Shown piece after piece: positions 1-64,000 of a stretch of DNA of 64,000 nucleotides. The DNA lies in the UHGV virus genome UHGV-0277313. The stretch is one strand, 5' to 3'. Each line of letters begins with the position of its first letter. The first letter of the stretch is position 1. The notes beneath the pieces are model-generated. The model was not told where the DNA came from and ran no database searches. It was given only the letters and a program-made list of their open reading frames with translations. Source of the stretch: a virus. Position numbers and translations under genes: made by a program.

Positions 1-98
1 CAAGAGTTCAGTTAGAATATGACTATGAACAAGCAGGGTTCGATTTTGCGGACATATTTAAAAAAGTCAGAGAGACCGGAGAGAATGGCAATATTTAT

Positions 99-662
99 AT
101 GTTGGCATTTGACAATCCGTTTGGTGACAGTGATGATCCTGATTTACAAGACATCGTCGATGCAAAGAAGCTTGCTTGTGAGTCATTCAATACGTTGCGT
201 GAAGTGGCAAGCGATGCGGCTGATTTTTCCTTTGACAAACAGGAATATGATGATGATTTCTGTCACAACATGAGCGACATCTTAAGCAGTCTTCAATGGA
301 CTGAAAAGGCAATCGAAGCCTTGCAACCGTATTTCGTAATACCCGTGGAAATATATGAAACATGTGGGTATAGTCAAGGTGATTATGCATACGTTGTTTT
401 ATTTGATAAAGACGTTACAGATAAAAAGCGTAACGAAGAAGTAAAACAATCTATCGATCACGCTTTTTGGGACGCGCCTATCTATTGTCGATTGGCCTTT
501 GGTGACGGTTCTGACTTTCTTGCTGATAGCGTTGACCGTTATGAGTACGATAAAGAAGAATACGCACATGATTTGGCAGAACAAGTAAAGAGTGAAATTC
601 CTGACATTGAAGCATTCGAGGAATATCTTCTTGAAATAATGCCCGATGAACCAACAAGTTAA
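99..662 (+). CDS. very acidic protein; speculatively a DNA-mimic/anti-restriction (ArdA/Ocr-like) protein
   Basis: 187-aa ORF rich in D/E throughout; no recognisable catalytic motif; function by analogy only. Confidence 0.45.
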   Translation: MLAFDNPFGDSDDPDLQDIVDAKKLACESFNTLREVASDAADFSFDKQEYDDDFCHNMSDILSSLQWTEKAIEALQPYFVIPVEIYETCGYSQGDYAYVVLFDKDVTDKKRNEEVKQSIDHAFWDAPIYCRLAFGDGSDFLADSVDRYEYDKEEYAHDLAEQVKSEIPDIEAFEEYLLEIMPDEPTS

Positions 663-1270
663 TGGAGGTTAAAATGAAAACAATAACAGTGAAAACATTG
701 CAAGGTTTAAAAGAAGCTTTGCAAAGTGAAGAAAAGAACTTGCAGATTTCATTCATCAACAAAAAGATACAATCTTTTCCGAAGATGAATATCGAACGTA
801 AGGCAGGTGTGATTATCTTGAAGTTATACACACCTAAACTGAAAACCTTGAAGAATGTTCCGGTTGTGTCACCGACTATAAATTGGCTCGATGTTGAGGA
901 AGCCAACTTGACGAAAATCGAAACAGCGGCTGAATGTAACATCACAAATCCTTGTGTGTGCTATTTGTCTTGTCTGAAAGATGACGATGTGGAAGTCACA
1001 AAAGAATCGGTTTTAAATTCAGGATTTCTCAGGATTGTGTTTGCATGGCAACAATTCACAAAAGGTTATATGCATGCAATCTTTGAAAAGGAATTGACGC
1101 CAAGAGCTTGTATCCCTGAAATGATATGTTCGGATTACAGTAACCTTAAAATCATCGATGCCTTCAAGGATATTGTTAAACAGGAAAACATGTTGACAAC
1201 AATAGAAATATTGATGGCACGCAGGGTTTTGGAAACGGACATTGGAGAGTTAACCTTTTCAACAATATGA
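662..1270 (+). CDS. hypothetical protein, C-terminal-motif family (ends IGELTFSTI)
   Basis: ORF tightly packed after the previous gene; shares C-terminal [IVL]G-x3-[LF]-x-x-[IVL]-stop. Confidence 0.6.
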   Translation: MEVKMKTITVKTLQGLKEALQSEEKNLQISFINKKIQSFPKMNIERKAGVIILKLYTPKLKTLKNVPVVSPTINWLDVEEANLTKIETAAECNITNPCVCYLSCLKDDDVEVTKESVLNSGFLRIVFAWQQFTKGYMHAIFEKELTPRACIPEMICSDYSNLKIIDAFKDIVKQENMLTTIEILMARRVLETDIGELTFSTI

Positions 1271-1280
1271 GAGGTGTGAT

Positions 1281-1877
1281 ATGTCAAAATATAAAAGTCG
1301 ATTATTGCAATCGGTTGAAGGAAAAGAAAGGATCGCTTTTTTAGATGTTTTCGATCCTCTCGTGAGGGAAGCAGTTGACTTTAATGACTTTCCTAAAGCA
1401 ATGACACGTATCACAGCGTTGTGTGACAGTTGTGATGGTATCAAGTATGATGAAAATATCGAAGCAATCGATTTGGCATCAGATAGTCACACAATCAAAC
1501 ATTTGGAACTGTTAGATAAAGCACCCGATATGAGTTTATATCTGACAGTTAAATTGACTGGCAAACCTGAAGACAATGATGAATTGTTGGAAGATTTGAA
1601 ACAGTTGAAAAAGGTTCAGGTACGACAGTTTATTCTTATTCTTACTGCTGGTGAAGATATGACTTGGCAACAAGAAAAAGAAGCTTTGTTGTATATCCTT
1701 CCTAAAATAACTTTGCCGCACATTCAAGAATTGTGTAGTATTAATATCGGGTCAGATAGAGCACTATTCTTTATGCCAAGAGAAAAGGATGAAACGGATT
1801 TATTACTGGAAGGGGCAATTAAACAAGCGGAAGATTTTCGTCGAACAGTTGGAGAAGATTGTTTGATAACGCTTTGA
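1281..1877 (+). CDS. hypothetical protein, C-terminal-motif family (ends VGEDCLITL)
   Basis: ORF with SD GAGGTG upstream; family C-terminus. Confidence 0.6.
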   Translation: MSKYKSRLLQSVEGKERIAFLDVFDPLVREAVDFNDFPKAMTRITALCDSCDGIKYDENIEAIDLASDSHTIKHLELLDKAPDMSLYLTVKLTGKPEDNDELLEDLKQLKKVQVRQFILILTAGEDMTWQQEKEALLYILPKITLPHIQELCSINIGSDRALFFMPREKDETDLLLEGAIKQAEDFRRTVGEDCLITL

Positions 1878-1891
1878 AAGGTAGGTGTATT

Positions 1892-2335
1892 ATGTTACCT
1901 TTATACGGTTACGCCTGTGAAGTCGATAAGACGTATAAACAATCTTGGTTGAGTATGTATCAAGATAAAAAATATAATATCGTTTTATCGAAGACTGTGA
2001 TGATGGGTGGACATCGCAGATTTCAAGTGATACAGCACCCAAGATGTGAATTAGAATGTCTGAAACAATTCAAAACTTGTGAAGAGGGAATAGATTTCAT
2101 CTGTGAACTAAACCCGTATTCCGAAGATGTTTGGGTTGTAAAAAAGGACGAACGATTTGGGTTATACATCAGAAGTGTTGGAATTGTCAACATGTATAAC
2201 ACACCGTCTTGGCAGCCCGTTTTCAGTGAAAGTTTTTTTGAACTGATTGAACAGTGGCGTGGGACATTATCATCGGCAACAGAACACTATAAACATATAA
2301 ATGATGATGGTGTTGGTTGCCTTTATACAATATGA
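1892..2335 (+). CDS. hypothetical protein, C-terminal-motif family (ends GVGCLYTI)
   Basis: ATG at 1892 preceded by AAAGGTAGG; track start 1859 overlaps the upstream gene. Confidence 0.55.
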   Translation: MLPLYGYACEVDKTYKQSWLSMYQDKKYNIVLSKTVMMGGHRRFQVIQHPRCELECLKQFKTCEEGIDFICELNPYSEDVWVVKKDERFGLYIRSVGIVNMYNTPSWQPVFSESFFELIEQWRGTLSSATEHYKHINDDGVGCLYTI

Positions 2336-2347
2336 AAGGGAAAAGCA

Positions 2348-2608
2348 ATGAAACAGTTTTATCAGCGTTGGGCAATGGATTGCACAGTGGAAAAAGGAAC
2401 AGGACAATGGTGGGTGTTAACGGACCCCGAAGGAACTAAAACTTTGGTATCGTATGATACACCCGTCGTGCGTCAGTATAAAGACGGAACGATGGTTCGA
2501 TTTGTTGAGAATTGTTCAATGACAACATTTCAACACATCAGAAAGTGGTCAGGTTTAAGAGCAGACGAATTCCGCGAATTGCCGATTGTCCCTATTGAAA
2601 GAGGTTAA
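2348..2608 (+). CDS. hypothetical protein
   Basis: 86-aa ORF with SD GAAAGGGAAAAG upstream. Confidence 0.5.
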   Translation: MKQFYQRWAMDCTVEKGTGQWWVLTDPEGTKTLVSYDTPVVRQYKDGTMVRFVENCSMTTFQHIRKWSGLRADEFRELPIVPIERG

Positions 2609-2611
2609 ACA

Positions 2612-2800
2612 ATGCCGAATGTAAGTAAGGTAAGACAACTTGCACGACAAACACTGGAAATGATGCAAACTGATTTGACTGATGAAGAAAAAGAGGATTG
2701 CATTGATTACGCATGGACATTGAACGATTTGGGAATGTCTGAACGTGAAGCAGTGATTGCCGCGTGTAAAGAATTTGTTTTGAAAGAAAGGAGTTTCTGA
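2612..2800 (+). CDS. hypothetical small protein
   Basis: 62-aa ORF, tightly coupled to neighbours. Confidence 0.4.
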   Translation: MPNVSKVRQLARQTLEMMQTDLTDEEKEDCIDYAWTLNDLGMSEREAVIAACKEFVLKERSF

Positions 2801-2801
2801 A

Positions 2802-3290
2802 ATGTCATACACGCCTTTATCAGAAAAATCAAGAAAGAACATAGCGAAGGAAATCGAGTCAGTGCAACATCTTATCACACTGATTCCGCAGGTTCAAGAA
2901 GTCATTAAGAAGTATGACGGAGCGGAACCGACGACACGAACGATTAACAAAATCAGAAAGGAATTAAGCAAGATCGACAAATACCTTGACTATAGCTATG
3001 CATACAGTCACATCAAGGTTGATCACAACGATTATCAAAATGAAATTGAGACTTATCATTGCCTGTATTCCGTATATGATGTGACTGATAAGCTGATATA
3101 CAAGGAAGAATCCTTTGAAGAACATAAGGAATACTTTCAAAAGTATATTAAAAAGTTTCAGAACTTCCTTGTGAGGGAAAAGTTGTTGTTGGAAAGCTTG
3201 CAACAGATTACGGAAACATACAATGCAGTGGTTGAGGAAATCCCGACAGTTTGTCAAAGACTGATTGGTGTAAGGGTTTCACGCTTTTAA
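2802..3290 (+). CDS. hypothetical protein
   Basis: 162-aa ORF with SD AAAGGAG upstream. Confidence 0.5.
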   Translation: MSYTPLSEKSRKNIAKEIESVQHLITLIPQVQEVIKKYDGAEPTTRTINKIRKELSKIDKYLDYSYAYSHIKVDHNDYQNEIETYHCLYSVYDVTDKLIYKEESFEEHKEYFQKYIKKFQNFLVREKLLLESLQQITETYNAVVEEIPTVCQRLIGVRVSRF

Positions 3291-3303
3291 AAGGAGTTTG
3301 ACA

Positions 3304-3753
3304 ATGATTAAAGAGTGTGATAAGAAAGATGCAACGTTAGCTTTTATCATTCAGTCATTGGCTGAAGAAGGCGGTGTACAGTTGCACGGAAAACAAACAG
3401 ATGTGAACCGTATCAAAGGGAATATTGGTTCACAATTAACAATCAAGACTAAAGTTCCTATTACTAAAAGTCTGATTGATGCACTGAACGAAATGGAAGA
3501 TACAGCAACAATAAGCTTGACTTCTTTATCAGAAACGGTCAATATGTTTAAACAAAAACAAGAAGCTATGGAAAACAGTATGAAAAAACTGTTGGACATT
3601 GTTACACGATTGACAAATGCTGTTGATAACTTCGCAGCAGAGAATTGTGAAAGCCTTGACGATGTGAAAGAGTTTGAAGAAACATACAACGTAAAGGTCA
3701 GTAACACACTGAAAGAGGAATTCAAAGCGATTGAAGAAATACGCGAGAGGTGA
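3304..3753 (+). CDS. hypothetical protein (coiled-coil-like)
   Basis: ATG at 3304 after AAGGAG; acidic, helical composition. Confidence 0.5.
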   Translation: MIKECDKKDATLAFIIQSLAEEGGVQLHGKQTDVNRIKGNIGSQLTIKTKVPITKSLIDALNEMEDTATISLTSLSETVNMFKQKQEAMENSMKKLLDIVTRLTNAVDNFAAENCESLDDVKEFEETYNVKVSNTLKEEFKAIEEIRER

Positions 3754-3947
3754 ATATGAAATCTAAAGAAAAGAGTAATGAAACATTGACAATGGCAAGG
3801 TTGGAAGGAACGAGTATAGCTTTACATCGTTTCAGTATAGTCCTTGCCGTTGTCGTGTTTTTTGGGGCAATGACTTTACAAGGAACATATGATCCTGTCA
3901 GTAAAGCAATTCAACAGATACGGTTGCAAGAAATACGGGGAGAATAA
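3750..3947 (+). CDS. small hydrophobic protein (one predicted TM segment)
   Basis: 65-aa ORF overlapping the previous stop (ATGA); hydrophobic stretch VLAVVVFFGAMTL. Confidence 0.4.
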   Translation: MNMKSKEKSNETLTMARLEGTSIALHRFSIVLAVVVFFGAMTLQGTYDPVSKAIQQIRLQEIRGE

Positions 3948-3950
3948 ACA

Positions 3951-5279
3951 ATGTCAAACAACCAAAACATGCACAAGGCAAAAACGGAAAAGAATGACGA
4001 GTTTTACACAAGAAGGGAGGATATCGAAAAGGAACTTAAAAATTACAAAGATTACTTTAAAGGCAAAAGAGTGCTGTGTAATTGTGATGACCCGTTTGAA
4101 AGTTACTTCTTTAAATTCTTTGCTTCGCAATTCAAAGAGTTGAAATTAAAAAAGTTAATCACAACAAGCTATTATGACAGCGCTATCAAAAAGCAGAATA
4201 TCAATATGTTTGATGTTGGCGCTTACGCTGTTGTTATGGACAAAAAGGCAGGTTTTTTTAAACAACGAACATATGATTTGCAAGATGTTGAATGCTGGTT
4301 GGAAGAACAAAAGAACCTTTCGATACAAGGATCAGATTCTGCTTTAAAGTCGTTGACGACAGGGGACTTTGCAAGTAAAGAATGTGTGAAGTTCCTTGAT
4401 GAAGCTGATATTGTTGTGACAAATCCGCCGTTTTCAAAATTCCGTGAGTTTGTTGCCTTGCTGATGGAACATAAAAAACAGTTCCTAATTATCGGGAATA
4501 TGAATGCAATCACATATAAAGAAATTTTCCCGTTGATTAAGGAAAACAAATTGTGGTTGGGATATGAATCACCGAAAGAGTTTGTACAACCTGATGGAAC
4601 AACTAAAAAGTTTGGTAACATTTGTTGGTTCACAAACTTGCCGACCGAGAAACGTGAAGAGTATTTGGATTTGTTCGAAAATTACAGTCCTGACAAATAC
4701 CCGATGTACGACAACTATCTTGCAATCAATGTTGACCGTGTGTCTGACATTCCGTGCAATGAATGGTTTATCATGACGGTTGGTGAAGACCGTTATAACA
4801 AACTGAAAGCGACGTATGGTGACGATTGCGTGCTGATTGATGGTGATGATGTTAATAAACAGTATCGCATCAAGGTTCGTAACATTGTCATGGGTGTTCC
4901 TATTACGTTCCTTGACAAGTATTGCCCAGAACAGTTTGAGATTGTATCATTCCGTAAAGGCGATAACGGTGAAGACTTAATCTTTACGAGAGAGAGAGAG
5001 AAAGAGTTCAATCGTACTTTCGAGTCCTTATACGACATCGATAGCAGGAGTGATCAAGAACAAAGAAGGATTGATAAATGGGAAGCCTACATACGCGAGA
5101 ATAACAATAAGAAAGGTGGTTTAACAAGAGAACCTATTGATTGTTTTCATGTGTTGTTAACAAATGGAAATTGTGCTTCACATGGTAAAGAAGTAAGGAG
5201 GATTGAGAATGAAAGCCCTTGTATTAATGGAAAGTGGCTTTATACCAGAATAACAATTCGTAAGAAACCTAAACAATAA
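3951..5279 (+). CDS. N6-adenine DNA methyltransferase (amino-MTase, NPPF motif)
   Basis: Motif IV VVTNPPFS; candidate AdoMet-binding region VLCNCDDPFESYF; 442 aa; SD GGGGAG upstream. Confidence 0.65.
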   Translation: MSNNQNMHKAKTEKNDEFYTRREDIEKELKNYKDYFKGKRVLCNCDDPFESYFFKFFASQFKELKLKKLITTSYYDSAIKKQNINMFDVGAYAVVMDKKAGFFKQRTYDLQDVECWLEEQKNLSIQGSDSALKSLTTGDFASKECVKFLDEADIVVTNPPFSKFREFVALLMEHKKQFLIIGNMNAITYKEIFPLIKENKLWLGYESPKEFVQPDGTTKKFGNICWFTNLPTEKREEYLDLFENYSPDKYPMYDNYLAINVDRVSDIPCNEWFIMTVGEDRYNKLKATYGDDCVLIDGDDVNKQYRIKVRNIVMGVPITFLDKYCPEQFEIVSFRKGDNGEDLIFTREREKEFNRTFESLYDIDSRSDQEQRRIDKWEAYIRENNNKKGGLTREPIDCFHVLLTNGNCASHGKEVRRIENESPCINGKWLYTRITIRKKPKQ

Positions 5280-5291
5280 ACCTTAACAAAT

Positions 5292-5327
5292 AAAAGCGGT
5301 ATCATTCATTGGTATCGCTTTTATTTT
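5292..5327 (+). terminator. rho-independent terminator
   Basis: AAAAGCGGTATC-loop-GGTATCGCTTTTATTTT, stem followed by a T-run. Confidence 0.6.
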
Positions 5328-5374
5328 ATCAAACATTCAACAAATTGTCAACATCTAAATGAAAGGAAAAAGAG

Positions 5375-6550
5375 ATGACGATGAAAATTACGAAAACCGA
5401 AATTGCAGTTCGCGATTTGGTGAAGAATTACAAGGAGGATAAGAAGACGCATGAAGTCGTTGGTTACGGCAAGAAGCTGAACATTCGTCCGAAGTATCAG
5501 AGGGAATTTGTTTATGAAGGCAAAAAGGAAAAACAGAAGTTCGCTGTTATTGAAACAGTGATGAAAGGTTTCCCGCTGAATACCGTTTATTGGGCAAAGT
5601 CTGATGAGGATGGATTCGATTGGGAAGTTCTTGATGGGCAGCAGCGTACAATTTCGCTTTGTCGTTTCTGTACAAATCAGTTTTCGATTGAGTTGGAAAA
5701 AGGTTTCCCGATGACTTTTGCGAACCTTTCAGAAGAAGACCAGAACAAGATTTTGGATTACAAGCTTGACGTGTATCAGTGCGAAGGAACTGATGCAGAA
5801 AAGCTTGAATGGTTTAAAGTCATTAACATTGCAGGTGAAAAACTGTTTCCGCAGGAATTGAGAAATGCGGTTTATGCAGGTGAATGGTTGACCCGTGCAA
5901 AAGAATTGTTTTCCAAACGGACAGGTTGGGTGTATCGCAAATACAAAGACCTTTTGTCTGGAGAAGTCATTCGACAGGATTACCTTGAAACGGCATTGAG
6001 TTGGATTGGTGCGAAGGAAGGCAAGAGTATTGAGGAATACATGGCAGCGCACCAGTTTGACGAAGTGAACAAAGAAGGAACACCTGAAGGATTCCCGTTG
6101 TTCAAATATGTGAAAGATGTGTTTGATTGGGTTGACAAGACATTCCCGACAGCGCGGTCATATTTGAAAGAAGCGAAGAAAGTGGAATGGGGTTTGTTGT
6201 ACAATCGGTTTGGTACAGAGTCGCCTGACATTGAAGAAATCAATGATGAGGTCAACCGCCTGATGATGGACAGTGATGTTCAGAAAAAATCAGGGATTTG
6301 GGAATATGTGTTATCGAATGATGAGAGTGCATTGAACATTCGCACGTTTGATGACAATACCAAACGGGAAGTATATGAACGCCAAAATCACAAATGTCCG
6401 TATTGTGTACGGGAAGGAAATGACAAGGAGTACAACATCGAAGATATGGAAGCTGATCATATAACGCCGTGGTCACAGGGCGGGAAGACGACAGCTAATA
6501 ACTGTCAGATGTTGTGTAAGAAACACAATCGAAAGAAGAGTGACAAGTAA
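5375..6550 (+). CDS. DUF262 (ParB-like, GmrS-type) domain fused to an HNH nuclease; GmrSD/type IV restriction-like
   Basis: N-terminal DGQQRTISL (DUF262 DGQQR box); C-terminal HNH: HKCPYCV...ADHITPWSQGG...NNCQMLCKKHN. Confidence 0.75.
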   Translation: MTMKITKTEIAVRDLVKNYKEDKKTHEVVGYGKKLNIRPKYQREFVYEGKKEKQKFAVIETVMKGFPLNTVYWAKSDEDGFDWEVLDGQQRTISLCRFCTNQFSIELEKGFPMTFANLSEEDQNKILDYKLDVYQCEGTDAEKLEWFKVINIAGEKLFPQELRNAVYAGEWLTRAKELFSKRTGWVYRKYKDLLSGEVIRQDYLETALSWIGAKEGKSIEEYMAAHQFDEVNKEGTPEGFPLFKYVKDVFDWVDKTFPTARSYLKEAKKVEWGLLYNRFGTESPDIEEINDEVNRLMMDSDVQKKSGIWEYVLSNDESALNIRTFDDNTKREVYERQNHKCPYCVREGNDKEYNIEDMEADHITPWSQGGKTTANNCQMLCKKHNRKKSDK

Positions 6551-6624
6551 GAACATGTTGACAAATGGAACGGGTGGTAGTAATATCACCCGTTTTCAAT
6601 AAAAATGGTGGAAGGAGTAAAGAG

Positions 6625-6894
6625 ATGATTAAGGTTGGCGATATTTGCAAAGAGACAGTAAGTGATGATAAGGAAGTTATGTATGTCATCACGAAGATAG
6701 CGTCATCGGAAGTGACAGATGTTCACATGATAACATCGGACGGAGAGACGCAGTGTTTGTCGTTTGTTGATGAAGAAACGATGAATGACACGTTAGAAGC
6801 GAATCGAATCATCAGTAATGATGAAGACAAGGATTGGTTGACAATGGCGAGTGTAGTCTTTACTGACGGGTTAAGAACGATACATTCGATATAA
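6625..6894 (+). CDS. hypothetical protein
   Basis: ATG at 6625 after GGAAGGAG; ends ...GLRTIHSI (weak family motif). Confidence 0.5.
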   Translation: MIKVGDICKETVSDDKEVMYVITKIASSEVTDVHMITSDGETQCLSFVDEETMNDTLEANRIISNDEDKDWLTMASVVFTDGLRTIHSI

Positions 6895-6909
6895 TAAGGA
6901 GTGAAGACG

Positions 6910-7584
6910 ATGGGACAGCGTTTAATTGTGGAATTTAAGTATCAAGATAAAACAATTGCAGGATTGTATCAACATTGGTCAGCCTATACATTGGACGCTT
7001 TCAATACATTGGAATGTCTGATGGGTATAGGATATCGTGAAAAGCCCCAGAATGAGAAACAGGCTTTATTGCAAGCTTTGGAGATGATTAGCAACATTGA
7101 AGGTGTTGCGTGGGACAGTTATGACCCGACAGAGAAAAACAGTGATGACGAGGATAACGGTTGGGTATATATCCGAAAGAACTTTACAGGGAACGATGAC
7201 GAATCGAACGATATTCGTGAGATATCAAAATCGTTTTGTTTTGTGGGAGACCGTTCAACAGGGTTAGCAATCGTAGGCAAGCCAGCTGAAGATTGTTTGG
7301 GTTTAGGTGAGTATAGTATAGCGATTAGACTTGATGAACATGTAATCGAGTTTGACGTATATAACAGATACGACAACATGGTTGAGTATGTGGATTGTTG
7401 TGGCAATCCTTCAAAAAGACCGTCGCGAGTAATCTTGCCTAAAGGTGTGTACGTTGACTATTTCAAATTTGATGATATGCATTATATATCATCGTTTTTG
7501 GAAAAGTTGGGTGATGGAACAGCCTATTTTGCACCAAGTGTTGGCTATTGTGATGACGACACGATTTTTAGTGCAATAGGATAA
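6910..7584 (+). CDS. hypothetical protein
   Basis: ATG at 6910 after TAAGGAGTG; 224 aa. Confidence 0.55.
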   Translation: MGQRLIVEFKYQDKTIAGLYQHWSAYTLDAFNTLECLMGIGYREKPQNEKQALLQALEMISNIEGVAWDSYDPTEKNSDDEDNGWVYIRKNFTGNDDESNDIREISKSFCFVGDRSTGLAIVGKPAEDCLGLGEYSIAIRLDEHVIEFDVYNRYDNMVEYVDCCGNPSKRPSRVILPKGVYVDYFKFDDMHYISSFLEKLGDGTAYFAPSVGYCDDDTIFSAIG

Positions 7585-7606
7585 CTTTAACAAAGGAGTA
7601 AAAGAT

Positions 7607-9916
7607 ATGGAAGTTAAAACGTCGAATGTGGTTATGGAAAGCAGTGAACAGTTGCAAGAAAAACAATTTACGATTGCAACGAATGCGAAAGCGTTTGAAA
7701 TCCTGACGAGTACATTGTATAAGAATGTTCCGTCGTCAATCGTTCGGGAATTGATTTCGAATGGTTATGATGGACATGTTCGTGCGGGGAATGTCGATAA
7801 AGAAATTGAGGTACATGCCCCGTTTGTTTTTGAACCGACTTTTGAAGTTCGTGATTTTGGTTGTTCGATGGACGAAGAAACGATGATGAATGTATATACG
7901 ACATTCTTTTCATCGACCAAAAACGCGGATAACAATGAAGTCGGCGGTTTCGGGTTGGGTTGTAAATTGCCGTTTGCATATACGGATATGTTCACTATTA
8001 CAACGTATCTGAATGGCAAACAGCAAGATTATATCGCCAGCAAGAACAATGGTGTTCCGACATTGAGCAAGTTGGGAGATGCAACTGATACGTCTGAACC
8101 GAATGGCGTTAAGGTGTGTGTTCCTGTTCAAGAAGACGACATTGATGCCTTCTGTGGGGCTGTCAAGTATATGGTGAGATATTCCAAGTTTAAAATCAAA
8201 TCAAATTTGGAATGTGAAGCTGTGAAAGAATATGACAACTTCGGGTTGACAAACTTTCACAATTATGGTCAAATCACTGAAGAAGATAGATGTTTCAAAT
8301 GGAAACAGATTATCAGAGTTGGTGGTGTGCCGTATGCCTTTGACAAAAGCACGATGGAGCAAGACTTCATTGGTTGGCAAGATGTCAAGTACTTCAAGCT
8401 TGAAAAAACCTATGAGGGAAACAACGCATTGTTGCATGAAGCTTTGGCTGAATGTAATGATACGGAATTTCTTGAATGTAACATGTCGCAGCTGTTTAAC
8501 TTCAATGGCTGTTTGGATTTTGAAGTGGGTGAATTGGATATTACGGCATCGAGAGAATCCTTGCAGTATTCAAAGAAAACCCGTAAAGCGTTATTCAAAC
8601 GATTGGTTGAAGTGCAAACTGCTTTGTCGAAACGTCTGACAAAGATGTTAGATAAGTGGAACAATAACGTTGGAACGTTTCAGGAAGCGTTGGAGAAGTT
8701 AAAATACTTCAAACAAATTCAATGGGGAGCGTTTTCGTATGTTGTCAGAAACCGCCCGTTCAAATACAGATGCGGTCGTCATGAAAACAAAGTTAATTTG
8801 GATTCGTGTGACGTGTCGCTGGTTTGTTATGGGGATCAGGTGTTGAAAGAAAACGATTTGTTGAAAGGTTTGATTACGCCTAAACTTCATACGTTAAATG
8901 GAGATACAAAACGTATTCAACATTCAGCAAGATTGACGACGTTTAATCCTTGTAAGGGTTTGAAACAGATTGAGGTTTATTTGACAAATGCCCCTTTGAA
9001 ACATTCGGGCATTTCAATAAGCCAAGAAGAGATTAACTTGTTAGGTCGGTATTCGGCGTGCAAGGCAATCATTTCTGTTTCGAGTCGTTCAAACGTTAAA
9101 GAGCAAGGAGAGTGGCTGCAAAAACAGTTTGATGAAATTTGTCCAGACCTGTATAAAGTAATCACGGTTGACAAGAAAGATTGTTTCATTCCGAAAGTTG
9201 AAAAGGAAAGAAACGGTAAGACTGTCACAGTGGTTGCTGAAGACGAACGCCCGATGACGATTGCCGCCAAAGAGTTGATTGAACAGATGAAACCGATCAG
9301 CGATTGTTTTGGTCAAATCTATCTGTTCAAATCAAACAGTATTCAATATCAAGTACAACGGGTATTGGAGAGTTTGGTGATGGCAAAAGACTTAACGGGT
9401 ATTCCTGACTTAACCCCGATTCTTGAATGTGTCAAGATTCATGGAACGGCAAGAAAGATGGTTGAGAAATACACTGATATTCCTGTTGTCTTCTTTGAAG
9501 ATGAAATGGAAAACGACAGAAACGGTGATGTTATCTTCCGTCATGAATTGTTCCGTAAATTGAAACATGTCTTGCAAAGAATATGTTTCTTTATAAACAT
9601 GGATTCTGATACTGCAAAACTTGGAAGGGCTATCGTTAAATATGGCAAAGACCTTAATGTGAACATGGATACATTGAAGGTGATGGCACAATATAAGGAG
9701 ATGGCTTTCCCGAATTTGTATCTGTCGGAAGTCAATATGGATTCTGATCATGTTCAAGAGGTTTGGGTGAATGTCTGTCGGAATTGTCTTAACCGTTTGG
9801 ATAATGAACAAAGGTTCAAACTGTTGGCACAAATCTTCTTGAACTGTAGCTTCTATTTGCCGAATAAGCCGTTCAGGAAACTGATTGCAAGTTTCGGCTT
9901 GACAACGGACAGGTAA
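7607..9916 (+). CDS. GHKL (Bergerat-fold) ATPase domain protein, HSP90/MORC-like N-terminus, 769 aa
   Basis: N-box VRELISNGYDG (compare HSP90 ELISNASDA); G-box GGFGLGCKLPFAY; SD AAAGGAG upstream. Confidence 0.7.
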   Translation: MEVKTSNVVMESSEQLQEKQFTIATNAKAFEILTSTLYKNVPSSIVRELISNGYDGHVRAGNVDKEIEVHAPFVFEPTFEVRDFGCSMDEETMMNVYTTFFSSTKNADNNEVGGFGLGCKLPFAYTDMFTITTYLNGKQQDYIASKNNGVPTLSKLGDATDTSEPNGVKVCVPVQEDDIDAFCGAVKYMVRYSKFKIKSNLECEAVKEYDNFGLTNFHNYGQITEEDRCFKWKQIIRVGGVPYAFDKSTMEQDFIGWQDVKYFKLEKTYEGNNALLHEALAECNDTEFLECNMSQLFNFNGCLDFEVGELDITASRESLQYSKKTRKALFKRLVEVQTALSKRLTKMLDKWNNNVGTFQEALEKLKYFKQIQWGAFSYVVRNRPFKYRCGRHENKVNLDSCDVSLVCYGDQVLKENDLLKGLITPKLHTLNGDTKRIQHSARLTTFNPCKGLKQIEVYLTNAPLKHSGISISQEEINLLGRYSACKAIISVSSRSNVKEQGEWLQKQFDEICPDLYKVITVDKKDCFIPKVEKERNGKTVTVVAEDERPMTIAAKELIEQMKPISDCFGQIYLFKSNSIQYQVQRVLESLVMAKDLTGIPDLTPILECVKIHGTARKMVEKYTDIPVVFFEDEMENDRNGDVIFRHELFRKLKHVLQRICFFINMDSDTAKLGRAIVKYGKDLNVNMDTLKVMAQYKEMAFPNLYLSEVNMDSDHVQEVWVNVCRNCLNRLDNEQRFKLLAQIFLNCSFYLPNKPFRKLIASFGLTTDR

Positions 9917-9925
9917 CATGATAAA

Positions 9926-9960
9926 GAAAAGGGGTAATGAAAATTATCCCTTTTCTTTTT
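9926..9960 (+). terminator. rho-independent terminator
   Basis: GAAAAGGGGTAAT-loop-ATTATCCCTTTTCTTTTT. Confidence 0.6.
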
Positions 9961-9991
9961 AACTGATGAATTTTAATGAAAGGGCAAGACA

Positions 9992-10651
9992 ATGATTAAA
10001 TACTTTATTACTCCGAAAGTCTTGACTATGATTATTAACGGTAAGCAGATGTTCGTTCCGCAAAGTCATCTGAATTACGATACAATGTGCAATGCATTAC
10101 GTCAAGGTTGTAAAGATGAAAAGGTCATTATGGAATTGTTTGACCTTAAGAAATGTATGCTGGTGGAATTTCCGAACTATGTGGAAATTGATGAAAACGG
10201 TATGCTGGTATTGAAATACTGTCATGAAATCAACATGGAGAAATTCACAAAAGAAACGTTGTTGCAAAAACGCGATGGGGCTTGTGTTGAAAGTTTCTTC
10301 ATATTGCTGGCAAACATGAGCCAAAACAAAAGTGTGGATACATATCAGTTTTTACAATGGCTGAAAAAGAAGGGATATACCTATTCACACATGGGTACGA
10401 TTCTGTGTTATGCAAGAGTCTTTGATAACATGGGTGACGTTTTGCTTACTGACAAGAGAGATGCAAATGCAATTATCAGTATTCACCCGAAATACATTGA
10501 ATTCGTGACAGTGGACGGGGCGTTGAGAGAGAAAACGTTAGTCCAAAGCGAAGCAAGTTTAGAAATTGAATGGCACGGTAACAATGAGCCTGTTCCTTCG
10601 TTGGAAAACTTCAATGTCTTCAATGGGAACGATATGTTGGGTTGCATCTAA
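9992..10651 (+). CDS. hypothetical protein
   Basis: 219-aa ORF. Confidence 0.55.
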   Translation: MIKYFITPKVLTMIINGKQMFVPQSHLNYDTMCNALRQGCKDEKVIMELFDLKKCMLVEFPNYVEIDENGMLVLKYCHEINMEKFTKETLLQKRDGACVESFFILLANMSQNKSVDTYQFLQWLKKKGYTYSHMGTILCYARVFDNMGDVLLTDKRDANAIISIHPKYIEFVTVDGALREKTLVQSEASLEIEWHGNNEPVPSLENFNVFNGNDMLGCI

Positions 10652-10665
10652 AGGGAGTAAAGACA

Positions 10666-11058
10666 ATGGATCAAGATACAATAAAAGAGCTGAACGAATT
10701 GATGAAACAAGGTTTGTATGATGACATTGAAGAAATAATGAACGAACAGTTCCCGTTGTATTCTATTGCCTATTTCAGACCGTTTCAGAAATTTGTAATC
10801 ATTGTTCCTGGTGAATGTGATGGCGTGTCATACGACGACGATGGTACGGCAGTGTTTCGTATGACGTATCAAGAGAAGGGCGGGTTTGTCGAATCAATCT
10901 ATTGGTATCTTAGTTATGAGATAAAAACTTCGCCGCTGGTTACGCCCAAAGGTAAGGCAAACTTGTTAGTTGTCAAACAGTGCAAAAATTTTATAGAGGC
11001 TGTACAATGTATTCAAAACATTGACATTGATGGTGAGAAAGCTTTGAAGGAGATTTGA
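10666..11058 (+). CDS. hypothetical protein, C-terminal-motif family (ends GEKALKEI)
   Basis: ATG 10666 after AAGGGAG. Confidence 0.55.
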   Translation: MDQDTIKELNELMKQGLYDDIEEIMNEQFPLYSIAYFRPFQKFVIIVPGECDGVSYDDDGTAVFRMTYQEKGGFVESIYWYLSYEIKTSPLVTPKGKANLLVVKQCKNFIEAVQCIQNIDIDGEKALKEI

Positions 11059-11060
11059 CA

Positions 11061-11372
11061 ATGACTTTTGAAGAAGCTATCGAAGGATTACCTATCATTA
11101 TCATGGGAAGCTGTTGCACGATTGGAGAGGTGATAGCAAAAGAAGAAAGAGGAGATGTCGTTTGCTTTTTGGCAGAAGCCAAATATCATGGAACATTAAG
11201 TTTAACAGGTGAGCTTAATGTCAGCAAGAAACTTTATGACGAGAACAAAACTGATTATGAAAAAACAGATTTCAAGATAATCAGAAAATCCGTCATAACG
11301 GAGGGGAACAATTTCCCTGAATATTATGTTGTTTTGAATGACATTGGCGAACGAACAATAGGGAGGATCTGA
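11061..11372 (+). CDS. hypothetical protein, C-terminal-motif family (ends GERTIGRI)
   Basis: ORF coupled to the upstream gene. Confidence 0.55.
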   Translation: MTFEEAIEGLPIIIMGSCCTIGEVIAKEERGDVVCFLAEAKYHGTLSLTGELNVSKKLYDENKTDYEKTDFKIIRKSVITEGNNFPEYYVVLNDIGERTIGRI

Positions 11373-11375
11373 AAT

Positions 11376-11729
11376 ATGAAATTTTCCGAATTATTGAAAC
11401 ACATAAAACGCTTGGCGTTAAAACAAAGCTGTGATGTATGGAAAAATTACACATGGCATTGTGATAAAATCATATCTAACACCGACGAACTTAAGGTTAT
11501 GTTGGCTGATGGAGTTCAATACTTCACAGCTGTTGGTCGGGCTATTAATAATAACAACCGTAATGACTTCCTAAAACAACAGGCAATAGTGCGTATCAGT
11601 CGCGATGTCTTTGAATATATTGACAAATTGACTGAAAATGATGTAAAGCTTGTATGGGTTTCATCGAGCAAACTTTATTTGAGTCTGGAGATGGCACATT
11701 GTGGTGAGGTCATTTTAGAAAGAATCTAA
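11376..11729 (+). CDS. hypothetical protein, C-terminal-motif family (ends GEVILERI)
   Basis: ORF, SD GGGAGGA. Confidence 0.55.
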   Translation: MKFSELLKHIKRLALKQSCDVWKNYTWHCDKIISNTDELKVMLADGVQYFTAVGRAINNNNRNDFLKQQAIVRISRDVFEYIDKLTENDVKLVWVSSSKLYLSLEMAHCGEVILERI

Positions 11730-11742
11730 AAGGAGTGAAACA

Positions 11743-12120
11743 ATGGCATGGAGTAGAAGACAAATCTGTCAAGAATTGAAAAGAATTTTCAACGGGCAGT
11801 TTTTAGATATCATTGGTTCAGACAAACCTTTAAACATACACGTTTTAAAAGTTCAAGAAAACTTTCATGAGTATGATCTGAAAAGTATTTGGGGAAAGGA
11901 AGGGAAAGATTATAAACTGTGGTTTTATGGGAAGAATCTTGCCGGAGGGTCGTCGATTACAGTCTGTATGGTGTTGACAAAAAAGTTAGCAAGAGAATTA
12001 CAAAATTATTGTATAGGTGATTTTGTTTTAACTTTTATGAAAAAAGAAAGCACTGAAAAATATCCTTTTGTCAGGTTGGAACTTTTGTCAACAGGAAAAC
12101 AAACATTACAGGAGATTTAA
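11743..12120 (+). CDS. hypothetical protein, C-terminal-motif family (ends GKQTLQEI)
   Basis: ORF, SD AAGGAGTG. Confidence 0.55.
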   Translation: MAWSRRQICQELKRIFNGQFLDIIGSDKPLNIHVLKVQENFHEYDLKSIWGKEGKDYKLWFYGKNLAGGSSITVCMVLTKKLARELQNYCIGDFVLTFMKKESTEKYPFVRLELLSTGKQTLQEI

Positions 12121-12122
12121 GA

Positions 12123-12332
12123 ATGAAGAATGAAATCACGTTAAAAATGTGGACGCTTATGTTAGGTCTTACAGTGTCATTCGTTTTAGGAATAGTCAGT
12201 CAAGGACATAATAAATTACGTTATGTCAAATTGATTGACGAACAGTTTGAGGTGATGGGAAAGATGCAAGCCGTGAACAATCGGTGTATCAATCAGGTTA
12301 TCGCGTTAATGGAGGAGAAGAATGTCAGATAA
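12123..12332 (+). CDS. small membrane protein
   Basis: 69-aa ORF with hydrophobic segment WTLMLGLTVSFVLGIV. Confidence 0.4.
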   Translation: MKNEITLKMWTLMLGLTVSFVLGIVSQGHNKLRYVKLIDEQFEVMGKMQAVNNRCINQVIALMEEKNVR

Positions 12333-12627
12333 AATGATCAATTTGTTTCTTGCCGTTATCACGACATTGTTTTTGAAATGGTGTTGGGAGAAGATTCAAG
12401 GAGTGGTTATCAATTCAGATCAAGAAGTGTTGTTTCCTAAAGTGAAAATCAAATTGGTTAAACGACGCTTCGAGAGCAGAGATGATTTGATATCCTATTG
12501 CGGCGCTATGATGATTAAGGCAGGATATGGAAAAGAAGACGTGACAAAGTTTTTAGTTGAAGCAAAGAAGGCTAAAGACATTCCTGAATTGTTGAGCTAT
12601 TGCTATCAGTGTTTTTACATTTACTAA
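12322..12627 (+). CDS. hypothetical protein (N-terminal TM)
   Basis: 101-aa ORF, SD GGAGGAG. Confidence 0.45.
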   Translation: MSDKMINLFLAVITTLFLKWCWEKIQGVVINSDQEVLFPKVKIKLVKRRFESRDDLISYCGAMMIKAGYGKEDVTKFLVEAKKAKDIPELLSYCYQCFYIY

Positions 12628-12639
12628 AGGAGAGTACAA

Positions 12640-13191
12640 ATGAGAAACGTAGAATTGTTGAGCAAGAACAAAGATATGACAAAACAAATCGAAGCTGTCA
12701 ATAAGGCTATCGAAAAGTTTGGTCATAAAGACAATGAAACCGTGCAGATAGATTCTGTTGACAACGTAGCCAAAGATGATGTAGTCTTTATCTATGATTA
12801 CAGTTGTTTAGGAAAGAGCTTTCACGCTTTTATCGAAGCCTTCAAAGTTTTGGTATGGAAGAAAGCAGAGGTTCATTTTGTTGTTGAGAACTTGAATTAT
12901 TGGAACGATGTGCAATTGCAAGGATCCTTGACAGCATTGACATTTGCAGAAGAGTGTGAAAGAAGACTTCGCAGCGCGGTGTCAAAAGAGAACCTTGCAG
13001 AAGCAGCAACAAGAGGAAAGTTTGCAGGCCGTCCTAAAGGTTCAAAGAACAAAGAAAGTCTGATTATCACGAAAGCCGCTGAAATTGAATTTTGGTTGCA
13101 GCAAGGAGAAACCAAAAAATGGATTGCTAAACAGTTGGGTATTTCGGTGGGTACGATATATAACTATATCAAATCCAAAACAGAAGCTTAA
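12640..13191 (+). CDS. serine-recombinase (resolvase/invertase)-like protein lacking the catalytic Ser motif; C-terminal HTH
   Basis: C-terminus GRPKGS...IAKQLGISVGTIYNYIK is a typical resolvase HTH; DDVVFIYDYSCLGKS resembles the resolvase core; no N-terminal RVSTxxQ. Confidence 0.55.
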   Translation: MRNVELLSKNKDMTKQIEAVNKAIEKFGHKDNETVQIDSVDNVAKDDVVFIYDYSCLGKSFHAFIEAFKVLVWKKAEVHFVVENLNYWNDVQLQGSLTALTFAEECERRLRSAVSKENLAEAATRGKFAGRPKGSKNKESLIITKAAEIEFWLQQGETKKWIAKQLGISVGTIYNYIKSKTEA

Positions 13192-13216
13192 CACTATCAA
13201 ACAAAGGAGAAAAGGG

Positions 13217-14245
13217 ATGTACTATGATGGTAAATTAAAAGAGTTGGAACAGAAAATCGAAACTCTGGAAGATAAAGTTTTTGGTATGAATCGCAGCACG
13301 GAGAAGAATGAACAATCCTTTGCTGATCAAATTAAAACACTCAGACAAAAAACACAAAGCTGTTACAGACAGTTTGATGCCGCTCAAAGTGATGCCGAAA
13401 TGGACAAAAGTAAACAAGTTTGGCAATCCGAGATATCTGAATTAGAGACACTGCTTATTAAGGAATATGAGCGTATTAAAGAAGCAGTGAAAAATATTCC
13501 TTTTGGTTACATTGCTGAAAGTGTTGGTATTGATCCTGTGACAGGATATTGCAAGTGTATTTGGAAATGGTCAGCGACTGAACCGACCAAAGATACTGAA
13601 GGTGCTGGCTATGTAGATTTCAATACTAAAGATGTCAGTCGCGATGAATTCAAAAAGATTCGAGGCTTGATGAAAAAATATGGTCTCGATAAATTCTGTC
13701 TTTATGAAATCTCTGGTAAAAAGGAATATCCCTTGTGCTTCAAATGTGGTAAAGATGATTTGGTGACTAAAGAATCTGAAGAATCTAAATCATTAAATGA
13801 AGTTGCAAAGATGTTCAAACACGGTTGGTTGTGTCAAGATGAAGAACGAATCATGTGGGTTCCTAAACGTCCTAAAGGTTTGTCTTTGTGGAATAAACAG
13901 AAAGGCGGTGTGGAATTAAATGTTGAAATTGAGAAAACCAAAAACCCGTGTTACGTCGATTGCAAAACAGGAAAAAAGTTTTCCAGAATTTGGTTGAAAG
14001 ATGTGGAATTCCAAGAGTACGATGATTATCGATGCAGAACATTCACTCTTGACGAACTGGAAGAACATTTTATATGCGCCGGTAATAGCTTTACAGTGAA
14101 AGTAATGAAAGGTAATGAGGTCTTGCGCGATGATGAAACATTGGAACATTTAATCGACGAAATCAATTCCACGTATGAAGACTGGAATGCTATAAAAGGA
14201 AGATTTCCTGAAACGATTTGCTTAATCAAAATGTGGGGAGGCTGA
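13217..14245 (+). CDS. hypothetical protein (N-terminal coiled coil)
   Basis: ATG 13217 after AAAGGAGAAAAGGG; track start 13085 overlaps the upstream gene. Confidence 0.55.
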   Translation: MYYDGKLKELEQKIETLEDKVFGMNRSTEKNEQSFADQIKTLRQKTQSCYRQFDAAQSDAEMDKSKQVWQSEISELETLLIKEYERIKEAVKNIPFGYIAESVGIDPVTGYCKCIWKWSATEPTKDTEGAGYVDFNTKDVSRDEFKKIRGLMKKYGLDKFCLYEISGKKEYPLCFKCGKDDLVTKESEESKSLNEVAKMFKHGWLCQDEERIMWVPKRPKGLSLWNKQKGGVELNVEIEKTKNPCYVDCKTGKKFSRIWLKDVEFQEYDDYRCRTFTLDELEEHFICAGNSFTVKVMKGNEVLRDDETLEHLIDEINSTYEDWNAIKGRFPETICLIKMWGG

Positions 14246-14247
14246 AG

Positions 14248-15108
14248 ATGATTGAATTCAACGGAACGGTGAAAGAGTTTTTGAAGAATTACCCGAAAGA
14301 AGAAAGAAAGGTCGGGGAAACGTATCGTATCATTACAACTAAAGGAAGTAATGATTATCAGTTTGTTGGCAGCGTGTCTGAAAAGAATTTCAAGAGGATT
14401 GAAAATAACAGCACTGTTGACAATGAAATTGATGGTGCAGAATTGGAACGTCAAGAAGATGAAAGACAGTTGTCTGAATTGAAACGGTTGGCTAAAAAGA
14501 TTTTAGAGGCTGAACCGACGTATGAAAGAGATTTGGGATCAATGTGTGAAAAAGTCTTGGCTTGTATCAATGCTGAAGATTTGGCATGTATCGCAAATGT
14601 TGCAGCAGTCAATCGTTTGATGGGACGTGTCGTATATATCCAAAATGATGAGGCATGTTGGGAAGTTAAGAAGAATGTTGATTGTGATATCTATGACTTC
14701 ATTGATAAGTTGGCAGAGACTATCAGATTGCAAAGTATCGGCGATAAAGAATTCACATTGCTTAACAAACTGTTGTATCAAGAAGATGCCGATAACTTTG
14801 CACGATTCTGTGATGAATGGAGAGACAAATGTTGTGATATCATGGAGTGTTGCAAACAGTTTTGCGGGTTTGACTTGAAAAAAGTTATTCGTCTGAATAA
14901 TTTGATACATCATTTATCAAACATTGAGGACGGGTATCTGGAATATTTGAACGAAATTGTCGATGATTATGCATGGTTTGGGGAAACGTTTAAGACCTAT
15001 TCCAAAAATACGGACGATTTCATTGTTCATAATATCGCAGAAGAGTTCAAAGACTTAAACCGGTATCTGATTAAACTGTTTGTAAATTACGGGGAGTTGG
15101 ACAAATGA
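14248..15108 (+). CDS. hypothetical protein, MIEFxGxxKxF(L/F)KxYPK N-terminal family (paralog 1)
   Basis: N-terminus MIEFNGTVKEFLKNYPKEERKVGETYRII...YQFVGSVSEKNFKRIE is paralogous to 20961 and 23004. Confidence 0.6.
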   Translation: MIEFNGTVKEFLKNYPKEERKVGETYRIITTKGSNDYQFVGSVSEKNFKRIENNSTVDNEIDGAELERQEDERQLSELKRLAKKILEAEPTYERDLGSMCEKVLACINAEDLACIANVAAVNRLMGRVVYIQNDEACWEVKKNVDCDIYDFIDKLAETIRLQSIGDKEFTLLNKLLYQEDADNFARFCDEWRDKCCDIMECCKQFCGFDLKKVIRLNNLIHHLSNIEDGYLEYLNEIVDDYAWFGETFKTYSKNTDDFIVHNIAEEFKDLNRYLIKLFVNYGELDK

Positions 15109-15455
15109 CAAAGAAAGGTATCTTCAAAGAAATAGGTATTTCACCGTATATGGTGTTTCGCCTTAAAGATGAATATGACGAAGGATACTATTACAATGGA
15201 TTTGGTTGTCCGTATCAGAAAGGACATATCTATTGGGCAGTATCGAATGTTGTTCAAGAGAAGACAAGAGAGATTGCATCTTTTGTCAGCAAGTATCGCG
15301 GTGTGATGCAAGCACCTTCAACCGAATGCAAACAGCGTAAATGGATTGAAGAAGTGTTGCTGAAAGAATATGATATGGTATATCAAGGCAGATCGTTGGC
15401 AGATGCGATCGACTTCATGGAAAGACAAACGGATCAAGAAAGGATCGGAGAATGA
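15105..15455 (+). CDS. hypothetical protein
   Basis: 116-aa ORF. Confidence 0.5.
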   Translation: MTKKGIFKEIGISPYMVFRLKDEYDEGYYYNGFGCPYQKGHIYWAVSNVVQEKTREIASFVSKYRGVMQAPSTECKQRKWIEEVLLKEYDMVYQGRSLADAIDFMERQTDQERIGE

Positions 15456-15631
15456 AGACATTTCATATCAATATCAAACAGACAGTCAAGGGTTATTACA
15501 TTATCCGGGCTGATTCTGAAGAAGATGCACTTGATTTGGCACAAGGTTATCTTGAATTAGGTGAACATCTTGATAAAGAAACAGTTGTTGATGGGGAGGT
15601 TGTTGATGTCGAAGAGGTTGGAAAGTCTTGA
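15452..15631 (+). CDS. small acidic protein (59 aa)
   Basis: ATGA overlap with the upstream stop; missed by the 60-aa ORF track. Confidence 0.3.
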   Translation: MKTFHINIKQTVKGYYIIRADSEEDALDLAQGYLELGEHLDKETVVDGEVVDVEEVGKS

Positions 15632-15920
15632 AGAGCTTGTAGATTTTCTGATGTCATCAACAATATCGGAAATAGATGAGGTCGGCTTTGATCCTGGTTT
15701 CAAAGACGGCCTCTTCTGTATATCCTATAAAGACATATCAGTTGCGTTTGACTTGAATGATAAATACATAGAACATCTGTATGTGTCTTTACAAGGAAAT
15801 CCAAAAGTGCAAAAAATCGACATTAATGATGATGTCGATGATGATGTCAGTCAGATAATCATAGACAAGTTCAACAAAATAATTGTTCCGATAGGTGAAC
15901 AATGTTTAGAAGGAGTTTAA
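15606..15920 (+). CDS. hypothetical protein, C-terminal-motif family (ends IGEQCLEGV)
   Basis: ATG 15606 after GGGGAGG. Confidence 0.5.
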   Translation: MSKRLESLEELVDFLMSSTISEIDEVGFDPGFKDGLFCISYKDISVAFDLNDKYIEHLYVSLQGNPKVQKIDINDDVDDDVSQIIIDKFNKIIVPIGEQCLEGV

Positions 15921-15924
15921 AACA

Positions 15925-16503
15925 ATGGGACAGTATTTTTTGGCATACGTTCGCAAAAAGAACGCTAAAAGAGGAAAAGCTTTTAAAAGCCTTTGTGGTT
16001 TGAAATTGATGGAACATTCCTATATTGGGAATAAGTTAATGCAAGGGGTATGTAAATTGATTTATAAAACCCCTTCATATGTTGTGTGGAGTGGTGATTA
16101 CTTTGACTGTACAGAGGATCAAGAAAAGGCTGAGATGTCTTCGAATGATGTCTTTGTGGACTTCGCAAGATTGTGGAATAAGAGTGTCAAAGGGTTGTCA
16201 GAAGAGTTTGATATCACAAACAAGTTTCTTGTCAATCATGATATGAAGGTATATATCAATATGAGAGATTATATCGACATGTTAAAATGTGGCAAGATGA
16301 TTGATGAGGGTTGGGTTATTCACCCGTTATCATTGTTGACTGCAAATAGCAATGGTAAAGGCGGTGGCGACTATTGGGACAATTGTTTGAATTACGATCA
16401 GGTTGGGTCTTGGAATAATTGTTTGTTGGAGGTTACGGACGATATTCCTAAAGGCTATACAGACGTAACAGACGATGTGTTGTTCGACGATGGCGAAGAG
16501 TAA
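15925..16503 (+). CDS. hypothetical protein
   Basis: 192-aa ORF after GAAGGAG. Confidence 0.55.
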   Translation: MGQYFLAYVRKKNAKRGKAFKSLCGLKLMEHSYIGNKLMQGVCKLIYKTPSYVVWSGDYFDCTEDQEKAEMSSNDVFVDFARLWNKSVKGLSEEFDITNKFLVNHDMKVYINMRDYIDMLKCGKMIDEGWVIHPLSLLTANSNGKGGGDYWDNCLNYDQVGSWNNCLLEVTDDIPKGYTDVTDDVLFDDGEE

Positions 16504-16695
16504 AACAAACTTTTATACAATTTGTGTGAATGATGTTGAAACGTTTTGTGATAATGGTATGATATTAGGTGTCTATGATTATCGAACAAGACGTTTCACA
16601 CAAATTGTCTGCCGTTTAAAAGAGGCACAAAAGGTTCCTTTTCAAGAATGGCGTTCTTCAAAAGAAGACCTTTTAATATAAAGGAGATGAAGACA

Positions 16696-17037
16696 ATGGA
16701 AAAAGAATTAATTGTTTGCGATAACTTTGGTAAACAGGTGCAGATAGGGGATATCATTGTCTTCGTTGAAACCTTCAAATATCGCGGTATAGAAAAATAT
16801 GGTTCAGCCTTGACGGTGGCAACAGTTATGGAAATAACAAACCGTAGGTTTAAATTGGCCCCTGTATACTTTTCTAAAGACGAGTATGAAGCATTAAAGA
16901 AACGCGGTGGTTACGCCGTATACAGTCCTTCCAAAAAACAATACATATCAACAGAAAAGAAATTCCTTGAACATCAATACAATGCTTTCTATATTGTTGG
17001 TCATGGTGATGGAAGTGTTGTACTAAACATTATATAA
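16696..17037 (+). CDS. hypothetical protein, C-terminal-motif family (ends DGSVVLNII)
   Basis: ATG 16696 nine nt after AAGGAG. Confidence 0.55.
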   Translation: MEKELIVCDNFGKQVQIGDIIVFVETFKYRGIEKYGSALTVATVMEITNRRFKLAPVYFSKDEYEALKKRGGYAVYSPSKKQYISTEKKFLEHQYNAFYIVGHGDGSVVLNII

Positions 17038-17049
17038 AGGAGGGTCATT

Positions 17050-17382
17050 ATGTCAATGTACTATATCGATGACTTTGATGAAGAACGTTTTAAACAAATG
17101 AAGGAATGGTTAAAAGGTCGAGAACTTCCTGATGGTGAAGGACTTTTTATGTCTGTATTAGATAATGCCCCTATGTATACAGATCAAAACCCTGATGACT
17201 ATTTCAATATTGTTCATGCCCAAACAAAAGACCCTGATGATATCGGATTAAAAATTGTTCGTATCAATCAGAATCTGTTTAAATCCGATTATAGTTTCGA
17301 TAAATGTGAGCTGGTCCCTCAAGGCGAGGTATTATATATCGAACCTATCAATGCGGGTAAAAATACCCTGAACACAATCTGA
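17050..17382 (+). CDS. hypothetical protein, C-terminal-motif family (ends AGKNTLNTI)
   Basis: ORF after AAGGAGGG. Confidence 0.6.
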   Translation: MSMYYIDDFDEERFKQMKEWLKGRELPDGEGLFMSVLDNAPMYTDQNPDDYFNIVHAQTKDPDDIGLKIVRINQNLFKSDYSFDKCELVPQGEVLYIEPINAGKNTLNTI

Positions 17383-17460
17383 ACCTCTTTCCTATTGACA
17401 AATCGTTTAAATTAATATAACAATTATCTTGAATGATGGTTGTTGTATAGGAGGTGTTGC

Positions 17461-17796
17461 ATGACGAAAGATATCAATGAGCTTTTAAGGTGGAAGTCGT
17501 TAATCAACATGTTGAAGGATAAGTGTCCTTTAACAACCAGTAACGGTTATGACGTATATGACATTGGCCTTGATGATATCGGCTATTGTTATGATGATAG
17601 AATTGTCCGCGTCAATTGTACTTTAAAGAGCAGGACGTTTTGTGAGCCGTTTATCGTGCAGCTTTACATCAATTTGGAATTGTTGACGAGATTGAGTCGT
17701 GTACCAGGTGAGCTTTTGGAATTTCATCACATATACAGAACAACATACAAATTGATGGAGAAACATATTGGCACACACACCTTAAACAATCTGTGA
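17461..17796 (+). CDS. hypothetical protein, C-terminal-motif family (ends IGTHTLNNL)
   Basis: ATG 17461 after TAGGAGGTG. Confidence 0.55.
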   Translation: MTKDINELLRWKSLINMLKDKCPLTTSNGYDVYDIGLDDIGYCYDDRIVRVNCTLKSRTFCEPFIVQLYINLELLTRLSRVPGELLEFHHIYRTTYKLMEKHIGTHTLNNL

Positions 17797-17810
17797 AAGA
17801 GTGGTGAACA

Positions 17811-18176
17811 ATGAAAAAGGAATTGGTGGAATTATGGGAGAAACGAAGAGAGAACATTAACAAAACTTTAAGAGATGTTCAGTTTTCTATTGTCGAGAAA
17901 AATGTTCTTTATCGATTTTCTTTTGGTCGCGTAATGGAATCAGCAGAAAAAGCCTTGAAGGGCAATGATGACCCTAAAAATTTGGTGCTGGATTGTTTGT
18001 GTATTTGGTATAGAAAAGACAGTGTAGCAACAATCACATTTGCTATTAGCTTTAAATCAGATTTTGTGGATCGTATATCAACAGTCCCTAGAGAGAATAT
18101 CGAAATTGTTGATTCAGACGACGGTATTGTCTGTCAAGAAAAAGAAATTGGAACAGTCGTGATGGAGATGGTATGA
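17811..18176 (+). CDS. hypothetical protein, C-terminal-motif family (ends IGTVVMEMV)
   Basis: ORF after GAGTGGTG. Confidence 0.55.
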   Translation: MKKELVELWEKRRENINKTLRDVQFSIVEKNVLYRFSFGRVMESAEKALKGNDDPKNLVLDCLCIWYRKDSVATITFAISFKSDFVDRISTVPRENIEIVDSDDGIVCQEKEIGTVVMEMV

Positions 18177-18541
18177 TGAAGGATAAGAAATTGGAAAGAG
18201 AAACTAAACAGTTCGCAAGGTATATACGTAACCTGGAAAAAGTGTTGGCTGATAAGCAAGTATTCGTTGAGGACGAACGATATAAATTTCTGTTTGTTTT
18301 GCTTAATGAAACCGAAGCGTATAAACGGAATGCACTTTATCATAATCCTTCACATTACGAATTCAAGAGTTGTTTTCTAAGATACACTGGAGAGTGTGAA
18401 TATTTCAATGTGTATGTGGAGATTGAACTTTTGACACGTATCAGAAAATGTAAGAAGAAATCTTTACAATTACATGCGAAGGATAAAGATGTTATATTAG
18501 AGGAAATTCCTTGCGGGGAAGTGGTGTTGGGAGGGATATGA
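18173..18541 (+). CDS. hypothetical protein, C-terminal-motif family (ends GEVVLGGI)
   Basis: ATGA overlap with the upstream gene. Confidence 0.55.
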   Translation: MMKDKKLERETKQFARYIRNLEKVLADKQVFVEDERYKFLFVLLNETEAYKRNALYHNPSHYEFKSCFLRYTGECEYFNVYVEIELLTRIRKCKKKSLQLHAKDKDVILEEIPCGEVVLGGI

Positions 18542-18879
18542 TGAAAATAAGTACAGATACAGAGAAGTTCCGAAGGTTGCAAAATGTTTTAGTAGGTAAA
18601 CCTATTCTTGATACAGTCGTTTCACATGTTTCGAAGTCGGCAGATGTTTTAGCTGACTTTAATGACAATGCACAATATATCGTATTGAACATAGTACCTA
18701 AAACACGCAATTCATGGGAACTGATGAGTTGGACTGTGTATATGAAGGTAGAACTTTATAAACGCCCTAAACTTTTTCCGCTTTTGGAATTAGCTATACG
18801 TGATGATATGTTTCATTCCGGAAAGTGGATAGAGGTTGTCTTGCCAAGCATCGGGGAAACAACCTTAAACAAAATATAG
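18538..18879 (+). CDS. hypothetical protein, C-terminal-motif family (ends IGETTLNKI)
   Basis: ATGA overlap; SD GGGAGGG. Confidence 0.55.
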   Translation: MMKISTDTEKFRRLQNVLVGKPILDTVVSHVSKSADVLADFNDNAQYIVLNIVPKTRNSWELMSWTVYMKVELYKRPKLFPLLELAIRDDMFHSGKWIEVVLPSIGETTLNKI

Positions 18880-18881
18880 TG

Positions 18882-18910
18882 TTGACAATTGTCTGACACT
18901 TTTATACAAT
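18882..18910 (+). promoter_or_regulatory. sigma70-type promoter (TTGACA N17 TACAAT)
   Basis: gTTGACAattgtctgacacttttaTACAAT. Confidence 0.5.
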
Positions 18911-18941
18911 CAACCTTAACAAACCTTAAAGGAGAATAGCT

Positions 18942-19277
18942 ATGAGCAACAAACAGACCTATACGACATCTGAACTGATGTTTTCGATTGTTGAGAATTT
19001 GGAGAGACAGATTGTCAACATCAACGCGGTTATTGGTGTATTGAAAGAAACCGCTGAGGAAATGAAAGCACGTGAAGAAGACAATGTGTATGGTATTAAA
19101 CGTGAACAGTTTGAAGAAATTGCTAAACTGATTCATATGAAAAACAAGATGCAGAATGCCTTGAACAACATTGCACATGGTGAAATGACAGTTAAACCGT
19201 ATGGTACAGTGTTCATGGGTCGCGAAGAAGAAATCACTTTGCAACAATACGCAGAGGAAGCTTTAAAGGAGGATTGA
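18942..19277 (+). CDS. hypothetical protein
   Basis: 111-aa ORF after AAGGAG. Confidence 0.55.
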   Translation: MSNKQTYTTSELMFSIVENLERQIVNINAVIGVLKETAEEMKAREEDNVYGIKREQFEEIAKLIHMKNKMQNALNNIAHGEMTVKPYGTVFMGREEEITLQQYAEEALKED

Positions 19278-19624
19278 ATATGAAGAATTGGGTAGGATAC
19301 AAAGGTCGATTGAAAAGCCTTTTATTGGCCGTTGATGAAATCTTGTATGCACAATATCAGGTACACGTCAGAGATTTCGACAAAGTTATCCGGTCCAATA
19401 TTCATTTCACCGATCAGTTGAAAAATAAAGAAGACACCGTGATGGTTTTAATCGACTTTAAATCCGAGACAGATGAAAGTTTGTTGTTGTCACAATGGTT
19501 TTACATTGATAAATCATTATTAAGACGATATAAAACCTTCACGGCCAGTATGATTGATTATTCAGATGATGAAAGTACAATCAAGGAAAAAGATATAGGG
19601 TGCCAAACCCTTTTCTCTGTATGA
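19274..19624 (+). CDS. hypothetical protein, C-terminal-motif family (ends IGCQTLFSV)
   Basis: ATGA-coupled ORF. Confidence 0.5.
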   Translation: MNMKNWVGYKGRLKSLLLAVDEILYAQYQVHVRDFDKVIRSNIHFTDQLKNKEDTVMVLIDFKSETDESLLLSQWFYIDKSLLRRYKTFTASMIDYSDDESTIKEKDIGCQTLFSV

Positions 19625-19649
19625 TTCTATCTGTATGAAAGGAAAAACA

Positions 19650-20168
19650 ATGACAAAGTTTTGTAAGTGCAACTTTAAGAAACCGTTAACAGAACAAACG
19701 TTAGATGGTGATTGGGTTGTTTCTTGTCATAATTGTGGTAAGGAAGTATCAGCTGAAACGAAGTTTGATGCGATTGCCAAATGGGATAAACAATACGGTA
19801 CGAATGTTTGTTTCTGTTGTGAATCAAGCAAGGTATTACCGAAGAATATCAACGCTGCTGAAAGTAATCTGTCTGTAAGTGAAATTGAAAAACGAGCTAA
19901 AAAAGATGCAACTGAAGGGGTTTGTATCTATACATTAAGCCCGTTATATTTACGGACATTAATTTCAAATATTAAGTGTTATGATGTATCGAATGATTGG
20001 TCTTTTGTCATTCTGAAAAACAATGGCGAAAAAATTAATGTTGATACATTCACGTTGTGTAAAGCAGTCGAGGACGATTACGGATATATGTTGTCTATTC
20101 CTATTGATGTGTTTATGCAACATGTTTTAGATGACAACAAAGCTGAAGACAAAGAAGAAGAGGAGTAA
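19650..20168 (+). CDS. Cys-rich (zinc-ribbon-like) N-terminal protein; C-terminal half paralogous to 28415..28744
   Basis: CKCN...CHNCG...CFCC pattern; ...VCIYTLSPLYLRTL... resembles ...YVYTMSPFFLQSL... in 28415. Confidence 0.55.
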   Translation: MTKFCKCNFKKPLTEQTLDGDWVVSCHNCGKEVSAETKFDAIAKWDKQYGTNVCFCCESSKVLPKNINAAESNLSVSEIEKRAKKDATEGVCIYTLSPLYLRTLISNIKCYDVSNDWSFVILKNNGEKINVDTFTLCKAVEDDYGYMLSIPIDVFMQHVLDDNKAEDKEEEE

Positions 20169-20174
20169 AGAATC

Positions 20175-20462
20175 ATGTCAAGAATTGAACGGTTGCGTGA
20201 AGACTATTTTAAAGCTGTTGAAGAAGACAATCAAGAACAGATGAATGAATTGTCTGATAAGATTTCTGAGATTCAACGTAGGCGCGTCTATCAAGCTTGT
20301 GTCGGATGTTTACGTATGTCTGATAATTTCAGTAACTATATGTCATATGTCAAACATTTCACTGAAGAAGCAATGAAGGAGATTTCACCGGCTGATGAAT
20401 CATATGAAATCGGAAGTTATTATACCAAAAACAAACGTCCGTGTGTAGTTGATTTTGATTAG
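20175..20462 (+). CDS. hypothetical protein
   Basis: 95-aa ORF. Confidence 0.5.
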   Translation: MSRIERLREDYFKAVEEDNQEQMNELSDKISEIQRRRVYQACVGCLRMSDNFSNYMSYVKHFTEEAMKEISPADESYEIGSYYTKNKRPCVVDFD

Positions 20463-20472
20463 GTAGGTAAAC

Positions 20473-20784
20473 ATGACATTCCTAGAGATGATTCAAAATA
20501 TACATAACAATCTTAAATCAGGTCAATCAGCTGGTACATATATCCGCGATGAACAGGGTGAAAAACGTATCTTAGGTGAAGACTTGTGTTACATGGATAA
20601 ACCGTTGATTTATGAGATTGATGTGGAACACGTATATCCTGACGATGAAGTCAATAATGGTGATGTGGAAATGATTCGTCATAAAACATGTGCCCCTATT
20701 ACTTCAAATGACTTGATTGCGAATGATTGGCGTCAGTTGACTGATAAAGAAATTGAGGAGTATCAGGGACGCTTTCCAGGTTAA
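20473..20784 (+). CDS. hypothetical protein
   Basis: 103-aa ORF. Confidence 0.5.
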   Translation: MTFLEMIQNIHNNLKSGQSAGTYIRDEQGEKRILGEDLCYMDKPLIYEIDVEHVYPDDEVNNGDVEMIRHKTCAPITSNDLIANDWRQLTDKEIEEYQGRFPG

Positions 20785-20827
20785 GTTAACAATATCATAA
20801 GGAAACCAAAAAGAGGAATTTTGCAAG

Positions 20828-20855
20828 TTGACAATTTTCCTCTTTTTGTTATAAT
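20828..20855 (+). promoter_or_regulatory. sigma70-type promoter (TTGACA N16 TATAAT) embedded in a hairpin
   Basis: aaaaagaggaattttgcaagTTGACAattttcctctttttgtTATAATaaa; the -35 box lies in the loop of an AAAAGAGGAA/TTCCTCTTTTT inverted repeat. Confidence 0.5.
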
Positions 20856-20960
20856 AAACATGTAACATTAAGGAGATTGGTCATGAGAATGAAAATCAAG
20901 TTGAAAAAAGTCAGGATTCGTTAATCATCAAATCGCGACAACCTTAAGGAGATTAAAACA

Positions 20961-21740
20961 ATGATTGAATTTAAAGGTTCACAAAAGGCATTCTTCAAGG
21001 CATATCCGAAGGATAAAAGAAGTCTGAATGAAGTGTATCGTCTGATTTCCTATAACATCATTACTAAACAGGAAACCAAAACATGCTATCAGTTCATTGG
21101 TTCGTTGGGTGAAAAGAACTTTAAGAAAGTTGAAACACCTGAAGATGTTACAGTAACTGAAACTGTTACCGTTAATACAAAAGATACAAATGATACGAAC
21201 GTATCTGATGTACAAAAGGTAGATGATTTAGAATTTGCTAATCCTGATGATGACGTTAAAGAGAAGACTGAAGAAGTAACAGAAGTCAGTGAAGCAAAGG
21301 TGGAAGAAAAGACTGAAGCTGTTAAAGAAGAAAAGCCGAAAAAGAAAACAATCACCGCCAAAAGAAAAGAATTGTTGGACGCTTTTGATGTGTTGAGTGG
21401 AGTTATCGGCATTGAAATTGACGCCGATTGCCCTGTGGATTTCTTTGCATTGATGAATGTTATATCTGAATTCGAACGTGGTGACTTTAGTACTGAACCT
21501 TCGACATATGTTGATATGTTCAAGTATTTCCTGAACAAGTATCCTAAACACGCTAAAGAAATTCAGGTATGCATTGATTATCTGGAAGAAGTTTATAACG
21601 ACATTAGACAAAAGAAAAGCAGCTATGATAAACATGTTTATAACTTCTATAGTCATTGCGGTTTAGGTGCCGAAAAGGAGAAGAAGGAACAACGAAAAAG
21701 TAAAAGTCAAAGCAAGAGTCAGAGGGTACGTAAACGATGA
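20961..21740 (+). CDS. hypothetical protein, MIEFxGSQKxFFKAYPK N-terminal family (paralog 2); acidic/lysine-rich centre
   Basis: MIEFKGSQKAFFKAYPKDKRSLNEVYRLI...YQFIGSLGEKNFKKVE. Confidence 0.6.
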   Translation: MIEFKGSQKAFFKAYPKDKRSLNEVYRLISYNIITKQETKTCYQFIGSLGEKNFKKVETPEDVTVTETVTVNTKDTNDTNVSDVQKVDDLEFANPDDDVKEKTEEVTEVSEAKVEEKTEAVKEEKPKKKTITAKRKELLDAFDVLSGVIGIEIDADCPVDFFALMNVISEFERGDFSTEPSTYVDMFKYFLNKYPKHAKEIQVCIDYLEEVYNDIRQKKSSYDKHVYNFYSHCGLGAEKEKKEQRKSKSQSKSQRVRKR

Positions 21741-21808
21741 TAATTGAAAATGCTTATGTACGGTTTTGAGATTGTTGGCAACATTCACAAAAACAATGGT
21801 GTTGAGAA

Positions 21809-22063
21809 ATGAAGATACAAGATATTTTAAATCAATCCAAGCCGTGTTGGAAATACGCGGCAATGGACCAAAATAAAAGGTGGCGTTGTTATACGGACAA
21901 ACCAAAATTATTATGGAGTTCTTTGGCAGAACAGCAAGGCTTCGACCCTTTTGAATGGGTTATGGTTGACGGCTATAAAATGCCTTGTCTTTCTGATTTC
22001 TTTGACATTGAACCGTTTGACGGTGATTGGAAAGACAGTCTGATTTGTAGAGAGGAGTGCTGA
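21809..22063 (+). CDS. hypothetical protein
   Basis: 84-aa ORF. Confidence 0.5.
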   Translation: MKIQDILNQSKPCWKYAAMDQNKRWRCYTDKPKLLWSSLAEQQGFDPFEWVMVDGYKMPCLSDFFDIEPFDGDWKDSLICREEC

Positions 22064-22065
22064 CT

Positions 22066-22212
22066 ATGATTTGGTGTTTTGTAGTTAGAGTTGTATTTAA
22101 AGACGGAAGAATCGAGGAACAGAGCTTTGCCAGAGAAAGAGACGCATGTGTGTTTTTCGGCGAACTAAAAAATAGAGAAGATGTCAGTAGTGTTAGCTTT
22201 TATATCAAATAA
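22066..22212 (+). CDS. small protein (48 aa), missed by the 60-aa ORF track
   Basis: ATG 22066 after AGAGGAGTGCTGACT; the same initiation context recurs at 22470 and 22694. Confidence 0.4.
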   Translation: MIWCFVVRVVFKDGRIEEQSFARERDACVFFGELKNREDVSSVSFYIK

Positions 22213-22215
22213 GGA

Positions 22216-22455
22216 TTGCGGATTATGGCAACGTTTGAAGAAATGACCGATGAAGAACGCAAAGCCGTTTATGATGAAACATACAAAGACATAGATGGTT
22301 GTTGCTATCCCTGGGAAGAACCTTTTGAAGCTATGAATGGGGTTTGTCCTGATTGCGGGAGGGCCACAACAAATGGCAAATGTGTTTGTGGCTGTTGCTA
22401 TTCTGGGTGTGTTTGTGATACTTGCGGGGCGTGTCCGTGTGATATGTCTTGTTGA
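22216..22455 (+). CDS. small cysteine-rich protein (metal-binding-like)
   Basis: C-terminal half CPDCGRATTNGKCVCGCCYSGCVCDTCGACPCDMSC. Confidence 0.5.
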   Translation: MRIMATFEEMTDEERKAVYDETYKDIDGCCYPWEEPFEAMNGVCPDCGRATTNGKCVCGCCYSGCVCDTCGACPCDMSC

Positions 22456-22469
22456 ATGGAGTGCGAATT

Positions 22470-22691
22470 ATGACAACGTGGTTAGTAGCATTTAAAGAGA
22501 GAACCTTTCTTACAATGGTTGAAGGTGGTTGCATAAAAACTTCTTTGATCAGTGAAACAATAAAAACAGAAATAAATAATTGTTTTGAACCAACAGAAGA
22601 GGGAATTAAAATTTTCAAGAAGTTCCACGAAGGCGTAGATGGACATTATTCGATTGAAATAGAAGTTTTATCCTGGTCTGAAATAAAATAG
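22470..22691 (+). CDS. hypothetical small protein
   Basis: ATG after GGAGTGCGAATT. Confidence 0.5.
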   Translation: MTTWLVAFKERTFLTMVEGGCIKTSLISETIKTEINNCFEPTEEGIKIFKKFHEGVDGHYSIEIEVLSWSEIK

Positions 22692-22693
22692 GA

Positions 22694-22990
22694 GTGCGGA
22701 CTATGAACATAGAAAATGAATTAAAACACAAAGCTTGTAACATAGACTTATTCACAAAAAAGGCGGTTGAAGATGTTGCGGCTTTAGGGGAGTACACCGG
22801 TTTGTTGCTTGACCTGTCAAATCAAATTCAAATGGAAATGGAGATGTTGCGTGAGCAGAATAAAAAACTTAAAGAAACTCTGGAGTTCTATGCTTCCGGA
22901 CAGCACATCGACTCAATTTCAACCGGAAGTTCATATTCAATTAGAATTGAAGACGGAACGAAAGCTAAAGATTGCTTAAAGGAGATATGA
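22694..22990 (+). CDS. hypothetical protein
   Basis: ATG after GGAGTGCGGACT; ends KAKDCLKEI. Confidence 0.5.
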   Translation: MRTMNIENELKHKACNIDLFTKKAVEDVAALGEYTGLLLDLSNQIQMEMEMLREQNKKLKETLEFYASGQHIDSISTGSSYSIRIEDGTKAKDCLKEI

Positions 22991-23003
22991 ACATGATTAC
23001 ATT

Positions 23004-23577
23004 TAACGGATCTCAAAAACAATTTTTTAAGGCTTATCCAAAAGAAAAGAGAAGCTTGAAAGAAACATATAAGCTTATCAATTCTGCTGGTGAAATTGAA
23101 TACAAATTTATCGGTGGTCTTGGTGAGAAATGTTTCAAGAAGTTCGTAAAGAATGATACTGAGTTGAAAGAAATAGAAAACATTAAAAAGAAAGAAACCA
23201 AACCAAAAAGAAAAATACTACTAAAATGGGAAGAAAAATGGGAAGAAAAATATGGTAGAAGCTTTGATGAAATGTGGAGCGAAATGGTGTGGGAACATGG
23301 TTTCACTACATCGAATGAAGATGCGTATTCTTGTTTAAAAGATGCATATGATAATATACAGGATATCCTGACAGATGAAGAAAAAGTATGTTGTGAACAT
23401 ATTCTTGAAATATTCAAAGTTTTTGGGAAACTTCCAACAGAAGATTACTATGACTTTTTTGTAAAGGTATCAAAAAGAATAAAAAAATCTAAGATAAAGG
23501 AAAAATGGGATAAAGCTTGTGTAAGTTATGTTTACTATTATTGGGATTATCAAAACTATCTTGAAAGTAGTTATTAA
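23004..23577 (+). CDS. hypothetical protein, MIxFNGSQKxFFKAYPK N-terminal family (paralog 3)
   Basis: MITFNGSQKQFFKAYPKEKRSLKETYKLI...YKFIGGLGEKCFKKFV; ATG nine nt after AAGGAG. Confidence 0.6.
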
Positions 23578-23598
23578 TAAAAGAAAAGGAGGCTGAAT

Positions 23599-23799
23599 AT
23601 GAAGAAATGTAAAAATTGTTGCGGAAACGTCATTGATATTGTGGAAAAGGTGCGAACTATCATAACGCCTGTTGGACACAATGAACGGCCTTTTGGTAGT
23701 GTATTTGTAGCAAGATGTCCAAATTGTCGTTCGGAATCTTCACGCTATTTGACGGAAGAAGAAGCTGAAACAAAAGGCGTTGCCGAGGTGTTTGAATAG
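23599..23799 (+). CDS. small zinc-ribbon protein
   Basis: CKNCCGN...CPNCRS forms a 4-Cys pattern; SD AAGGAGG. Confidence 0.5.
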   Translation: MKKCKNCCGNVIDIVEKVRTIITPVGHNERPFGSVFVARCPNCRSESSRYLTEEEAETKGVAEVFE

Positions 23800-23810
23800 G
23801 TAGGTAAATC

Positions 23811-23993
23811 ATGAGTAATCAACGAGATATAATTATATGGAAGCTCGACAAAGACCTTGCTAAAGCTCGCTTAGCTTTGGCTAAGATACATGTGATAATA
23901 GACAAGATTCCCTTTTGGAATGCAGATATAGCAGAAATTGAAAAAGTTCTGCAGGAGTTTTTTGAAGATGATGAAAAGGCTGAAAGGAAATGA
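23811..23993 (+). CDS. hypothetical small protein
   Basis: 60-aa ORF. Confidence 0.45.
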   Translation: MSNQRDIIIWKLDKDLAKARLALAKIHVIIDKIPFWNADIAEIEKVLQEFFEDDEKAERK

Positions 23994-24307
23994 ATATGAA
24001 TTTTAACATTGGTAAACCTTTAGATGAAGTGTTAAAAGACATCGCGAACATTGCTAGAAGTTATGACGATGATAAAAAGAAGCTTCCGTTGAATAATAAG
24101 TTTCTTCAAAAGGTAACAGAATACATTGCTAATTTCACAAAAGATGAACAGTGGACTGATGCCAAAAGAGACTTGTTGTTCGATTGTTTGATTTCGCAAG
24201 CTGCATGTGAACGTCATTTTTATGATTTGATTAATGAACCGGATCTAGCAATCTTTTATTATCATATTCAATGTTCTTTATCAACTGTGAAATGTAATAT
24301 GGTATGA
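23990..24307 (+). CDS. hypothetical protein
   Basis: ATGA-coupled ORF. Confidence 0.5.
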   Translation: MNMNFNIGKPLDEVLKDIANIARSYDDDKKKLPLNNKFLQKVTEYIANFTKDEQWTDAKRDLLFDCLISQAACERHFYDLINEPDLAIFYYHIQCSLSTVKCNMV

Positions 24308-24630
24308 AGAAACTATTGACATTGGTCTTTTTTGTTGGTATACTATGTGTATCAAATAAAGCAAGGGGTGGATGGACATCTATTCAATCTGAAATGTTTT
24401 TTGCAGGGTGTAGTGATGAATGTATCAGTGCAAGTGAGACAGTATCGGATTTAGTGAATGTACATTCATATTGTGAATGTTTCTGTCATGAGATACTTCA
24501 TAATTCTAAATCATTTTATCAAGCGAATCAATTCGTTCAGAATGCTTTAGATGGTGTTGAGAAGGAAAGAAAGCGATTCGATGAAATGATGTATCAATGT
24601 TTTGTCATTAATCAAAAAGGAGAGTTTTAA
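24304..24630 (+). CDS. secreted Cys-rich protein (signal peptide)
   Basis: N-terminal MKKLLTLVFFVGILCVS looks like a signal peptide; 8 Cys in the mature part. Confidence 0.5.
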   Translation: MKKLLTLVFFVGILCVSNKARGGWTSIQSEMFFAGCSDECISASETVSDLVNVHSYCECFCHEILHNSKSFYQANQFVQNALDGVEKERKRFDEMMYQCFVINQKGEF

Positions 24631-24732
24631 ATGACAACAGAGTTTAAAGAAATGCTGATGTTTATCGGCAAGTTCAGTCTTGCATCAATTGCAGGTGGTG
24701 TTCTTGTTTCGGCAATCATTTGGTATTTGTAA
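24631..24732 (+). CDS. small single-TM peptide (33 aa)
   Basis: MTTEFKEMLMFIGKFSLASIAGGVLVSAIIWYL; missed by the ORF track. Confidence 0.3.
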   Translation: MTTEFKEMLMFIGKFSLASIAGGVLVSAIIWYL

Positions 24733-24758
24733 GAATAATGTGAAAGGAAGAAAAAGAG

Positions 24759-25304
24759 ATGTTTAAGATTTGGAAATTAAAACAGGAAAAACGGGAAAGA
24801 AAAATGGTACTGGAACATCGCGAAAAGATGCATAATGATTTCGTGAAGAATGAATATCAGTGTTTCGAGATGGTTCGTAATCGTGGTAAACAGTTCAGTA
24901 AAGCTATTGATGCTTTGAATATATGTTTCGTAGAAATGTGTTGGGCAGTTTATCAAAAGAACGAAAGTTTTAATGACATTTATGCATTCATCAAAGCTTT
25001 ATATAATTATACACACACATCCGATCTTGTCAAAGATATTGTCGAGCTGAATGACAAATTGTTTAAAGTTGAAAGTTTGATGGAGAAACATCTTCGTGAA
25101 ACTTCTGAACTGAAAACGAAAAAGTTGAAAGCTATTGATATTTCTGAACCGGCTGAATTGGCTGAATTGCAAGAATGGGAAAATAAACGGGAAGAAGAAT
25201 ATAATGACCTGGCAACATTGTTTCATGAAATCGATTCTTCTGTAACAGCTAAACGTTCAGCTTGTGTTGACGAAATCTTTCGTATCTTTACCCGCATGAA
25301 ATGA
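24759..25304 (+). CDS. hypothetical protein
   Basis: 181-aa ORF after GGAAGAAAAAGAG. Confidence 0.5.
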   Translation: MFKIWKLKQEKRERKMVLEHREKMHNDFVKNEYQCFEMVRNRGKQFSKAIDALNICFVEMCWAVYQKNESFNDIYAFIKALYNYTHTSDLVKDIVELNDKLFKVESLMEKHLRETSELKTKKLKAIDISEPAELAELQEWENKREEEYNDLATLFHEIDSSVTAKRSACVDEIFRIFTRMK

Positions 25305-25412
25305 CTTTAAGACTCTAGGATAGCTTCTGGGATGATTTAGGTCTAGTTATACCTGAAACATTGTCCGGCTATTCTAGAGCCTTTATTTTGTCTTTATGAA
25401 AGGATTAGACAA

Positions 25413-25583
25413 ATGAAGAAGAAGTTGTTGTTGAGTGTAATGATTGTTATGACATGTTTTGTCACTGATGCCTATGCACAACGCGGGTGTTGCAGTTGGC
25501 ATGGTGGTGTAAGTGGTTGTACTATCAGTGGCCGTGTCATATGCAATGATGGTACGCTGTCACCGAGTTGTACGTGCAGATAG
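25413..25583 (+). CDS. secreted cysteine-rich peptide (56 aa precursor; about 34-aa mature part with 7 Cys)
   Basis: MKKKLLLSVMIVMTCFVTDAYA | QRGCCSWHGGVSGCTISGRVICNDGTLSPSCTCR; AGGATTAGACAA upstream; missed by the ORF track. Confidence 0.45.
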   Translation: MKKKLLLSVMIVMTCFVTDAYAQRGCCSWHGGVSGCTISGRVICNDGTLSPSCTCR

Positions 25584-25598
25584 TGAAAGATTAATTCT

Positions 25599-25922
25599 AT
25601 GTACCTGATTAACTTCTGGACACATATGTTTGACTTCAAAGGCAATATTGGGGTTTTTGAATTCTGGATTCCTATTGTCTTTTATCACTTTGCTTTTTAT
25701 GTAACAGGATTTTTACCTGAAAATTTGTTTGAAGTCGTCGTGTCTTTTTACATCATTGGATATCTGATTGCTTCTATTTCTTCCGGTGTTCGTAGATTGC
25801 ACGATATTGACTTTTCAGGGTTCTGGATCTTTTTAGGTTTTCTTCCTGTATTTAATGTGGCTTTGACTATGATGTGGCTTTTGCCGTCTAGTGTAGTAAA
25901 AGAAAATTGTTGCATAGAATAA
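25599..25922 (+). CDS. DUF805-family inner-membrane protein
   Basis: RRLHDIDFSGFW resembles the DUF805 RLHDxGxSGWW box; 3-4 TM segments. Confidence 0.55.
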   Translation: MYLINFWTHMFDFKGNIGVFEFWIPIVFYHFAFYVTGFLPENLFEVVVSFYIIGYLIASISSGVRRLHDIDFSGFWIFLGFLPVFNVALTMMWLLPSSVVKENCCIE

Positions 25923-25960
25923 TGACTGAAGAAAAAGGGTTGTTGAAGGAGATTCGAAAT

Positions 25961-26155
25961 ATGTCTGATTATGGTGCTAAACTTCCAATTATTATTCACA
26001 TCGGACAACAGTTTAAAAAGAATGGTATTGTCTATGAAGTGAAAGCTCAAACAACATCAAGCGTGTTAATAAAAAATACGACTACAGGAAAACAGGAATG
26101 GAAACCGATTGAATCTTTGGGAGGAAATGCAGGTGGCTGTGAAATTGTTGGCTGA
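25961..26155 (+). CDS. hypothetical small protein
   Basis: ATG 25961 after GAAGGAG. Confidence 0.45.
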   Translation: MSDYGAKLPIIIHIGQQFKKNGIVYEVKAQTTSSVLIKNTTTGKQEWKPIESLGGNAGGCEIVG

Positions 26156-26271
26156 ATGTAAATAAAATAATAGTGAAGAAAAACTGTTGACAAAGAATAG
26201 TAATTTGTGTTTTATTATTTTTTAGGGGTTAATCGTTAACTAAATTAAATTGCTATTAGGAGGAGAATTAC

Positions 26272-26637
26272 ATGGCACATTTAAGTTTTTGTTCTAATCT
26301 GTTCATCTATTTTGTGATCGGATTTTCAACATACAAATTAGGGGTTGAAACAACTTGGTCTATTGGTTTGTTTTATCTGTCTTCAGTGTTGTTGATTATC
26401 ATGTGTGTTGAACGTGAATTGGGTGCTAAAAGGGAAGATGAATTAGAAAGGTTGTTGAAAAAGAACAACATCGACTTTTATGATGAAGACGAAGAAAACA
26501 TTAATGCACTTGAAGAAGCTGTTACTCAATTGAAAAATTTGAGAAAAACATTTAAGAAGAATAAAGAAGCAGATAAAGTTAAAGATGATAAAGATGAAGT
26601 AACGTCTGTATCTGAAGAAACTAAACAGTCAGAATAA
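26272..26637 (+). CDS. membrane protein with a charged C-terminal tail
   Basis: 2 TM segments then KREDELERLLKK...; SD AGGAGGAG. Confidence 0.5.
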   Translation: MAHLSFCSNLFIYFVIGFSTYKLGVETTWSIGLFYLSSVLLIIMCVERELGAKREDELERLLKKNNIDFYDEDEENINALEEAVTQLKNLRKTFKKNKEADKVKDDKDEVTSVSEETKQSE

Positions 26638-26667
26638 CTATCTTCTGTAATCATCTATCTAAACAAC

Positions 26668-26708
26668 AAAAAGCAAGAGTGTGAAATATAACCCTTGCTT
26701 TTATTTAT
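26668..26708 (+). terminator. rho-independent terminator
   Basis: AAAGCAAGAG-loop-CCCTTGCTTTTATTTAT. Confidence 0.55.
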
Positions 26709-26721
26709 GGGATGAAAGGTA

Positions 26722-27012
26722 ATGTTTGACATGTCTATTTACTCTTGGTTAAAAGCTATGACATTAAAAGCAGGTCATTTGCTTAATAAAGATAATGTTC
26801 GTTTTACTGGATGGACAACTGCAAGCTCGACTTTATATTTTCGTTTGTATTATCAATACGGGAATTTTCTCAGTTATGATTATATTCTTGCTGATCCTTT
26901 GATACAACAGCTGTCTATCGAACAAATATTGAGTGATGGGATTGTTTTTAAATACGAAGATAATTTCTTAACGATAGAAGAAATAGGAAACGAAGCGTTC
27001 AATAAAATTTAG
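26722..27012 (+). CDS. hypothetical protein, C-terminal-motif family (ends IGNEAFNKI)
   Basis: ORF. Confidence 0.55.
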   Translation: MFDMSIYSWLKAMTLKAGHLLNKDNVRFTGWTTASSTLYFRLYYQYGNFLSYDYILADPLIQQLSIEQILSDGIVFKYEDNFLTIEEIGNEAFNKI

Positions 27013-27029
27013 ATAGAAAGGAAATAGCA

Positions 27030-27329
27030 ATGCGAATAGGCGATGATAAAATTCTTGATATCTTAAATGAAAAAGCAGCAGATATCATCATTGAAGGGTG
27101 TAAGGTTCATTTCACTAAACTGATTCAATTTAATCTTAATCAATGGTACACTGTCTTTAATTACAAAAGAGGAAAAGGCTGCTGTGAAGAGTCAGATATT
27201 ATCTATATCGATCATGCGATTATGGATACTGATGTTGATGTTTTAGAAAGAGGTGCGACTACATTTAAATTTAAAAATAATTATTTAACAATAAGTAATA
27301 TAGGAAAAGAAACCCTTAACAACATTTAA
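27030..27329 (+). CDS. hypothetical protein, C-terminal-motif family (ends IGKETLNNI)
   Basis: ORF after AAAGGAAATAGC. Confidence 0.55.
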   Translation: MRIGDDKILDILNEKAADIIIEGCKVHFTKLIQFNLNQWYTVFNYKRGKGCCEESDIIYIDHAIMDTDVDVLERGATTFKFKNNYLTISNIGKETLNNI

Positions 27330-27493
27330 CATATATTTTACAGACACTCAACTTTAAGTTGCTGTTCTATAGTATATGCATTTTCGCCATTTTGGCTTTT
27401 TTGATTTCCACAAATGGTTGTATAAATATATGATGAATAATACGGTATTTATGTTTAAGTACCAATTATTCAGTTTTGGAATAGTTGATTGCT

Positions 27494-28144
27494 TCAGCTA
27501 TCAATCTTTCTGACAGGAACATTGATTCCTTCCTGTAACGAAGCAAGCAGGTACATCAGATTACCTTTAGTAAGATTAACGTCAGGCCAAATACCGTATT
27601 CAATCAACGGATAAGCTTTATGTAGTTCAGACCATCTGTCAATCTTCTTGATGAATGTTTCAATCTGAAGGATGTCACGGCTTTCTTCAAGTAAACGATC
27701 ACCTGCGTATTCAATTTTATTCCATTCATCAATAACCTGTTCTTTTGTCTTTGTCAGAACAGGTTTAGGAATCGTTACAATAACTTCATCATCACCGTCA
27801 GGTATGTGCGCAGGTTCTTCTTTAATCGTTGCTGTAGCGTCTTTATTTTCAATTGTAGACGGTGTTTCTGTTACTTCTGTGACTGTTGTAGCTTTACCTA
27901 ATTTTAAAGCTTTATAGTCAGCCCATCTTTTTGTTACAGCGGCACGTGCTTTATCACTTCTATCTTTATATTTTTTATTCTGTTTATCTAGCATGTATTT
28001 GATAATTGTCCATGCTTTGCAATCTTCAACAACATAATCAGGGTAATAAATAATTCCTTTCATTATTTCCATCTGTTTGTCTGTCGGCAATGTGGAAATG
28101 ATGTCTTTGAATTCCGGTTCAATCGAAACTTTATAGCTTCCCAT
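27494..28144 (-). CDS. hypothetical protein (minus strand)
   Basis: 216-aa ORF on the minus strand; divergent promoter region 28145-28414. Confidence 0.6.
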   Translation of the reverse strand: MGSYKVSIEPEFKDIISTLPTDKQMEIMKGIIYYPDYVVEDCKAWTIIKYMLDKQNKKYKDRSDKARAAVTKRWADYKALKLGKATTVTEVTETPSTIENKDATATIKEEPAHIPDGDDEVIVTIPKPVLTKTKEQVIDEWNKIEYAGDRLLEESRDILQIETFIKKIDRWSELHKAYPLIEYGIWPDVNLTKGNLMYLLASLQEGINVPVRKIDS

Positions 28145-28414
28145 TTTTTAAAATAGCCTTTATACAATTGTGAATAAAAATATAGGTAAACTATATGAAA
28201 TAGAATCACTGTTGTCAATATCTTTTTTTGTTCACTGTATCTTTTTACAATTATATGATAAGTGTACATTGTTTACATTTCATACGTTCGTATAATTCGT
28301 ATGGTATCTATAGGTGTGTAAAAATGTTTAATCATCATATTTAACAATAAAGACTTGACAAATATGTGGCTATATGATAAGTTGATGTTTGTAAATTAAT
28401 AGAAAGGAAGACTA

Positions 28415-28744
28415 ATGCCTATTTGTTATGTGTGTGAATCAAGTTTAGCATTGCCTAAAGGAGTATCGACTGAAGAATGTAATTTGTCGATAGATGAAAC
28501 AATACAGAAAGCTGAAGAAGTTGCAATGACAGGAGAGTATGTTTATACTATGTCACCTTTCTTTCTTCAGTCGTTGGTTTTGTTTGCTGATCAAAAAGGT
28601 GTCTTGAATCGTTGGTATTTTATATTATTGCATGACAACGGTTCAAAAGAAGACAAGACAGATAAACGTGAAGATTTGTTTGCAATGATGACATCCCCGT
28701 TGGATCGTTTATTCATGGTCCCTTTTAATGAGGATAATGAATGA
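28415..28744 (+). CDS. hypothetical protein, paralog of the C-terminal half of 19650..20168
   Basis: CYVCESS...YVYTMSPFFLQSL; AAAGGAAG upstream. Confidence 0.5.
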   Translation: MPICYVCESSLALPKGVSTEECNLSIDETIQKAEEVAMTGEYVYTMSPFFLQSLVLFADQKGVLNRWYFILLHDNGSKEDKTDKREDLFAMMTSPLDRLFMVPFNEDNE

Positions 28745-28958
28745 GTATTGATTTATTTGGTTATTAATTACCTGTAGAATGTCGTACTATTTTAGCAAGA
28801 CTATTAAATGATATTCATTGTAAATCAGATTTGCTAGATCGTTTGATGAAAGAAGATATTTGTGTCACTGTTGAAGACTTTAAAGTTGTGGAAAGTACAA
28901 TCGGAAACAAGTGTTTAGATAGAGTGTAAACTATCATGACAACTTTGGAAGATGATAA

Positions 28959-29330
28959 ATGATTGAGAAAATTGATAAAGATGATTTGATAAAGCTCAAG
29001 AAGATTATACATAAACTTAAGGGTGTATCATTCAGCAGAAATATCCAATTGGATGATGGTCGTACTGTATTGTGTAAAGCTATCATGACGGGTAAGTTGA
29101 TGAAGCTAAAGGGTTTAGAAACAATATACACACAAAACAATATACTATTCATTGCCAATTGTGATGTCATTGTTAATGATGTAACTAAACATAGGAATCA
29201 AGGGTTTGAGATGTTTATCCAAAGAGATTTATTCAACTTAAAGGATGTAGATAAGGCTGACTTTAAACTGAATGATAAATTTAGAGTAATTCTAAAGGAT
29301 TTATCTGAAGAGACTTTAGACAATATTTGA
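28959..29330 (+). CDS. hypothetical protein, C-terminal-motif family (ends LSEETLDNI)
   Basis: ORF. Confidence 0.55.
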   Translation: MIEKIDKDDLIKLKKIIHKLKGVSFSRNIQLDDGRTVLCKAIMTGKLMKLKGLETIYTQNNILFIANCDVIVNDVTKHRNQGFEMFIQRDLFNLKDVDKADFKLNDKFRVILKDLSEETLDNI

Positions 29331-29340
29331 GGTGTCTTAA

Positions 29341-29799
29341 ATGATTGATAGAAATGATGGGTTATACATACAACAAACAAAGAAGTTGTGCAATGTCAAA
29401 AGCACAAAGAGTAGAGTTGTTGGTTGTAAAGGGTTTATTCTAAATAGATTTGATAGACGCCGTTTGAATAAGCTGATTGCTATTTTCGGTAATCGGTTCT
29501 TTTGTTTAAAGGTAAATTATTTAAGTAGGTCTTACACTTTTGAGTTTAATCTTCAGAGATGTGAACGTGTATCATATTTTGAACATGGCTCAGGATATTT
29601 TGAAAATGACTCAGAATATGAAGTGGTGTTTAGTTGTACAGATAGGAGAAATAGGTCATTCATTGTTCATGAATCTTTATGGAATGATTTGTTAAAATTT
29701 AGGAATGACTGTATAGAATTTACTTTAGAAGAATATTGTGATGATTTGCTATATGTGAAAACTTTAGATTTAGGTTCCTGTACATTAAACGAGATTTAG
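29341..29799 (+). CDS. hypothetical protein, C-terminal-motif family, LNRYDRRRLNK sub-family (ends LGSCTLNEI)
   Basis: GFILNRFDRRRLNKLIAIFG box. Confidence 0.6.
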   Translation: MIDRNDGLYIQQTKKLCNVKSTKSRVVGCKGFILNRFDRRRLNKLIAIFGNRFFCLKVNYLSRSYTFEFNLQRCERVSYFEHGSGYFENDSEYEVVFSCTDRRNRSFIVHESLWNDLLKFRNDCIEFTLEEYCDDLLYVKTLDLGSCTLNEI

Positions 29800-29807
29800 G
29801 TAGTTAC

Positions 29808-30152
29808 ATGTGTGACAAGAAGCTATTAATAGACAACATCGCTATTCTATCAGATTGGTTAAAAGGAAGGAAGGTTCCGGTTCTTGGTGGCAGTTTTACA
29901 ACATTACAAGAAACGGATCTTGATTTAGACCTTGAAACACATGATGGTTTGATCCTATTGGATTATGGCTTCACATTCTTGCAACAGGAATATGGCTGTT
30001 GTTCAGTGGCTATATCTAAAAAAGTACTTGAATCATTAAACAAAGTTGACAAAAGTCTGTTTAGGTTATATGTTAATGAAGATGATATCAGGAGATATTT
30101 CTTAAGGTTTGACATTGCGAATGTTAACGAAGAGTATTTAGAAGGATTGTGA
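29808..30152 (+). CDS. hypothetical protein (ends NEEYLEGL)
   Basis: ORF. Confidence 0.5.
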   Translation: MCDKKLLIDNIAILSDWLKGRKVPVLGGSFTTLQETDLDLDLETHDGLILLDYGFTFLQQEYGCCSVAISKKVLESLNKVDKSLFRLYVNEDDIRRYFLRFDIANVNEEYLEGL

Positions 30153-30153
30153 C

Positions 30154-30501
30154 ATGATTGAAGATGTGACTGATGTAAAGTGTTTACAAAAGCTGACTGC
30201 TATTGTAGAAATTTTAAAAGACACTGTTGTTTTAAATACTTTGCGAGGTGTTACAATGTGTCCGAATAAATATGTTATTCTTGATCAAGCCGGTAGTGCG
30301 ACATATTGGACGAATATTTATTTCTATGAGATCCCCGTTTATGTAAAAATGACTGATGATGATAAAGAAGTTATTAGGGTTTCTTCTTTTTACATGAAGA
30401 AAGACGACGTAGATAATTATCGTATAGGTGATCCTTTATATGTGGATGACTATATTATTTACTTGAAGGATTTGGGCATTGCAGTTTTAGACGAGTTGTG
30501 A
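30154..30501 (+). CDS. hypothetical protein, C-terminal-motif family (ends LGIAVLDEL)
   Basis: ORF. Confidence 0.55.
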   Translation: MIEDVTDVKCLQKLTAIVEILKDTVVLNTLRGVTMCPNKYVILDQAGSATYWTNIYFYEIPVYVKMTDDDKEVIRVSSFYMKKDDVDNYRIGDPLYVDDYIIYLKDLGIAVLDEL

Positions 30502-30502
30502 T

Positions 30503-30874
30503 CTAAATGTTTTCTAAACATAAATGACCCACTTCCTTTTCGACTATTTTAGTAACTTCATCCGGATCATCTGTAACTATAATTTCATTCGCTTTGATTG
30601 TATCAAGTCGTTGTACAATATGATCACTGATATAAATAATCAATGTTCTATATTGTAATTTTTCATTTTGACATGTGACTTGAACAGGTTGAAAGTTTGG
30701 TATTTTGTTTGATATATATTTATCATACTGTCGTAATATAGCTGATTCAATATAGAATTTATATGTTACATAAGAATTGAGTATATGAAAATAAAAGTGA
30801 AACGGTATGCCTTTTAAAAGGTCAGTCAATAAAATATCTGTTTGTGTAGGATGAAGCATTTTTATTTCTGTCAC
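30503..30874 (-). CDS. hypothetical protein, C-terminal-motif family, inverted member (ends VGHLCLENI)
   Basis: Minus-strand ORF; paralog of 33708..34076. Confidence 0.55.
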   Translation of the reverse strand: MTEIKMLHPTQTDILLTDLLKGIPFHFYFHILNSYVTYKFYIESAILRQYDKYISNKIPNFQPVQVTCQNEKLQYRTLIIYISDHIVQRLDTIKANEIIVTDDPDEVTKIVEKEVGHLCLENI

Positions 30875-30998
30875 ATGTTATTTCTATATGTTTAAACTAT
30901 AGAACAATATATGATAGTTTGTCAATGCATTTTTACAGGTTGACAAATAATTGTTTCCTGTGATAGTTTAATATAGTGTTTTTAAATAGGAATGTTAA

Positions 30999-31388
30999 AT
31001 GGTGTCTGATGCATTAAGAATAAAACAAAATCTTTGTATATTGAAAGATTGGTTATATAGTCAATATGTCATCGTATGCAATCCTTTTACAAATCAACAG
31101 GATGATGTAAGACATATCAAATTGTCTGATGAGATTGATGATATCATTTTAATGTTTTTAGGCGATTCAAAAAGTTATGTTGAGTTGATGTGTACAGGAA
31201 TGGTAAATGTTTATACCGTTAATGAAGAAGTGTTTTTAAGGTTGTTCATACCCAAAACATTACTAGAAAAACTAAATGCATTTAGCACAGATTGTTTCAG
31301 AATTAAAAGCAATGAAAAAACGTTTTACAATCACATCATTTATTTTGATCTTAAAGAGTGCAATCTTGTATTATTAGATAGCATTTAG
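30999..31388 (+). CDS. hypothetical protein, C-terminal-motif family (ends CNLVLLDSI)
   Basis: ORF downstream of TTGACA promoter-like sequence at 30943. Confidence 0.55.
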   Translation: MVSDALRIKQNLCILKDWLYSQYVIVCNPFTNQQDDVRHIKLSDEIDDIILMFLGDSKSYVELMCTGMVNVYTVNEEVFLRLFIPKTLLEKLNAFSTDCFRIKSNEKTFYNHIIYFDLKECNLVLLDSI

Positions 31389-31397
31389 GAGTCAATC

Positions 31398-31847
31398 ATG
31401 AAATCTAAAATTGGTGGCAAGTTTTTTAAAAAGTTGTCTGAACAGTCAACGGGAAAAGATAAGTGGTTAGATAAGTGGTTGAGTTCGACAATCTTTTTAG
31501 GTAACCGTTACGATAGAAGACGATTAAAATTTCTAATTTCTTTTTTGTTTGAGAATTCGACAAACAGACCTATCATTTATGATCCGGTAGATAAAGAAGA
31601 ATTGATCCCTGAACGTCTTTTAATCGTGTCTTTTGATGCATCTAGTGAAACATTTTATTTCAATATAAAATACAAAAATCACGACGCAAATGATAGGTGT
31701 TGCAACCTTGTCGTTTCAAAAGAATTGTGGGATGAATTGATTCATTTAGAAAATAAATTTTTTGATTTATGTTTTGATATTGATAAAAACTATATCGTTC
31801 ATGTCGTTAAACAACATGTAGGTCAAGCGTGTTTATCTAGTATATAA
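31398..31847 (+). CDS. hypothetical protein, LNRYDRRRLK sub-family (ends VGQACLSSI)
   Basis: FLGNRYDRRRLKFLISFLF box. Confidence 0.6.
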   Translation: MKSKIGGKFFKKLSEQSTGKDKWLDKWLSSTIFLGNRYDRRRLKFLISFLFENSTNRPIIYDPVDKEELIPERLLIVSFDASSETFYFNIKYKNHDANDRCCNLVVSKELWDELIHLENKFFDLCFDIDKNYIVHVVKQHVGQACLSSI

Positions 31848-31914
31848 AATAGTTGACATTCACCGATTGTTGTTATAGTATACTTAATATGATCAATGAG
31901 CGAAGGTGATTGGA

Positions 31915-32247
31915 ATGAAGTTAACGAACAAACAATTGAAAGTTTTTGCTGATAAGTTGTCTAAACATTTATCCGAATGCAAAGAGAAGTGGATATCTGA
32001 AAACGAGTTTATTAAGTATGAAGCAGATGAGAACTTCAACTTCATTGATGTTGTTAATGGTAATTATCGGTTGATGACAACGTGTTGTGTACAATACACT
32101 TCAGAGATATCATATTGTATTTTAGGCATTGATGATTTTGATGTGTTGTATAAATATAGAAATAAACTTAATCAGTTAGATATCTATATCACAGATGGAA
32201 TAATTAAGGTTAGAGCAATCGGTCAGATAACCTTGAACAATCTGTAA
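31915..32247 (+). CDS. hypothetical protein, YRNKLNQLDIYI sub-family (ends IGQITLNNL)
   Basis: Paralog of 33383 and 34201 along its whole length. Confidence 0.6.
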   Translation: MKLTNKQLKVFADKLSKHLSECKEKWISENEFIKYEADENFNFIDVVNGNYRLMTTCCVQYTSEISYCILGIDDFDVLYKYRNKLNQLDIYITDGIIKVRAIGQITLNNL

Positions 32248-32298
32248 TATATTGACATTTATCTATACTTTTTATATAACATATGTAAGGGTGATATA

Positions 32299-32622
32299 GT
32301 GGATATTAATAGAGAAAGGTTTGTACAGTTGATACAAAAGGTACATGATCAAACTGTAGACTTTGATAAAGGGTCAGTACTGTGTGTCATTAAAGATTTA
32401 GCTAGAGAACCGATATACTGTGTTAGTATAAATGATGAATTGTACTATCGTATTATTGTTAAAGTAAAGACTATTCCTTTAGGAAGTATGTTATCTAAAA
32501 CTATCTATATCAAAGATAACTTGTTAAAGAGTATATACGATATAGAAAAAACATCATTTAAAATGAATGGTGATTTTATTGAGTTAGAAAACATAGGTCA
32601 GATTGTTTTGGAAGAAATTTAA
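32299..32622 (+). CDS. hypothetical protein, C-terminal-motif family (ends IGQIVLEEI)
   Basis: ORF. Confidence 0.55.
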   Translation: MDINRERFVQLIQKVHDQTVDFDKGSVLCVIKDLAREPIYCVSINDELYYRIIVKVKTIPLGSMLSKTIYIKDNLLKSIYDIEKTSFKMNGDFIELENIGQIVLEEI

Positions 32623-32722
32623 AATAATGTCAACTTTGATTGTTGCAAACAAGATTTTTAAAGATATATCTATTATTTATAATATGAATGAAGAAAGACT
32701 TAAGAATATATAGGTGATTGCT

Positions 32723-33064
32723 ATGCGTGGTAGATTTTATATCATTGAAAGAAGACATCAGAATGATGATACAGACATTATCACATTGAACCGTTGTAAA
32801 GGTAATATCATCACACAATCTGAAGAAGAGTTTTTTAATTATATAAAAGACTATCGTTTTAAAGAGTATACGAAATACGCTATCAAGTTTACTGATTGTT
32901 TTAATATAGCATTATACTTAAATAAAGTAATGAATATTTTATCAAGATATAGACTGATTGATTGTATGGTTTCTATCAGTGAAGTAGATGAGCGTCATTA
33001 TTTTAATATTGAGTTTCAAGTATTGAACAAACATATTGGTACATTCGCTTTAGAAAGTATTTAA
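32723..33064 (+). CDS. hypothetical protein, C-terminal-motif family (ends IGTFALESI)
   Basis: ORF. Confidence 0.55.
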   Translation: MRGRFYIIERRHQNDDTDIITLNRCKGNIITQSEEEFFNYIKDYRFKEYTKYAIKFTDCFNIALYLNKVMNILSRYRLIDCMVSISEVDERHYFNIEFQVLNKHIGTFALESI

Positions 33065-33084
33065 TATAGATAGGAAGGTGTGTC

Positions 33085-33369
33085 ATGCCGACATTGATTG
33101 TAGCCAATAAAGTCATTAAAGATGTGTCTATAGTAAATAAGCAAAGAAATCGTATTACACTTCGTATGTTAACTAAAGACTCGAATTACTTCAAACATGA
33201 TATCAAAAATGCAAATAAAGATGATCCTGTTATGTATGAAGCGTTTAAAAGAAGTTGCGCGTGTACGTTGTTTGTAAATACAGAATCTTTTAGTAATTGT
33301 GTTGCAGTAAACATTCGCAAATCACGTTTAACAGGTTATCGTATTGTGACATTTGAAAGATTATCATAA
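33085..33369 (+). CDS. hypothetical protein
   Basis: 94-aa ORF after GGAAGGTG. Confidence 0.5.
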   Translation: MPTLIVANKVIKDVSIVNKQRNRITLRMLTKDSNYFKHDIKNANKDDPVMYEAFKRSCACTLFVNTESFSNCVAVNIRKSRLTGYRIVTFERLS

Positions 33370-33382
33370 ACAGGTGACTGTA

Positions 33383-33697
33383 ATGAAGATGACGATTAGA
33401 CAACGTAAAATTTTAGCTGATAAAATATCTGAACATCTAGTAACTATCAAAGAAAGCGATTCAAATAAGTTTGTTTATTTAAAGGGTAAAAGCCTTATTG
33501 ATATTGTTGATGGTCGCTATACATTATGGACAACTTGTCTAGGTACATTTAAACAACCCGTGTTTTGTGATTTGTATATTGATGATATTGATTTGTTGTT
33601 AAAATATCAAAACAAACTTAATGAATTGGATATTTATGTTGATAAAGATTTCATTAAGGTGCGCAATATTGGTGAAATGACATTCAATAAGATATAA
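33383..33697 (+). CDS. hypothetical protein, YQNKLNELDIYV sub-family (ends IGEMTFNKI)
   Basis: Paralog of 31915 and 34201. Confidence 0.6.
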   Translation: MKMTIRQRKILADKISEHLVTIKESDSNKFVYLKGKSLIDIVDGRYTLWTTCLGTFKQPVFCDLYIDDIDLLLKYQNKLNELDIYVDKDFIKVRNIGEMTFNKI

Positions 33698-33707
33698 CTT
33701 TTTTATG

Positions 33708-34076
33708 TCATACTTCATTCAAACAAATTGAACCTATTTCTTTTTCTGATATTTCTATTGCATTTAAATCTTTATTTAATATCAATTCAACATCTTCTTT
33801 TTTAACTGTGTCAATTTTAGATAACAAACGTTTATTGATATATGCCGTGTCTTGTGCAAATACGACATCGTTACCCATGTATGAAAAAGTTTCCAGTTGA
33901 ACGGGTTGTAAATTATCATCTTGATAAAACAATTCTTTTTCTTTTATTTTTGTGGTAACGTCTGTTATATAAAAACGTTGATCCCTGTTTAAAAGATTTA
34001 TTGCATACGACATGTTTTTCAACAGACTTGTCAGTATCACGTCAACATCTTGATTTTGCATTTTATTCTGAATCAC
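33708..34076 (-). CDS. hypothetical protein, C-terminal-motif family, inverted member (ends IGSICLNEV)
   Basis: Minus-strand ORF; paralog of 30503..30874. Confidence 0.55.
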   Translation of the reverse strand: MIQNKMQNQDVDVILTSLLKNMSYAINLLNRDQRFYITDVTTKIKEKELFYQDDNLQPVQLETFSYMGNDVVFAQDTAYINKRLLSKIDTVKKEDVELILNKDLNAIEISEKEIGSICLNEV

Positions 34077-34200
34077 TTTTTATCATTTACATTAAATTAA
34101 CTTTATAGTATTTATCATTTTCTGTCAATACAAAATATTTTATTGACAAGTGTTTATATATTCTATATGATAGAACTGTTGATTTGGTGAGGTGTATGTA

Positions 34201-34548
34201 ATGGTTGAGTTCATGAAACTGTCAAAAATTGATAGAATTAATTTTGCAGAAGAGTTGGCAAAACATATTGCAACTATTAATGAAAGGGTTTTATCAACAT
34301 CGTCAGTTGTTGCATATAAGAGTGGCAAAGCAATGATTGTAAAAAAGGGTGATATGTATGCATTGTGGACAGTGTGTCACCCGCAGTATGAAGCACTTGA
34401 TTCTTATGTTAAAACATGTGTGTTATGGCTTAAAGATTTTGATTTGTTATGGGATTATCGTAATAAATTAAAGCAGCTTGATTTGTATATTGAAAATGAT
34501 TGCATTAAGGTTCGTCATATTGGTGAATTTGTAATGAATAGGATTTAG
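34201..34548 (+). CDS. hypothetical protein, YRNKLKQLDLYI sub-family (ends IGEFVMNRI)
   Basis: Paralog of 31915 and 33383; TTGACA N17 TATGAT promoter-like sequence at 34141. Confidence 0.6.
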   Translation: MVEFMKLSKIDRINFAEELAKHIATINERVLSTSSVVAYKSGKAMIVKKGDMYALWTVCHPQYEALDSYVKTCVLWLKDFDLLWDYRNKLKQLDLYIENDCIKVRHIGEFVMNRI

Positions 34549-34556
34549 GTGCAGAC

Positions 34557-34913
34557 ATGAGAAAGTTTAAGATGTATCATAAATTAGATAAAAAGCAAAT
34601 TTTCCAATTAAAAAAGCGGTTGCAGAATCGTGAATATATTGGAGTCGATAATAATAAATATCGTTTTCCTTATATACGAAATTTTGTTGTTTTTGATTCT
34701 GCAGAAGTTTGGGAATATGAAGATGGTGAAGTTTGGTATCACTTCGATATAAAGTCTGAATGTATTAAAAATAAAAAATTGGATTGGCATTTATTTTGCA
34801 TTCCGGAAAATGATGTAGAAGAATTTTTAAATAGTCATTGTAAGTTTCATATTGATACAGAGTCAAGCATCATTTTAGATACAGTAGGTCAAACTGTTTT
34901 GGAGAATATTTAA
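34557..34913 (+). CDS. hypothetical protein, C-terminal-motif family (ends VGQTVLENI)
   Basis: ORF. Confidence 0.55.
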   Translation: MRKFKMYHKLDKKQIFQLKKRLQNREYIGVDNNKYRFPYIRNFVVFDSAEVWEYEDGEVWYHFDIKSECIKNKKLDWHLFCIPENDVEEFLNSHCKFHIDTESSIILDTVGQTVLENI

Positions 34914-34915
34914 TT

Positions 34916-35248
34916 ATGATATTTTCAGATAAGCAAAGAATCGTTTTAGCGAATTTATTTGACGGTTTGACATTCAATGATGGTGAGTATTCCTATATAG
35001 TTATTTCTTCAAACTATAAGGATATTAATGCTATATGTAGCGAGGTTGACTTTAATAATGTTAAATATTATGTAATCGAAGTAATTAGTCAAGAAAGATA
35101 TCAATACTTAACGAGACGTAAACATATAGGGTTGTTTGTCAAGGAAGATTATTTGCAGTGTATCTTGGATAACAAGTGCAAAGTCTATATTGATGGCTTC
35201 GTTGTATGTATTCATGACGTTGGAAACTTTTGTTTAGATGAGGTTTAG
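34916..35248 (+). CDS. hypothetical protein, C-terminal-motif family (ends VGNFCLDEV)
   Basis: ORF. Confidence 0.55.
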   Translation: MIFSDKQRIVLANLFDGLTFNDGEYSYIVISSNYKDINAICSEVDFNNVKYYVIEVISQERYQYLTRRKHIGLFVKEDYLQCILDNKCKVYIDGFVVCIHDVGNFCLDEV

Positions 35249-35250
35249 CA

Positions 35251-35721
35251 ATGGGCGATAAGATACGTTTCAAAATGATTAAAAATCCGAAAATAAAAAA
35301 ACATCGTATTTGTGGCAAGTTTTTTAAAAAGTTGTCTGAACAGCCCCCAACACACGGTGAATGGTTATATTCAACAATCTTTTTTGGAAATCGTTATGAT
35401 AGAAGACGTTTTAAATTTTTGTTGTCGTTGCTGTTTGATGACATTCAAGGAAAGCCTATTTTATATAGTTCAGGTGATTCACGAGTTTTAACACCTGAAA
35501 AGGTTACTGACATTTCATATAATACAGTCGATAAACAATATTATTTTATTGTCAAATGTACCTGTTTTCATTATGTGGCTGTGGTTATTTCAAAAGAGCT
35601 ATGGCACGAATTGATTCATCTGAAAAACAAATATTGTGATTTGAAGTTTGAAACAGATTTGATAGGTAACGAGCATTTGGTAAAACAACAAATTGGGGCA
35701 TCGTGTTTAAATGGTATATAA
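35251..35721 (+). CDS. hypothetical protein, LNRYDRRRFK sub-family (ends IGASCLNGI)
   Basis: FFGNRYDRRRFKFLLSLLF; close paralog of 31398 (CGKFFKKLSEQ...). Confidence 0.6.
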   Translation: MGDKIRFKMIKNPKIKKHRICGKFFKKLSEQPPTHGEWLYSTIFFGNRYDRRRFKFLLSLLFDDIQGKPILYSSGDSRVLTPEKVTDISYNTVDKQYYFIVKCTCFHYVAVVISKELWHELIHLKNKYCDLKFETDLIGNEHLVKQQIGASCLNGI

Positions 35722-36097
35722 AAAACGAGTTCAGAAATTATTTGATTTGAAGCCCGTTAATAATCCGTTCTGGGTTTTTTATAAAGGTTTTGTGCTAAAT
35801 CGTTATGAAAGAAGAAGACTAAACAAAATTATCCGTTTCGTAAAAACAAATGATACTTTCAAGGATTTTGGAATATTAAAAGTTGAAAATATATGTTATA
35901 AAAGAGACTATCAATTAGTCGAGATACGTGTACTATGTTTAGAATATGACTATATAAGTGTTGCTGTAAAAAAAGATTTGTGGGAAAATTTATTGAAGTT
36001 TGATATTAATTACTTAACTGTCAGTCACCCGCTTGATTTTTACTATATAGTAAATGTTGATAAAACAGTTGGTGAAGTGACTTTGAATAATTTTTAA
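35711..36097 (+). CDS. hypothetical protein, LNRYERRRLNK sub-family (ends VGEVTLNNF)
   Basis: GFVLNRYERRRLNKIIRFV. Confidence 0.6.
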   Translation: MVYKKRVQKLFDLKPVNNPFWVFYKGFVLNRYERRRLNKIIRFVKTNDTFKDFGILKVENICYKRDYQLVEIRVLCLEYDYISVAVKKDLWENLLKFDINYLTVSHPLDFYYIVNVDKTVGEVTLNNF

Positions 36098-36137
36098 TGT
36101 CGCTTGAAAATATGTTTTCAGTTTATGAAAGATTGTC

Positions 36138-36533
36138 ATGGGAAAAAGATTTAAAAAGATTGCTGATACTTACCAGTTCGTAACAGGTTTTATATTGAAT
36201 CGTTATGACAGGCGTCGGTGCAATAAAATTAGAAAGACTTTCATTGGAAGAGAAATTGAAGCGTACAATGTTGGTAATGAACAGTCTGATGTTTTAACAA
36301 TCAATGACGTGTCTTTGTGGGAATATAAAAGAAATCTTAATCGATACCTTTTTATCTTTAAATTATCAAACGGTTTCAGCACACCAGTCTTTTTGGATGG
36401 AACATTATATGATAACTTGAATCAGGTTGATAACAAACAGTTAGGAATGAAGTGTGTTATTTATAATTCGGATCGTTTTGAGCAGTATATTGTTTTAAAT
36501 GATATTGGCGACGCCTGTTTAAAAACATTTTAG
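36138..36533 (+). CDS. hypothetical protein, LNRYDRRRCNK sub-family (ends IGDACLKTF)
   Basis: GFILNRYDRRRCNKIRKTF. Confidence 0.6.
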   Translation: MGKRFKKIADTYQFVTGFILNRYDRRRCNKIRKTFIGREIEAYNVGNEQSDVLTINDVSLWEYKRNLNRYLFIFKLSNGFSTPVFLDGTLYDNLNQVDNKQLGMKCVIYNSDRFEQYIVLNDIGDACLKTF

Positions 36534-36626
36534 AATAGTTAATATTTTTTAAAGTTAAATATTTTATACATAAGACGTTGTAATGTAAGGTATGTTTTCA
36601 TTAACAGTCATGGAGATAATTTCTAG

Positions 36627-36980
36627 ATGAACGCAGATGCCATTGTAAAGAAAGTTGTTGATTGGTTTGTAGGTCAAACGGTTAGTGTGAACAAACCTAA
36701 TTCTGATATAACTTTAACATTTCATATAGATGAATTCATACCTTCAGAAACATTGGAACTGTCTGATGGTATTTATTTGCGCTTTAATACTAAAATTAGG
36801 AACGATAATGAAGTGATACTTTGTTCAATTTTGATGGTTGATAAAAGATTTTTTGATGCTATAGAATCAACAGATACAAAATTCTTCAGGTATTCAAGTA
36901 AGTTTTTAAATTATTCAGCAGGGTATATTTTTTTCTTTGAGTTTGCAGATTTAAATAACGAATGTCTTGAAAATATTTGA
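36627..36980 (+). CDS. hypothetical protein, C-terminal-motif family (ends LNNECLENI)
   Basis: ORF. Confidence 0.55.
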   Translation: MNADAIVKKVVDWFVGQTVSVNKPNSDITLTFHIDEFIPSETLELSDGIYLRFNTKIRNDNEVILCSILMVDKRFFDAIESTDTKFFRYSSKFLNYSAGYIFFFEFADLNNECLENI

Positions 36981-36991
36981 ACAGGTGAATT

Positions 36992-37357
36992 ATGAAGTTT
37001 GAACACACTGATAAAGACATTATTGATAAATGTGAAGCTATCCTTTTAAGAGTTGTAAACATTAACGATATTTATTATAGTAATGACAGGTTTTCAGCAG
37101 GAATAATTTCAACTATGTCTGATCCGCCGTATAGAGAAAAAGCAAAAGGTATATATGTGTTTGTAGATGCAACAAGATATTCAACAAATAAAAACGATGC
37201 AGTGTTGTGTGTTTACATTTGTAACGAGTTATTAGAACTAGACAAACAAGATATATCCAAGAAACAATTTAAAATTGAGAATACACAGATTAATTCGTTG
37301 AATTATTTACATGTTTGTGAAATTGGTATTGGTGAATCTGTTTTGGAACAAATGTAA
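36992..37357 (+). CDS. hypothetical protein, C-terminal-motif family (ends IGESVLEQM)
   Basis: ORF. Confidence 0.55.
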   Translation: MKFEHTDKDIIDKCEAILLRVVNINDIYYSNDRFSAGIISTMSDPPYREKAKGIYVFVDATRYSTNKNDAVLCVYICNELLELDKQDISKKQFKIENTQINSLNYLHVCEIGIGESVLEQM

Positions 37358-37409
37358 TGTTTGATTAAATAAATTGAAAGTTATTCTAAATTAGAAGGTA
37401 ATTAAACTT

Positions 37410-37718
37410 ATGACGAATTTTGTAGCATTTAATGGAAAGACTTTAAAAGTAATTTGCAAAGAATTAGGCTTGAATTATACAACTGTCACACAACGAAGAA
37501 TGAAAGATCCGGGAAAACCTTTAGAAGCGTACCTGTATCCGGCAAGAAAGAATAAAGGTGGAAACTGTTGTGCAGATTATTTTACAAACGATGGTAAATC
37601 TGTTTATCAATTATTTAAAAACAACAAATCACAATATTCAAAAATGCTCTATTTAATGGGGAAGAAGAAATTAAGTTTCGATGAAGCTTATGAAATTGTC
37701 ATGGAAGAAAACAAGTAA
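37410..37718 (+). CDS. hypothetical protein
   Basis: 102-aa ORF. Confidence 0.5.
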   Translation: MTNFVAFNGKTLKVICKELGLNYTTVTQRRMKDPGKPLEAYLYPARKNKGGNCCADYFTNDGKSVYQLFKNNKSQYSKMLYLMGKKKLSFDEAYEIVMEENK

Positions 37719-38056
37719 TGCCGTATACGTCATACATATATGAAGAATTAACAGTAACAAAAGCTTTTGAATTTAAGGAAGCTTTAAAAGGAACAAAATT
37801 TTTATTTAAAAATAATACTTATACTATTGTTGACATTGGAACTTGTTTGTATTCCTTACATGGTTCTGAACCGTGGTCGTTGAAAGTTAAAGCTGTCACA
37901 GATGCAAACGGTATATCAATGACAAGAGAGTTTTCATTTTATATTGATGAAAGTTTAATCGATAATAATCTTGATTATAAGAACATGATGTTCGGGATTG
38001 TTAATGATGAAATCGTAGCTTCAAGTGTAGGACAAGAAGTGTTAAACCAAATATAA
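37718..38056 (+). CDS. hypothetical protein, C-terminal-motif family (ends VGQEVLNQI)
   Basis: ORF overlapping the upstream stop. Confidence 0.55.
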   Translation: MPYTSYIYEELTVTKAFEFKEALKGTKFLFKNNTYTIVDIGTCLYSLHGSEPWSLKVKAVTDANGISMTREFSFYIDESLIDNNLDYKNMMFGIVNDEIVASSVGQEVLNQI

Positions 38057-38086
38057 AACAAAATTGATTAATTTTAATGTATTATA

Positions 38087-38125
38087 AAAGCGGCTGATCA
38101 TTTTAAGGTCAACCGCTTTTATTTT
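38087..38125. terminator. bidirectional rho-independent terminator between convergent genes
   Basis: AAAAGCGGCTGATC...GGTCAACCGCTTTTATTTTTA. Confidence 0.6.
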
Positions 38126-38140
38126 TATCTAATTAACTGT

Positions 38141-39043
38141 TTACTGTTTATCGATTTGATGTTGTTTAAGATATTCACGAATTTCATCATCAAACGCAAA
38201 AGACAGTGCTGTTTTATTTTCATCAGAAACAGCATCAACATCAGCACCTTTTTCAACTAGCAATTTGACAGTATCAAAATCATTATGAAGTGTCGCATTC
38301 ATCAATGCCGTCATCCCTGTAGATGAACGAGCATTAACGTCAGCACCGTTTTCTAATAACATCTTAATGATATCTATAGAGTCTTGACGGCAAGCAAAGA
38401 TTAAAGGAGTGTCGCCTTCCCAATCTGTATTATCAATATCAGCACCAAGTTCTATAGCTTTTTGTGCAAGTTCAAGTTTATTGAGAATGCAGCTTCCAGT
38501 TAAAAGACGATTCGGGTCTTTAATTTCCGCATTGTGTTTGATTAATGTTTCAATAATATCATAAGCGTATTCGTATGCACCTTCTGATAACAGAACGTCA
38601 GCAGTTGTCATTCCGTTTATATTAGTAATGTTTGTATCAGCACCATGTTCTAATAACCAATTTATAGTTTCAATATCACCATAACCGAGACATGTGATAT
38701 ATAAAATTGTTTCGCCGCTTTTATTTTTAAAATTTAAATCAGCCCCGTGTTCATATAATAATTGAGCAACTTCAAGATTGTCAAGATAGATAGCACGAAA
38801 CAAAGGAGTTTCACCAAATTGGTCTGTCATGTTGACATCAACTTGAGGGTTATCTTCCAGAAGTTGTTTAATTGTTTCGAAGTCATTTGAGAACAGTTTG
38901 ATTTTCGTATCATCTGTTTCATCTTCTTCAATCATTTTTATAACCATTTCTTTTAGTTTGTATTTAACTGAACGTTTAAAAGATTCGAGTTTTAAATTTT
39001 CATCATTCATGTATTTAGTCCTTGTGTCAATAAAACGATGCAA
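38141..39043 (-). CDS. ankyrin-repeat protein (about 7 repeats)
   Basis: Repeated G-TPL--A------V--LL--GAD-N motifs, e.g. GETPLFRAIYLDNLEVAQLLYEHGADLNFKN and GDTPLIFACRQDSIDIIKMLLENGADVNAR. Confidence 0.85.
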   Translation of the reverse strand: MHRFIDTRTKYMNDENLKLESFKRSVKYKLKEMVIKMIEEDETDDTKIKLFSNDFETIKQLLEDNPQVDVNMTDQFGETPLFRAIYLDNLEVAQLLYEHGADLNFKNKSGETILYITCLGYGDIETINWLLEHGADTNITNINGMTTADVLLSEGAYEYAYDIIETLIKHNAEIKDPNRLLTGSCILNKLELAQKAIELGADIDNTDWEGDTPLIFACRQDSIDIIKMLLENGADVNARSSTGMTALMNATLHNDFDTVKLLVEKGADVDAVSDENKTALSFAFDDEIREYLKQHQIDKQ

Positions 39044-39530
39044 CTTTTGGTGATAGTGTTTTTAAGTATTTTGGTTCGACAATGTCTAGCATGTTTACTT
39101 TTTTAAGTAAGCTATACGGAGATGACCAAATATTTTCTTGACTATATAAATCAGCACCATGACGAAGCAAATAATTTATTTTATCTTTTTCATCATCAAT
39201 ATCTTCTTGTGTTGTGTGACTATCTAAACTATCAACAAAATTTTTTGTAATCATCTGTAAGACTTTATTCATTCGTTCATTATCAAAATAAACTTTATAA
39301 TGATCAAGAATCAAATCAGCAACGTCAAAAGCTTTACTTTCAAAACAAATAGCAAATGCGATTCGACTATCAATTCCTAAATCTTTAGGATGCTGTTCTT
39401 CAAAAGATTTAATTTCATCAACAGTCATTGTTTCGACAGTTGCATATTCACGTTCAACAAGTTGTGTTAATTTGTTATTGATGACTGTTTTAAAGCTTTC
39501 GATTAAAGTTTCTTTGTTCAACATTGACAA
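39027..39530 (-). CDS. hypothetical protein with a C-terminal ankyrin-like segment (LLRHGADLYSQ)
   Basis: Minus-strand ORF co-oriented with the ankyrin gene. Confidence 0.55.
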   Translation of the reverse strand: MSMLNKETLIESFKTVINNKLTQLVEREYATVETMTVDEIKSFEEQHPKDLGIDSRIAFAICFESKAFDVADLILDHYKVYFDNERMNKVLQMITKNFVDSLDSHTTQEDIDDEKDKINYLLRHGADLYSQENIWSSPYSLLKKVNMLDIVEPKYLKTLSPKVASFY

Positions 39531-39591
39531 CCTGATATTTATATGTTAAGTTAATTATCTTAAAGAACGGTTGTTTTGAAAGATGATTTAG

Positions 39592-39942
39592 ATGTCTAAA
39601 ATAAAAAATATCACAAAACTAATGCTGAATAGTTTTTTAATAAATGATTGGTTTTTCAATTTAACATCTGAACAACAAAATAAAATGTTGGGTTTATTGA
39701 AGAGAGTTGTTAAAAATGATTATAATTTAGATATTGAAATCAAGGGTGTTATTTCACAAACCTTTTTCATTAGCTCAATTTGTTTTACAATAAAATTAAA
39801 CAATGGTGAACAATTGGAAATCTATGTTTCTGACGAAATTGACAACTATAAAGATAAACTAGATTGTATCTGTTTAAAAAGAGTTAAAGACAATGAGTTC
39901 AATGTTGCAGAAATTGGTGAATCAGTGTTAAAAGAGTTGTGA
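39592..39942 (+). CDS. hypothetical protein, C-terminal-motif family (ends IGESVLKEL)
   Basis: ORF. Confidence 0.55.
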   Translation: MSKIKNITKLMLNSFLINDWFFNLTSEQQNKMLGLLKRVVKNDYNLDIEIKGVISQTFFISSICFTIKLNNGEQLEIYVSDEIDNYKDKLDCICLKRVKDNEFNVAEIGESVLKEL

Positions 39943-39943
39943 T

Positions 39944-40279
39944 ATGATTGATTTTGATAAGTTAACAAAAGAACAGTTATACGAATTCATTGATGTTTTT
40001 GATGAATTGATTTTAAAAGAATACGGTTGGTGTCGAGCGTATGATAAAGAAGCGTTTTTGGAAGATTTGCTAGAAACAATTCACAAGGTTGATAACGTCT
40101 ATTGTTTTTATGTGGATGTTAAAAGAAAGGGTGGCAAGAAACGCAATTCAAGATTTTTCTATTTTGATACATTATTTTTTGAGAGCAAATGTAAATTTCA
40201 CAAAATGAAATTGAAACGTGTTGATGAAACAACATTCATGTTAGCAGATGTTGGTTATGAATTGTTAAGAAATATTTAA
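39944..40279 (+). CDS. hypothetical protein, C-terminal-motif family (ends VGYELLRNI)
   Basis: ORF. Confidence 0.55.
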   Translation: MIDFDKLTKEQLYEFIDVFDELILKEYGWCRAYDKEAFLEDLLETIHKVDNVYCFYVDVKRKGGKKRNSRFFYFDTLFFESKCKFHKMKLKRVDETTFMLADVGYELLRNI

Positions 40280-40287
40280 GTAGGAAG

Positions 40288-40662
40288 ATGTACATGCAAT
40301 TACAGGTAGGTATTGGTTTAGATAGTGTTGTTAAAAAGTCACAAGAGTTAGTTGAACAATCATCACCTTTATATATTGATGACAATGGAGTCAAGAGGTT
40401 AGTATTAGGTGTTCATACAAGGATTGATTCCGGTTTAATTTTTGATGATGATTACTATTATATTGATGTTGCAACAAAGATAGTTGACGAAGATTATTTT
40501 CAAACAAAAGCAACAATCCGTGTAGCTGTTGATAAAAAAGTTATCGATGCAATAAAAGACGTAAAACAATATAAAGCAAAATTTGTTAATAGAAATGTTT
40601 CAATATGTAATAACGTTCTAGAAATCGTGGAATTAGGTGAACGTGTTTTACAAAGGATTTAG
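40288..40662 (+). CDS. hypothetical protein, C-terminal-motif family (ends LGERVLQRI)
   Basis: ORF. Confidence 0.55.
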   Translation: MYMQLQVGIGLDSVVKKSQELVEQSSPLYIDDNGVKRLVLGVHTRIDSGLIFDDDYYYIDVATKIVDEDYFQTKATIRVAVDKKVIDAIKDVKQYKAKFVNRNVSICNNVLEIVELGERVLQRI

Positions 40663-40667
40663 ATATC

Positions 40668-41060
40668 ATGTTAATGAAGCTTCCAAAAAATTCACAAGTA
40701 ATGAAAAATGCAAGAAACTTATTTAAAGCAGCTAAAGGTTTACAAGTTGAAGTACCCGAAAATAAAGCGTTTGTTATTACAGAAATGGTTGATTCAACTA
40801 TAGTTTATAAAATGGATGCAAACGGTTGTGAATATTTAGGGTTCAGTGTTAAATCGTTATATTTTTATTTAGGTATATTGAACGGAGAACATCCAATTAT
40901 TATTAATACGATTTGGTGTTTGCGTAGTTGGATTGAACAAACATCAGATTTTAAAAAGGAAAATCTTGAATTCTTTCAATTTGATGGAACAGGTAATCTA
41001 TATGGTAAATTAATTATTCAAGATAAATCAATTGGACAAATGCTATTAAACAATGTTTAG
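40668..41060 (+). CDS. hypothetical protein, C-terminal-motif family (ends IGQMLLNNV)
   Basis: ORF. Confidence 0.55.
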   Translation: MLMKLPKNSQVMKNARNLFKAAKGLQVEVPENKAFVITEMVDSTIVYKMDANGCEYLGFSVKSLYFYLGILNGEHPIIINTIWCLRSWIEQTSDFKKENLEFFQFDGTGNLYGKLIIQDKSIGQMLLNNV

Positions 41061-41063
41061 CTA

Positions 41064-41092
41064 TTGACATTTTTGAAATTTTATTATAATAT
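41064..41092 (+). promoter_or_regulatory. sigma70-type promoter (consensus TTGACA ... TATAAT)
   Basis: cTATTGACAtttttgaaattttatTATAATATaaa. Confidence 0.55.
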
Positions 41093-41120
41093 AAAAATCT
41101 AATTGATTAAGGACACGCTA

Positions 41121-43391
41121 ATGAAATATCTAATTTTGCTTCGGGGTCTTCCTGGTTCTGGTAAAAGTTATTGGATAAAAGAAAACAAATTAGAAGATTA
41201 TACTATTTCTTCTGATAATGTTCGTTTGTTGTTTGCAACACCGTCTATTCCTTTTCAGGCTTGTTATAAGGATAGAGGAATTTCACAAAAGAATGACAAA
41301 GAGGTTTGGGATTTAATACATTCTTTAGTTGAACGTCGTTTAATGGAAGGCATGACAACTATCGTTGATGCAACACATTTGACTGTTAAGTCTATTAATT
41401 ATTACAAAAGCTTTTGTGCAAGTAATAATGTACGTTGTATCGTATTGGATTTTAATGTTAGCCTGGAAAGTGCTATTAACAATGATTTGTTAAGAAAAGG
41501 CACTTGTCGTTATGTAGGTTGTCAGATCATTAAAATAATGAATGACAAAAAAGAAGATGTGCCTAAATGGGTTGATTATACAACTGATAAAGAGCATGTT
41601 GTCAAGCTGTTTAATGACTGTATAGACGCGGTTGATTACAATGAGAAGTATGATAGCGTTGTAATCTTCGGTGATTTGCATGGTTGTTATGAACCTTTAA
41701 AACAGTGGTTTGACAAACATCCTGTTAACGACAAAACGAAATATATCTTTTGTGGTGATTATGAAGATAGAGGTATTCAACATAAAGAGTTGTTTGATTT
41801 TCTTTTAGAACATCGCAAAGATTTTAATTTCAAATTCTTAAAAGGCAATCATTCTTGTCGTTTGTTACAGATAGCTGAACGTGATAAAGATTCTATTCGT
41901 TATCCGGAATACTATAATACGTTTGAACAAATGAAAGATTTTGATCCTATTGAACTGAAAAAGTTTGTTCGGGATCAAGATGATATGGTTTACTTTACAT
42001 TTCGTAATAAAAACTTTTGTGTATCACATGGTGGTATTAGTTGTCTTCCGACTTTAAAGTTGAATAGTAGTGAATACATAAAAGGTCACGGAACATATCA
42101 AATGTCAAATGATGTGGATAATGATTTTATGTTCAATTCTTCTATTGAAGGTGATAACATTTATCAGGTACATGGTCATCGCAACGTTACAAATAGTGAT
42201 ATTCAAGTATGTGATCGTTGTTTTAATTTGGAAGGAGGAGTTGAGTTCGGTGGTGAATTACGAATTCTTCAGATTGATAGTGAAGGTAAATGTATACTGG
42301 ATTCTATTAGAAATACTGTTTTTAAAGAATTGACGGAAGGTTCGAAGATTGTCAATGAGTTTAAGTATTCTTCATTGATTAGAAAGTCGCAAAACCCAAA
42401 CGGTATTAGTTCTTATAACTTTAATCGAGACGCTTTTTTTGATAAAAAGTGGAATAGCTTGACGTGTACCGCAAGGGGCTTGTTTGTATATGATGATACA
42501 GATAAAGTTGCAGCAAGGTCTTTTAACAAATTCTTTAATTTGAATGAAACTAGTACTTCGAAATTAGATTATATTGTGAAGAATTGGTGTGGCGTCACGA
42601 ATGTTTATAAAAAGGAAAACGGATATTTAGGTATCATTTCTGTTGATGTTCGTGATAACAGTTTCATTTTAGCATCGAAAAGTCGTACTGATAAAGAGTT
42701 CGCAACGAATATTAGTAGAATCTTTAATGAAAAATTGTCAGAAGAACAACAGAACAATTTGAAGAAATGGTTATTGAAGGATGTGGATAAACATCAAGGT
42801 AATGCATATTCTTTAGTTGTTGAAGTAATTGATCCAATTAACGATCCGCATTTTGTTCAATATGATAAAGATGATATTGTTGTTTTGGATGCATTCGTTA
42901 ATGACTTTAATGAAAAAACTGTTTCATATGATGAACTGATTTCATTACATGACTTAACAGGTTTGACAATAAAAGAAAAGATTTGTGAGACGTGTGATCT
43001 AAAGACAACAATTCATGAACTTTGTAATACCAAAGATCATATCGAAGGATTTGTTTTAGAAGGGCATGATTATAATGGCAAGACTGTTCGTGTGAAGATT
43101 AAAACAAAATGGTACTTGATGTGGAAGAAGTTCAGATCAACAGGTGATTTCGATGAACGATTCGACATTAAAGATTTTTTGACAGTTGAACAACAAAAAT
43201 ACGCCAAACAAATCTATAGCCGAACAAAACAATTGATCGATTTACGTAATGGAGATACAGTTAGTACTGATGGTTCAATAAATGTAAATGATGAAATTGA
43301 CAATTATGTTATGTTTATTTATAGAGATTTGATTGGTGATTCGCGGATTAATATACCGAAAATTATACAATCTGTTGAAAATGTGAAATAG
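41121..43391 (+). CDS. polynucleotide kinase / metallophosphatase / ligase-like RNA-repair enzyme (CthPnkp-like)
   Basis: P-loop LLRGLPGSGKSYW; calcineurin-type phosphatase motifs VVIFGDLHGCYEPL, FCGDYEDRG, KGNHS; ligase-like motif I YKKENGY in the C-terminal third. Confidence 0.7.
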   Translation: MKYLILLRGLPGSGKSYWIKENKLEDYTISSDNVRLLFATPSIPFQACYKDRGISQKNDKEVWDLIHSLVERRLMEGMTTIVDATHLTVKSINYYKSFCASNNVRCIVLDFNVSLESAINNDLLRKGTCRYVGCQIIKIMNDKKEDVPKWVDYTTDKEHVVKLFNDCIDAVDYNEKYDSVVIFGDLHGCYEPLKQWFDKHPVNDKTKYIFCGDYEDRGIQHKELFDFLLEHRKDFNFKFLKGNHSCRLLQIAERDKDSIRYPEYYNTFEQMKDFDPIELKKFVRDQDDMVYFTFRNKNFCVSHGGISCLPTLKLNSSEYIKGHGTYQMSNDVDNDFMFNSSIEGDNIYQVHGHRNVTNSDIQVCDRCFNLEGGVEFGGELRILQIDSEGKCILDSIRNTVFKELTEGSKIVNEFKYSSLIRKSQNPNGISSYNFNRDAFFDKKWNSLTCTARGLFVYDDTDKVAARSFNKFFNLNETSTSKLDYIVKNWCGVTNVYKKENGYLGIISVDVRDNSFILASKSRTDKEFATNISRIFNEKLSEEQQNNLKKWLLKDVDKHQGNAYSLVVEVIDPINDPHFVQYDKDDIVVLDAFVNDFNEKTVSYDELISLHDLTGLTIKEKICETCDLKTTIHELCNTKDHIEGFVLEGHDYNGKTVRVKIKTKWYLMWKKFRSTGDFDERFDIKDFLTVEQQKYAKQIYSRTKQLIDLRNGDTVSTDGSINVNDEIDNYVMFIYRDLIGDSRINIPKIIQSVENVK

Positions 43392-43397
43392 TTCGAT

Positions 43398-43430
43398 AAA
43401 GGCGAGATTAAATATCTTGCCTTTATTTTT
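43398..43430 (+). terminator. rho-independent terminator
   Basis: AAAGGCGAGAT-loop-ATCTTGCCTTTATTTTTAT. Confidence 0.6.
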
Positions 43431-43498
43431 ATAAAATAGTTATTGACAAATCCTTTTGTTTCGTATATCTTGTAGTAAATTAAATGAAAGGAGTTGGA

Positions 43499-43696
43499 AT
43501 GATATCTATTTTTTGTATGTTTGTTGGATTCTTATTGAATGCATTTGGTTTTAATGCGATTGAGAACACGACAGCAATCTTGCTAGCTTTTTTGTCTGAA
43601 TTGACTTTTGAGATTGCAAGTTTGGCAATTTATGCTATAATCAAAGGTGATTTTGAAATGAATAAACCTGATGGTTTTTTCGAACCAATATATTGA
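43499..43696 (+). CDS. small membrane protein
   Basis: ATG 43499 after AAAGGAG; 2 TM segments. Confidence 0.5.
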   Translation: MISIFCMFVGFLLNAFGFNAIENTTAILLAFLSELTFEIASLAIYAIIKGDFEMNKPDGFFEPIY

Positions 43697-43707
43697 TAGG
43701 AGACAAA

Positions 43708-44235
43708 ATGTATACAAACCTATTGCGTTTACACCTGATCCAGCAGATAATTTTAATGAGTGCTGTAAATGATACGGAATATTTTTCCAAACTGTTGAAA
43801 GATTATAACGAAGAATATTTGCTGTTGTTTTATCGTAAGCTTCAAAATATAGCAGTAGAAGAATATCGAAAAGATTTCTTAATTAAGTTTTTAAAAGAAT
43901 CTATTTCTTCTGATAAAATAGACACCAGGGTTTTAGAAGATTTAATGGATGCATATATATTGGATCTTTCTAAAAAGGAACAACCTGAGATTAAAAGAGA
44001 TAATCAGTGCCAATGTTTCACATGTCGTAATAAAGATAATATTGACGCATTGATTGCATATTATACAGGTTGTTATGACACATTAAAAGAAGTTATTGAG
44101 TTGACAGAAGAATGTCAATATGGTAATAAACTAAATAAAGATTTAGCATTTAAATCTTTATTGGCAAAACTGAATTACGAACGTTATTGTAATGGTGTTT
44201 TGTTGGAAGAAGTTGAGTTGAAAAAGAAAGGTTAA
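43708..44235 (+). CDS. hypothetical protein
   Basis: ATG after TAGGAGACAAA. Confidence 0.5.
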   Translation: MYTNLLRLHLIQQIILMSAVNDTEYFSKLLKDYNEEYLLLFYRKLQNIAVEEYRKDFLIKFLKESISSDKIDTRVLEDLMDAYILDLSKKEQPEIKRDNQCQCFTCRNKDNIDALIAYYTGCYDTLKEVIELTEECQYGNKLNKDLAFKSLLAKLNYERYCNGVLLEEVELKKKG

Positions 44236-44242
44236 GAAATTT

Positions 44243-45538
44243 ATGGTTGATAAAGTTTGTAAATTGTCAAGCGGTGCAACGTTCCTGTATAATCAGCAAG
44301 AAGATGATTTGGCATCTTTTGCTATCTTGTTTGATGTAGGTTCGATTGATGAACAGGAAAATGAGAAAAAAGGTATTGCACATTGCCTAGAACATATGAT
44401 GTTCAAAGGAACTAAAACAAAAACATCAGCTGAATTTCTTGATTTGATGGATAAGTTGGGTGTTGAATCAAACGCGTTTACTTCGTTTGATGTAACTTGT
44501 TATCATGGAACGTTTCATAATGATGATACAAATGATGTCATTAATCTATTCGGTGAAATGATTACAGAACCCCGTTTTGATTATAAAGATTTGGAATTAG
44601 AAAAAGGTGTAATTCATCAAGAAATCATTATGGGTGAAAACGATCCGCAAAGCCGTGCACAACAGTATGGTTTGGAAAACATTTTTAAAGACACACCTTT
44701 TGCAAGGCCTGTTATTGGTTATTGGAAAGATGTGAATTCTATTACACCTGATGATTTGCGTTCATTTATGTACAATCATTATACACCGTCTAATTGCATT
44801 ATTGCCTATTCAGGAAAAACGTCTTTTAATGATGTTAGAAAAATTGTAGAAGACTTTACAAAAAAATTATCTAATAATACTGTTAGATTTGAACGTAAAG
44901 ATGTTAAAGTTAATTTAGGTGCTGAGACTGTCATTATCGAAGATAAAGAGACTAAACAGAATACTATTATGATTGGCGGTGCTTTATATAATAGTAATAC
45001 AGTTGATGGTGTAGCTTGCATTCTTGCTAAAGCTGTTCTTTCTGGCGGTCTGGCAAGTCGTTTGGTTAAACGAATCCGTGAAGAATTAGGCTTGTGTTAT
45101 TACATTGGAATTACAAACGTTCCTTCTATGAAAGATTTTGTATGTCCTTTAATCGTTTGTATTACTGATAAAGATACAAAAATGGTGGAAATGGAAATCA
45201 AAAAGGTTATTGCCAAAGCGATCAAAGAAGGTTTCGAAGATGAAGAAATCAAAACTGTAAAGAAACATGGCGAACTTGTTTGTATCAAATCAAATATTGA
45301 TCGTGATGATTATGCTGTAACAATGTGTACAAATTATCAAGGTACAGGTAAGTTGCCGTCACAGCTATTGAAAACTAAAGTGTCAAGGTTTAAGAAAGCA
45401 TCAAAGAAATCTGTTAATGAAGCAGTTGATAAGTTGTTTTGTGAAACAATTTCAGTTCATGTTGTCAAACCTATCAAAAAACAGAATGCTTTTAAACGGT
45501 TCTTCAAACTGGTGTTTGACAGATTGAATGAAGAATAA
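44243..45538 (+). CDS. M16-family (pitrilysin/insulinase-like) zinc peptidase
   Basis: Inverted zincin motif GIAHCLEHMMFKGT (HxxEH); 431 aa. Confidence 0.75.
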   Translation: MVDKVCKLSSGATFLYNQQEDDLASFAILFDVGSIDEQENEKKGIAHCLEHMMFKGTKTKTSAEFLDLMDKLGVESNAFTSFDVTCYHGTFHNDDTNDVINLFGEMITEPRFDYKDLELEKGVIHQEIIMGENDPQSRAQQYGLENIFKDTPFARPVIGYWKDVNSITPDDLRSFMYNHYTPSNCIIAYSGKTSFNDVRKIVEDFTKKLSNNTVRFERKDVKVNLGAETVIIEDKETKQNTIMIGGALYNSNTVDGVACILAKAVLSGGLASRLVKRIREELGLCYYIGITNVPSMKDFVCPLIVCITDKDTKMVEMEIKKVIAKAIKEGFEDEEIKTVKKHGELVCIKSNIDRDDYAVTMCTNYQGTGKLPSQLLKTKVSRFKKASKKSVNEAVDKLFCETISVHVVKPIKKQNAFKRFFKLVFDRLNEE

Positions 45539-45539
45539 C

Positions 45540-45728
45540 ATGACACATGAGTTTTATAGCATTCACGAGTCGGAATTGAAAAGTTTGGCATTGTTTATTT
45601 TAGTTACTCTTTTTATTATCTTTTGTCTTTTCGGTTTTTATAATTTAGGAAAGAATGAAGCGATAGAAGAGTTATGTCAAAAACAACATTACGACTTTTG
45701 TGTAAAAAGTAATAATCAACAATTGTAA
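45540..45728 (+). CDS. small membrane protein
   Basis: Hydrophobic LALFILVTLFIIFCLFGF. Confidence 0.45.
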   Translation: MTHEFYSIHESELKSLALFILVTLFIIFCLFGFYNLGKNEAIEELCQKQHYDFCVKSNNQQL

Positions 45729-45787
45729 TCAACGAATCACATGGCATCGTAACAGTGTCATGTGATTTATTTTCTAATAGGTGATTT

Positions 45788-46183
45788 ATGTTAGATATAG
45801 AATCTAAAGTATTGCGTTATGCAACCGCTCAAATTGATGACAGTGTTACATACACGGATTTTGAATTTACGAAAGAACAAAAACAGATTTTAAATGAATT
45901 AAAAACTTGTTCAGAATCTGAAAAAGAAAATTTGGTTGATAAGTTCAATGCGTCTTTAGAAGTTGAAAGCTTAAAAAGAGCTTATATGGAAAGATTAACA
46001 AAAACATATATTGAACAATTGAAAAAATGTTTAGAAATGCCAATAGATTTAGATTCAAAAGAAATGGTAGAATTTGTTAAAGAAGAAAGAAATTTACGAT
46101 TAACAGATTCAAATAAAAAGTTTGACAGTGAATTAATTTTAGAGCGTTATAAAAATTTCTTTAATAAAGATTTTCTGTCTTAA
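45788..46183 (+). CDS. hypothetical protein
   Basis: 131-aa ORF. Confidence 0.5.
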   Translation: MLDIESKVLRYATAQIDDSVTYTDFEFTKEQKQILNELKTCSESEKENLVDKFNASLEVESLKRAYMERLTKTYIEQLKKCLEMPIDLDSKEMVEFVKEERNLRLTDSNKKFDSELILERYKNFFNKDFLS

Positions 46184-46197
46184 AAGATTTATTCAAA

Positions 46198-46599
46198 ATG
46201 TTTAATGATAAAACGACATGTTCAGAGTTTAATTCTTATACAAAAGAGTTAATGATTCAATTATTATCTTTGAACAATGACAGACCTTTTAAAACGGAAG
46301 AAGAGTTAAAAAAGGCTTATTGTGATTTCAAAGACAGATTAGAAACTAAAAAGAATTTGCTACAAGTTTGTTCTGATGAAGAGTTAATTATGAATACGTT
46401 AATTCAGTATAATAAAGATTATGAATTAAAAGAATCTTCGGAAATAAGATGGGAAATTGATCGAATAAATTTACAATCTGAACCTTTATATACAACAACA
46501 ATTGAAGAGTTGGAACATTTCAAAAAAGAATTAGAGAAAAATCTTAACAAACCTATAAAACAAATTATTCAAAGTATGTTAGACATGGCGAACAAATAA
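46198..46599 (+). CDS. hypothetical protein
   Basis: 133-aa ORF. Confidence 0.5.
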   Translation: MFNDKTTCSEFNSYTKELMIQLLSLNNDRPFKTEEELKKAYCDFKDRLETKKNLLQVCSDEELIMNTLIQYNKDYELKESSEIRWEIDRINLQSEPLYTTTIEELEHFKKELEKNLNKPIKQIIQSMLDMANK

Positions 46600-46764
46600 A
46601 CTGTGTGGTATTTGTTTTTATCTTGAATACTAGATTCATTAATTTTTTTGTTTAAATCTGCTTTGTAAAATTTTTCATAAAAATAAATAACTTTTTGAAA
46701 ATTCCTATTGACTTTCTTATTCATATTATATACTATAAGAATATAAGATAAATGGAAACCTGAA

Positions 46765-47331
46765 ATGGTTAAAATTAAAAAGGAAAGAGAGAGAAAGAAG
46801 ATGAAAAGTATTTTGAGTGAAATTCCTGCACTGCGCATTTTTTACAAAGCTTCGTGTATTGATAAAGGGTTTATGTACGCATCGGATTCAGAAGTGTTGG
46901 GAAAAGCAAAAGATTCTTTCACTTTTTGGAAGAAAGTGGAAGATCCAGAAGGATTGTATATTTCCAATAAAGATGAAAATTCCTCTGTTGTTAAACTTGG
47001 AGATTTGGAAACGATTGAAGCTTGCCCTTTCTACAATAAAGAATTGATTCAAAAAGCTCGTAAAACTTTGGTTGATGTTTGGTTCGAGAATGCCAAAAAA
47101 GCTTATGAAGAAACTTTGGCTACTATAAAATCCGAAAAGAAAAAGAAAATGTTGGCTATCCCTGTTATTGAAACCTACATGGAAAAGGTGTTTACAATGA
47201 CAGATTATGATGTCTTTTTTAATTTGGAATTGAATGATTATTTTGTTTTTGAACAGAAGGAAAGCTTAATCGATTCGGAAAATGAAGGTCGAGAAATTCT
47301 TTTGAAGGTCGAGCAAAATGAAAACAATTGA
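46765..47331 (+). CDS. hypothetical protein (start may be ATG 46801)
   Basis: 188-aa ORF with TTGACT promoter-like sequence at 46706. Confidence 0.5.
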   Translation: MVKIKKERERKKMKSILSEIPALRIFYKASCIDKGFMYASDSEVLGKAKDSFTFWKKVEDPEGLYISNKDENSSVVKLGDLETIEACPFYNKELIQKARKTLVDVWFENAKKAYEETLATIKSEKKKKMLAIPVIETYMEKVFTMTDYDVFFNLELNDYFVFEQKESLIDSENEGREILLKVEQNENN

Positions 47332-47365
47332 TGATAACATAGATTACGAATTTAAAGAATGAATA

Positions 47366-47845
47366 ATGGTAAAAATGATAAAACCAGAGGACTTAAAACC
47401 AATCGACAATATAATTGCAAGTACATATTGGTCTGATGGAGATATTTTAAAACAAGATTATAGTACCTGTTTTCATTATATTGCAGATAATTCATTTAAA
47501 TATACACGGTGTTCTGATAAAACTGATTTTAATAATCTTGATGAATTCTTTTCAAAAGTTTTGCAAGCAGTTTTGTCAGGTACAAAATTTATTATATCAG
47601 GACAATATCATTTTGGTTACGATTGTTACCTATTCAGAAAAGGGCATCCTTTGAATGAAAATATAGGAAAACACTATTTTATGGCAGCAATCGGATATAA
47701 AAAGATAAATGGATTACTAGAATATTATAGTAATAAAGTTTATCCAAATATAGTAGTTACGCCATATGATGATGGAAGGTTGCCGTATTTCAAAACTTTA
47801 GTGCGGAAAGCTGAATTTGGTGAAACAATTCTAAATAAAATTTAA
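47366..47845 (+). CDS. hypothetical protein, C-terminal-motif family (ends FGETILNKI)
   Basis: ORF. Confidence 0.55.
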   Translation: MVKMIKPEDLKPIDNIIASTYWSDGDILKQDYSTCFHYIADNSFKYTRCSDKTDFNNLDEFFSKVLQAVLSGTKFIISGQYHFGYDCYLFRKGHPLNENIGKHYFMAAIGYKKINGLLEYYSNKVYPNIVVTPYDDGRLPYFKTLVRKAEFGETILNKI

Positions 47846-47903
47846 AATAAAAATGATAAAAAAGAATCATAAATTTATTTTTAACATCACATAAAAAAAG
47901 TTC

Positions 47904-47932
47904 TTGACATTCAGCATTACTTTTGCTAATTT
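47904..47932 (+). promoter_or_regulatory. strong promoter copy A (AAAAAGTTCTTGACAttcagcattacttttgcTAATTT)
   Basis: Near-identical copy at 49461; A-rich UP-like tract, TTGACA, 17-nt spacer. Confidence 0.55.
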
Positions 47933-48236
47933 AGTTTTTGTCAGGTGATGAACTTGACAGCGAGTTTTTAGAAATAGTGAATATGATTTCCGTACTTAAG
48001 GAAAACCTCATCGTGGTTGTACGGTCTAGTATCTGTTTTATCAATGTTTCTTCATTGTGTTCATCTCCAAAATTATCCAAAATAAAACAGTGAAGCTAAT
48101 TTCCTTTCTTCTTCATAAAACAGCCTTGTCGTGGCGAAGAAGCTCTAGTAGTTTACGTTTGTAAACGAAGCTAATGTTTTACTCTTATTTTAAGGCAGCA
48201 GATGCAATTGTTTGCATGCAGTTGCATCTGCATTTA

Positions 48237-48328
48237 GGAAATGTGGATGAGTGGTTTAAATCAGCGGTTTGCTAAACCGTCGGGCATAGAAATATGTCCC
48301 GCAAGTTCGAATCTTGCCGTTTCCGCCA
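48237..48328 (+). tRNA. tRNA-Ser (anticodon GCT), class II
   Basis: Acceptor GGAAATG/CGTTTCC; anticodon loop TTGCTAA; long variable arm CGGGCATAGAAATATGTCCCG; T-arm GCAAGTTCGAATCTTGC; discriminator G then CCA. Confidence 0.8.
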
Positions 48329-48355
48329 AAAGTTTCTGTAGAAGATACAGGTTAC

Positions 48356-48449
48356 GCCTTCGTCGTTCAATGGTTAGGACACTCGGCTTATACCCGAGCG
48401 AGCAGCTGATATCTGCGAAATCACAGTTCGAATCTGTGCGGAGGTACCA
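48356..48449 (+). tRNA. irregular tRNA-like gene (94 nt), identity unresolved
   Basis: Good T-arm CACAGTTCGAATCTGTG and an acceptor with G-U pairs ending ACCA; two candidate anticodon hairpins (CTCGG-CTTATAC-CCGAG and GCAG-CTGATAT-CTGC); does not fold as a canonical cloverleaf. Confidence 0.35.
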
Positions 48450-48481
48450 ATTTTAATTTGCATTTTGAAAGTTGGGTAGAT

Positions 48482-49312
48482 ATGCAATATTTGACAAAGC
48501 CTTTTGTAAAATGGGTCGGTGGTAAAAAACAACTTCTTGAGAAATTAGGATCTTGTATGCCCAAAGATTACAATCGTTATTACGAACCTTTTATTGGTGG
48601 TGGAGCTTTATTGTTTAATGTTCAACCTAAAGATGCTGTCATTAATGATACAAACAGTCAGTTAATAAATGTTTATAATCAATTAAAAACAAACATTGAA
48701 GATGTTATAAAAACGGTGAATACTTTAGATAGTAAAATGTGTAATGAAGATTATTATCTAGAAATTCGTGACCGTTATAATTCAAAAATCAAATCAAAAG
48801 AGTTAGATGCTGAATGTGCTTCTTTAATGATTTGGGTTAACAAACATTGTTTTAACGGGCTATATAGAGTCAATTCAAAAGGGTTGTTTAACGTCCCGTA
48901 TAACAATAAAGTAAATGGCGTTTCAATTGATGAATGTAATTTACGAAACATCAGCAATTATTTAAATTTAAATAAAGTTGATATTCGTGAAGGTGATTTC
49001 GAAGCCGCTTGTTCCGATGTGAAAAAAGGCGATTTGGTATATTTTGATTCGCCGTACGTTCCAGTAAGTAAAACAGCAAACTTTACAAATTATACAAAAG
49101 ATGGTTTTAGTTTAAATGATCACAAACGTTTGGCTAAATTGTTTTGCACTCTGGATAGTTTAGGTGCGTATATTATGTTAAGCAATAACGATGTTCCTTT
49201 GGTTCATGAGTTGTATAGTCAATTTAATGTGACTTCTGTTGATGCCCGTCGTGCTGTCAATAGAGATGCAACAAAAAGGAAAGGTAAGGAAGTAATCGTT
49301 ACCAATTTTTGA
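48482..49312 (+). CDS. dam: DNA adenine methyltransferase (Dam-like, alpha class)
   Basis: KWVGGKKQLL, FxGGG motif YYEPFIGGGALLF, catalytic DSPY; the ORF may extend to TTG 48458. Confidence 0.85.
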   Translation: MQYLTKPFVKWVGGKKQLLEKLGSCMPKDYNRYYEPFIGGGALLFNVQPKDAVINDTNSQLINVYNQLKTNIEDVIKTVNTLDSKMCNEDYYLEIRDRYNSKIKSKELDAECASLMIWVNKHCFNGLYRVNSKGLFNVPYNNKVNGVSIDECNLRNISNYLNLNKVDIREGDFEAACSDVKKGDLVYFDSPYVPVSKTANFTNYTKDGFSLNDHKRLAKLFCTLDSLGAYIMLSNNDVPLVHELYSQFNVTSVDARRAVNRDATKRKGKEVIVTNF

Positions 49313-49325
49313 TTAAACAGATAGT

Positions 49326-49412
49326 GGATGGGTCGCATAGCGGCAATTGCTGGGGACTGTAAATCCCCCGCCTGAAAAGGCTTCGTTGGTTCGAGTCCAA
49401 CCTCATCCACCA
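49326..49412 (+). tRNA. tRNA-Tyr (anticodon GTA), class II
   Basis: Acceptor GGATGGG/CTCATCC (one G-U); D-arm GCATAGCGGCAATTGC; anticodon stem GGGGA/TCCCC with loop CTGTAAA; long variable arm; T-arm GTTGGTTCGAGTCCAAC; ACCA. Confidence 0.75.
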
Positions 49413-49460
49413 AAAATTTTTAAAAAGATGAAAAAAAGTTCTTGACAATTAGCATTACAT

Positions 49461-49489
49461 TTGCTATAAATAATACATCAAGACGAGAT
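49461..49489 (+). promoter_or_regulatory. strong promoter copy B (AAAAAGTTCTTGACAattagcattacatttgcTATAAA)
   Basis: Duplicate of the 47904 promoter; TTGACA N17 TATAAA. Confidence 0.55.
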
Positions 49490-50335
49490 ATTAAACATTG
49501 TAAATAAGAAACAGCCAAATGAAAAGGCCTTTACGTGGCTTGGCTGATAAGTAGCTTTCTTCATTTAGTGAATTTAGTGAAACCAACTTTTTCATTGTTT
49601 AATATCTCATATAACTTGAACTGTATAAAAACAGTACGGCTGTATAGACATAAGATGATTCTGCCTATATAGTTTCCGTCATCAGTCTGATTACCTTTTC
49701 GTGGTTTGACGGATAAGTAGCGACCTTCAACTGTTTATTTTCAAGAGCGAAGCATTGATTATAAACTGTCGCGAAACTAAAGTTCTGACATGTAACAGTT
49801 GATGAAATTTCCGCATCGGTTGTTACAATATGATAATGGTCTTGACGAATTATAACCCCAATTTAACGTACGGTAATGCGGGAAAACATAGTTGTTATAA
49901 TGACTCAAGATCTTTCAAGCTATTTGTTTAGCCGTTTTCAGGAAAGTTTTGGGGTGAAAAACTTCCTTGTTATTATTTGTAAAATATGCCTTGATTTTTA
50001 ATTTTCTATAACTTCTAATAAAGTAGAATAGGAAATTTTAAAAGGTTTTAAAATTAAGTTGGAAGATTTGTGATTTTGTTATACAGAGTGACTGAATCAA
50101 TGGAAGAAAGAGGTCGTTTTGTTTAGATTGCAAACCCAATTTGATTTTAAATAAAAAGAAAATCTGAGTGAAATAAAGGTTTTCTCCTTAGAAATAAGGT
50201 TCTTTTTAGACTTAAGTCTTCTAAATTTATATAAAGTTTATATTTGTTTAGATAACTGAGTTATTTTATCGCAGTTTATTGTTTTAGACTCAAGTTCTAA
50301 ACATTTCAGATCGAATCTGAATGCTGCTTCTAATT

Positions 50336-50400
50336 CAATCCTTTATTCAAGGATTGTTTCCGGTGATTCGCGATAGTCAGTACCGGTACAAAATCTGACA
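50336..50400 (+). ncRNA. two-hairpin structured RNA element, copy 1
   Basis: CAATCCTT-TATT-CAAGGATTG, then TTTCCGGTGA-TTCGCGATAGTCAG-TACCGG...CTGACA; copy 2 at 54415 keeps both stems through compensatory changes. Confidence 0.4.
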
Positions 50401-50718
50401 TCTAGATAAATTGAAATATGTTTATCTGTTAGGTTCCTAAAACCTATCATCAAAATTTAGGCGTCAAGATTGTTTCTTGCAGGTTTCTTGTTCACCTGAC
50501 AAAATGAACAAGCAGTGCAAACGCTGTAGAATCGTTGGCGGGTTTGTCGTTGCCCATATACCGACCAGAAATGATACTTGCTGATATTCTGATAGAAGTT
50601 CCGCTAGACTGATGATCTTCATGTAAAGTGTGTCAAGCTTTACATTATGACATTCTTAATTGAATGCTGTCAAAGGTTTTGTGTATTGTACCTGCGTAGC
50701 AAAACAATACACTTTTAA

Positions 50719-50794
50719 GCCGAAATAGCACAGTTGGTAGTGCAGTTGATTTGTAATCATCAGGTCGTGGGTTCAAATCCCTCTTTCGGCACCA
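50719..50794 (+). tRNA. tRNA-Thr (anticodon TGT)
   Basis: Acceptor GCCGAAA/TTTCGGC; D-arm GCACAGTTGGTAGTGC; anticodon loop TTTGTAA (one stem mismatch); T-loop TTCAAAT; ACCA. Confidence 0.65.
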
Positions 50795-50995
50795 GTTTAT
50801 TTAGGTGTTTTGCAAAGTTTAATCTCATTCGCTCGTTAAACTTTCCTTTCAAAATTCTCATCATCTCCAATTTTGATAAATGCAAAACAGTTCAATTCGT
50901 TTGTTTACCTTCACGTGGTTTTGAATGTAAGTAACTTAAGGTTTTTAACAACTGCCGTAGATCGTTTACTTAAGTGAAACTAAATAACAAACAAT

Positions 50996-51082
50996 GCCCT
51001 TATGATGGAATCGGTAGACATAACAGATTCAGAATCTGTTGGAATTACTTCCGTACCTGTTCGAGTCAGGTTAGGGGCACCA
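50996..51082 (+). tRNA. tRNA-Leu (anticodon CAG), class II
   Basis: Acceptor GCCCTTA/TAGGGGC; anticodon stem ACAGA/TCTGT with loop TTCAGAA; long variable arm; T-arm ACCTGTTCGAGTCAGGT; ACCA. Confidence 0.8.
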
Positions 51083-51085
51083 TTT

Positions 51086-51179
51086 GGGTGGTTGGCAGAG
51101 TCTGGCTTATTGCAACGGTCTTGAAAACCGTCGAACATAGGAATATGTTCCGTGTGTTCAAATCACACACCACCCGCCA
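51086..51179 (+). tRNA. tRNA-Ser (anticodon TGA), class II
   Basis: Acceptor GGGTGGT/ACCACCC; anticodon stem ACGGT/ACCGT with loop CTTGAAA; long variable arm CGAACATAGGAATATGTTCC; T-arm GTGTGTTCAAATCACAC; GCCA. Confidence 0.8.
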
Positions 51180-51185
51180 ATTTAT

Positions 51186-51278
51186 ACCCCGTTGTAGTCA
51201 TGGTGACCATCAATTGAATGCCTATAGCTCCAGTCAATTGGTACGGGAATGCTGTTCGAATCAGTCTACGGGGTGCCA
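51186..51278 (+). tRNA. irregular tRNA-like gene (93 nt), anticodon arm not resolvable
   Basis: Perfect 7-bp acceptor ACCCCGT/ACGGGGT + G + CCA and T-loop GTTCGAATC, but the T-stem is displaced by one nt and there is no canonical anticodon hairpin; contains near-palindrome TCATGGTGACCATCA. Confidence 0.3.
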
Positions 51279-51353
51279 ATTTTTTAAACAAGCCTTTACA
51301 CGCGTCATGATGACGATAGTCCAATATACATTTGAAGGCTTTTTTAAAAATTG

Positions 51354-51443
51354 GAAAATGACTGAGTGGTTATAAGGTGGGTGACTTGGCGAAGTGCCAA
51401 TTAACTTAAAATGTTAAGACGTAGGTTCGAATCCTGCTTTTCC
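51354..51443 (+). tRNA. irregular tRNA-like element (T-arm GTAGGTTCGAATCCTGC, acceptor TGGAAAA/TTTTCCA, no encoded CCA)
   Basis: Canonical T-arm and a 7-bp acceptor, but 22 extra nt between acceptor and the candidate anticodon hairpin TTAAC-TTAAAAT-GTTAA; probably a pseudo-tRNA or non-canonical tRNA. Confidence 0.25.
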
Positions 51444-51470
51444 AATTTTTTCAATTTTCTTGAATTTTAA

Positions 51471-51544
51471 ATAAGCGTAGCACAATGGTAGTGCATCGGT
51501 CTCCAAAACCGAGGATGAGAGTTCAATTCTTTCCGCTTATGCCA
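51471..51544 (+). tRNA. tRNA-Trp (anticodon CCA)
   Basis: Acceptor ATAAGCG/CGCTTAT; D-arm GCACAATGGTAGTGC; anticodon stem TCGGT/ACCGA with loop CTCCAAA; GCCA. Confidence 0.85.
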
Positions 51545-51560
51545 TTTCCTACATTTTTAA

Positions 51561-51637
51561 CGGGGTTTAGCGCAGTCTGGTAGCGCGCCTGCCTTGGGAG
51601 CAGGAGGTCGAGTGTTCGAGTCACTCAATCCCGACCA
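51561..51637 (+). tRNA. tRNA-Pro (anticodon TGG)
   Basis: Acceptor CGGGGTT/AATCCCG; D-arm GCGCAGTCTGGTAGCGC; anticodon stem CCTGC/GCAGG with loop CTTGGGA; T-arm GAGTGTTCGAGTCACTC; ACCA. Confidence 0.85.
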
Positions 51638-51824
51638 TATTAAGAATTCAGGTGAAAGCTAGTGAGTAACCTGTATCGTTTAACCCCACTGTGCGTCAAC
51701 AGGGTTTTGTACAGACAAAAATGAAACTGTATCGGGACGGAAAGTGTCCGATTATGCCGAAATGCCGACGGGCAAATCGTAAAGTTGTGGACCCGGTGGA
51801 CCACATTAAAAACCCACCTACCGT

Positions 51825-51847
51825 TTCCTTTGAAAAAACAAGGATTG
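51825..51847 (+). repeat. TTCCTTTGAAAAACAAGGATTG repeat, copy 1 of 3
   Basis: Other copies at 52149 and 52348; forms hairpin CCTT-TGAAAAACA-AGG. Confidence 0.5.
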
Positions 51848-52148
51848 TAAGATTGGATGATTTAGACTTATGATGAAACAGAATTAGGTTTTATTGATTA
51901 AGCATCAAATAAATCTTTGGTTCGTTCGGGACTTAGTCCGCACATTGAGGGATTAACGTCAGGTTAATGTACTTAGTAAGCCAAAGATGAATTGAAAAAT
52001 TCTGATATAAAACGTATTTTGGTTTTATAAATGTTCTTTTGGTGCTTAATCAATAGAAAATGGAGCATATTGTAATTTCTGAGAATGATATCTAATTAGA
52101 AATGAAAATACCCTAGGGTTCGGTTGAATATGTGATAGAACTCACCAT

Positions 52149-52169
52149 TTCCTTTGAAAAACAAGGATT
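52149..52169 (+). repeat. TTCCTTTGAAAAACAAGGATT repeat, copy 2 of 3
   Basis: Followed by a second CAAGGATTG. Confidence 0.5.
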
Positions 52170-52347
52170 AAGAGCAAGGATTGCCCTGAGATATTATGAA
52201 GGCGTATTATGAGGAAAAGAAACATAATGTGCTTTTATAATAAAATAAGGGTGTGGTTTAATTATATAGGGTAAATTGGTTCTTTTCCAACTCATTTATT
52301 ACTAGGATTAAAATCAGGTAGTGTATCCTGCCTCGTCCTTTTAAAAA

Positions 52348-52369
52348 TTCCTTTGAAAAACAAGGATTG
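52348..52369 (+). repeat. TTCCTTTGAAAAACAAGGATTG repeat, copy 3 of 3
   Basis: Exact motif. Confidence 0.5.
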
Positions 52370-52585
52370 AAGTTTGCATTTGGTGTAACTTTGGTTAAAT
52401 AGTCTTAAGCCTATGCGCAAGGTGTTTTAAGAAACGTTTGACGGGGGGCTATAGCAGATTCTAGAGGCTGTAAATAGTTTGTAGCATACTTAGAGTGGAT
52501 TTTAAGAGGTTATGTGTGAATCATAGGTGCAAAAATAAATTTTTAAATAAAGTAATCATTTAGATGTGATTACACTATTTGTCAG

Positions 52586-52614
52586 GCTGTTCGAGTGTTC
52601 GAGTCACTCAATCA
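52586..52614 (+). pseudogene. tRNA-Pro 3'-half fragment (duplicated T-arm region)
   Basis: GTTCGAGTGTTCGAGTCACTCAATC matches the tRNA-Pro T-arm at 51608-51632 and then diverges (..ATCATGA instead of ..CCCGACCA). Confidence 0.45.
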
Positions 52615-52625
52615 TGACTAACTAT

Positions 52626-52700
52626 TCCGTGATAGCTCAATGGTAGAGCAATCGGCTGTTAACCGATTGGTTGTAGGTTCGAATCCTACTCACGGAGCCA
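52626..52700 (+). tRNA. tRNA-Asn (anticodon GTT)
   Basis: Acceptor TCCGTGA/TCACGGA; D-arm GCTCAATGGTAGAGC; anticodon stem ATCGG/CCGAT with loop CTGTTAA; T-arm GTAGGTTCGAATCCTAC; GCCA. Confidence 0.85.
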
Positions 52701-53114
52701 TTGATATCTTATAAATGTTTTGGTTCGTGTGTGTGGTTCCAATTAATCAAAAAATGCACTGCTTGAGCTTAATCGGGCTGTAATTAAGTAACCTTTGGAA
52801 GACGTGGTTCGACTTCCCCTATAGAGGTGATATCGGTGAATGTCCTCGGCTCTTTCCTTCAAGAGTGGCGTAAATGTAAGTAACGATTACAAAAGGATGA
52901 TGACAATAATTTGTCCGTGAGTGATTCCCAAAAGAAGTACGTTAAGCTTCTAAACTTTAAAACATTTCTTTGAGTGCTAACATGCTCAATGAAACAAGGT
53001 TTTAACAGTTTCCTTGTAAATCTTAAACTGTCATAGTGCTTCATCTTATAAAGGTTTTTTGTTGTAATTCCAAAGATGAAGTTTGTTTTTTAAACTGAAC
53101 TAAGAGGTCTGGAA

Positions 53115-53462
53115 ATGATCGTTAAAAAAATAACAGAACGTACCGTTTATCCGTCGTCATATGAATCTTTATCTTTGCCAGAAAAGAGCGATATTGATTC
53201 ATTTATTAAGCAGTCAATTAAGGTTGCTTATAAGGCAGGAAAAACATTTCGTGTAGGTGATTATGTTGGAAGGAAAGCTTTTCCTGATTGGTCAAATACA
53301 CCTTTGGATCCGATTTATCAATATCATAAAAGAATTGGTACAACTGATCCAACGAAACAGGCAGGTATTGATGTAGGTCATCTGTTTAAAAATGCAATGG
53401 ATGAAAGTCCATTTTGTTTTGAAATTCATAAAGGGCATGTAAATTACTATACGCCTGTTTAA
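53115..53462 (+). CDS. hypothetical protein inside the tRNA island
   Basis: 115-aa ORF after AAGAGGTCTGGAA. Confidence 0.5.
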   Translation: MIVKKITERTVYPSSYESLSLPEKSDIDSFIKQSIKVAYKAGKTFRVGDYVGRKAFPDWSNTPLDPIYQYHKRIGTTDPTKQAGIDVGHLFKNAMDESPFCFEIHKGHVNYYTPV

Positions 53463-53545
53463 ACAGTGTGAGTTTGATGCAACAGCGTTTATTCCTAACG
53501 CAAATTCCATTCTTTTCAGTTCTGTGGTTGCTAAAACTGAATAAT

Positions 53546-53632
53546 GCACTTGTGGTGGAATAGGTAGACACGCAAGCTTGAGGTGCTTGTGAAAGAAATT
53601 TCGTGCTTGTTCGAGTCAAGTCAGGTGCACCA
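53546..53632 (+). tRNA. tRNA-Leu (anticodon GAG), class II
   Basis: Acceptor GCACTTG/CAGGTGC (one G-U); anticodon stem CAAGC/GCTTG with loop TTGAGGT; long variable arm; T-arm CTTGTTCGAGTCAAG; ACCA. Confidence 0.75.
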
Positions 53633-53676
53633 GTTTAGCAACACGAGAGACCAGCTTCCTTGTTTCTTGTTTGTTG

Positions 53677-53714
53677 CCAGCCAATCGACGAAGGCTGTAG
53701 TTACAGATTTCTGG
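53677..53714 (+). repeat. CCAGCCAAT..CGAAGGCTG..GTTACA element, copy 1 (about 45 nt downstream of tRNA-Leu)
   Basis: Copy 2 at 54843 sits about 40 nt downstream of tRNA-Arg; the CGAAGGCT core recurs inverted at 55012. Confidence 0.45.
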
Positions 53715-54379
53715 TTTTCGGTGAAATCGAAAAGTCAAATAACAATCAGTTTATTTGGCTGGTTGTTTCATAATAGGTTGCGGGTGATGAACCGATCCTT
53801 TCTATAAAAAGTAAGGGTGGGCTAATAAAATGCTTCCTTGATTGGAAGTTAAGCAAATCGATGGTTATCATCTTCAATCCCGCAATCGCGATTGTAATTT
53901 TATCGTCCCACCTTTATTTTACAAGTTTCTTGGTTTTGCTAAGCTTATTTAAAGGGCTTAGAGACCTTTTATCGCGGATTAGTGAAATGGTATCTTAAAA
54001 CTTCACACAAACCAGAGAAAAATAATGCAAGGTGAATAAAATTTTTCTTGCTTTTAGATTCTGGTTATGTTACTTTGATTAAGTTGATGGCGGATATGAG
54101 ATATTAAAGCTGTGCCATATATTTCTGGTAATGTCCGTTATTGATACCAGTCTTTGGTGGTTATCAGATATGCCCCAATATGAGTAAGGCTATTGATTGG
54201 TTACTTTGATTGGCATTTGAAAATACCGTAAGTTGTTCGGCAATGTGTGCGACAGTAACTGAGTTTAACCACATCAGGAGAGATGAGCTTGCTCATCGAT
54301 ATAGTCCCTGATACTGGAAAAGCCGATTTCATTGGTTTTCATTGAAATTGGTAACTATCACATTAGGCTCTTACCTTAA

Positions 54380-54408
54380 AATTACCAGTTCGAGTCTGGT
54401 GTCCGCCC
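54380..54408 (+). pseudogene. tRNA 3' fragment (T-arm ACCAGTTCGAGTCTGGT + acceptor GTCCGCC + C + CCA) without a matching adjacent 5' half
   Basis: Canonical T-arm and CCA; the only complementary 5' acceptor (GGCGGAT) lies about 300 nt upstream at 54087. Confidence 0.35.
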
Positions 54409-54414
54409 CCAATT

Positions 54415-54482
54415 CAATTCCTTACATGGAATTGTTTCTGGTAAGTTCGCGCGATAGTCAGTACCAGAACCTAAACCTGACA
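54415..54482 (+). ncRNA. two-hairpin structured RNA element, copy 2
   Basis: CAATTCC-TTACAT-GGAATTG, then TTTCTGGTAAG-TTCGCGCGATAGTCAG-TACCAG...CTGACA; covaries with copy 1. Confidence 0.4.
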
Positions 54483-54726
54483 AAGTCTTAGCATTGACTT
54501 TAAACTGCTTAACCTTATGCATAGAGATAGGATAAATGCTTCAGACTTTAAGCTGTCATCTTAAAGGGCTTTGCAAATTTACCGTAAATTGCCAGAAAAG
54601 AAGAGGCTGTGATAGTGTCTAGAATTCTTCCGATTGTGAGTTCGATAATCTCATAGATTTGACCGTCCATCACTTTTAAAGTGGCTCTCTTAGCTGGTTC
54701 TGAGTGGTCATAAAACCAGCTTTAAT

Positions 54727-54803
54727 GATTCCATAGCTCAACTGGATAGAGCCACAGACTTCTAATCTGTAGGTTGCAAGTTCAAGTCTTGCTGGGATCG
54801 CCA
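54727..54803 (+). tRNA. tRNA-Arg (anticodon TCT)
   Basis: Acceptor GATTCCA/TGGGATC; D-arm GCTCAACTGGATAGAGC; anticodon stem ACAGA/TCTGT with loop CTTCTAA; T-arm GCAAGTTCAAGTCTTGC; GCCA. Confidence 0.85.
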
Positions 54804-54842
54804 AAGTTTCTTTTTGTGATGATCTTACCTTTCGGGTCATCA

Positions 54843-54882
54843 CCAGCCAATAAGCGAAGGCTGATGTTACAACTTTCTCAAG
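54843..54882 (+). repeat. CCAGCCAAT..CGAAGGCTG..GTTACA element, copy 2
   Basis: See copy 1 at 53677. Confidence 0.45.
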
Positions 54883-55111
54883 TGTGAAAGTGCAGAGCTT
54901 GTTCGTGGATAAGGTTATTGCTTATTCCATACTATGTATGACAGGTTTTCCTTTGCTCCTTTAAAAATCGATCAATGAAGGTGTCAGCAGAATGCTTGTA
55001 TGTACTACAAGTTAAGCCTTCGTAAAAAGGAAGAAACATTGCTTTAGCATGCCTGTCATAGCGATGGTAATTTTGCCATCCCTTCATTGATCGTGAATAT
55101 TATTTTCGGGA

Positions 55112-55185
55112 TCGACTAAAGGTAGGTCAACACACTTTGACTGTGTTAATGTTGGTTCAAATCCAGCTCCCGAAACCAATTTTTA
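55112..55185 (+). tRNA. tRNA-Gln (anticodon TTG)
   Basis: Acceptor TTCGGGA/TCCCGAA; anticodon stem ACACA/TGTGT with loop CTTTGAC; T-arm GTTGGTTCAAATCCAGC; ACCA. Confidence 0.75.
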
Positions 55186-55531
55186 ATTATTCCTTGATTT
55201 GTAGTCAGTTTGATTAAAGATCGAGGAATTTTTAATTTGTGGAGAAATAAAATGAGAAAAAAGAAAATAGTAAAGAAACGTGACTTGATAGCAAAAGATT
55301 TAATGACAAATAAATATCGACAACGGATAGTTCCAAATAAGAAAAAGAAATTAAAGAAGTTTGATTGGAAAAAACAAAAAGGCGATAACAGAATCATTGA
55401 TATGGTTGATGATTCTGTTATCGCCTTTTTTATTTATTTGAATCCACGTTTTAAAAATGTGTTGAATGCTTTTTGTTTTTCTTTTTTATTCTTAATAAAA
55501 TAAAGAACTGAAATCTGTTTGATGGATAAGT

Positions 55532-56824
55532 CTAATCTTCACCATTGGCATAAACAAAAAAGAAGCCAGGCTGTATTTGTGTAGTAGTATATGTTGCCGT
55601 TGAGTCTATACCTAAAATCATAACATCACCTTTTAAAACCGGCAACAAAACACAAATTTCAGCGTTATTACCGTTTGCTTTGCTTATTGATTTTGTATGT
55701 TTACTTCTCACTTCAAAAACAATCCATGATCCTTCTTTTGAACATATAAAATCACCAGTAAACATTCCGTTCGCAGGTGCAAGATAACGTGTACCATTTG
55801 TTCCTAAAGTCAATTGAATATATTTTCCTGAAGGCATTGCCATGCCAGATATATCTGAACGTGTATATGTATTAATTGGTGGTGTTATAGAAGGTTCAAA
55901 AGAAGTAATGTTAAATGCACTATTTGTTGAAATATCATTAGCTATAATAATTTCTCTTGATTTGCCATAAACACCAGCGCCATTGCTTCTAAATGTTTCA
56001 TTTGTTTTTGGTTTGTACCAAACGGAATCATCTGAAACTGGTTGATTATTTTGTATAAAATATTTTCCAGTTCGAATCAGAATACCTTGATCGTTTATTG
56101 ACAATGGTTGTCTATCTGGATCTTTGATTTGGTATGAATAACTGGTTAATGAAACCTTATCAAATGTTTTTGTTATTGATTTATATGTCCCATCTTCATT
56201 CAGACCGTCAGCGAATTGATATTTTACACCAGGTAACGCAAATGCAGTTGAACCGATATATCCAAATCCGTTAAAGATTTGATCAACAGAAACTATATTA
56301 TTACCTGTTGTGGCGCTGTTTGTGCAAATACAAATTGGGAGACTCATAGTAACTGATAACGAACCGTCGTTATATGATTCCATTTTATTTGTTGTTAAAT
56401 TGTAAAAAGCTCCAGTATAATTGTCAGGTACTGTTTTACCGGAATTATTGTTTCCTCTTCTGAATAAACCATTACCATTAGATGAAACAAAAAGAGGAAG
56501 TGTTAATGCGGTGGAAGTTGGCTCTGTATATGTTAAATCTTTTGTTAATATAATAATGTCAAATTTTCTTGTGATACCATCAGTTTCAAATCCATTAGGA
56601 ATATAAACTTTAGTTCCAGCTTTGATTGTTATAACACCATTATTTAGTTCCGCTTTAACAGTTTGCGGAATTTCAAGAATTCGATTGGTTGTATAATTGA
56701 TTACGTTAGTTTTTAATTTATTATCAACGTTATCATTAGTTGAATAATCACCAACATTTTGTTTATTTTGTAATGTTTGTGGCAATTGATTTACTGTTGT
56801 TTGTTTAACTGTATAGCTTGACAT
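55532..56824 (-). CDS. putative tail fibre / receptor-binding protein (minus strand)
   Basis: 430 aa, rich in S/T/N/G and predicted beta-strand segments; no enzymatic motif; structural role inferred from composition only. Confidence 0.4.
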   Translation of the reverse strand: MSSYTVKQTTVNQLPQTLQNKQNVGDYSTNDNVDNKLKTNVINYTTNRILEIPQTVKAELNNGVITIKAGTKVYIPNGFETDGITRKFDIIILTKDLTYTEPTSTALTLPLFVSSNGNGLFRRGNNNSGKTVPDNYTGAFYNLTTNKMESYNDGSLSVTMSLPICICTNSATTGNNIVSVDQIFNGFGYIGSTAFALPGVKYQFADGLNEDGTYKSITKTFDKVSLTSYSYQIKDPDRQPLSINDQGILIRTGKYFIQNNQPVSDDSVWYKPKTNETFRSNGAGVYGKSREIIIANDISTNSAFNITSFEPSITPPINTYTRSDISGMAMPSGKYIQLTLGTNGTRYLAPANGMFTGDFICSKEGSWIVFEVRSKHTKSISKANGNNAEICVLLPVLKGDVMILGIDSTATYTTTQIQPGFFFVYANGED

Positions 56825-56957
56825 TTGTATTGCCTTTCATGACTAATGATATTTAAAGAACATCAAGTCGTACGAATAGTTTTTCTAAATCACTTTTTAT
56901 AAAAATACTCGTACGATTCGACGTTCTTAAATTATAGTTAATGATGCAGGTGTTGTA

Positions 56958-57614
56958 ATGACTATTTATAAAGGTTCACAAAAAGTAAAGCAGATTGCCA
57001 GTAAAAATAAATCTGTTAAAAGGATTTATTGTGGAACGAAATTAATATTTGGAACAAAAGCCAGTAAATTATTGGTTTATACAACATCTGGTTCAATAAC
57101 GATACCTAATAATACAATATCATGTATAGTTCATGTTGTTGGAAGTGGTGGAAGTTCTGGTGGTACTAATCCATATGCTCATGAACTTCATTGTGCATCT
57201 GGTGGTGGGTCAGCAGGATATTCACGAAAACAATATAATTCTAGCCTATCTGGACAAACTATCAATTTTACAGTAGGTCAACCTATATCGTCATATTGCC
57301 AAAATGGTCAAAATTCATCTTTTCTTGCTCAAATCGGTGGAATGGGTTTTGCAGGAATAGCTGCAACAGGCGGTGCATCTCAACCTGGTGGAGTCGGCGG
57401 TGCAGCTTCAGGAGGTGATGTTAATACAAATGGTTCACAAGGAGAGCAAGGTTGCTGGCTAGCTTGGGGCGGCGGCAGTGGTGGTCAAGGTAGAGGTGCA
57501 ACAGGTCATACAATAAATGGTGTTCAATATGGGTTTGGTGGAACATGTACTGGCGTAGGTTCCCCAACATCTGGTAGTGGTTGTGTCATCGTTGAGTTAA
57601 TTTATTGGGCATGA
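56958..57614 (+). CDS. glycine-rich protein (putative fibre/structural or adhesin-like)
   Basis: GSGGSSGG, GGASQPGGVGGAASGG and WGGGSGGQGRGATG tracts; divergent from the minus-strand fibre-like gene. Confidence 0.45.
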   Translation: MTIYKGSQKVKQIASKNKSVKRIYCGTKLIFGTKASKLLVYTTSGSITIPNNTISCIVHVVGSGGSSGGTNPYAHELHCASGGGSAGYSRKQYNSSLSGQTINFTVGQPISSYCQNGQNSSFLAQIGGMGFAGIAATGGASQPGGVGGAASGGDVNTNGSQGEQGCWLAWGGGSGGQGRGATGHTINGVQYGFGGTCTGVGSPTSGSGCVIVELIYWA

Positions 57615-57693
57615 TTCTTTACTTTTTTAGTTGATTATTTTTAATGATTATGTTAATGTAAATCCATTGTTTGAGAATTAGAAGGAGAGAACA

Positions 57694-57993
57694 GTGGACT
57701 TTACTTTGGCTGCTATGGCAAGTGTTCCATATTCTGCTAACAAGTTGTTTTTATTAGCAACTTGTTTGGTATCGTGTATTTATTCAACGGTTTATTTAAT
57801 ACACTCCAAAGATAAACTAGTTACAGAAAGTAACTATAAATTTCTTTTATGTATTTTAATAGTAGCAATCGTCGATGCAACTTTTATTTTCTTGTGCTGG
57901 GATAGGTTGACTTTTGATGAAATATGTGGAATGTTTATATGTGCACCTATTGTTTATTTGATCACATCTGTGTTAAAAAAGGTTAATAAATGA
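57694..57993 (+). CDS. small membrane protein (2-3 TM segments; holin-like size)
   Basis: GTG start after GAAGGAGAG; hydrophobic segments. Confidence 0.4.
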   Translation: MDFTLAAMASVPYSANKLFLLATCLVSCIYSTVYLIHSKDKLVTESNYKFLLCILIVAIVDATFIFLCWDRLTFDEICGMFICAPIVYLITSVLKKVNK

Positions 57994-58346
57994 AACATTT
58001 TTATTGGTATGGTGGTTATATTAAAAATAAAAAGCAATATCAACGTGTTGAATTCATAATTGCACAAGAAGATAAAAAACTGTATCAGTTCGTTGATTAC
58101 AAACTTTTTAAAGAGATTAAAACTGAAACAAAAGATATTTGGAAAAACGCATCTAAATTAATTCAGGAAGCAGGACATTGGAGTGATGAAGCGGATGCGG
58201 CTTTAGCCTTTAATGGTTATTTGTGGTCTGAAATAACAGAACAAGAATTTAAAGAAATCTATCAGACAGGGACTGTTGAGGAAAAAGACTTGCGAATGAT
58301 TTATTTGCAGTGGCTAAAGGATACAGGAATTAACAGAATCAGATGA
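57990..58346 (+). CDS. hypothetical protein
   Basis: 118-aa ORF, ATGA-coupled. Confidence 0.5.
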   Translation: MKHFYWYGGYIKNKKQYQRVEFIIAQEDKKLYQFVDYKLFKEIKTETKDIWKNASKLIQEAGHWSDEADAALAFNGYLWSEITEQEFKEIYQTGTVEEKDLRMIYLQWLKDTGINRIR

Positions 58347-59482
58347 TAAAAGTTTATAAGACCAAATTGAATTTAACATATAATTAGCGTAAGCAATTTA
58401 TGGCTAATGCTGGTTGTGCTCGTTGGGCTTATAACTATGTTGTCGGTAAAGAAACTGAATCTTTAAAGAGCAATAAATATATTCCTGTTAATGATTTAAG
58501 AAAAGAAGTTACAAAATTAAAACAAACAGATGAATTAAATTGGTTATTTAATTATGATTGTGATATTGTTAAGCAATCAATGAAAGATGCTGATAAAGCA
58601 TTCAGAACATTTTTTAAGAATAAACAGAAATTTGGATTTCCTAAATTTCATTCTAAACATTCATCTAAACAATCTTTTTATGTTGATGGTGTTAAATTAA
58701 AAGTTTGGTCGAATAAAATCAGAGTACCAAAAGTAGGTTATGTTAAGTTATATGAAAAAGATTATATTCCAACGGATGTTAAAAGTTATACCAATCCAAG
58801 AATTTTATTTGATGGAATAAGTTGGTATATTTCTGTTGGTGTAAAAGAAGATGATCCTAAAAAGATTACAAATAATGTTGTTATTGGCATTGATTTAGGA
58901 TTAAAGGAATTAGCAACATGTTCCAATGGACTTGTTATCCATAATATATCCAAATCAAAAAGATATAAAAAGTTAGAAAAGAAATTAAAAAGACAACAAA
59001 GGCAAATGTCAAGATCCTTAGAAAGGAATAAGATTGGAAAGAAATTTGTCAAGACAAAGAACTTTGAGAAATATAGAAAGAGATATTTAAAGACAAGTAT
59101 TAAGATGAATAATCTGAAGATAGATTATTTCAATAAATCTATTGTAGATATCATGAAAACCAAGTGTTGTACAATAGTTCTCGAAGATTTAGCTGTAAAG
59201 AATATGCAGAAAAATAGAAAAATATCTAATGCTTTTCAGAAATCTGCTATTTCTCAGTTTAGATCAAGATTGATTCAGAAAGCTGAAATGCTTGGTGTCA
59301 GTATATCTATCGCAGATAGATTCTTTCCAAGTTCAAAGATGTGTTCTCATTGTGGACATATTAAAAAAGATCTGACATTGTCAGATAGAATATATCATTG
59401 TGATATATGTGGGTTTGAGGTTGATCGTGATTTAAATGCTGCGATCAATCTCAAGAATACCGTGAGATCCACGGGAATTTAA
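58343..59482 (+). pseudogene. tnpB: IS605/IS200-family tnpB (RNA-guided nuclease) interrupted by an in-frame TAG at codon 15
   Basis: MIKVYKTKLNLTYN-TAG(58385)-RKQFMANAGCARWAYNYVV... in a single frame; the TAG aligns with the conserved Q of the TnpB N-terminal KAYKFRLYPTKEQ box; downstream RuvC motifs IGIDLG and ...CSHCGHIKKDLTLSDRIYHCDICGFEVDRDLNAAINL; no tnpA nearby. Confidence 0.7.
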
Positions 59483-59580
59483 GCCTTCTATTGATTTGTT
59501 AAGATTATACTTGACAAATTCATGTAGGAATTATAAGATTAAATACTTAGTTATAACTTATAAAGATCGGAAAAAGAATA

Positions 59581-60540
59581 ATGAGTAATGTTGATCTAAT
59601 TGAATGGTGGTTGCATCAATTTAAATTTACCGAACAAGATATGAACTTGTTGCAATCGTATGAAACTGATTTTATTATTACAAATAAAGATTACGATATT
59701 GTAAGAGAAAAAGCTTTGTCGATGTTGCCTGTACATTCAATTGATTATCATATTCATTTTGATACTTGTGCAACAAACATAATTGATAATTTATTTTTCA
59801 AGTATGTCGATGATGACACATTAGTCATTACAACAATGAGCGAACATCCTTCTGTAAAAAAGAATTTAGAGAAGTGCAAGAATGTAATATACATGTGTTG
59901 TAACGGAAAAGTGATTGAAGATTTTTATAAGCAATCGGACAAAATAGCTAATTTTAAAAAGGTATTTGTTTATAATATAGCTTTATCTGTTGGTGATGGG
60001 CATATAACATATAATGACAATTTATTGGAGCTGAAAAGGAATCTAGATTCATTAGGTATCAAATCAGTTTTTGTATTAGATGCTGTACAAGAATTGTTTA
60101 TGTTGCCGCGTGATTATTCAATCTATGATTATATTATTGGTACTGCACATGCATTCGTCACGAAATACGATACTGGAGTACTTTTAAGTAAAGAGTATAT
60201 ACCGTCAGCTAAATCGTGTTTATCACAAGGTGATCAGTATTTAGATTTATTGTCAATGTTGATAAAACATAAAGAACAATTATATCAATTTAAATATGTA
60301 ATGGTGCAAGTATTTGGAAAATATTTATCGACAGATAGCGCTTTAAGTGTAACAGAAAACGGGCCGTATGTATTCAACTTGATTGATAAAAAGAATCGAT
60401 TGGTTGGAATTACTGAAGCAGATCCAATTGCACAACCTGAAAATACTAATGCAACATTAAGAGCTTGCGAATCTTTATTGGACCAAAATACGTTTATAAA
60501 TAAAGTGGAAACGATTAAATATCTGTTGTCGGAGAACTAA
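59581..60540 (+). CDS. hypothetical protein (319 aa)
   Basis: ORF; no confident motif. Confidence 0.55.
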   Translation: MSNVDLIEWWLHQFKFTEQDMNLLQSYETDFIITNKDYDIVREKALSMLPVHSIDYHIHFDTCATNIIDNLFFKYVDDDTLVITTMSEHPSVKKNLEKCKNVIYMCCNGKVIEDFYKQSDKIANFKKVFVYNIALSVGDGHITYNDNLLELKRNLDSLGIKSVFVLDAVQELFMLPRDYSIYDYIIGTAHAFVTKYDTGVLLSKEYIPSAKSCLSQGDQYLDLLSMLIKHKEQLYQFKYVMVQVFGKYLSTDSALSVTENGPYVFNLIDKKNRLVGITEADPIAQPENTNATLRACESLLDQNTFINKVETIKYLLSEN

Positions 60541-60542
60541 AC

Positions 60543-61400
60543 ATGAATGAAAAGAAAGAATTAATAAATATTTTTGATTATGATTTGTTTGATTGGGCAG
60601 ATATGAAAACACATTCAATCTCAACTAGTAAATCAACACAAGAAGAAGATAAAAAGTCGTTTATTAAAGCATATAAATTAAATGAAGTAGAAGTAGCTAT
60701 TGAGCCGCAAAGCTATCCTGAATTTCTAAAAACAGGGTCAGTAGGAATTGTTTATAGTGGCGGTTATGATTCAACTGTCTTAATGCTTCAAGCGTTAATG
60801 AACGGGGAAACAGTTAAACCGATTATATTTAATTTTGCACAGGATGATATAATTAAAGCAGTAAACTTGTCTATTTTAAAAAATAGATTTGGTGAGAATT
60901 TATTGGAACCTATTTGGTTCAATTTTTTCGGTTTGCAAGGCGGAATGTGCGGAACACAATGTACACAACAGTTGGCAATTCACAATATGTTGACATATTT
61001 GTCTAATGATGTTTTGAAAAGTTTGAAAGAGATTCAGGTAGGATACGTAATGAACGATGACGCTGTTTCTTTTCAAGAGGAATTGAAAGATGTTGTATCA
61101 ATTGGATTTAAGATTCAAGATAAAGTCAATGTTCCTATTACATATCCTTTAATACAAAAACATAAATATTATATAGATGATTTTATTCAACAACATTTAG
61201 GGTTCAATCATTTATGTTTGTCTTGCCAGTTGCCAAGTTTTAATTATTATAAAGATTCTGATGCTTTATATATTATCACGGCAACTTGTAATGGCTGTAC
61301 ATCTTGTATGCATTCACAGTTATATAATTTGAATTTTTATCGTGGTAATTGTGTTGTTTTAGCAACAAGAATCCCATTTGCTAAACGATCTTGTTTTTGA
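60543..61400 (+). CDS. PP-loop ATP pyrophosphatase, QueC-like (7-cyano-7-deazaguanine synthase-like)
   Basis: PP-loop VGIVYSGGYDSTVL (SGGxDS); C-terminal Cys cluster CLSC...CNGCTSC resembles the QueC zinc site. Confidence 0.5.
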   Translation: MNEKKELINIFDYDLFDWADMKTHSISTSKSTQEEDKKSFIKAYKLNEVEVAIEPQSYPEFLKTGSVGIVYSGGYDSTVLMLQALMNGETVKPIIFNFAQDDIIKAVNLSILKNRFGENLLEPIWFNFFGLQGGMCGTQCTQQLAIHNMLTYLSNDVLKSLKEIQVGYVMNDDAVSFQEELKDVVSIGFKIQDKVNVPITYPLIQKHKYYIDDFIQQHLGFNHLCLSCQLPSFNYYKDSDALYIITATCNGCTSCMHSQLYNLNFYRGNCVVLATRIPFAKRSCF

Positions 61401-61437
61401 TAGACTAAAAAGAAACTAATTGATTTATAGGTGATAA

Positions 61438-62202
61438 ATGATTTTTGCTGATACAGAAACAACTGATTTGACTGAACCAAAAGTCTGTTCAATCGCAATG
61501 ATTAAAGTTGATCAGTTTGGGAGCATTGTTGATACTTTGTATGAAATGATAAACCCTGAAAAAGAAGTATCATTAAATGCAAGTCAGGTTAATGGTTTTT
61601 CTTTAGAATTATTACAATCATATAAAACATTTCGTGAATTGGCTGATAAAATCATTAATTTCGTTGGTGATGAAGTTGTTGTTTTCCATAATGCAGATTT
61701 TGATATGAGTGTATTAAATAAAGAATTTACTGAATGTGGTAAAAATGTTGATTGGAAAATTATTGATACGTTACGTTTATCTTGTGATATCTTAAATAGT
61801 AAACATAAATATGTCAAACATAATTTAAATGCTTTAACTGAATATTATAATTTGTCGAATTTACGTGATGACAAACATGATGCTTTAATAGATACAAAAA
61901 TGTTGAAAGAAATCTATTGTTGTTTGATGAAAGATTATAAAGAAATTAAAAACACAAAAGATTTTTGGACACAGAGAGGTCTAGTTGAATTAGCACATTA
62001 CCCTAAATCAAAAGTGTGTATTGGAGGAATGTGTTATAAAACATGTGATCCTAATAGAACACGTGAATATTGGCGTGGTTATGTTTGGTTAAATTCAGGT
62101 GATGTTGTTGAGCCTATATATACAAACAAAATAACATTTAATACACGTGATGGAAAAATGACTTTTGATTTAGCATCTATTTCTATTTTGAAAATAAAAT
62201 AG
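61438..62202 (+). CDS. DEDDh 3'-5' exonuclease (DnaQ/epsilon-like)
   Basis: Exo I FADTETTD, Exo II VVFHNADFDMSVL, Exo III HDALIDTKML. Confidence 0.8.
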   Translation: MIFADTETTDLTEPKVCSIAMIKVDQFGSIVDTLYEMINPEKEVSLNASQVNGFSLELLQSYKTFRELADKIINFVGDEVVVFHNADFDMSVLNKEFTECGKNVDWKIIDTLRLSCDILNSKHKYVKHNLNALTEYYNLSNLRDDKHDALIDTKMLKEIYCCLMKDYKEIKNTKDFWTQRGLVELAHYPKSKVCIGGMCYKTCDPNRTREYWRGYVWLNSGDVVEPIYTNKITFNTRDGKMTFDLASISILKIK

Positions 62203-62265
62203 TTATTGACATTTATTCTTTAATGATATAGCATATAACTATATACAGAAGGAAGGTGTATTGTG

Positions 62266-62676
62266 ATGAAAATTCGTTTAAGTCAAGAAGAAATGAAACA
62301 AGTAACAATCTTGCGTAATATCTTTAAAGGAAGATATGTTGAATGTTTTTTAAATTCTTCTGATAAGAACACAAGCGTTGTTCGTGTTTTGAAGAAACAA
62401 GAAAGAGTTTTTCAAGGAAGCTATTGGAATCAATCACATGAACCTCTTCGTGCAGACGTTAATGTGTTTTACTTTAGTTCATCTGATGCAGTTTCGTTGT
62501 ATGTGAAGGCATTTTATGACAACAAGGAAATTGGGTTCAATATTGAAATTGATATAAATGATTTACGACAGGTTACAAAACAGACTGTATTAACGGATTT
62601 AAAGTTAACACCTTTAGTTAAAGGTGTGGTTATAAAATTAAAAGATTTGGGACAAACAACATTGGAATCAATTTAA
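62266..62676 (+). CDS. hypothetical protein, C-terminal-motif family (ends LGQTTLESI)
   Basis: ORF after GGAAGGTG; TTGACA promoter-like sequence at 62206. Confidence 0.55.
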   Translation: MKIRLSQEEMKQVTILRNIFKGRYVECFLNSSDKNTSVVRVLKKQERVFQGSYWNQSHEPLRADVNVFYFSSSDAVSLYVKAFYDNKEIGFNIEIDINDLRQVTKQTVLTDLKLTPLVKGVVIKLKDLGQTTLESI

Positions 62677-62688
62677 GGGTAACTAGTT

Positions 62689-63000
62689 ATGATTAAACCT
62701 ATTGAAGAAAATATTGAGCTGTTGGAAAATCTTTTGAAAAAACATTTAAAAGGTTTTGTACAATTTTCTGAAAAAGATGATAATGTTGAAATTGACAATG
62801 GTTTCATTTGTTTTAAAATGATTCAAGTTACAGATGGTTTTTCTGGTTATTCTTTAAATATGCGTATGTTGCTATCCGAATTGATGTTAATAACTAAAAA
62901 AACACAATCAAATGAAATTGAGTTACATTATAATTGGGACAATGATTTTGTGGATGTTTCTATAAAAGAGGCTGGTGTATATACGCTTGAGACTGTTTAA
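62689..63000 (+). CDS. hypothetical protein, C-terminal-motif family (ends AGVYTLETV)
   Basis: ORF. Confidence 0.55.
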   Translation: MIKPIEENIELLENLLKKHLKGFVQFSEKDDNVEIDNGFICFKMIQVTDGFSGYSLNMRMLLSELMLITKKTQSNEIELHYNWDNDFVDVSIKEAGVYTLETV

Positions 63001-63359
63001 TGATTGATGACGCGCTTTCTAAAAAGATTGCAAAATTAGCAACAAAGTTACACAATAAAAAATTTGTTGATGAAGATAATAATGAATTCGTTGTTCGTAT
63101 ATCCCCGAAAATTTATGAAACACATACAAAAAAATATATAGACTTTTGGTTGGATAGTAATTACTATTTGCTACGGATTTTAGCTGTTCATAAAAATTTT
63201 TTATTTAGAAGAAGAAAGTGGTTTCATATTCAAATACCTATTGATGATTTTGCAAATATAGATTTAGATTTATCATCAATCACATTTACAAAATGTAAAG
63301 ATAGTGTTATCAAATTAAAATTTGTTGATATTGGAACAGCTTGTTTGAATGAAATTTAA
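63000..63359 (+). CDS. hypothetical protein, C-terminal-motif family (ends IGTACLNEI)
   Basis: ORF overlapping the upstream stop. Confidence 0.55.
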   Translation: MIDDALSKKIAKLATKLHNKKFVDEDNNEFVVRISPKIYETHTKKYIDFWLDSNYYLLRILAVHKNFLFRRRKWFHIQIPIDDFANIDLDLSSITFTKCKDSVIKLKFVDIGTACLNEI

Positions 63360-63361
63360 TG

Positions 63362-63390
63362 TTGACATTGTGCAAAATTTAATATAATAT
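63362..63390 (+). promoter_or_regulatory. sigma70-type promoter (TTGACA ... TATAAT)
   Basis: gTTGACAttgtgcaaaatttaaTATAATAT. Confidence 0.55.
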
Positions 63391-63419
63391 ATTTATATAG
63401 TTTTAGGAGAAAGTGGCAT

Positions 63420-63863
63420 ATGAGAATTTTTGTTGTTCCAAGAAAGTATATCAAAATGTTTATGCATACAGATATGTTTTTTAAACATAATAACTTTATC
63501 AGTATTGGTGAAGTTGCAGGTTATGAAGGAGTACCTGTTAATACTGAAAATGTTTTAAAACTTGTGTTCGACGATATGTCAGATAAAGAAACAGTTGGAA
63601 CATTGTTTACCGAAGAACATGCCATTCAAATTAAAAACTTTGTTGATCGTATTGATAAAAGTAAAACTTTGTATGTTAACTGTTTCGCAGGTATATCAAG
63701 AAGCGGTGCAGTTGGTACGGTGATTAACGATTATGTCAACTGTTATCTTAACGGGTTGAAAAAGAATGAAGATTGGTATTCATTCTTTGACGATAATAAA
63801 CAAATCAAACCAAATGCTTATATTATGAGGGTTATGAATAAAACGTTTGGATTGACATATTAA
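63420..63863 (+). CDS. protein-tyrosine/dual-specificity phosphatase-like protein
   Basis: CX5R P-loop signature NCFAGISRSGA; 147 aa. Confidence 0.5.
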   Translation: MRIFVVPRKYIKMFMHTDMFFKHNNFISIGEVAGYEGVPVNTENVLKLVFDDMSDKETVGTLFTEEHAIQIKNFVDRIDKSKTLYVNCFAGISRSGAVGTVINDYVNCYLNGLKKNEDWYSFFDDNKQIKPNAYIMRVMNKTFGLTY

Positions 63864-63877
63864 ATTAGGAGGGTAAA

Positions 63878-64000
63878 ATGAAATTGTGCAAAGATAAATT
63901 CAAAGAAAAGGTTGGTTATTTTTATCTTGATGCTATTGATTGGGTTTGTAATGACACAGATCTTAACAATTTCATTTTACCTGAAAAGACAGAATTTATG
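63878..64000 (+). CDS. hypothetical protein (5' partial, runs off the window)
   Basis: ATG after TAGGAGGGTAAA; ORF continues to the end of the window. Confidence 0.4.
   Translation, partial: MKLCKDKFKEKVGYFYLDAIDWVCNDTDLNNFILPEKTEFM

What the first reader, a model, noticed from the sequence alone, without database searches (positions are those of the whole stretch)
3951..9916. Candidate modification/restriction island: amino-MTase, DUF262-HNH fusion and HSP90/MORC-like GHKL ATPase
Three consecutive large genes are unusual for a phage early region. The first is an NPPF-motif N6-adenine methyltransferase (3951), followed by a terminator. The second fuses a DUF262 (DGQQR, GmrS-like) domain to a C-terminal HNH nuclease motif (5375). 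The third, after two small genes, is a 769-aa protein whose N-terminus has the Bergerat ATP-binding fold with HSP90/MORC-like motifs (ELISNGYDG N-box, GGFGLGCKL G-box). DUF262-nuclease fusions are type IV (modification-dependent) restriction enzymes. GHKL ATPases of the MORC type occur in several bacterial defence systems. A phage carrying both, next to its own methylase, could be running a super-infection-exclusion or anti-competitor system.
Basis: partly seen in the sequence, partly recalled or inferred. Interest (0 to 1): 0.7.

Follow-up and report, generated by a model that had tools for sequence, protein, structure and literature searches.

The report
Phage restriction-modification cassette beside rIIA
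A gut jumbo phage carries a mobile two-gene restriction-modification cassette inserted just upstream of its ordinary rIIA gene; the unexpected part is a GA repeat in the methylase gene, after which all three reading frames still encode a complete enzyme.

Summary
The three genes exist as described, but they are not one system. Genes 1 and 2 (3951-5279 and 5375-6550) are an EcoRI-family N6-adenine methyltransferase and a DUF262(ParB-like)+zinc-HNH nuclease. The nuclease matches PADLOC's 'REase_II' profile end to end. In all 153 related loci with enough upstream DNA (bacteria, plasmids, phages), the nuclease sits beside an EcoRI-family methylase. This is the pattern of a classical R-M pair, not a solitary type IV enzyme. 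Gene 3 (7607-9916) is rIIA (PHROG E 6e-88). Its modelled N-terminal ~320 aa match GHKL ATPase plus transducer modules; no nuclease was detected. A related phage keeps the two small genes, rIIA and the next gene but lacks the cassette, so the cassette is a roughly 2.6-2.8 kb insertion. A new point: the methylase gene has a (GA)7 tract (4988-5001). Downstream of it, all three frames end in the family's C-terminal motif. Related contigs carry (GA)6-9 and use all three frames. This suggests a repeat-driven switch among three methylase forms that is never off. Recognition site, methylation sensitivity and the biological role in the phage are not determined.

The parts
3756..3947 (+). Small ORF (about 63 aa from ATG 3756; listed as 3750-3947 from GTG) with one hydrophobic segment, immediately upstream of the methylase. 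It is a variable accessory gene and its membership of the cassette is uncertain.
   Evidence: Read from the sequence. No tblastn match in L092 or L172. A 63-aa gene occupies the same position in L175 but not in L176.
3951..5279 (+). M gene: EcoRI-family N6-adenine DNA methyltransferase, 442 aa. Motif IV NPPF at nt 4422-4433.
   Evidence: PF13651 E 3e-102. PADLOC MTase_II E 9e-92. Matches an HMM built from 142 cassette methylases through to its end.
4988..5001 (+). (GA)7 dinucleotide repeat inside the methylase gene. In context it reads ACGAGAGAGAGAGAGAAAGAG, which is (GA)9G with one G>A interruption. It sets the frame of the C-terminal tail.
   Evidence: Related contigs carry (GA)6G, (GA)7G, (GA)8G and (GA)9G, and the frame used follows the tract length.
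4987..5124 (+). Alternative tail B, in the +1 frame relative to the annotated ORF: ...SSIVLSSPYTTSIAGVIKNKEGLINGKPTYARITIRKVV*. It would give a 389-aa methylase after loss of two GA units.
   Evidence: Natural relatives in this frame: P0237, P0238, P0244, P0252, L172 and L176.
4988..5044 (+). Alternative tail C, in the +2 frame: ...ERVQSYFRVLIRHR*. It would give a 363-aa methylase after loss of one GA unit.
   Evidence: Natural relatives in this frame: P0235, P0236, P0239, P0245, L175 and L177.
5288..5326 (+). Terminator-like hairpin with a U run between the M and R genes.
   Evidence: dG -19.6 kcal/mol, z -8.6. The same sequence is present in L010. Its translation footprint (KSGIIHWYRFYF) recurs in L175 and L177.
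5375..6550 (+). R gene: 391-aa nuclease. It has an N-terminal DUF262/ParB-like domain (QREF 42-45, DGQQR 87-91), a helical middle region, and a C-terminal zinc-HNH (C341, C344, D361-H362, N376, C381, N385).
6565..6894 (+). 109-aa phage backbone gene of unknown function. Not part of the cassette.
   Evidence: No family hit. Conserved in L010, L092 and L172. An 86-aa gene occupies this position in the cassette-less L173.
6901..7584 (+). 227-aa phage backbone gene of unknown function. Always directly upstream of rIIA.
   Evidence: Homologue present in the cassette-less L173 (33% identity, E 5e-32).
7607..9916 (+). rIIA homologue, 769 aa. N-terminal GHKL ATPase plus transducer-like domain (about aa 25-330), followed by a lineage-specific alpha/beta C-terminal region.
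9992..10651 (+). 219-aa gene in the rIIB position. The rIIB assignment is weakly supported.
   Evidence: Matches the C-terminal part of phrog_609 'RIIB', E 6e-7. Always follows rIIA in relatives. No tblastn match in GenBank phages.

Best explanation
The region holds two unrelated things.

(1) A restriction-modification cassette, coding from 3951 to 6550. Its footprint between backbone genes is about 3754-6564, roughly 2.6-2.8 kb. The first gene is an EcoRI-family N6-adenine methyltransferase. The second is its cognate nuclease, in which a ParB/DUF262-type nucleotide-binding domain is fused to a zinc-HNH catalytic domain.

Inferred mechanism: the methylase marks a specific adenine-containing site on phage DNA, both packaged and newly replicated. 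The nuclease cuts DNA that lacks the mark, such as the host chromosome, co-infecting phages and plasmids. The hairpin between the genes probably keeps nuclease expression below methylase expression.

The cassette is a mobile module. It was inserted into the early region of one sublineage of a ~300-kb gut jumbo phage clade. It may also spread between co-infecting relatives.

(2) The phage backbone: a 109-aa gene, a 227-aa gene, rIIA (a GHKL+transducer ATPase) and an rIIB-position gene. In T4, rIIA/rIIB protect against Rex-type abortive infection. This block is independent of the cassette.

In addition, the methylase gene carries a slippage-prone (GA)n tract. Downstream of it, all three frames encode a complete C-terminus. 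Repeat gain or loss would therefore switch the enzyme among three isoforms (363, 389 and 442 aa) instead of turning it off.

Shown: the domains, catalytic residues, gene linkage, insertion/absence polymorphism, repeat-length/frame correspondence and retention of the unused frames. Inferred: methylation-sensitive cleavage, the recognition site, the role of nucleotide binding, the biological purpose in the phage, and any functional difference between isoforms.
For: Domain identity.

The nuclease keeps every invariant residue of a 24-sequence family alignment.

Linkage: tblastn on 160 loci fetched through the nuclease (80 GTDB genomes, 80 IMG/VR contigs). An EcoRI-family methylase is on the same strand in all 153 loci with more than 250 bp of upstream DNA. 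It lies upstream in 152 of them. The seven loci without one are all truncated. The same pairing is seen in GenBank phages, in plasmids of cultured bacteria and in Lachnospiraceae, Rodentibacter and Erythrobacter contigs.

The cassette is separable from rIIA. L173 has the order DUF8033 gene, small genes, 224-aa gene, rIIA, 220-aa gene, with no M or R gene. Within the fetched flanks (up to 10 kb viral, 4 kb genomic), rIIA lies near the cassette only in L010 and L092, which belong to this lineage.

The R gene is the least diverged gene in the region. For window versus L172, its dS is 0.39, against 1.0-2.0 for the flanking genes.

rIIA. The literature describes T4 rIIA as an N-terminal GHKL ATPase with a variable C-terminal domain (PMC7824862).

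SSR.
Against: No experiment or named REBASE enzyme could be tied to this nuclease family. 'Type II' rests on the name of a PADLOC profile and on gene linkage.

The nearest solved structures of the N-terminal domain are type IV or phosphorothioate-sensing enzymes (BrxU, SspE). Modification-dependent behaviour is therefore not excluded by structure.

The methylase C-terminal region varies widely among phages whose nucleases are 87-97% identical. That is odd if this region sets a specificity the nuclease must share.

Some relatives have a methylase that looks truncated (in-frame TAA in L010) or split (L172) next to an intact nuclease. This sits uneasily with strict methylase dependence.

The lower dS of R could reflect constraint rather than recent transfer.
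Confidence: 0.72

Rival explanations
1. This is a three-gene anti-competitor island. A type IV (modification-dependent) DUF262-HNH nuclease works with a MORC-like GHKL ATPase, and the methylase protects the phage itself.
Against: The GHKL protein is rIIA and has no PADLOC hit. It resembles Hsp90, topo II and MutL at least as well as MORC. rIIA persists without the cassette (L173). The cassette occurs without rIIA in all loci outside this phage lineage. The obligate methylase partner and the PF01844 HNH in place of DUF1524 do not fit GmrSD-type enzymes.
Confidence: 0.05
2. The cassette is mainly a selfish element in the phage population. In mixed infections the nuclease cuts unmethylated genomes of cassette-less relatives. 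Repair from the cassette-bearing genome then copies the cassette into the same site. This would be homing-like spread or marker exclusion, with little benefit to the phage.
For: The insertion site is the same in phages whose backbone proteins are only 45-65% identical (L092, L172), while the nuclease is 87-91% identical. The nuclease dS is 2-4 times lower than that of the flanks. A presence/absence polymorphism exists (L173). The methylase gene in relatives has also acquired an intein with a LAGLIDADG domain. In bacteria the cassette sits on mobilizable elements and plasmids.
Against: dS of the R gene is not near zero (0.39-0.78), so transfers are not very recent. The M gene does not share the low dS (1.1-1.25). 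This model is compatible with, rather than exclusive of, host-DNA degradation or competitor exclusion.
Confidence: 0.25
3. The methylase is a protective, anti-restriction methylase against host enzymes. The DUF262-HNH protein is an independent nuclease (a homing endonuclease or a type IV enzyme against modified competitors). They are neighbours only by chance of insertion.
For: Solitary phage methylases are common. A second, Dam-type methylase is also present in the window. EcoRI-family methylases occur without the nuclease in mycobacteriophages and Campylobacter phages.
Against: Linkage is 153 of 153 in the direction nuclease to methylase, across many phyla, with conserved order and strand. 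That is not what chance neighbourhood gives.
Confidence: 0.07
4. The GA-repeat differences among contigs are assembly or sequencing artefacts, or decay of a dispensable C-terminal extension. They are not a functional switch.
For: Every contig is a metagenome assembly and no read-level data were available. One relative has lost tail C (L178). Another has an in-frame stop (L010).
Against: Tract lengths of 18, 20, 22 and 24 nt come from independent samples, and each matches the frame of a full-length gene call. The unused ~80-90-codon tail A stays open in all four contigs that use another frame; the chance for 95 random codons is 4.6e-4. All three tails end in the family motif and reach the end of the family HMM. 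The overlap segment is 93-97% identical at the DNA level, against 77% gene-wide.
Confidence: 0.2

Closest known systems
Type II restriction-modification systems with an EcoRI-family (PF13651) N6-adenine methyltransferase
   Same: Two separate genes in the order methylase then nuclease, on one strand. The methylase has the NPPF motif. The nuclease matches PADLOC 'REase_II' PDLC03418 over its full length. The pair is strictly co-inherited and sits on mobile elements.
   Different: The nuclease is not a PD-(D/E)XK enzyme like EcoRI or MunI. It is a DUF262/ParB-like domain fused to a zinc-HNH domain. The recognition site and cleavage position are unknown. No characterised enzyme name was found in the searched literature.
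GmrSD / BrxU / SspE family (DUF262 + DUF1524; type IV or phosphorothioate-sensing nucleases)
   Different: The C-terminal domain is PF01844 HNH with a CxxC...C zinc site, not DUF1524. The protein is about 200 aa shorter. It always has a methylase partner, whereas GmrSD-type enzymes are solitary and attack modified DNA.
T4 rIIA/rIIB
   Same: Gene 3 matches rIIA PHROGs strongly. It has the N-terminal GHKL ATPase described for rIIA (PMC7824862). It lies in the early region and is followed by a smaller partner gene.
   Different: Only about 31% identical to the nearest GenBank phage rIIA, and only over the N-terminal half. The C-terminal ~400 aa are lineage-specific. The rIIB assignment of the next gene is weak.
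Phase-variable DNA methyltransferases (phasevarions) of Haemophilus, Neisseria, Helicobacter and Campylobacter
   Same: A simple sequence repeat inside a methylase ORF, whose unit number differs among close relatives and shifts the reading frame (PMC7383803 for the general phenomenon).
   Different: Here the gene is in a lytic-type jumbo phage and belongs to a type II-like pair. A frameshift does not turn the gene off: all three frames finish with a family-typical C-terminus. It would be a three-state isoform switch rather than an ON/OFF switch.
Virus-encoded R-M systems (chlorella virus CviAII and others; phage P1 EcoP1I). Cited from general knowledge, not tested here.
   Same: A virus carries both a methylase and a nuclease. 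The proposed uses are host DNA degradation and exclusion of competitors.
   Different: The enzyme families are different. Nothing is known here about timing of expression or targets.
MORC / paraMORC GHKL ATPases of bacterial defence systems
   Different: No sequence-profile match (PADLOC gave nothing). Hsp90, topo II and MutL score as high or higher. The gene context and the PHROG match identify it as rIIA.

Membership tests
Type II R-M system | Separate methyltransferase and endonuclease genes that are adjacent and co-inherited | tested here: met
   153 of 153 informative loci carry an EcoRI-family methylase on the same strand next to the nuclease. The same holds on plasmids and in GenBank phages.
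Type II R-M system | Methyltransferase with SAM-binding and catalytic (D/N)PP(Y/F) motifs | tested here: met
   NPPF at aa 158-161. PF13651 E 3e-102. The protein is complete to the end of the family HMM.
Type II R-M system | Endonuclease matches a profile built from type II restriction enzymes | tested here: met
   PADLOC PDLC03418 'REase_II', E 1.5e-111, profile positions 1-372 of 372. The enzyme(s) behind that profile could not be traced.
Type II R-M system | Cleavage at or near a defined sequence, blocked by the cognate methylation | not testable with these tools
   Needs biochemistry or methylome data. Palindrome statistics of the window gave no clue: AATT-type sites are not notably depleted.
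GmrSD-type type IV restriction enzyme | N-terminal DUF262 domain with the DGQQR motif | tested here: met
GmrSD-type type IV restriction enzyme | C-terminal DUF1524 His-Me nuclease domain | tested here: not met
   The C-terminal domain is PF01844/PF14279 HNH with zinc cysteines. No DUF1524 hit.
GmrSD-type type IV restriction enzyme | Acts alone on modified DNA, with no cognate methylase | tested here: not met
   Obligate methylase neighbour. Modification dependence itself is not testable here.
rIIA | Sequence membership in rIIA protein families | tested here: met
   phrog_612 E 6e-88 and five further rIIA PHROGs. 2,922 phage records matched, with listed hits annotated rIIA.
rIIA | N-terminal GHKL ATPase with intact ATP-binding motifs | tested here: met
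rIIA | Paired with a downstream rIIB gene | tested here: inconclusive
   A conserved 219-220-aa gene always follows rIIA. It matches only the C-terminal part of phrog_609 at E 6e-7 and nothing in GenBank phages.
MORC-type defence GHKL ATPase | Profile match to MORC/paraMORC or to a known defence-system component | tested here: not met
   No PADLOC family for this protein. Only a weak sacsin/HATPase_c domain hit.
SSR phase-variable methyltransferase | Simple sequence repeat within the ORF whose copy number varies among close relatives and changes the frame | tested here: met
   (GA)6G, 7G, 8G and 9G, plus interrupted variants, in eight contigs. Frame follows tract length modulo 3.
SSR phase-variable methyltransferase | High-frequency reversible switching within one population, with ON/OFF expression | not testable with these tools
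   No read-level data. The predicted outcome here is a switch between isoforms rather than OFF, because all frames reach the family C-terminus.

The most novel reading that the evidence does not exclude
The (GA)n tract is a true hypermutable switch that cycles a phage-encoded R-M methylase among three functional isoforms whose C-terminal modules differ (about 25, 52 or 105 residues between the QFEIV motif and the final strand). The isoforms would differ in target specificity, activity or control of the partner nuclease. A single phage lineage would then keep generating sub-populations with different epigenetic identities. This would serve kin discrimination among co-infecting jumbo phages, or escape from host sensors of the methylase. 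The triple-overlapping coding would be maintained by selection as a 'never-off' design.
Probability: 0.3. Interest if true: 0.8.

Novelty: new variant of a known kind. Interest (0 to 1): 0.5.

Why it matters
The finding as written mostly dissolves into known parts: an R-M cassette and rIIA. Three points remain useful.

1. A very widespread nuclease family is always paired with an EcoRI-family methylase. Public genomes annotate it only as a 'DUF262 domain-containing protein'. It joins a ParB-like nucleotide-binding domain, otherwise known from type IV and phosphorothioate-sensing enzymes, to what looks like classical methylation-protected restriction. Its biochemistry would connect the two classes.

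2. Complete R-M pairs in large lytic-type phages bear on how phages compete with each other and dispose of host DNA.

3. The methylase gene shows a repeat-controlled, three-frame, never-off architecture. I did not find this described in the literature I searched. If functional, it would be a new form of phase variation, and it would be located in a virus.

Tried and rejected
1. Nucleotide search of the region against GenBank phages: no match.

2. PDB sequence searches for all three proteins: no hits.

3. Literature searches for a characterised DUF262-HNH type II enzyme or an EcoRI_methylase+HNH pairing: nothing specific. I could not name the REBASE enzyme behind PADLOC PDLC03418.

4. Guessing the recognition site from palindrome avoidance in the window. 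Only GATC, CATG and GGCC are depleted. AATT-type sites are near expectation. This is not informative for a self-methylating phage.

5. Reading the GHKL protein as a MORC-like defence component: rejected.

6. Treating the 109-aa and 227-aa genes as cassette components: rejected, because the 227-aa gene has a homologue, and an 86-aa gene occupies the 109-aa position, beside rIIA in the cassette-less L173.

7. Considering an intron as the cause of split methylase calls in relatives. In L172 the break is a 1-nt frameshift with no intervening sequence. Rfam found no intron in the window.

8. Looking for more repeat variants by DNA pattern in IMG/VR and JGI metagenomes: no matches.

9. The consensus terminator scan missed the M-R hairpin. 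Folding confirmed it.

Full report
**What is in the region**

The window is a long run of co-directional genes from a large phage. Most genes are small and unknown. Also present are a 13-tRNA array, a polynucleotide kinase-phosphatase-RNA ligase fusion and rIIA. Close relatives lie on gut-metagenome contigs of about 300-313 kb, such as IMGVR_UViG_3300013426_000013 at 313,762 bp (contig lengths). The source is therefore a jumbo phage of the gut.

**Gene 1: the methylase (3951-5279)**

This is an EcoRI-family N6-adenine methyltransferase. It matches PF13651 at E 3e-102 and PADLOC MTase_II at E 9e-92. The NPPF motif is at aa 158-161.

A strong hairpin with a U run lies at 5288-5326, between this gene and the next (dG -19.6 kcal/mol, z -8.6). 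No + strand promoter-like site lies between the hairpin and the next start codon. Expression of gene 2 may therefore depend on read-through. That would keep the nuclease below the methylase. This last step is inference.

**Gene 2: the nuclease (5375-6550)**

- The N-terminal domain is DUF262/GmrSD_N (E 3e-17) and the C-terminal domain is PF01844 HNH (E 4e-11).
- The protein matches PADLOC 'REase_II' PDLC03418 from end to end (E 1.5e-111).
- In a 24-sequence alignment of relatives from many phyla (51-87% identical to the window protein), the window protein keeps every invariant residue. These include QREF 42-45, DGQQR 87-91, the zinc cysteines C341, C344 and C381, the catalytic D361-H362, and N376 and N385.

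**Are genes 1 and 2 a pair?**

I fetched 80 loci from GTDB species genomes and 80 from IMG/VR through the nuclease. I then searched them for the methylase.

- Every locus with more than 250 bp of upstream DNA (153 loci) has an EcoRI-family methylase on the same strand.
- In 152 of these the methylase is upstream, usually within 300 bp. Sometimes one gene intervenes. In one locus (L155) it is downstream.
- The seven loci without a methylase are all cut off within 245 bp of the nuclease start.
- The carriers span Bacteroidota, Firmicutes, Proteobacteria, Cyanobacteria, Actinobacteria, candidate phyla radiation (CPR) bacteria and one archaeal metagenome-assembled genome.
- The same pair is seen in three GenBank phage entries, on 50 plasmids of cultured bacteria, and in a Lachnospiraceae mobilizable element, Rodentibacter and Erythrobacter.

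This obligate linkage, with fixed order, is what a methylation-protected nuclease predicts. A solitary modification-dependent enzyme does not predict it.

Together with the HNH-for-DUF1524 difference, this means the protein fails two defining features of the GmrSD family, although it shares its N-terminal domain. I therefore read genes 1 and 2 as a classical (type II-like) R-M cassette. Two caveats apply. No biochemical characterisation was found. 'Type II' rests on a profile name plus gene context.

**Gene 3: rIIA (7607-9916)**

- It matches phrog_612 'RIIA lysis inhibitor' at E 6e-88, and five more rIIA PHROGs.
- tblastn hits 2,922 phage records. The listed hits are annotated rIIA, with about 31% identity over the N-terminal half.
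- Among 66 homologues, the invariant residues are the GHKL motifs (E48 and N52; D83-x-G85; G113, G116, G118) plus Y243 and R316 in the next domain.

The part after the Bergerat fold contains a transducer-like second domain, up to about aa 330. No nuclease domain was detected in the remaining ~440 residues by Pfam, PHROGs, NCBIfam or PADLOC. The resemblance to MORC is fold-level only and is no better than to Hsp90 or topo II.

The literature already describes T4 rIIA as a GHKL ATPase with a variable C-terminal domain, at the centre of a poorly understood counter-defence system (PMC7824862).

The following 219-aa gene is conserved in position. It is only weakly rIIB-like.

**Is it one island?**

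No. Comparison with related phage contigs shows this.

- L092 and L172 have backbone proteins 35-75% identical to the window. They share the order: small genes, M, R, an ~88-aa gene, a ~230-aa gene, rIIA, a 220-aa gene.
- L173 has an rIIA 43% identical to the window's. It keeps the DUF8033 gene, small genes, the 224-aa gene, rIIA and the 220-aa gene, but has no M or R.

The cassette is therefore a presence/absence insertion immediately upstream of the block [109 aa, 227 aa, rIIA]. The two small genes belong to the backbone. Conversely, none of the other 158 cassette loci has rIIA in its flanks.

Between the window and L172, the R gene is 91% identical in protein with dS 0.39. Flanking genes are 37-75% identical with dS 1.0-2.0. 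The M gene is intermediate (dS about 1.2). This is consistent with exchange of the cassette among related phages after they diverged. Strong constraint on R is an alternative.

**An unexpected feature of the methylase gene**

The window's methylase is about 100 aa longer than the family median (442 against 347.5 aa). The extra length starts at a (GA)7 tract at 4988-5001. Downstream of the tract, all three reading frames end with the family's C-terminal strand motif, Y-x-R-[IV]-x-[IV]-R.

| Tail | Frame | C-terminal sequence | Product length |
|---|---|---|---|
| A | the window's own frame | ...INGKWLYTRITIRKKPKQ | 442 aa |
| B | +1 | ...LINGKPTYARITIRKVV | 389 aa (after loss of two GA units) |
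| C | +2 | ...VQSYFRVLIRHR | 363 aa (after loss of one GA unit) |

When the tract is edited by one or two GA units, each resulting protein matches an HMM of 142 cassette methylases right to its end (positions 331-333 of 335).

Natural relatives use all three frames. Among the 120 best methylase hits, 11 are in frame A, 4 in B and 4 in C. At the DNA level, tract length predicts the frame exactly.

| Contig | Tract | Frame used |
|---|---|---|
| L179 | (GA)6G | A |
| L176 | (GA)7G | B |
| L177 | (GA)8G | C |
| L178 | (GA)9G | A |
| L172 | (GA)7A | B |
| L175 | (GA)6ACGAG | C |

Further observations:

- In seven of eight contigs all three tails are intact, whichever one is in use.
- The ~80-90-codon tail A is open in all four contigs that use B or C. 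The chance for 95 random codons of this composition is 4.6e-4, though the contigs are not independent.
- The overlapping segment is 93-97% identical at the DNA level among contigs. The gene-wide figure for window versus L172 is 77%.
- The window and L177 methylases are 97% identical over the aligned part (43% of the query), yet they use different frames.

The simplest reading is a slippage-prone repeat that switches the enzyme among three complete isoforms rather than switching it off. Whether switching is frequent within a population, and what the isoforms do differently, cannot be determined with these tools.

Two facts do not fit a neat picture. L010 has a poly-A version of the tract with an in-frame TAA. 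L178 has lost tail C.

**Other plasticity of the methylase gene in relatives**

- 62 of the 120 hits are N-terminal ORFs that end before the GVPITF motif. In L172 this is a 1-nt frameshift, and a second ORF starts at ATGATG.
- Four hits carry a LAGLIDADG-containing insertion. In L177 it is a 342-aa intein-like element placed directly after NPPFS.
- Other sublineages have unrelated sequence modules between the QFEI[VI]G motif and the terminal strand.
- The nuclease, by contrast, is highly conserved.

**How it most likely works**

Shown: a complete, intact M+R pair of a widely mobile family, inserted in the phage early region. rIIA is independent of it.

Inferred:
- Phage DNA is methylated at a specific site by M.
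- R, possibly gated by nucleotide binding to its ParB-like domain as in BrxU and SspE, cuts unmethylated DNA. Targets would be the host chromosome (giving shut-off and a nucleotide supply), competing phages and plasmids.
- The cassette may also behave selfishly in mixed infections.
- rIIA and the rIIB-position gene act separately, as in T4, against abortive-infection systems.

**Verdict**

The known parts are ordinary. The three-frame GA-repeat methylase is the element worth following.

Noticed in passing
window 4988-5279 (inside the methylase gene): A (GA)7 tract is followed by a triple/dual-coding segment in which all three frames end in the family's C-terminal motif. Relatives carry (GA)6-9 and use all three frames.
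   Followed up: yes
L177:57-2183 (P0239); also P0264, P0303, P0314: A relative's methylase (97% identical over the aligned 43% of the query) carries a 342-aa intein-like insertion with a LAGLIDADG_3 domain. It sits exactly after the catalytic NPPFS motif, starting with C, ending ...GN, followed by C. The window's gene lacks it.
   Followed up: partly
L172:6329-7541 and 62 of 120 methylase hits: Many relatives have the methylase split at about aa 296-322, just before GVPITF. In L172 the cause is a 1-nt frameshift in a GAT/GAA-rich stretch, and the second ORF starts at ATGATG. It is unclear whether this is a functional split enzyme or decay.
   Followed up: partly
L010:1-300: The relative with a 97% identical nuclease has TATTA(11) in place of the GA tract. 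This creates an in-frame TAA in the methylase while the nuclease is intact. An apparently truncated methylase next to a live nuclease is unexplained.
   Followed up: partly
window 5375-6550 versus L172 and L092: The nuclease gene has 2-4 times lower synonymous divergence than all flanking backbone genes (dS 0.39 against 1.0-2.0 for L172). The methylase does not share this, which suggests a mosaic history for the cassette.
   Followed up: partly
window 3756-3947: A small ORF (~63 aa) with one hydrophobic segment lies directly upstream of the methylase. It is present in L175 but absent in L092, L172 and L176. In a Lachnospiraceae element (L001-L004) a SieB-like 169-aa gene sits between M and R.
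   Followed up: no
window 5351-5323 (minus strand): The best sigma-70-like match of the region (TTGACA, 17-nt spacer, TAAAAT, with TG; 11 of 12 positions) lies on the minus strand in the M-R intergenic spacer, pointing back into the hairpin. It may be chance.
   Followed up: no
window 48458-49312 and whole window: A second methylase, Dam-type (PF02086, E 5e-62), sits inside the tRNA array. GATC is strongly under-represented in the window (observed/expected 0.45, z -9). CATG (0.69) and GGCC (0.32) are also depleted.
   Followed up: partly
window 48237-55178: ARAGORN calls an array of 13 tRNA genes. Only 8 reach the Rfam gathering score. Several calls are long (87-94 nt), and one is an odd tRNA-Phe(aaa) of 68 nt.
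   Followed up: no
window 41103-43391: A 762-aa fusion of kinase (AAA_33), metallophosphatase and T4-type RNA ligase 1 domains. It is a tRNA-repair-type enzyme lying upstream of the tRNA array.
   Followed up: no
window 58400-59482: A TnpB-like gene (OrfB_IS605 plus the Cas12f1-like TNB domain). It is an IS200/IS605-type element within the phage genome.
   Followed up: no
window 38141-39043 (minus strand): A 300-aa ankyrin-repeat protein is encoded on the minus strand in an otherwise + strand genome. GC skew collapses locally (0.015 at 38-40 kb).
   Followed up: no
window 44243-45538; 61438-62202; 60543-61400: An M16 (insulinase-type) peptidase, an RNase T/DEDD exonuclease and a weak QueC-like protein.
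   Followed up: no
window 24000-48000 and 58000-64000: G+C drops from about 0.37-0.40 (1-24 kb) to about 0.28-0.31, and rises again only around the tRNA array (48-58 kb).
   Followed up: no

Follow-up and report, generated by a model that had tools for sequence, protein, structure and literature searches.

The closest described counterpart of the gene discussed here is Dis2 (Lpg0823), a disulfide-stapled periplasmic protein on the outer-membrane side of the Legionella Dot/Icm machine. This secretion-machine part has a pair of lobes in tandem, of which the second holds only 4 Cys, and the cysteines of the protein are all in disulfides; the passages on Dis2 in PMC8486379 describe five disulfides with clear density in the lobes and place the protein near the outer membrane. 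Dis2 is a dispensable accessory that contacts DotK, DotC and DotD, which are lipoproteins, and its deletion has only subtle effects (PMC12716638). The literature has called it a Legionellales-specific type IV secretion system (T4SS) protein with no obvious homologs. The small hypothetical proteins of the PHROG 6000 / NCBIfam PRK10040 type form another point of comparison: they are phage-borne and about 55-60 aa long, with one Cys-rich domain behind a signal peptide. Phages also carry envelope accessory proteins (morons, lysogenic-conversion and superinfection-exclusion factors, T4 Imm/Sp), which are small, exported or membrane-located, dispensable, and act on the host envelope. Such proteins are encoded in variable early or accessory regions.

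Here, we analysed a stretch of 64,000 nucleotides (the window; UHGV virus genome UHGV-0277313) from a large phage that is uncultured and lacks close relatives in culture, in which rIIA, an RNA ligase-kinase fusion and a tRNA array are phage marks. An initial annotation had pointed to a cluster of five small Cys-rich and secreted products at 22216-25583, and all five ORFs (A to E) are present there. They are listed below with the genes between and downstream of them.

22225..22455, plus strand: A, 76 aa (79 aa from the TTG at 22216)
23599..23799, plus strand: B, 66 aa, zinc-ribbon-like CxxCC...CxxC
24304..24630, plus strand: C, 108 aa, with an N-terminal signal peptide, MKKLLTLVFFVGILCVSNKA
24631..24732, plus strand: D, 33 aa, with a C-terminal transmembrane segment (hydrophobic residues 15-33)
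24759..25304, plus strand: a 181-aa protein between D and E, with no hydrophobic segment
25413..25583, plus strand: E, 56 aa, 7 Cys (1 in the signal peptide, 6 in the mature part)
25413..25478, plus strand: signal peptide of E, MKKKLLLSVMIVMTCFVTDAYA, with predicted cleavage between AYA and QRG
25479..25583, plus strand: predicted mature domain of E, the 34-mer QRGCCSWHGGVSGCTISGRVICNDGTLSPSCTCR, six-Cys and Dis2-lobe-like, with three short beta-strands
25599..25922, plus strand: DUF805 protein, multi-pass inner-membrane, 15 nt downstream of E
26272..26637, plus strand: a 121-aa protein whose tail is charged and which has two hydrophobic segments at its N-terminus

Some cysteine counts given earlier need revision. 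The last 36 residues of A hold 12 Cys rather than 13, the signal-peptide protein C has 7 rather than 8, and the mature 34-mer of E has six rather than seven, the seventh lying in its signal peptide; the ORF of A, the signal peptide of C and the unannotated 56-aa precursor E were correctly recognised, as was the 33-aa single-TM peptide D.

From the searches and model described here, we propose that E is a phage copy of a widespread exported mini-domain resembling a lobe of Dis2, the one relative with a solved structure; to this reading we give a probability of about 0.85. E carries one copy of the motif GCCSWHGG...CxDGTxSPSCTC within a 32-residue domain, GCCSWHGGVxGC...GR..CxDGTxSPSCTC. In a phmmer search of the PDB, it matched Dis2 only (PDB 7MUC, chain 7muc_AN; E=5e-14), and both lobes were matched; the profile of the E family also found Dis2 (E=4.4e-9). 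A template-free AF2 model has a pLDDT of ~88 over the domain, and the best Foldseek match of this model is again 7muc_AN, with an rmsd of 1.1 Å over 32 columns, 47% identity and a probability of 0.99; given the tiny size of the domain, the E-value of the match reaches only 0.11, and the structure compared is a predicted, not an experimental one. E and Dis2 have the same domain (shared motif GCC[SL]x[HM]GG...CN[DN]G..S..C), the same predicted fold and a signal peptide that ends directly ahead of the domain. Whereas Dis2 has two lobes and belongs to a secretion machine, E has one lobe, is phage-encoded and has no T4SS genes nearby. We considered whether E could be a functional Dis2 orthologue or a Dot/Icm component, and rejected this, given the phage DNA around it and the finding of no T4SS family among the scanned window ORFs. 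Membership in Pfam DUF3761 (PF12587) was likewise rejected: DUF3761 shares with E a G-x-C-S-x-H-G-G-V motif and an exported context, but E has no match to it at E<=1, and homologs of E score 8-14 bits, by the motif only, against a gathering threshold of 29. Against PHROG, E matches phrog_6000 (E=9.5e-8). It resembles the small hypothetical proteins of that type, but the NCBIfam scores are 21-38 bits, far under the equivalog cut-offs of 93-168 bits.

The family spans many bacterial phyla as well as phages, and it is carried by mobile elements and prophages. It comprises 1542 clusters, with members in at least 230 species genomes and on 26 IMG/VR contigs; E itself has 84 close homologs, among which 13 positions are invariant. 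Some homologs have a precomputed PF27300 match. Elsewhere, the domain is often an N-terminal module placed right after the signal peptide of larger (150-430-aa) surface proteins, which carry G5 domains, repeats, or a coiled coil and a C-terminal anchor. Bacterial copies lie in variable islands beside integrases, XRE regulators and defence genes. Phage and prophage members occur in PHROG 6000, the Haemophilus phage HP2/S2 records and Helicobacter prophages. The pL lysogeny operon of HP2, cI-X-orf1-int, encodes a 60-aa homolog that begins at the stop codon of cI, and the S2 record has a match at the same coordinates. Divergent in sequence, with CSGKKGGV and 4 Cys, the HP2 protein belongs to the lysogeny operon of a temperate phage, whereas the phage of E is large and apparently of the lytic type; the scanned subset of window ORFs contained no integrase. 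With members in PHROG 6000, 26 IMG/VR contigs, HP2/S2 and Helicobacter prophages, the description of such peptides as unusual phage cargo was overstated. In contrast to the Legionellales-specific status that Dis2 has in the literature, Dis2 is built from a domain common to more than 1,500 protein clusters of many bacterial phyla and phages. Since single-lobe versions are small and tractable, they offer more ways to study Dis2 function. The comparison also gives a structural identity to a poorly annotated small phage gene, for which the Haemophilus phage HP2 record has no annotation, and singles out a type of exported phage accessory protein that keeps recurring. Neither a new mechanism nor a new kind of system follows from it.

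E is a genuine coding gene under purifying selection. It occupies one and the same slot in four related phage lineages (L001, L010, L012 and L093), with dN/dS of 0.08 vs L093 (dS 0.95), 0.23 vs L012 and 0.38-0.40 vs L001 and L010. In L093, E is 85% identical and its neighbours 28-67%. It is the best-conserved gene of the block. Gene callers often miss it, and it is uncalled on several related contigs. The leader of E has the n-region MKKK, a 15-residue hydrophobic core and the end AYA before Q, with a hydrophobic stretch at residues 3-20; we assigned the cleavage site by the (-3,-1) / A-x-A rule and by homology. This site is shared with phage homologs, a hydrophobic N-terminus is present in every homolog inspected, and in Dis2 the homologous AFA-AD sequence, cut after AFA, precedes the first modelled residue (39/40). 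Of the points on which the initial annotation had let its proposal stand or fall, a signal peptidase site (here a predicted A-x-A site behind a canonical signal peptide) and conservation in related phages are borne out. From the leader, we infer that E is exported, that the leader is removed, and that the mature domain is located outside the cytoplasm. Its destination would be the periplasm if the host is diderm, and the wall or the exterior if the host is monoderm.

E is very probably disulfide-bonded, and its six mature cysteines would form three disulfides, judging from its homologs and from Dis2: the homologs (n=85) have 6 Cys in 53 cases, 8 in 31 and 7 in one, so that the number is 6 or 8 in 84/85; the two extra cysteines, at positions 34 and 45, are found together in 31/32 cases; and Dis2 contains five disulfides. 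It is very unlikely that the domain is instead a metal-binding Cys/His module with the cysteines as ligands. The invariance of His30, Asp46 and all Cys among the 85 homologs would suit such a module, as would the CSxHGGV motif common to the sub-threshold DUF3761, but Dis2 lobe 1 has Met, and the HP2 homolog Lys, in place of the histidine, the number of cysteines is even with gains in pairs, export would take the protein to an oxidising compartment, and the passages on Dis2 in PMC8486379 report strong density for the five disulfides and mention no metal. The earlier likening of E to a knottin (inhibitor cystine knot) peptide draws on its 34 residues with six Cys and its small beta-strands. Cys 3 and Cys 6 are also absent together in Dis2 lobe 2, which is compatible with a C3-C6 pair, and this pair occurs in knottin connectivity. 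Against this, a Foldseek search of 350,542 PDB chains gives Dis2 only, other matches having E>5 with no knottin among them, and the first two Cys of E are adjacent, the resulting loop length of 0 falling outside knottin Cys spacing. In both structural similarity and Cys spacing, E differs from knottins, and we regard a knottin identity as extremely improbable. Very unlikely, too, is the idea that E is a Sec-dependent bacteriocin-like or toxin peptide directed at neighbouring cells, with the DUF805 protein as its immunity factor. E is small, predicted to be exported and disulfide-rich, and a membrane protein follows it by 15 nt in the window and also lies after E in L010 and L093. The DUF805 gene (Pfam PF05656, 47 bits, cut-off 25.7, E=3.9e-12; phrog_12855, annotated 'moron ... 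membrane protein'; several hydrophobic segments) thus adjoins E in 3/5 lineages, but it is absent after E in L001 and L012 and stands beside no other family member. Likewise, the weak matches of homologs to the Pfam families Conotoxin and Antimicrobial10 have E-values of 0.07-0.34, far below threshold. Neighbour clustering of ~95 loci found no conserved partner gene of the family, and these loci are without a transporter, maturation enzyme or recurrent immunity gene; only XRE regulators, integrases and one small secreted protein (7 loci) recur. The conserved linked immunity and export or maturation genes of a bacteriocin locus are therefore lacking here, and the leader of E is of the Sec type, which does not bear out the bacteriocin-like character that had been suggested. 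The use of the domain as a secretion-machine structural subunit and as an N-terminal module of surface proteins fits binding, not killing.

We therefore return to the Dis2-lobe-like domain, for which we tentatively suggest, as the likeliest role but at odds that we put clearly below even, that of a small envelope-protein-binding accessory factor. E would be exported and its leader cleaved after AYA, whereupon the six Cys would form three disulfides; the resulting rigid mini-domain may then bind, beyond the cytoplasmic membrane of the infected cell, to a protein or some other envelope component. Rather than being a diffusible toxin, it could in this way serve as an accessory or conversion factor, with superinfection exclusion and envelope remodelling as examples. 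The binding part of this scheme is proposed because Dis2 contacts DotK, DotC and DotD and because the domain follows the signal peptide in larger surface proteins. The accessory or conversion part is proposed because the HP2 homolog is in a lysogeny operon and because bacterial copies lie in variable islands. The resemblance of E to phage envelope accessory proteins such as T4 Imm/Sp is a functional and inferred one. A bolder version, which we hold to be improbable, is that the Dis2-like mini-domain is a general, horizontally mobile 'clamp' on outer-membrane lipoproteins or envelope machines, and that the phage single-lobe form blocks or re-purposes such a machine in the infected or lysogenised cell; the place of the HP2 homolog directly after cI fits expression in lysogens. 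Its targets may include a receptor complex, a conjugation/type IV secretion apparatus or a peptidoglycan-anchoring lipoprotein; if this were true, E would represent a novel type of factor, serving in superinfection exclusion or against conjugation.

As for the region as a whole, 22216-25583 is probably part of the variable small-ORF region of the phage, with two unrelated Cys-rich sets, A and B on one side and the block of C, D and E on the other. The enrichment in Cys holds up: no ORF of the window is richer than A (17.7%) and E (12.5%), against a mean of 2.5%, and the 10 ORFs of the region (of ~130 in the window) include 4/7 of the most Cys-rich (hypergeometric P ~6e-4, calculated post-hoc). 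This concentration within 3.4 kb is what speaks for a single co-functioning 'Cys-rich peptide' cassette of five ORFs. We nevertheless find such a cassette highly improbable: A, B, C and E have no mutual sequence similarity; export signals are present in C and E but not in A and B; C, D and E persist without A and B in L001, L012 and L093, while L119 has homologs of A and B together without C or E; and the interval from A to C is the site of a TnpB insertion and of paralog turnover. The 'cluster' of the initial annotation thus holds for Cys content and not for a single module, A/B being unrelated to C/E and inherited separately. Promoter and terminator scans gave background level only. The start of A at TTG 22216 is doubtful, and the ATG at 22225 is preceded by an AAGGA ribosome-binding site. 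A has an acidic N-terminus, a CPDCG knuckle and a Cys-rich tail, with 14 Cys in all, and matches phrog_13157 (E=1.1e-4). Only 6 homologs of it were found, every one on phage-like contigs, and the 3' end of the L010 copy is cut by the TnpB insertion. B has 5 Cys (CxxCC-x31-CxxC), and its best zinc-ribbon matches in Pfam, at 14-16 bits against cut-offs of 25-29, are all sub-threshold; its one relative, in L119 (78% identity), lies 0.4 kb downstream of the A homolog, with an 84-aa paralog between. A and B are missing from most relatives. No signal peptide or hydrophobic segment was found in either; therefore metal (zinc) binding in the cytoplasm is the most likely use of their cysteines, and both are probably cytoplasmic metal-binding proteins outside the exported block.

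The other set would form an envelope-directed conserved block of C, D, the 181-aa protein, E and, in some lineages, the DUF805 membrane protein. In a hydrophobicity scan of A to E, export or membrane signals appeared in C, D and E only, and these three keep the same order in L001, L010, L012 and L093 under purifying selection. C is predicted to be an exported protein with a helical mature part (model pLDDT 61.6) and six Cys; one of its 7 Cys lies in the signal peptide, and the 6 of the mature part are invariant across homologs. C is known only from this phage group, its dN/dS is 0.15-0.36, and C had no match in the PDB by fold or by sequence. The ATG of D directly abuts the stop codon of C, with GGAG 8 nt upstream, which suggests that translation of D is coupled to that of C. 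D is conserved at 100% identity in L010 (32 aligned residues), 91% in L012 and 41% in L001, with a dN/dS of 0.14 vs L012 over few sites, and the 38-aa equivalent in L093 likewise begins at the stop of the C homolog. The 181-aa protein is syntenic in relatives and fast-evolving (28-92% identity), with a dN/dS of 1.7 vs L010 that comes from few changes. The 121-aa protein, 94-98% identical in L001 and L010 and 48% in L093, marks the downstream boundary of the putative envelope-targeted block.

Our analysis places E, the last of five small ORFs on the plus strand, in an already known, functionally uncharacterised family (PHROG 6000) of exported Cys-rich domains resembling a lobe of Dis2 (Lpg0823), an accessory protein of the Legionella Dot/Icm T4SS. 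All five ORFs were found where the initial annotation had placed them:

22216-22455, +, A: Cys-rich protein; likely start ATG 22225, preceded by an AAGGA site, giving 76 aa
23599-23799, +, B: zinc-ribbon-like protein, by pattern only
24304-24630, +, C: signal-peptide protein
24631-24732, +, D: 33-aa single-TM peptide
25413-25583, +, E: precursor of the predicted mature 34-mer

Several of the Cys counts had to be corrected. A has its Cys-rich tail, with 12 rather than 13 Cys in the last 36 residues (14 overall); B has five Cys (CxxCC-x31-CxxC) instead of four; C has the signal peptide and seven Cys, one of them within that peptide, instead of eight; and the ORF of E does contain seven Cys, of which six, and not all seven, fall in the mature 34-mer. 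D agrees with its description: in our hydropathy scan its C-terminal half is hydrophobic and gives one TM segment. With these counts, the concentration of Cys-rich products in the interval holds. A (17.7% Cys) and E (12.5%) rank as the window's top two ORFs for Cys content (mean 2.5%), and four of the seven most Cys-rich ORFs are among the interval's 10 ORFs of ~130 (hypergeometric P ~6e-4, post-hoc); a rival entry in the ranking, at 50734, is spurious and overlaps a tRNA gene.

E is a conserved gene, occupying the same slot in 4 of 4 related lineages, all represented by metagenomic contigs: L001 (178 kb), L010 (194 kb), L012 (74 kb) and the much more distant L093 (314 kb, IMG/VR). In L010 and L012 it had been missed by the gene callers. 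Its dN/dS is 0.08 against L093 (dS 0.95), 0.23 against L012 and 0.38-0.40 against L001 and L010, and in L093 it retains 85% identity as against 28-67% for its neighbours; from these values, E is under the strongest constraint of any gene in the block. Constraint extends to C (dN/dS 0.15-0.36) and to D (0.14, few sites).

E matches phrog_6000 (E=9.5e-8) and has 84 homologs in a large protein collection, whose alignment defines a sharply conserved 32-residue domain, RGCCSWHGGVxGC-x(2-5)-GR-x2-CxDGTxSPSCTC, with 13 invariant positions. Searching 1.8 billion cluster representatives with the family profile returned 1542 clusters at E<=1e-3. Motif scans located the domain on 26 IMG/VR contigs and in at least 230 species genomes, some of these genome matches evidently being phage contigs placed in the wrong bin. 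Among the genomes are uncultured Bacilli, 'Tenericutes', Patescibacteria, Muribaculaceae, Campylobacterota, Gammaproteobacteria (Legionellales among them) and Desulfovibrio. Searched alone against all PDB sequences, E matched a single protein, Dis2 (E=5e-14, over two tandem domain copies), as did the family profile (E=4.4e-9). A template-free AlphaFold model of E (mean pLDDT 79, ~88 over the domain, three short strands) has as its best Foldseek match chain AN of 7MUC, which is Dis2 (7muc_AN; rmsd 1.1 A over 32 columns, 47% identity, probability 0.99), with nothing else below E=5. We consider this link between the family and Dis2 the most useful by-product of the analysis. DUF3761, which has the CSxHGGV motif in common with E, did not reach the threshold and was rejected. 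Our literature search returned nothing on the E motif, PF27300 or PRK10040, and one incidental mention of DUF3761. In larger family members (L015-L068, many of them loci of uncultured Bacilli, Muribaculaceae and 'Tenericutes'), the Dis2-like domain is followed by ~22-aa tandem repeats (YGCTDxxAxNYNxxAxxDDGSCxY), often with a G5 domain next; this repeat matched no Pfam family in our scan.

The leader of E, MKKK-LLLSVMIVMTCFV-TDAYA|QRG, provides the predicted signal peptidase site: it obeys the (-3,-1) rule, and DAYA|QRG is kept in the phage homologs. In Dis2, the homologous AFA|AD lies directly before the first modelled residue (39/40). Cys number points to pairing: among 85 family members, the domain has six Cys in 53, eight in 31 and seven in 1, and the additional two (positions 34 and 45) are found together 31 times out of 32, a pattern typical of a gained disulfide. 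The two aligned lobes of Dis2 contain 6 + 4 Cys, the number needed for the five disulfides reported in PMC8486379, so that the six Cys of E would be expected, by homology, to form three. Leader, family conservation and Cys pairing thus bear out, at the level of sequence, the description of E as a conserved, probably exported, disulfide-rich peptide.

The comparison of E with knottins and bacteriocins, and the view that such peptides are unusual phage cargo, are not supported. The predicted fold and the Cys spacing both speak against a knottin, a reading that the model does not support: no knottin in the PDB resembles the model of E in fold, and Cys 1 and Cys 2 lie side by side. The bacteriocin reading is undercut from several sides, since the leader is of the Sec type, a transporter or maturase is absent, linkage to a DUF805 gene is inconsistent, and both large proteins and a secretion machine are built with the domain. 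Nor is the family rare in phages, occurring as it does on the 26 IMG/VR contigs, in Haemophilus phage HP2 and in a Helicobacter prophage. Metal binding by the domain is also unlikely, because the cysteines of Dis2 are in disulfides, the His is not kept in HP2 or in lobe 1 of Dis2, and Cys parity is even.

As to the role of E as a Dis2-lobe-like module, Dis2 itself is a subunit at the periphery of its machine, can be dispensed with, and attaches to lipoproteins of the outer membrane (PMC12716638). Many genomes of Bacilli and Patescibacteria encode surface proteins (150-430 aa) in which the signal peptide is followed straight away by the domain and which bear G5 domains, Cys-containing repeats, Thr-rich linkers, or a coiled coil with a C-terminal anchor, an arrangement that would put the domain at the distal, ligand-facing end. 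The bacterial copies are part of variable islands that also carry abortive-infection, RHS and integrase genes and XRE regulators; neighbours differ between islands, and no conserved partner or immunity gene recurs around them. The only recurring non-regulatory neighbour in ~95 loci is a small exported Tyr/Arg/Asn-rich protein of ~90 aa (...YRVRGYTRSNGTYVNSYYRTSPNY...), lying no more than 2.5 kb from the Dis2-like gene at 7 of them (L004 6260-6535, directly downstream of that gene, L081 2814-3089 and five others). HP2 has a divergent family member, a 60-aa ORF (MKKLISTVLIASSFFMVANMADARGREPCSGKKGGVSHCSGGKFICNDGSVSRSKQICRR; minus strand, L120 2498-2680 = NC_003315.1 2486-2668) that is not in the GenBank annotation. 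It starts at the cI stop codon, between cI and orf1 in the pL lysogeny operon (cI-X-orf1-int), with a match at identical coordinates in the record of phage S2. Such a position in a lysogeny operon is a classical site of conversion and exclusion genes. In the Helicobacter prophage, an eight-Cys form adjoins an apparently exported DNase. In the window, E sits among small membrane and exported proteins, followed in 3 of 5 lineages by the DUF805 protein, which PHROGs files under morons. If, as homology suggests, E is exported and oxidised, it could then serve as a small, rigid module that binds some component of the infected cell's envelope. Tentatively (probability roughly 0.3), we propose that E is an accessory factor, for example in superinfection exclusion or envelope remodelling.

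The cluster into which the five ORFs had been gathered does not hold as a unit. Export signals and presence in relatives both differ between A/B and C/D/E, which makes them two independent sets: a facultative, probably cytoplasmic Cys-rich pair, A and B, and a conserved envelope-directed block. The hydropathy scan shows classical n-h-c signal peptides on C and E and no hydrophobic stretch at the N-termini of A and B; two further products, the DUF805 protein (25599-25922) and a 121-aa protein (26272-26637), score as membrane proteins. L001, L010 and L093 keep the order 105-aa, C, D, 181-aa, E, (DUF805), 121-aa, 96-aa, 99-aa and 216-aa (minus strand), as does L012 except for its missing 121-aa gene. 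A and B are not inherited with this block: locus comparison shows them to be missing from L001, L012 and L093, and viral contig L119 has both, ~0.4 kb apart, without C or E. In L010, A is truncated, its 3' end cut short by a TnpB insertion, marking the small-ORF region as a target of TnpB element insertion. The 96-aa and 99-aa proteins (26722-27012 and 27030-27329) share ~34% identity in their C-terminal halves, and the A-C interval includes paralogs of 259 aa (20961-21740) and 201 aa (22972-23577) with a common N-terminal ~60 aa (FKGSQKAFFKAYPKDKRSL...). A promoter/terminator scan gave background level (19 sites, 17.6 expected).

Neither A nor C matched phages by tblastn, and A, C and D had no significant match in Pfam, NCBIfam or PADLOC. 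A, with no sequence match in the PDB and a weak one to phrog_13157 (E=1.1e-4), has only six homologs, all phage-like, one with an internal deletion between two GCCY motifs. Given its CPDCG knuckle and lack of an export signal, A most likely binds metal in the cytoplasm. A RiPP precursor with a SCIFF-like Cys-rich C-terminus was considered and set aside: no maturase is adjacent, and the M16 peptidase is unlinked, ~20 kb off. C is restricted to this group of phages and, as modelled, is a helical exported protein with six Cys; its AF2 model (pLDDT 61.6) comes from only 4 sequences, all its Foldseek matches are meaningless (E>2), and phmmer against the PDB found none. D appears translationally coupled to C, its L093 equivalent likewise beginning at the C stop codon, and this conserved coupling suggests that C and D cooperate at the membrane. 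In L093, an extra ORF (4860-5213) with a lipoprotein-type signal (...AIGVLTGC|VAYY) separates the homologs of D and the 181-aa protein and adds a further envelope protein to the block.

The window belongs to a large uncultured phage with no close cultured relative: 6 kb of it had no megablast match in INPHARED, and, as regards host inference, its rIIA and RNA ligase show only ~32% identity to phages of unrelated hosts. Relatives, found via individual proteins, are metagenomic contigs of 74-314 kb. Besides rIIA, the window encodes:

3951-5279: EcoRI-type adenine methyltransferase (E=3e-102)
5375-6550: GmrSD_N + HNH nuclease, adjoining the methyltransferase
38141-39043, -: ankyrin-repeat protein, 300 aa
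41103-43391: polynucleotide kinase-phosphatase(phosphoesterase)-RNA ligase fusion, 762 aa (phrog_8238, E=4e-146)
44243-45538: M16 (insulinase-type) peptidase
48237-55178, +: 13 tRNA genes (Ser, Ile, Tyr, Thr, Leu, Ser, Phe, Trp, Pro, Asn, Leu, Arg, Gln)
58400-59482: IS605-family TnpB

The methyltransferase and nuclease look like a phage-borne methylase/modification-dependent nuclease pair. M16 peptidases and ankyrin-repeat proteins are uncommon in phages. Several mechanical ORFs in the tRNA stretch, such as 50734-50934, overlap tRNA genes and are spurious. IS605-family TnpB genes are found at other places in the relatives (L010 10207-10920; L012 8383-8877). G+C is 0.35-0.41 over the first 26 kb, 0.27-0.32 at 26-48 kb and higher again over the tRNA region. 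Coding is almost wholly on the plus strand, and GC skew is positive along the whole window, consistent with this near-uniform orientation.

Follow-up and report, generated by a model that had tools for sequence, protein, structure and literature searches.

A fast-changing tRNA gene cluster of a gut jumbo phage, with HDV-like ribozyme folds and scars of mobile elements

In HDV-type ribozymes, a G.U wobble as the first base pair is reportedly needed for catalysis, as judged from HDV mutagenesis. Theta ribozymes, with which the folds considered below are compared, cleave in vitro (PMC10879173). The locus is a tRNA island in a 64,000-nucleotide window (the whole stretch of DNA that was analysed, from virus genome UHGV-0277313). 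The tRNA gene cluster is genuine, changes fast, and belongs to a gut jumbo phage of ~300 kb. Taken as a whole, the region is best explained as a tRNA and non-coding-RNA operon of this phage, with a probability of roughly 0.75. Non-coding sequence, either structured or derived from mobile elements, makes up about 4.5 kb of the island. This part was overlooked in an earlier note, which a model had made from the sequence alone, as were five ribozyme folds of the HDV-like double-pseudoknot type that lie in the "spacers" (RzA to RzE) and both copies of a promoter-like repeat. The features are collected in Table 1.

Table 1. Coordinates of features in and around the island, all on the + strand
Feature	Position	Evidence or remark
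Promoter-like repeat 1 (TTGACA, 17 nt, TAATTT)	47893..47932	Conserved in L001
RzA, HDV-like fold	47990..48106	P1 and P4 compensatory changes in L001
RzB, HDV-like fold	48108..48181	Tandem with RzA; weak RF02682 match, 18.5 bits
tRNA-Ser(GCU)	48237..48328	ARAGORN; RF00005 54.9 bits
tRNA, anticodon UAU, 23-nt extra arm	48356..48449	RF00005 50.7 bits; 5 lineages
Dam-type N6-adenine DNA methyltransferase gene	48482..49312	PF02086, E = 4.9e-62; inside island
tRNA-Tyr(GUA)	49326..49412	ARAGORN; RF00005
Promoter-like repeat 2 (TTGACA, 17 nt, TATAAA)	49431..49470	
RzC, HDV-like fold	49512..49594	P1, P2 and P3 all covary with L001 orthologue
RzD, HDV-like fold	49676..49789	P1, P2 and P4 compensatory changes relative to L001
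modA, 298-nt mobile non-coding module	49971..50268	
tRNA-Thr(UGU)	50719..50794	ARAGORN; RF00005
RzE, HDV-like fold	50890..50992	First pair G.U; ends 3 nt before tRNA-Leu
tRNA-Leu(CAG)	50996..51082	ARAGORN; RF00005
tRNA-Ser(UGA)	51086..51179	ARAGORN; RF00005
irr1, tRNA-like element	51186..51278	Fold; no RF00005 match
irr2, tRNA-like element	51352..51445	Fold; RF00005 20 bits
tRNA-Trp(CCA)	51471..51544	ARAGORN; RF00005
tRNA-Pro(UGG)	51561..51637	ARAGORN; RF00005
~950-nt non-coding insertion between Pro and Asn	51638..52590	Modules bounded by repeat TTTCCTTTGAAAAACAAGGATT
Displaced, decaying 3' end of tRNA-Pro (most likely)	52591..52618	93% identical to 51608-51635
tRNA-Asn(GUU)	52626..52700	ARAGORN; RF00005
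115-aa ORF	53115..53462	
tRNA-Leu(GAG)	53546..53632	ARAGORN; RF00005
Split tRNA(CAU), 5' part (acceptor 5' strand to D-loop ...GGTAT)	53973..53993	Alignment with intact alleles
365-nt miniature TnpB-type (IS200/IS605-like) element	53994..54358	Inserted after GGTAT in D-loop
Split tRNA(CAU), 3' part, anticodon now CUU	54359..54408	Includes 54380-54408
tRNA-Arg(UCU)	54727..54803	ARAGORN; RF00005
tRNA-Gln(UUG)	55105..55178	ARAGORN; RF00005

The tRNA array and its proposed expression

The island holds 12 intact tRNAs, one of them with an unusual extra arm. The 11 canonical tRNAs that had been folded by hand, each with an encoded CCA, were all found by ARAGORN and score 48–76 bits with RF00005. The tRNA with anticodon UAU had been listed as one of three irregular loci without canonical D or anticodon arms, which proved to be a misfold made by hand: RF00005 aligns to it end to end and assigns an ordinary tRNA. 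Its cloverleaf has a 4-bp D stem, a 5-bp anticodon stem with loop CUUAUAC, and a variable arm with stem GCAG/CUGC and loop CUGAUAU. The gene is kept in five phage lineages, with the extra arm invariant among them and compensatory changes in the acceptor stem (U-A/C-G, U.G/C-G, C-G/U.G). The body is of class I, and the tRNA presumably reads AUA as Ile.

The tRNA set agrees with the codon usage of the phage, and the 12 tRNAs would serve its A/U-rich codons AUA, AGA, ACA, UCA, CAA, AAY, and UAY. The anticodon of the tRNA-Leu(CAG) orthologue is UAA in both L001 and L133, but CAA in L136. In addition, each lineage has its own tRNA cassettes between Ser-UGA and Asn. Suppressor tRNAs, which had been suggested as one identity for the irregular genes, are unlikely because there are no stop anticodons among the island tRNAs and the standard genetic code fits the window well. 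No tmRNA was found in the window, either by ARAGORN or by Rfam covariance search.

The two TTGACA repeats are putative promoters, judging from their sequence. The first contains a 36-nt direct repeat that is 92% identical to 49431-49466. Sigma-70-like promoters at 47904 and 49442 would give long + strand transcripts. Downstream of each repeat come two HDV-like folds in tandem, and the fifth lies right next to the 5' end of tRNA-Leu(CAG). By analogy with the family described below, each fold probably cuts at its own 5' end, which would remove the leader, separate the modules, and leave 5'-OH and 2',3'-cyclic phosphate ends. The 12 CCA-encoding tRNAs would then be released by host RNase P and 3' nucleases.

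Two tRNA-like elements in a hypervariable slot

The other two irregular loci, irr1 and irr2, kept the description first given to them: in both, a T arm (GTTCGAATC) and a paired acceptor stem are present and a canonical anticodon arm is lacking. In irr1, an acceptor stem of 7–8 bp is followed by G and CCA, the T arm has 4–5 bp, a 4-bp D hairpin has a 3-nt loop, and a 9-bp stem with a 16-nt loop replaces the anticodon arm. In irr2, the acceptor UGGAAAA/UUUUCCA can be extended to 13 bp, the D region is Ser-like, a hairpin with a GGCG tetraloop stands where the anticodon arm would be, and the fold is completed by the T arm and by a 5-bp arm whose loop reads UUAAAAU; there is no CCA. Both lie between Ser-UGA and Pro, where the array is hypervariable. 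We take them to be derived from tRNAs, and lean slightly towards the view that they are decaying or non-decoding cassettes, perhaps still excised as tRNA-like RNAs.

A less likely rival to this view is that irr1 and irr2 are not decaying genes but selected, functional non-decoding tRNA-like RNAs. They might divert host anticodon nucleases or enzymes that modify tRNAs, as decoys or sponges, or act as RNase P punctuation signals; irr1 might also be a precursor whose enlarged anticodon loop has to be cut and re-ligated. In favour of this rival, the phage encodes a kinase-phosphatase-RNA ligase repair enzyme 4.5 kb upstream. The acceptor and T arms are intact in both elements, and irr1 keeps its CCA and a perfect acceptor stem. 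An identical copy of irr1 is present in the L133 lineage; the two are 100% identical although the sequence around them diverges by 2.5%, which has a chance probability of about 0.1. The acceptor of irr2 differs from that of the tRNA-Gln occupying the same slot in L133 at two pairs, both fully compensated. The identity of irr1, with its kept acceptor stem and CCA, and the compensated pairs of irr2 hint at selection over decay, and the SNP A51399C, which adds a base pair to the long hairpin of irr2, is also in favour. ARAGORN in relaxed intron mode even calls irr1 a tRNA-Asp(GUC) with a 17-nt insert; however, this call carries no weight because nearly all of the 108 calls made in the window in that mode are false. 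Against selection, neither element has a 7-nt anticodon loop, RF00005 gives no match on irr1 and stays below its threshold of 29 bits on irr2, and the irr1 junction between T stem and acceptor stem is 1–2 nucleotides too long. Both elements are lineage-restricted, missing from L001 and L136, with irr2 found in the window lineage only, and 825 kb of sequence from tRNA arrays of other phages contain no homologue of either. Of the two SNPs in irr2 among near-identical strains, one abolishes the D-loop GG.

HDV-like folds in the spacers

The motif CCTNNNCGTGG occurs five times against 0.18 expected, always on the + strand and within the island, and each copy is followed by GAAR-C-NAA. A strict descriptor of the fold gives 0–1 matches per shuffled window. 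RzA exemplifies the fold, with P1 CCGUAC/GUACGG, P2 AAGGAAA/UUUCCUU, P3 ACC/GGU, L3 UCAUCGU, and J4/2 GAAGCUAA; the P2 of RzD has two U.U mismatches. Of the cells in an alignment of 10 sequences, 95% are paired, compared with 58% after shuffling and 36–47% with slid partners. Covariation is strong, with a score of 1.03 against 0.27, although these statistics are somewhat favoured by construction because the P1 5' strands were picked by complementarity. The single P1.1 pair is represented by all four Watson-Crick types in these sequences. The family has 41 unique members in large phage contigs, and all 12 loci scanned with Rfam are tRNA arrays.

Self-cleavage may be slow or absent, because four of the five island folds start with C-G rather than G.U. 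It is rather unlikely that the folds do not self-cleave at all and serve instead as nuclease-resistant 5' structures or protein-binding modules of HDV topology. The C-G first pair recurs in 23 of the 41 family members, P1.1 has one Watson-Crick pair only, and the Rfam HDV models are below significance on all five folds, as such a role would have it. However, the HDV active-site positions (L3 U1, C5, and G6; J4/2 C then NAA) are all invariant in the 10 aligned copies, and the core is that of theta ribozymes, which cleave in vitro (PMC10879173).

Mobile-element scars and comparison with known systems

The irregular loci are most likely by-products of rapid cassette turnover and of mobile-element insertion in the array, and the irregular "tRNA-like" pieces are mostly scars of such insertion. 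The T-arm piece at 54380-54408 is not free-standing as had been supposed, and belongs to the 3' part of a split tRNA(CAU) gene. Intact alleles in L043/L044, L133, and L136 score 48.7–53.1 bits with RF00005. The split copy has a damaging anticodon change (CAU to CUU) and an anticodon-stem G-C pair weakened to G.U, with a T-stem mismatch in strains L039/L046. Its 365-nt insert occurs at two other sites (L133 and L136; junctions GTAT^ and ...AACTAT), and a full-length TnpB element at L133:10618-11926 has the same ends. The gene was most likely inactivated by a miniature TnpB-type element inserting after (G/T)GTAT, a target present in tRNA D-loops. It is very improbable that the insert is a self-splicing intron and the gene still functional. 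A U ends the 5' exon, GAUAUAGUCC within the insert resembles a group I S element, and the size fits small group I introns; however, exact excision allows no G at the 3' boundary, no Rfam intron model matches, even when 561 nt are searched with E values of up to 10, and the same element is found at a non-tRNA site. Moreover, the GATATAGTCCC box and both ends are part of the full-length TnpB element, and the interrupted copies carry damaging mutations.

The reported copy of the tRNA-Pro T-arm is present and, together with Asn, aligns to the Pro 3' end and Asn of L001, where the gap between Pro and Asn is 5 nt and the ~950-nt insertion is absent. The fragment is most likely the old tRNA-Pro 3' end displaced by that insertion, and it is kept in L136, though intact Pro is lost there. 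Modules of the insertion vary in presence or absence among strains. In L039, L046, and L136, modA lies after tRNA-Pro instead of at its site in the window, and a 1.4-kb element of L039 has ends that match those of modA. Another TnpB element has destroyed tRNA-Tyr in the sister lineage L133. The earlier suggestion of an island with decaying tRNA genes is thus borne out by the split tRNA(CAU), the Pro scar, the loss of tRNA-Tyr in L133, and cassette turnover. Chance likeness to tRNA parts in AT-rich spacer DNA is a negligible explanation of the irregular loci: RNAfold z-scores are unremarkable (irr1 −0.4, irr2 −2.0), but irr1 and irr2 each combine the exact T-loop box with 7–13-bp terminal helices on the + strand within the tRNA array, and base-for-base alignment with intact genes excludes chance for the Met and Pro pieces.

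Among known systems, theta ribozymes have a common core with the Rz family, ACC U NN NCGY GGU ... CUAA. Unlike theta ribozymes, most members of the family have C rather than G at the start and do not lie directly 3' of a tRNA.

The tRNA array and the phage that carries it

As a phage tRNA array the island is of a known type, and several variants within it are new; our analyses document its gene content, its folds and their covariation, its insertion history and its turnover between lineages. ARAGORN called 13 tRNAs, all on the + strand from 48237 to 55178, and RF00005 supports 12 of these with full-length cloverleaf alignments at 48.2–76.3 bits (gathering score 29 bits). All 11 canonical tRNAs that an earlier note had folded by hand are among the 12, together with the gene at 48356–48446, which that note had counted as one of four irregular loci. 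CCA is encoded in 12 of the 12 intact genes, and the set fits the abundant A/U-rich codons of the window, where AUA occurs at 16 per 1000 and AGA, ACA and UCA are the top codons for Arg, Thr and Ser. The note had also proposed a search for tmRNA; ARAGORN and Rfam (RF00023) both found none in the window, and no Rfam family other than tRNA reached threshold there.

The window comes from a gut-metagenome jumbo phage with a genome of about 300 kb. An exact look-up of a 115-aa island protein returned the same island on contigs of 277–309 kb, including NCBI LR756497.1, and the relative L001, with a Dam protein 87% identical, is a 314-kb IMG/VR contig, which together give the size class. Among GenBank phages, megablast of the island matched only a generic tRNA-Asn and found no close deposited phage; IMG/VR queries with the 115-aa ORF and a 430-aa downstream ORF gave no relatives, and Dam homologues were recovered at 33 metagenome loci, with the island only in the L001 phage. 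The window has a G+C content of 33.5% and densely packed small ORFs, which the standard code reads well. Stop-codon recoding was rejected, as read-through of TAG adds almost no ORF coverage and TAG, TGA and TAA show no sign of recoding.

Upstream of the island by 4.5 kb lies a 762-aa fusion of a polynucleotide kinase (AAA_33), a metallophosphatase and a T4 Rnl1-type RNA ligase, a domain set that makes it a Pnkp-like RNA repair enzyme. Directly after tRNA-Gln, an 83-aa very basic protein (MRKKKIVKKRDLIAKDLMTNKYRQR...) has 64 metagenome homologues, falls into no Pfam family and stands at the island's 3' edge in every lineage.

Cassette content varies among strains that are otherwise 97–99% identical. 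Between Ser-UGA and Asn lies a hypervariable slot, occupied in the window by irr1-irr2-Trp-Pro (irr1 and irr2 being two tRNA-like elements), in L133 by irr1-Gln-Pro, in L136 by Met and in L001 by just Pro. The orthologous tRNA-Leu has switched its anticodon within one gene across four lineages, reading CAG in the window, UAA in L001 (12232–12319) and L133 (6203–6289), and CAA in L136 (4712–4798).

Features of the island and its flanks, with positions in the window
Feature	Position	Strand	Remark
RNA repair fusion gene	41103–43391	+	762 aa
Predicted promoter, first copy	47904		
RzA (HDV-like fold)	47990–48106	+	after first promoter copy
RzB (HDV-like fold)	48108–48181	+	after first promoter copy
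tRNA(UAU)	48356–48449	+	23-nt extra arm
Predicted promoter, second copy	49442		
RzC (HDV-like fold)	49512–49594	+	after second promoter copy
RzD (HDV-like fold)	49676–49789	+	after second promoter copy
Non-coding module	49971–50268		298 nt
Decayed tRNA(CAU) 3' half	50284–50331		directly after the 298-nt module, before the first pseudoknot-like motif
Pseudoknot-like motif	50332–50400; 54411–54482		second copy begins right after CCA of split tRNA(CAU)
RzE (HDV-like fold)	50890–50992	+	ends 3 nt before tRNA-Leu(CAG)
tRNA-Leu(CAG)	50996–51082	+	
irr1	51186–51278	+	tRNA-like element
irr2	51352–51445	+	tRNA-like element
Possible conserved post-tRNA element	51653–51748		directly 3' of tRNA-Pro
tRNA-Pro fragment	52591–52618		displaced 3' end
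Three-hairpin motif	53640–53730; 54815–54900		starts within about 10 nt of tRNA-Leu(GAG) and tRNA-Arg(UCU) 3' ends
Split tRNA(CAU), 5' part	53973–53993	+	ends ...GGTAT (alignment)
Insert in tRNA(CAU)	53994–54358	+	365 nt
Split tRNA(CAU), 3' part	54359–54408	+	
Basic protein gene	55252–55503	+	83 aa
TnpB gene	58400–59482	+	OrfB_IS605 and Cas12f1-like TNB domains

Irregular tRNA loci

Of the loci set apart as irregular tRNAs in the earlier note, one was misfolded, one is a gene split by a transposon, one is a scar left by an insertion, and two are orphan elements derived from tRNAs. Islands of this kind hold odd tRNAs of mixed nature (real genes folded wrongly, genes split by transposons and orphan RNAs of tRNA origin), and the label of suppressor needs evidence.

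The misfolded one is tRNA(UAU), taken by hand to lack canonical D and anticodon arms: RF00005 aligns 48356–48446 end to end at 50.7 bits, as an ordinary cloverleaf. It has the acceptor GCCUUCG/CGGAGGU, a D arm GUUC-AAUGGUUA-GGAC, an anticodon arm CUCGG-CUUAUAC-CCGAG with anticodon UAU, and, after the extra arm, a normal T arm, A73 and CCA. The gene is present in five lineages (window type, L001, L133, L136 and L137) with compensated changes in its acceptor (U4-A69 to C-G, U5.G68 to C-G, C6-G67 to U.G); it is intact and under selection. The extra arm (CGAGCAGCUGAUAUCUGCGAAAU) does not vary, in a block where the window and L001 islands are only about 83% identical, and forms a hairpin with a 4-bp stem and a 7-nt loop, CUGAUAU, which we take to resemble the anticodon loop of tRNA-Ile(GAU). 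It is possible, though in our judgement unlikely, that the arm is a functional device and CUGAUAU a copy of that loop: a tRNA reading AUA would then display a second, GAU-type 'anticodon loop' as an identity or modification element, or would carry another amino acid; if true, either case would be a new structural tRNA class in jumbo phages. Long variable arms are otherwise a mark of class II tRNAs (Leu, Ser, Tyr) and of allo-tRNAs. Like these, tRNA(UAU) has a long extra arm between its anticodon and T arms; unlike class II tRNAs, for which we required a long variable arm, a Leu, Ser or Tyr anticodon and a 3-bp D stem, it has the anticodon UAU, a class-I D stem of 4 bp and the 4-bp arm stem with its CUGAUAU loop. 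Five other phage tRNA-Ile(UAU) genes in the loci fetched are 75–80 nt long and have no such arm, a pattern search of IMG/VR matched only L001, and a literature search found no description of a tRNA(UAU) with an extra arm. The gene is conserved and its arm, a mimic of an anticodon loop, unprecedented, which places it among the new variants of the island; its charging and decoding are open to assay. A second class-II-like tRNA with a non-Leu/Ser/Tyr anticodon lies in another phage tRNA array (L125:1074–1161, – strand): it is 88 nt long, its anticodon is GCA and its variable arm is long.

The transposon-split gene is a tRNA(CAU). In L043 and L044 it stands intact between Leu-GAG and Arg-UCU, and intact alleles score 53.1 (L043), 52.5 (L136) and 48.7 bits (L133) with RF00005. 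Alignment with an intact allele places 365 additional bases of the window within the D-loop; on its own, the 3' part reaches 21.8 bits (model positions 9–63), and the two parts make up neither a contiguous gene nor one with a spliceable insert. The split copy has also changed its anticodon from CAU to CUU and weakened a stem pair, with an additional A x C mismatch in the T stem in L039 and L046. The earlier note had recognized a tRNA-derived piece at 54380–54408, rightly, but it is no free-standing fragment: it lies within the 3' part of this gene. Here a miniature IS200/IS605-like element has inactivated a tRNA gene.

The 365-nt element recurs at 92–95% identity at other sites in two lineages, between RzC and RzD in L133, where the site is empty in the window (TGTAT^AAAAAC), and in the D-loop of a tRNA-Thr paralogue in L136 (AAAGGTAT^TGCAG), and these differing positions among strains suggest that it is mobile. 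All three sites have the junctions GTAT^CTTAAAA...GGTAACTAT^, and both the left end (CTTAAA-ACTTCACACAAACCA) and the right end (GATATAGTCCCTGAT...TTTCATTGAAATTGGTAACTAT) match a 1.3-kb element of L133 (10618–11926) that encodes a 397-aa TnpB-type protein with a Cas12f1-like TNB domain. The insert therefore has each of the features by which we defined a miniature IS200/IS605-type TnpB element, namely ends in common with a TnpB-encoding copy, a fixed target, no target duplication and differing sites among genomes; no TnpA was seen. A group I intron, for which we looked for a 3'-terminal G and an RF00028-type core, was rejected: the candidate ends are C, T, A, T or T, which makes a terminal G impossible, and no Rfam intron model matched. 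The TnpB gene downstream of the island belongs to a family other than that of the miniature element, and its flanks have neither the CTTCACACAAAC nor the GGTAACTAT end. In L133 a different TnpB element (3239–4527; 402 aa, HTH domain) replaces the middle of tRNA-Tyr, leaving only its first 8 and last ~18 bases.

The insertion scar is the tRNA-Pro fragment. In L001, tRNA-Asn follows tRNA-Pro after 5 nt, and in the window about 950 non-coding bases lie between them. The fragment and Asn together align to the L001 Pro 3' end and Asn, with the intact Pro aligning separately, which identifies the fragment as the former 3' end of Pro, now displaced. It is kept in L136, where the intact Pro has been lost. 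The ~950-nt block consists of modules bounded by the repeat TTTCCTTTGAAAAACAAGGATT that are present or absent by strain. Elsewhere in the island, the 298-nt non-coding module sits at differing sites among strains (L039:8555–8852), and its two ends match a 1.4-kb element of L039 (14345–15749) encoding a 366-aa protein with no Pfam match and a faint ...IEDL... resemblance to TnpB. In its place L001 has a tRNA-like element of ~60 nt without a D arm (11497–11560; acceptor GCGGAA/UUCCGC, T arm UCAG-UUCAAUU-CUGA), uncalled by ARAGORN and Rfam. Beside the window module lies another decayed tRNA(CAU) 3' half, about 70% identical to L043:1901–2020, with an anticodon arm UUAGA-CUCAAGU-UCUAA and a T arm UUCAG-AUCGAAU-CUGAA.

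The two orphan elements are irr1 and irr2, which the earlier note had described as having T arms and acceptor stems and lacking canonical anticodon arms, and our folds agree. A tRNA was here defined by at least 29 bits with RF00005 and a 7-nt anticodon loop (for irr1, on a 5-bp stem). In irr1, an acceptor of 7–8 bp followed by G and CCA, with 1–2 extra bases before its 3' strand, encloses a hairpin of 4 bp and a 3-nt loop, a 9-bp stem that carries a 16-nt loop and stands where the anticodon arm would be, and a T arm of 4–5 bp; a 306-nt search with RF00005, relaxed to E values of up to 10, gave no match. In irr2, the acceptor UGGAAAA/UUUUCCA can be extended to 13 bp, the D region is Ser-like, a hairpin closed by GGCG stands where the anticodon arm is expected, a 5-bp arm with loop UUAAAAU and a T arm are present, and CCA is absent; its RF00005 score is 20.0 bits, reached only with the extra-arm hairpin used as the anticodon arm.

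Covariance models of the two, run against 825 kb of other phage tRNA arrays, recovered ordinary tRNAs alone (≤34 bits), the closest being Asn-type for irr1 and Ser-type for irr2, and an exact search with a 38-nt irr1 pattern gave no match. Both are missing from L001 and L136, and irr1 is identical in the L133 lineage, where the slot of irr2 is taken by a tRNA-Gln(UUG) with irr2's terminal bases. Two SNPs distinguish irr2 among near-identical strains, one losing the D-loop GG and one adding a pair to the long hairpin. From these folds and this distribution, we read irr1 and irr2 as tRNA-derived cassettes that would no longer decode. The idea of irr1 as an intron-containing tRNA-Asp, which comes solely from ARAGORN at the 80% threshold, has a low probability; in relaxed mode the program gives irr1 a 17-nt intron, among 108 mostly false calls in the window, which is the noise level. 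YrlA RNA (RF02553) likewise consists of tRNA-like modules with T and D arms and without an anticodon loop; unlike irr1 and irr2, with their open acceptor ends, YrlA is circularly permuted, with the acceptor closed and the ends at the anticodon side, and no match was found on 51170–51475 at E up to 10, and it was rejected. A tmRNA was rejected for both with no Rfam or ARAGORN match, and the loops, considered as antisense seeds, have no complementary site of at least 9 nt in the window. Sub-threshold YrlA matches of 30–42 bits with a permuted tRNA-like fold do occur at L132:2125–2238, L086:3133–3246 and L056:1–89, in phage tRNA arrays that also carry the HDV-like family described below; irr1 and irr2 differ in topology from those of L132 and L086.

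HDV-like folds and other repeated motifs

The window holds five copies of the motif CCTNNNCGTGG against 0.18 expected, all on the + strand at 48006–50918 and each followed by GAAR-C-NAA. The folds around them, RzA to RzE, run from the P1 5' strand through the P2 5' strand, P3 (NCC/GGN) with L3 U-NN-NCGU, the P1 3' strand and one P1.1 pair to AAGUAG or UAGUAG, P4, GAAR-C-NAA and the P2 3' strand, and a strict descriptor of this order matches 0–1 times per shuffled window. When the cores of the five copies are aligned with those of the L001 orthologues (10 sequences), 95% of cells are paired, against 58% in shuffles and 36–47% with slid partners. Covariation scores 1.03, compared with 0.27 for shuffles, with 16 of 18 pairs changed on both sides and all 14 in P1 and P2, figures to be read with the P1 5' strands having been placed by complementarity; the P1.1 pair appears as U-A, A-U, C-G and G-C. 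The folds have the nested double pseudoknot P1/P1.1/P2/P3 of HDV-like ribozymes, supported by covariation, and their active-site positions (L3 U...CG, J4/2 C, NAA) are invariant in 10 of 10 copies.

The family extends well beyond the window. A 15-base pattern found 87 IMG/VR loci, from which 41 unique elements passed the full fold test; these keep the active-site nucleotides, but were selected with that constraint. All 12 family loci scanned with Rfam are tRNA arrays, most on contigs of 100–280 kb. Rfam HDV families (RF00094, RF02682 and others) reached at best 18.5 bits in the window (RF02682, threshold 44), and none matched the 12 other loci at E up to 1. The G1.U wobble that HDV-like ribozymes have at the cleavage site is found in RzE alone, the other four folds starting with C-G, and among the 41 members the first P1 pair is C-G in 23, G.U in 9, G-C in 6 and A-U in 3. 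A widespread subfamily mostly without the G.U pair presumed to be required makes this catalytic rule directly testable on natural variants. RAGATH-14 RNA (RF03145, 157–183 bits) was also found at L072:1514–1685, L103:918–1088 and L048:1078–1284, the L072 copy lying some 30 nt upstream of an HDV-like family member that is 72 nt long.

Other repeated motifs lie close to the tRNAs. The pseudoknot-like motif, also at L001:11560–11640, consists of a hairpin, UUU, a second hairpin with a covarying stem (CCGGU / CUGGUA / CAGGUA) and conserved loop UUCGCG(CG)AUAGUCAG, and a downstream CUGAC able to pair with GUCAG. The three-hairpin motif, also at L001:12765–12860, has a variable first hairpin with compensated changes (GCAACAACC/GGUUGUUGC versus GUGAUGAUC/GGUCAUCAC), a conserved CAGCC-AAUNNNNGAA-GGCUG hairpin and a third hairpin. 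Compared by eye with the HDV, hammerhead, twister and pistol consensuses, neither motif fits. The segment directly 3' of tRNA-Pro has counterparts, 74–81% identical, after tRNAs in L086, L102, L107 and L132, four contigs otherwise unrelated, which suggests another conserved post-tRNA element.

Proposed processing and relation to known systems

Transcription of the island would start at two TTGACA-17-TAnAAT-like boxes. A Bacteroidetes-type promoter reading was dropped; these boxes can equally be read as an ordinary TTGACA-17-TATAAA promoter. The ribozymes would cut at their own 5' ends, stripping leaders and separating modules, and would leave 5'-OH and cyclic-phosphate ends; RNase P would then free the tRNAs, and perhaps irr1 and irr2 as well. 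The 5'-OH and cyclic-phosphate ends, or else damage by anticodon nucleases, may be what the kinase-phosphatase-ligase repairs. Of these steps self-cleavage is the weakest, as four of the five copies have no G.U pair.

IS200/IS605-family TnpB elements such as IS608 and ISDra2 have miniature derivatives (PATE/MITE). Like them, the element in tRNA(CAU) inserts 3' of a short fixed target (here GTAT) without target duplication, its right end closes in a related sequence (CTAT), and its short non-coding copies have both ends in common with a TnpB-encoding copy. Unlike them, it has its target in tRNA D-loops (GG-UAU), with the result that tRNA genes have been struck twice independently, Met in the window and the Thr paralogue in L136. 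TnpB-type miniature elements that target tRNA D-loops are a new variant, and with a target sequence present in these loops they would actively remodel the tRNA repertoire of huge phages.

In phage T4, the tRNA region carries eight tRNAs along with species 1 and 2, two stable RNAs that are tRNA-like. The island resembles it and the arrays of huge phages in its co-oriented tRNA genes fitted to phage codon usage, its embedded and unexplained tRNA-like RNAs and its RNA repair kinase/ligase encoded nearby, and is unlike them in that about 60% of it is non-coding spacer with ribozyme folds and modules derived from mobile elements, and in the differing cassette content of its near-identical strains.

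The closest known relatives of the ribozyme folds are the theta ribozymes and the minimal HDV-like ribozymes described from gut phages (Kienbeck et al. 2024, PMC10879173); theta ribozymes cleave in vitro and are located directly 3' of phage tRNAs (PMC10879173). The window folds and theta ribozymes both have a nested double pseudoknot closed by P2, P3 as ACC/GGU or GCC/GGC, L3 U-NN-NCGY and J4/2 C-U/N-A-A; their core is equal (ACC-T-CC-ACGC-GGT...CTAA), and both have members in phage tRNA regions. Unlike theta ribozymes, the window family mostly starts P1 with C-G rather than G.U, has a P1.1 of one Watson-Crick pair plus a U.U or C.C mismatch rather than two pairs, and carries the conserved AAGUAG/UAGUAG stretch and often a P4 (up to ~70 nt) before GAAR-C-NAA. 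Theta ribozymes have no P4 and a cleavage site a few nt from a tRNA 3' end, whereas the window folds sit after predicted promoters or 5' of a tRNA, with the upstream tRNA 3' end 95–99 nt off or absent, and only 1 of 41 family members lies directly 3' of a tRNA. This C-start HDV-like subfamily, linked to promoters or tRNA 5' ends and predicted from its folds to self-cleave, is a new variant, and it suggests that HDV-type ribozymes in phage tRNA operons may do more than the 3'-trailer cutting described for theta ribozymes.
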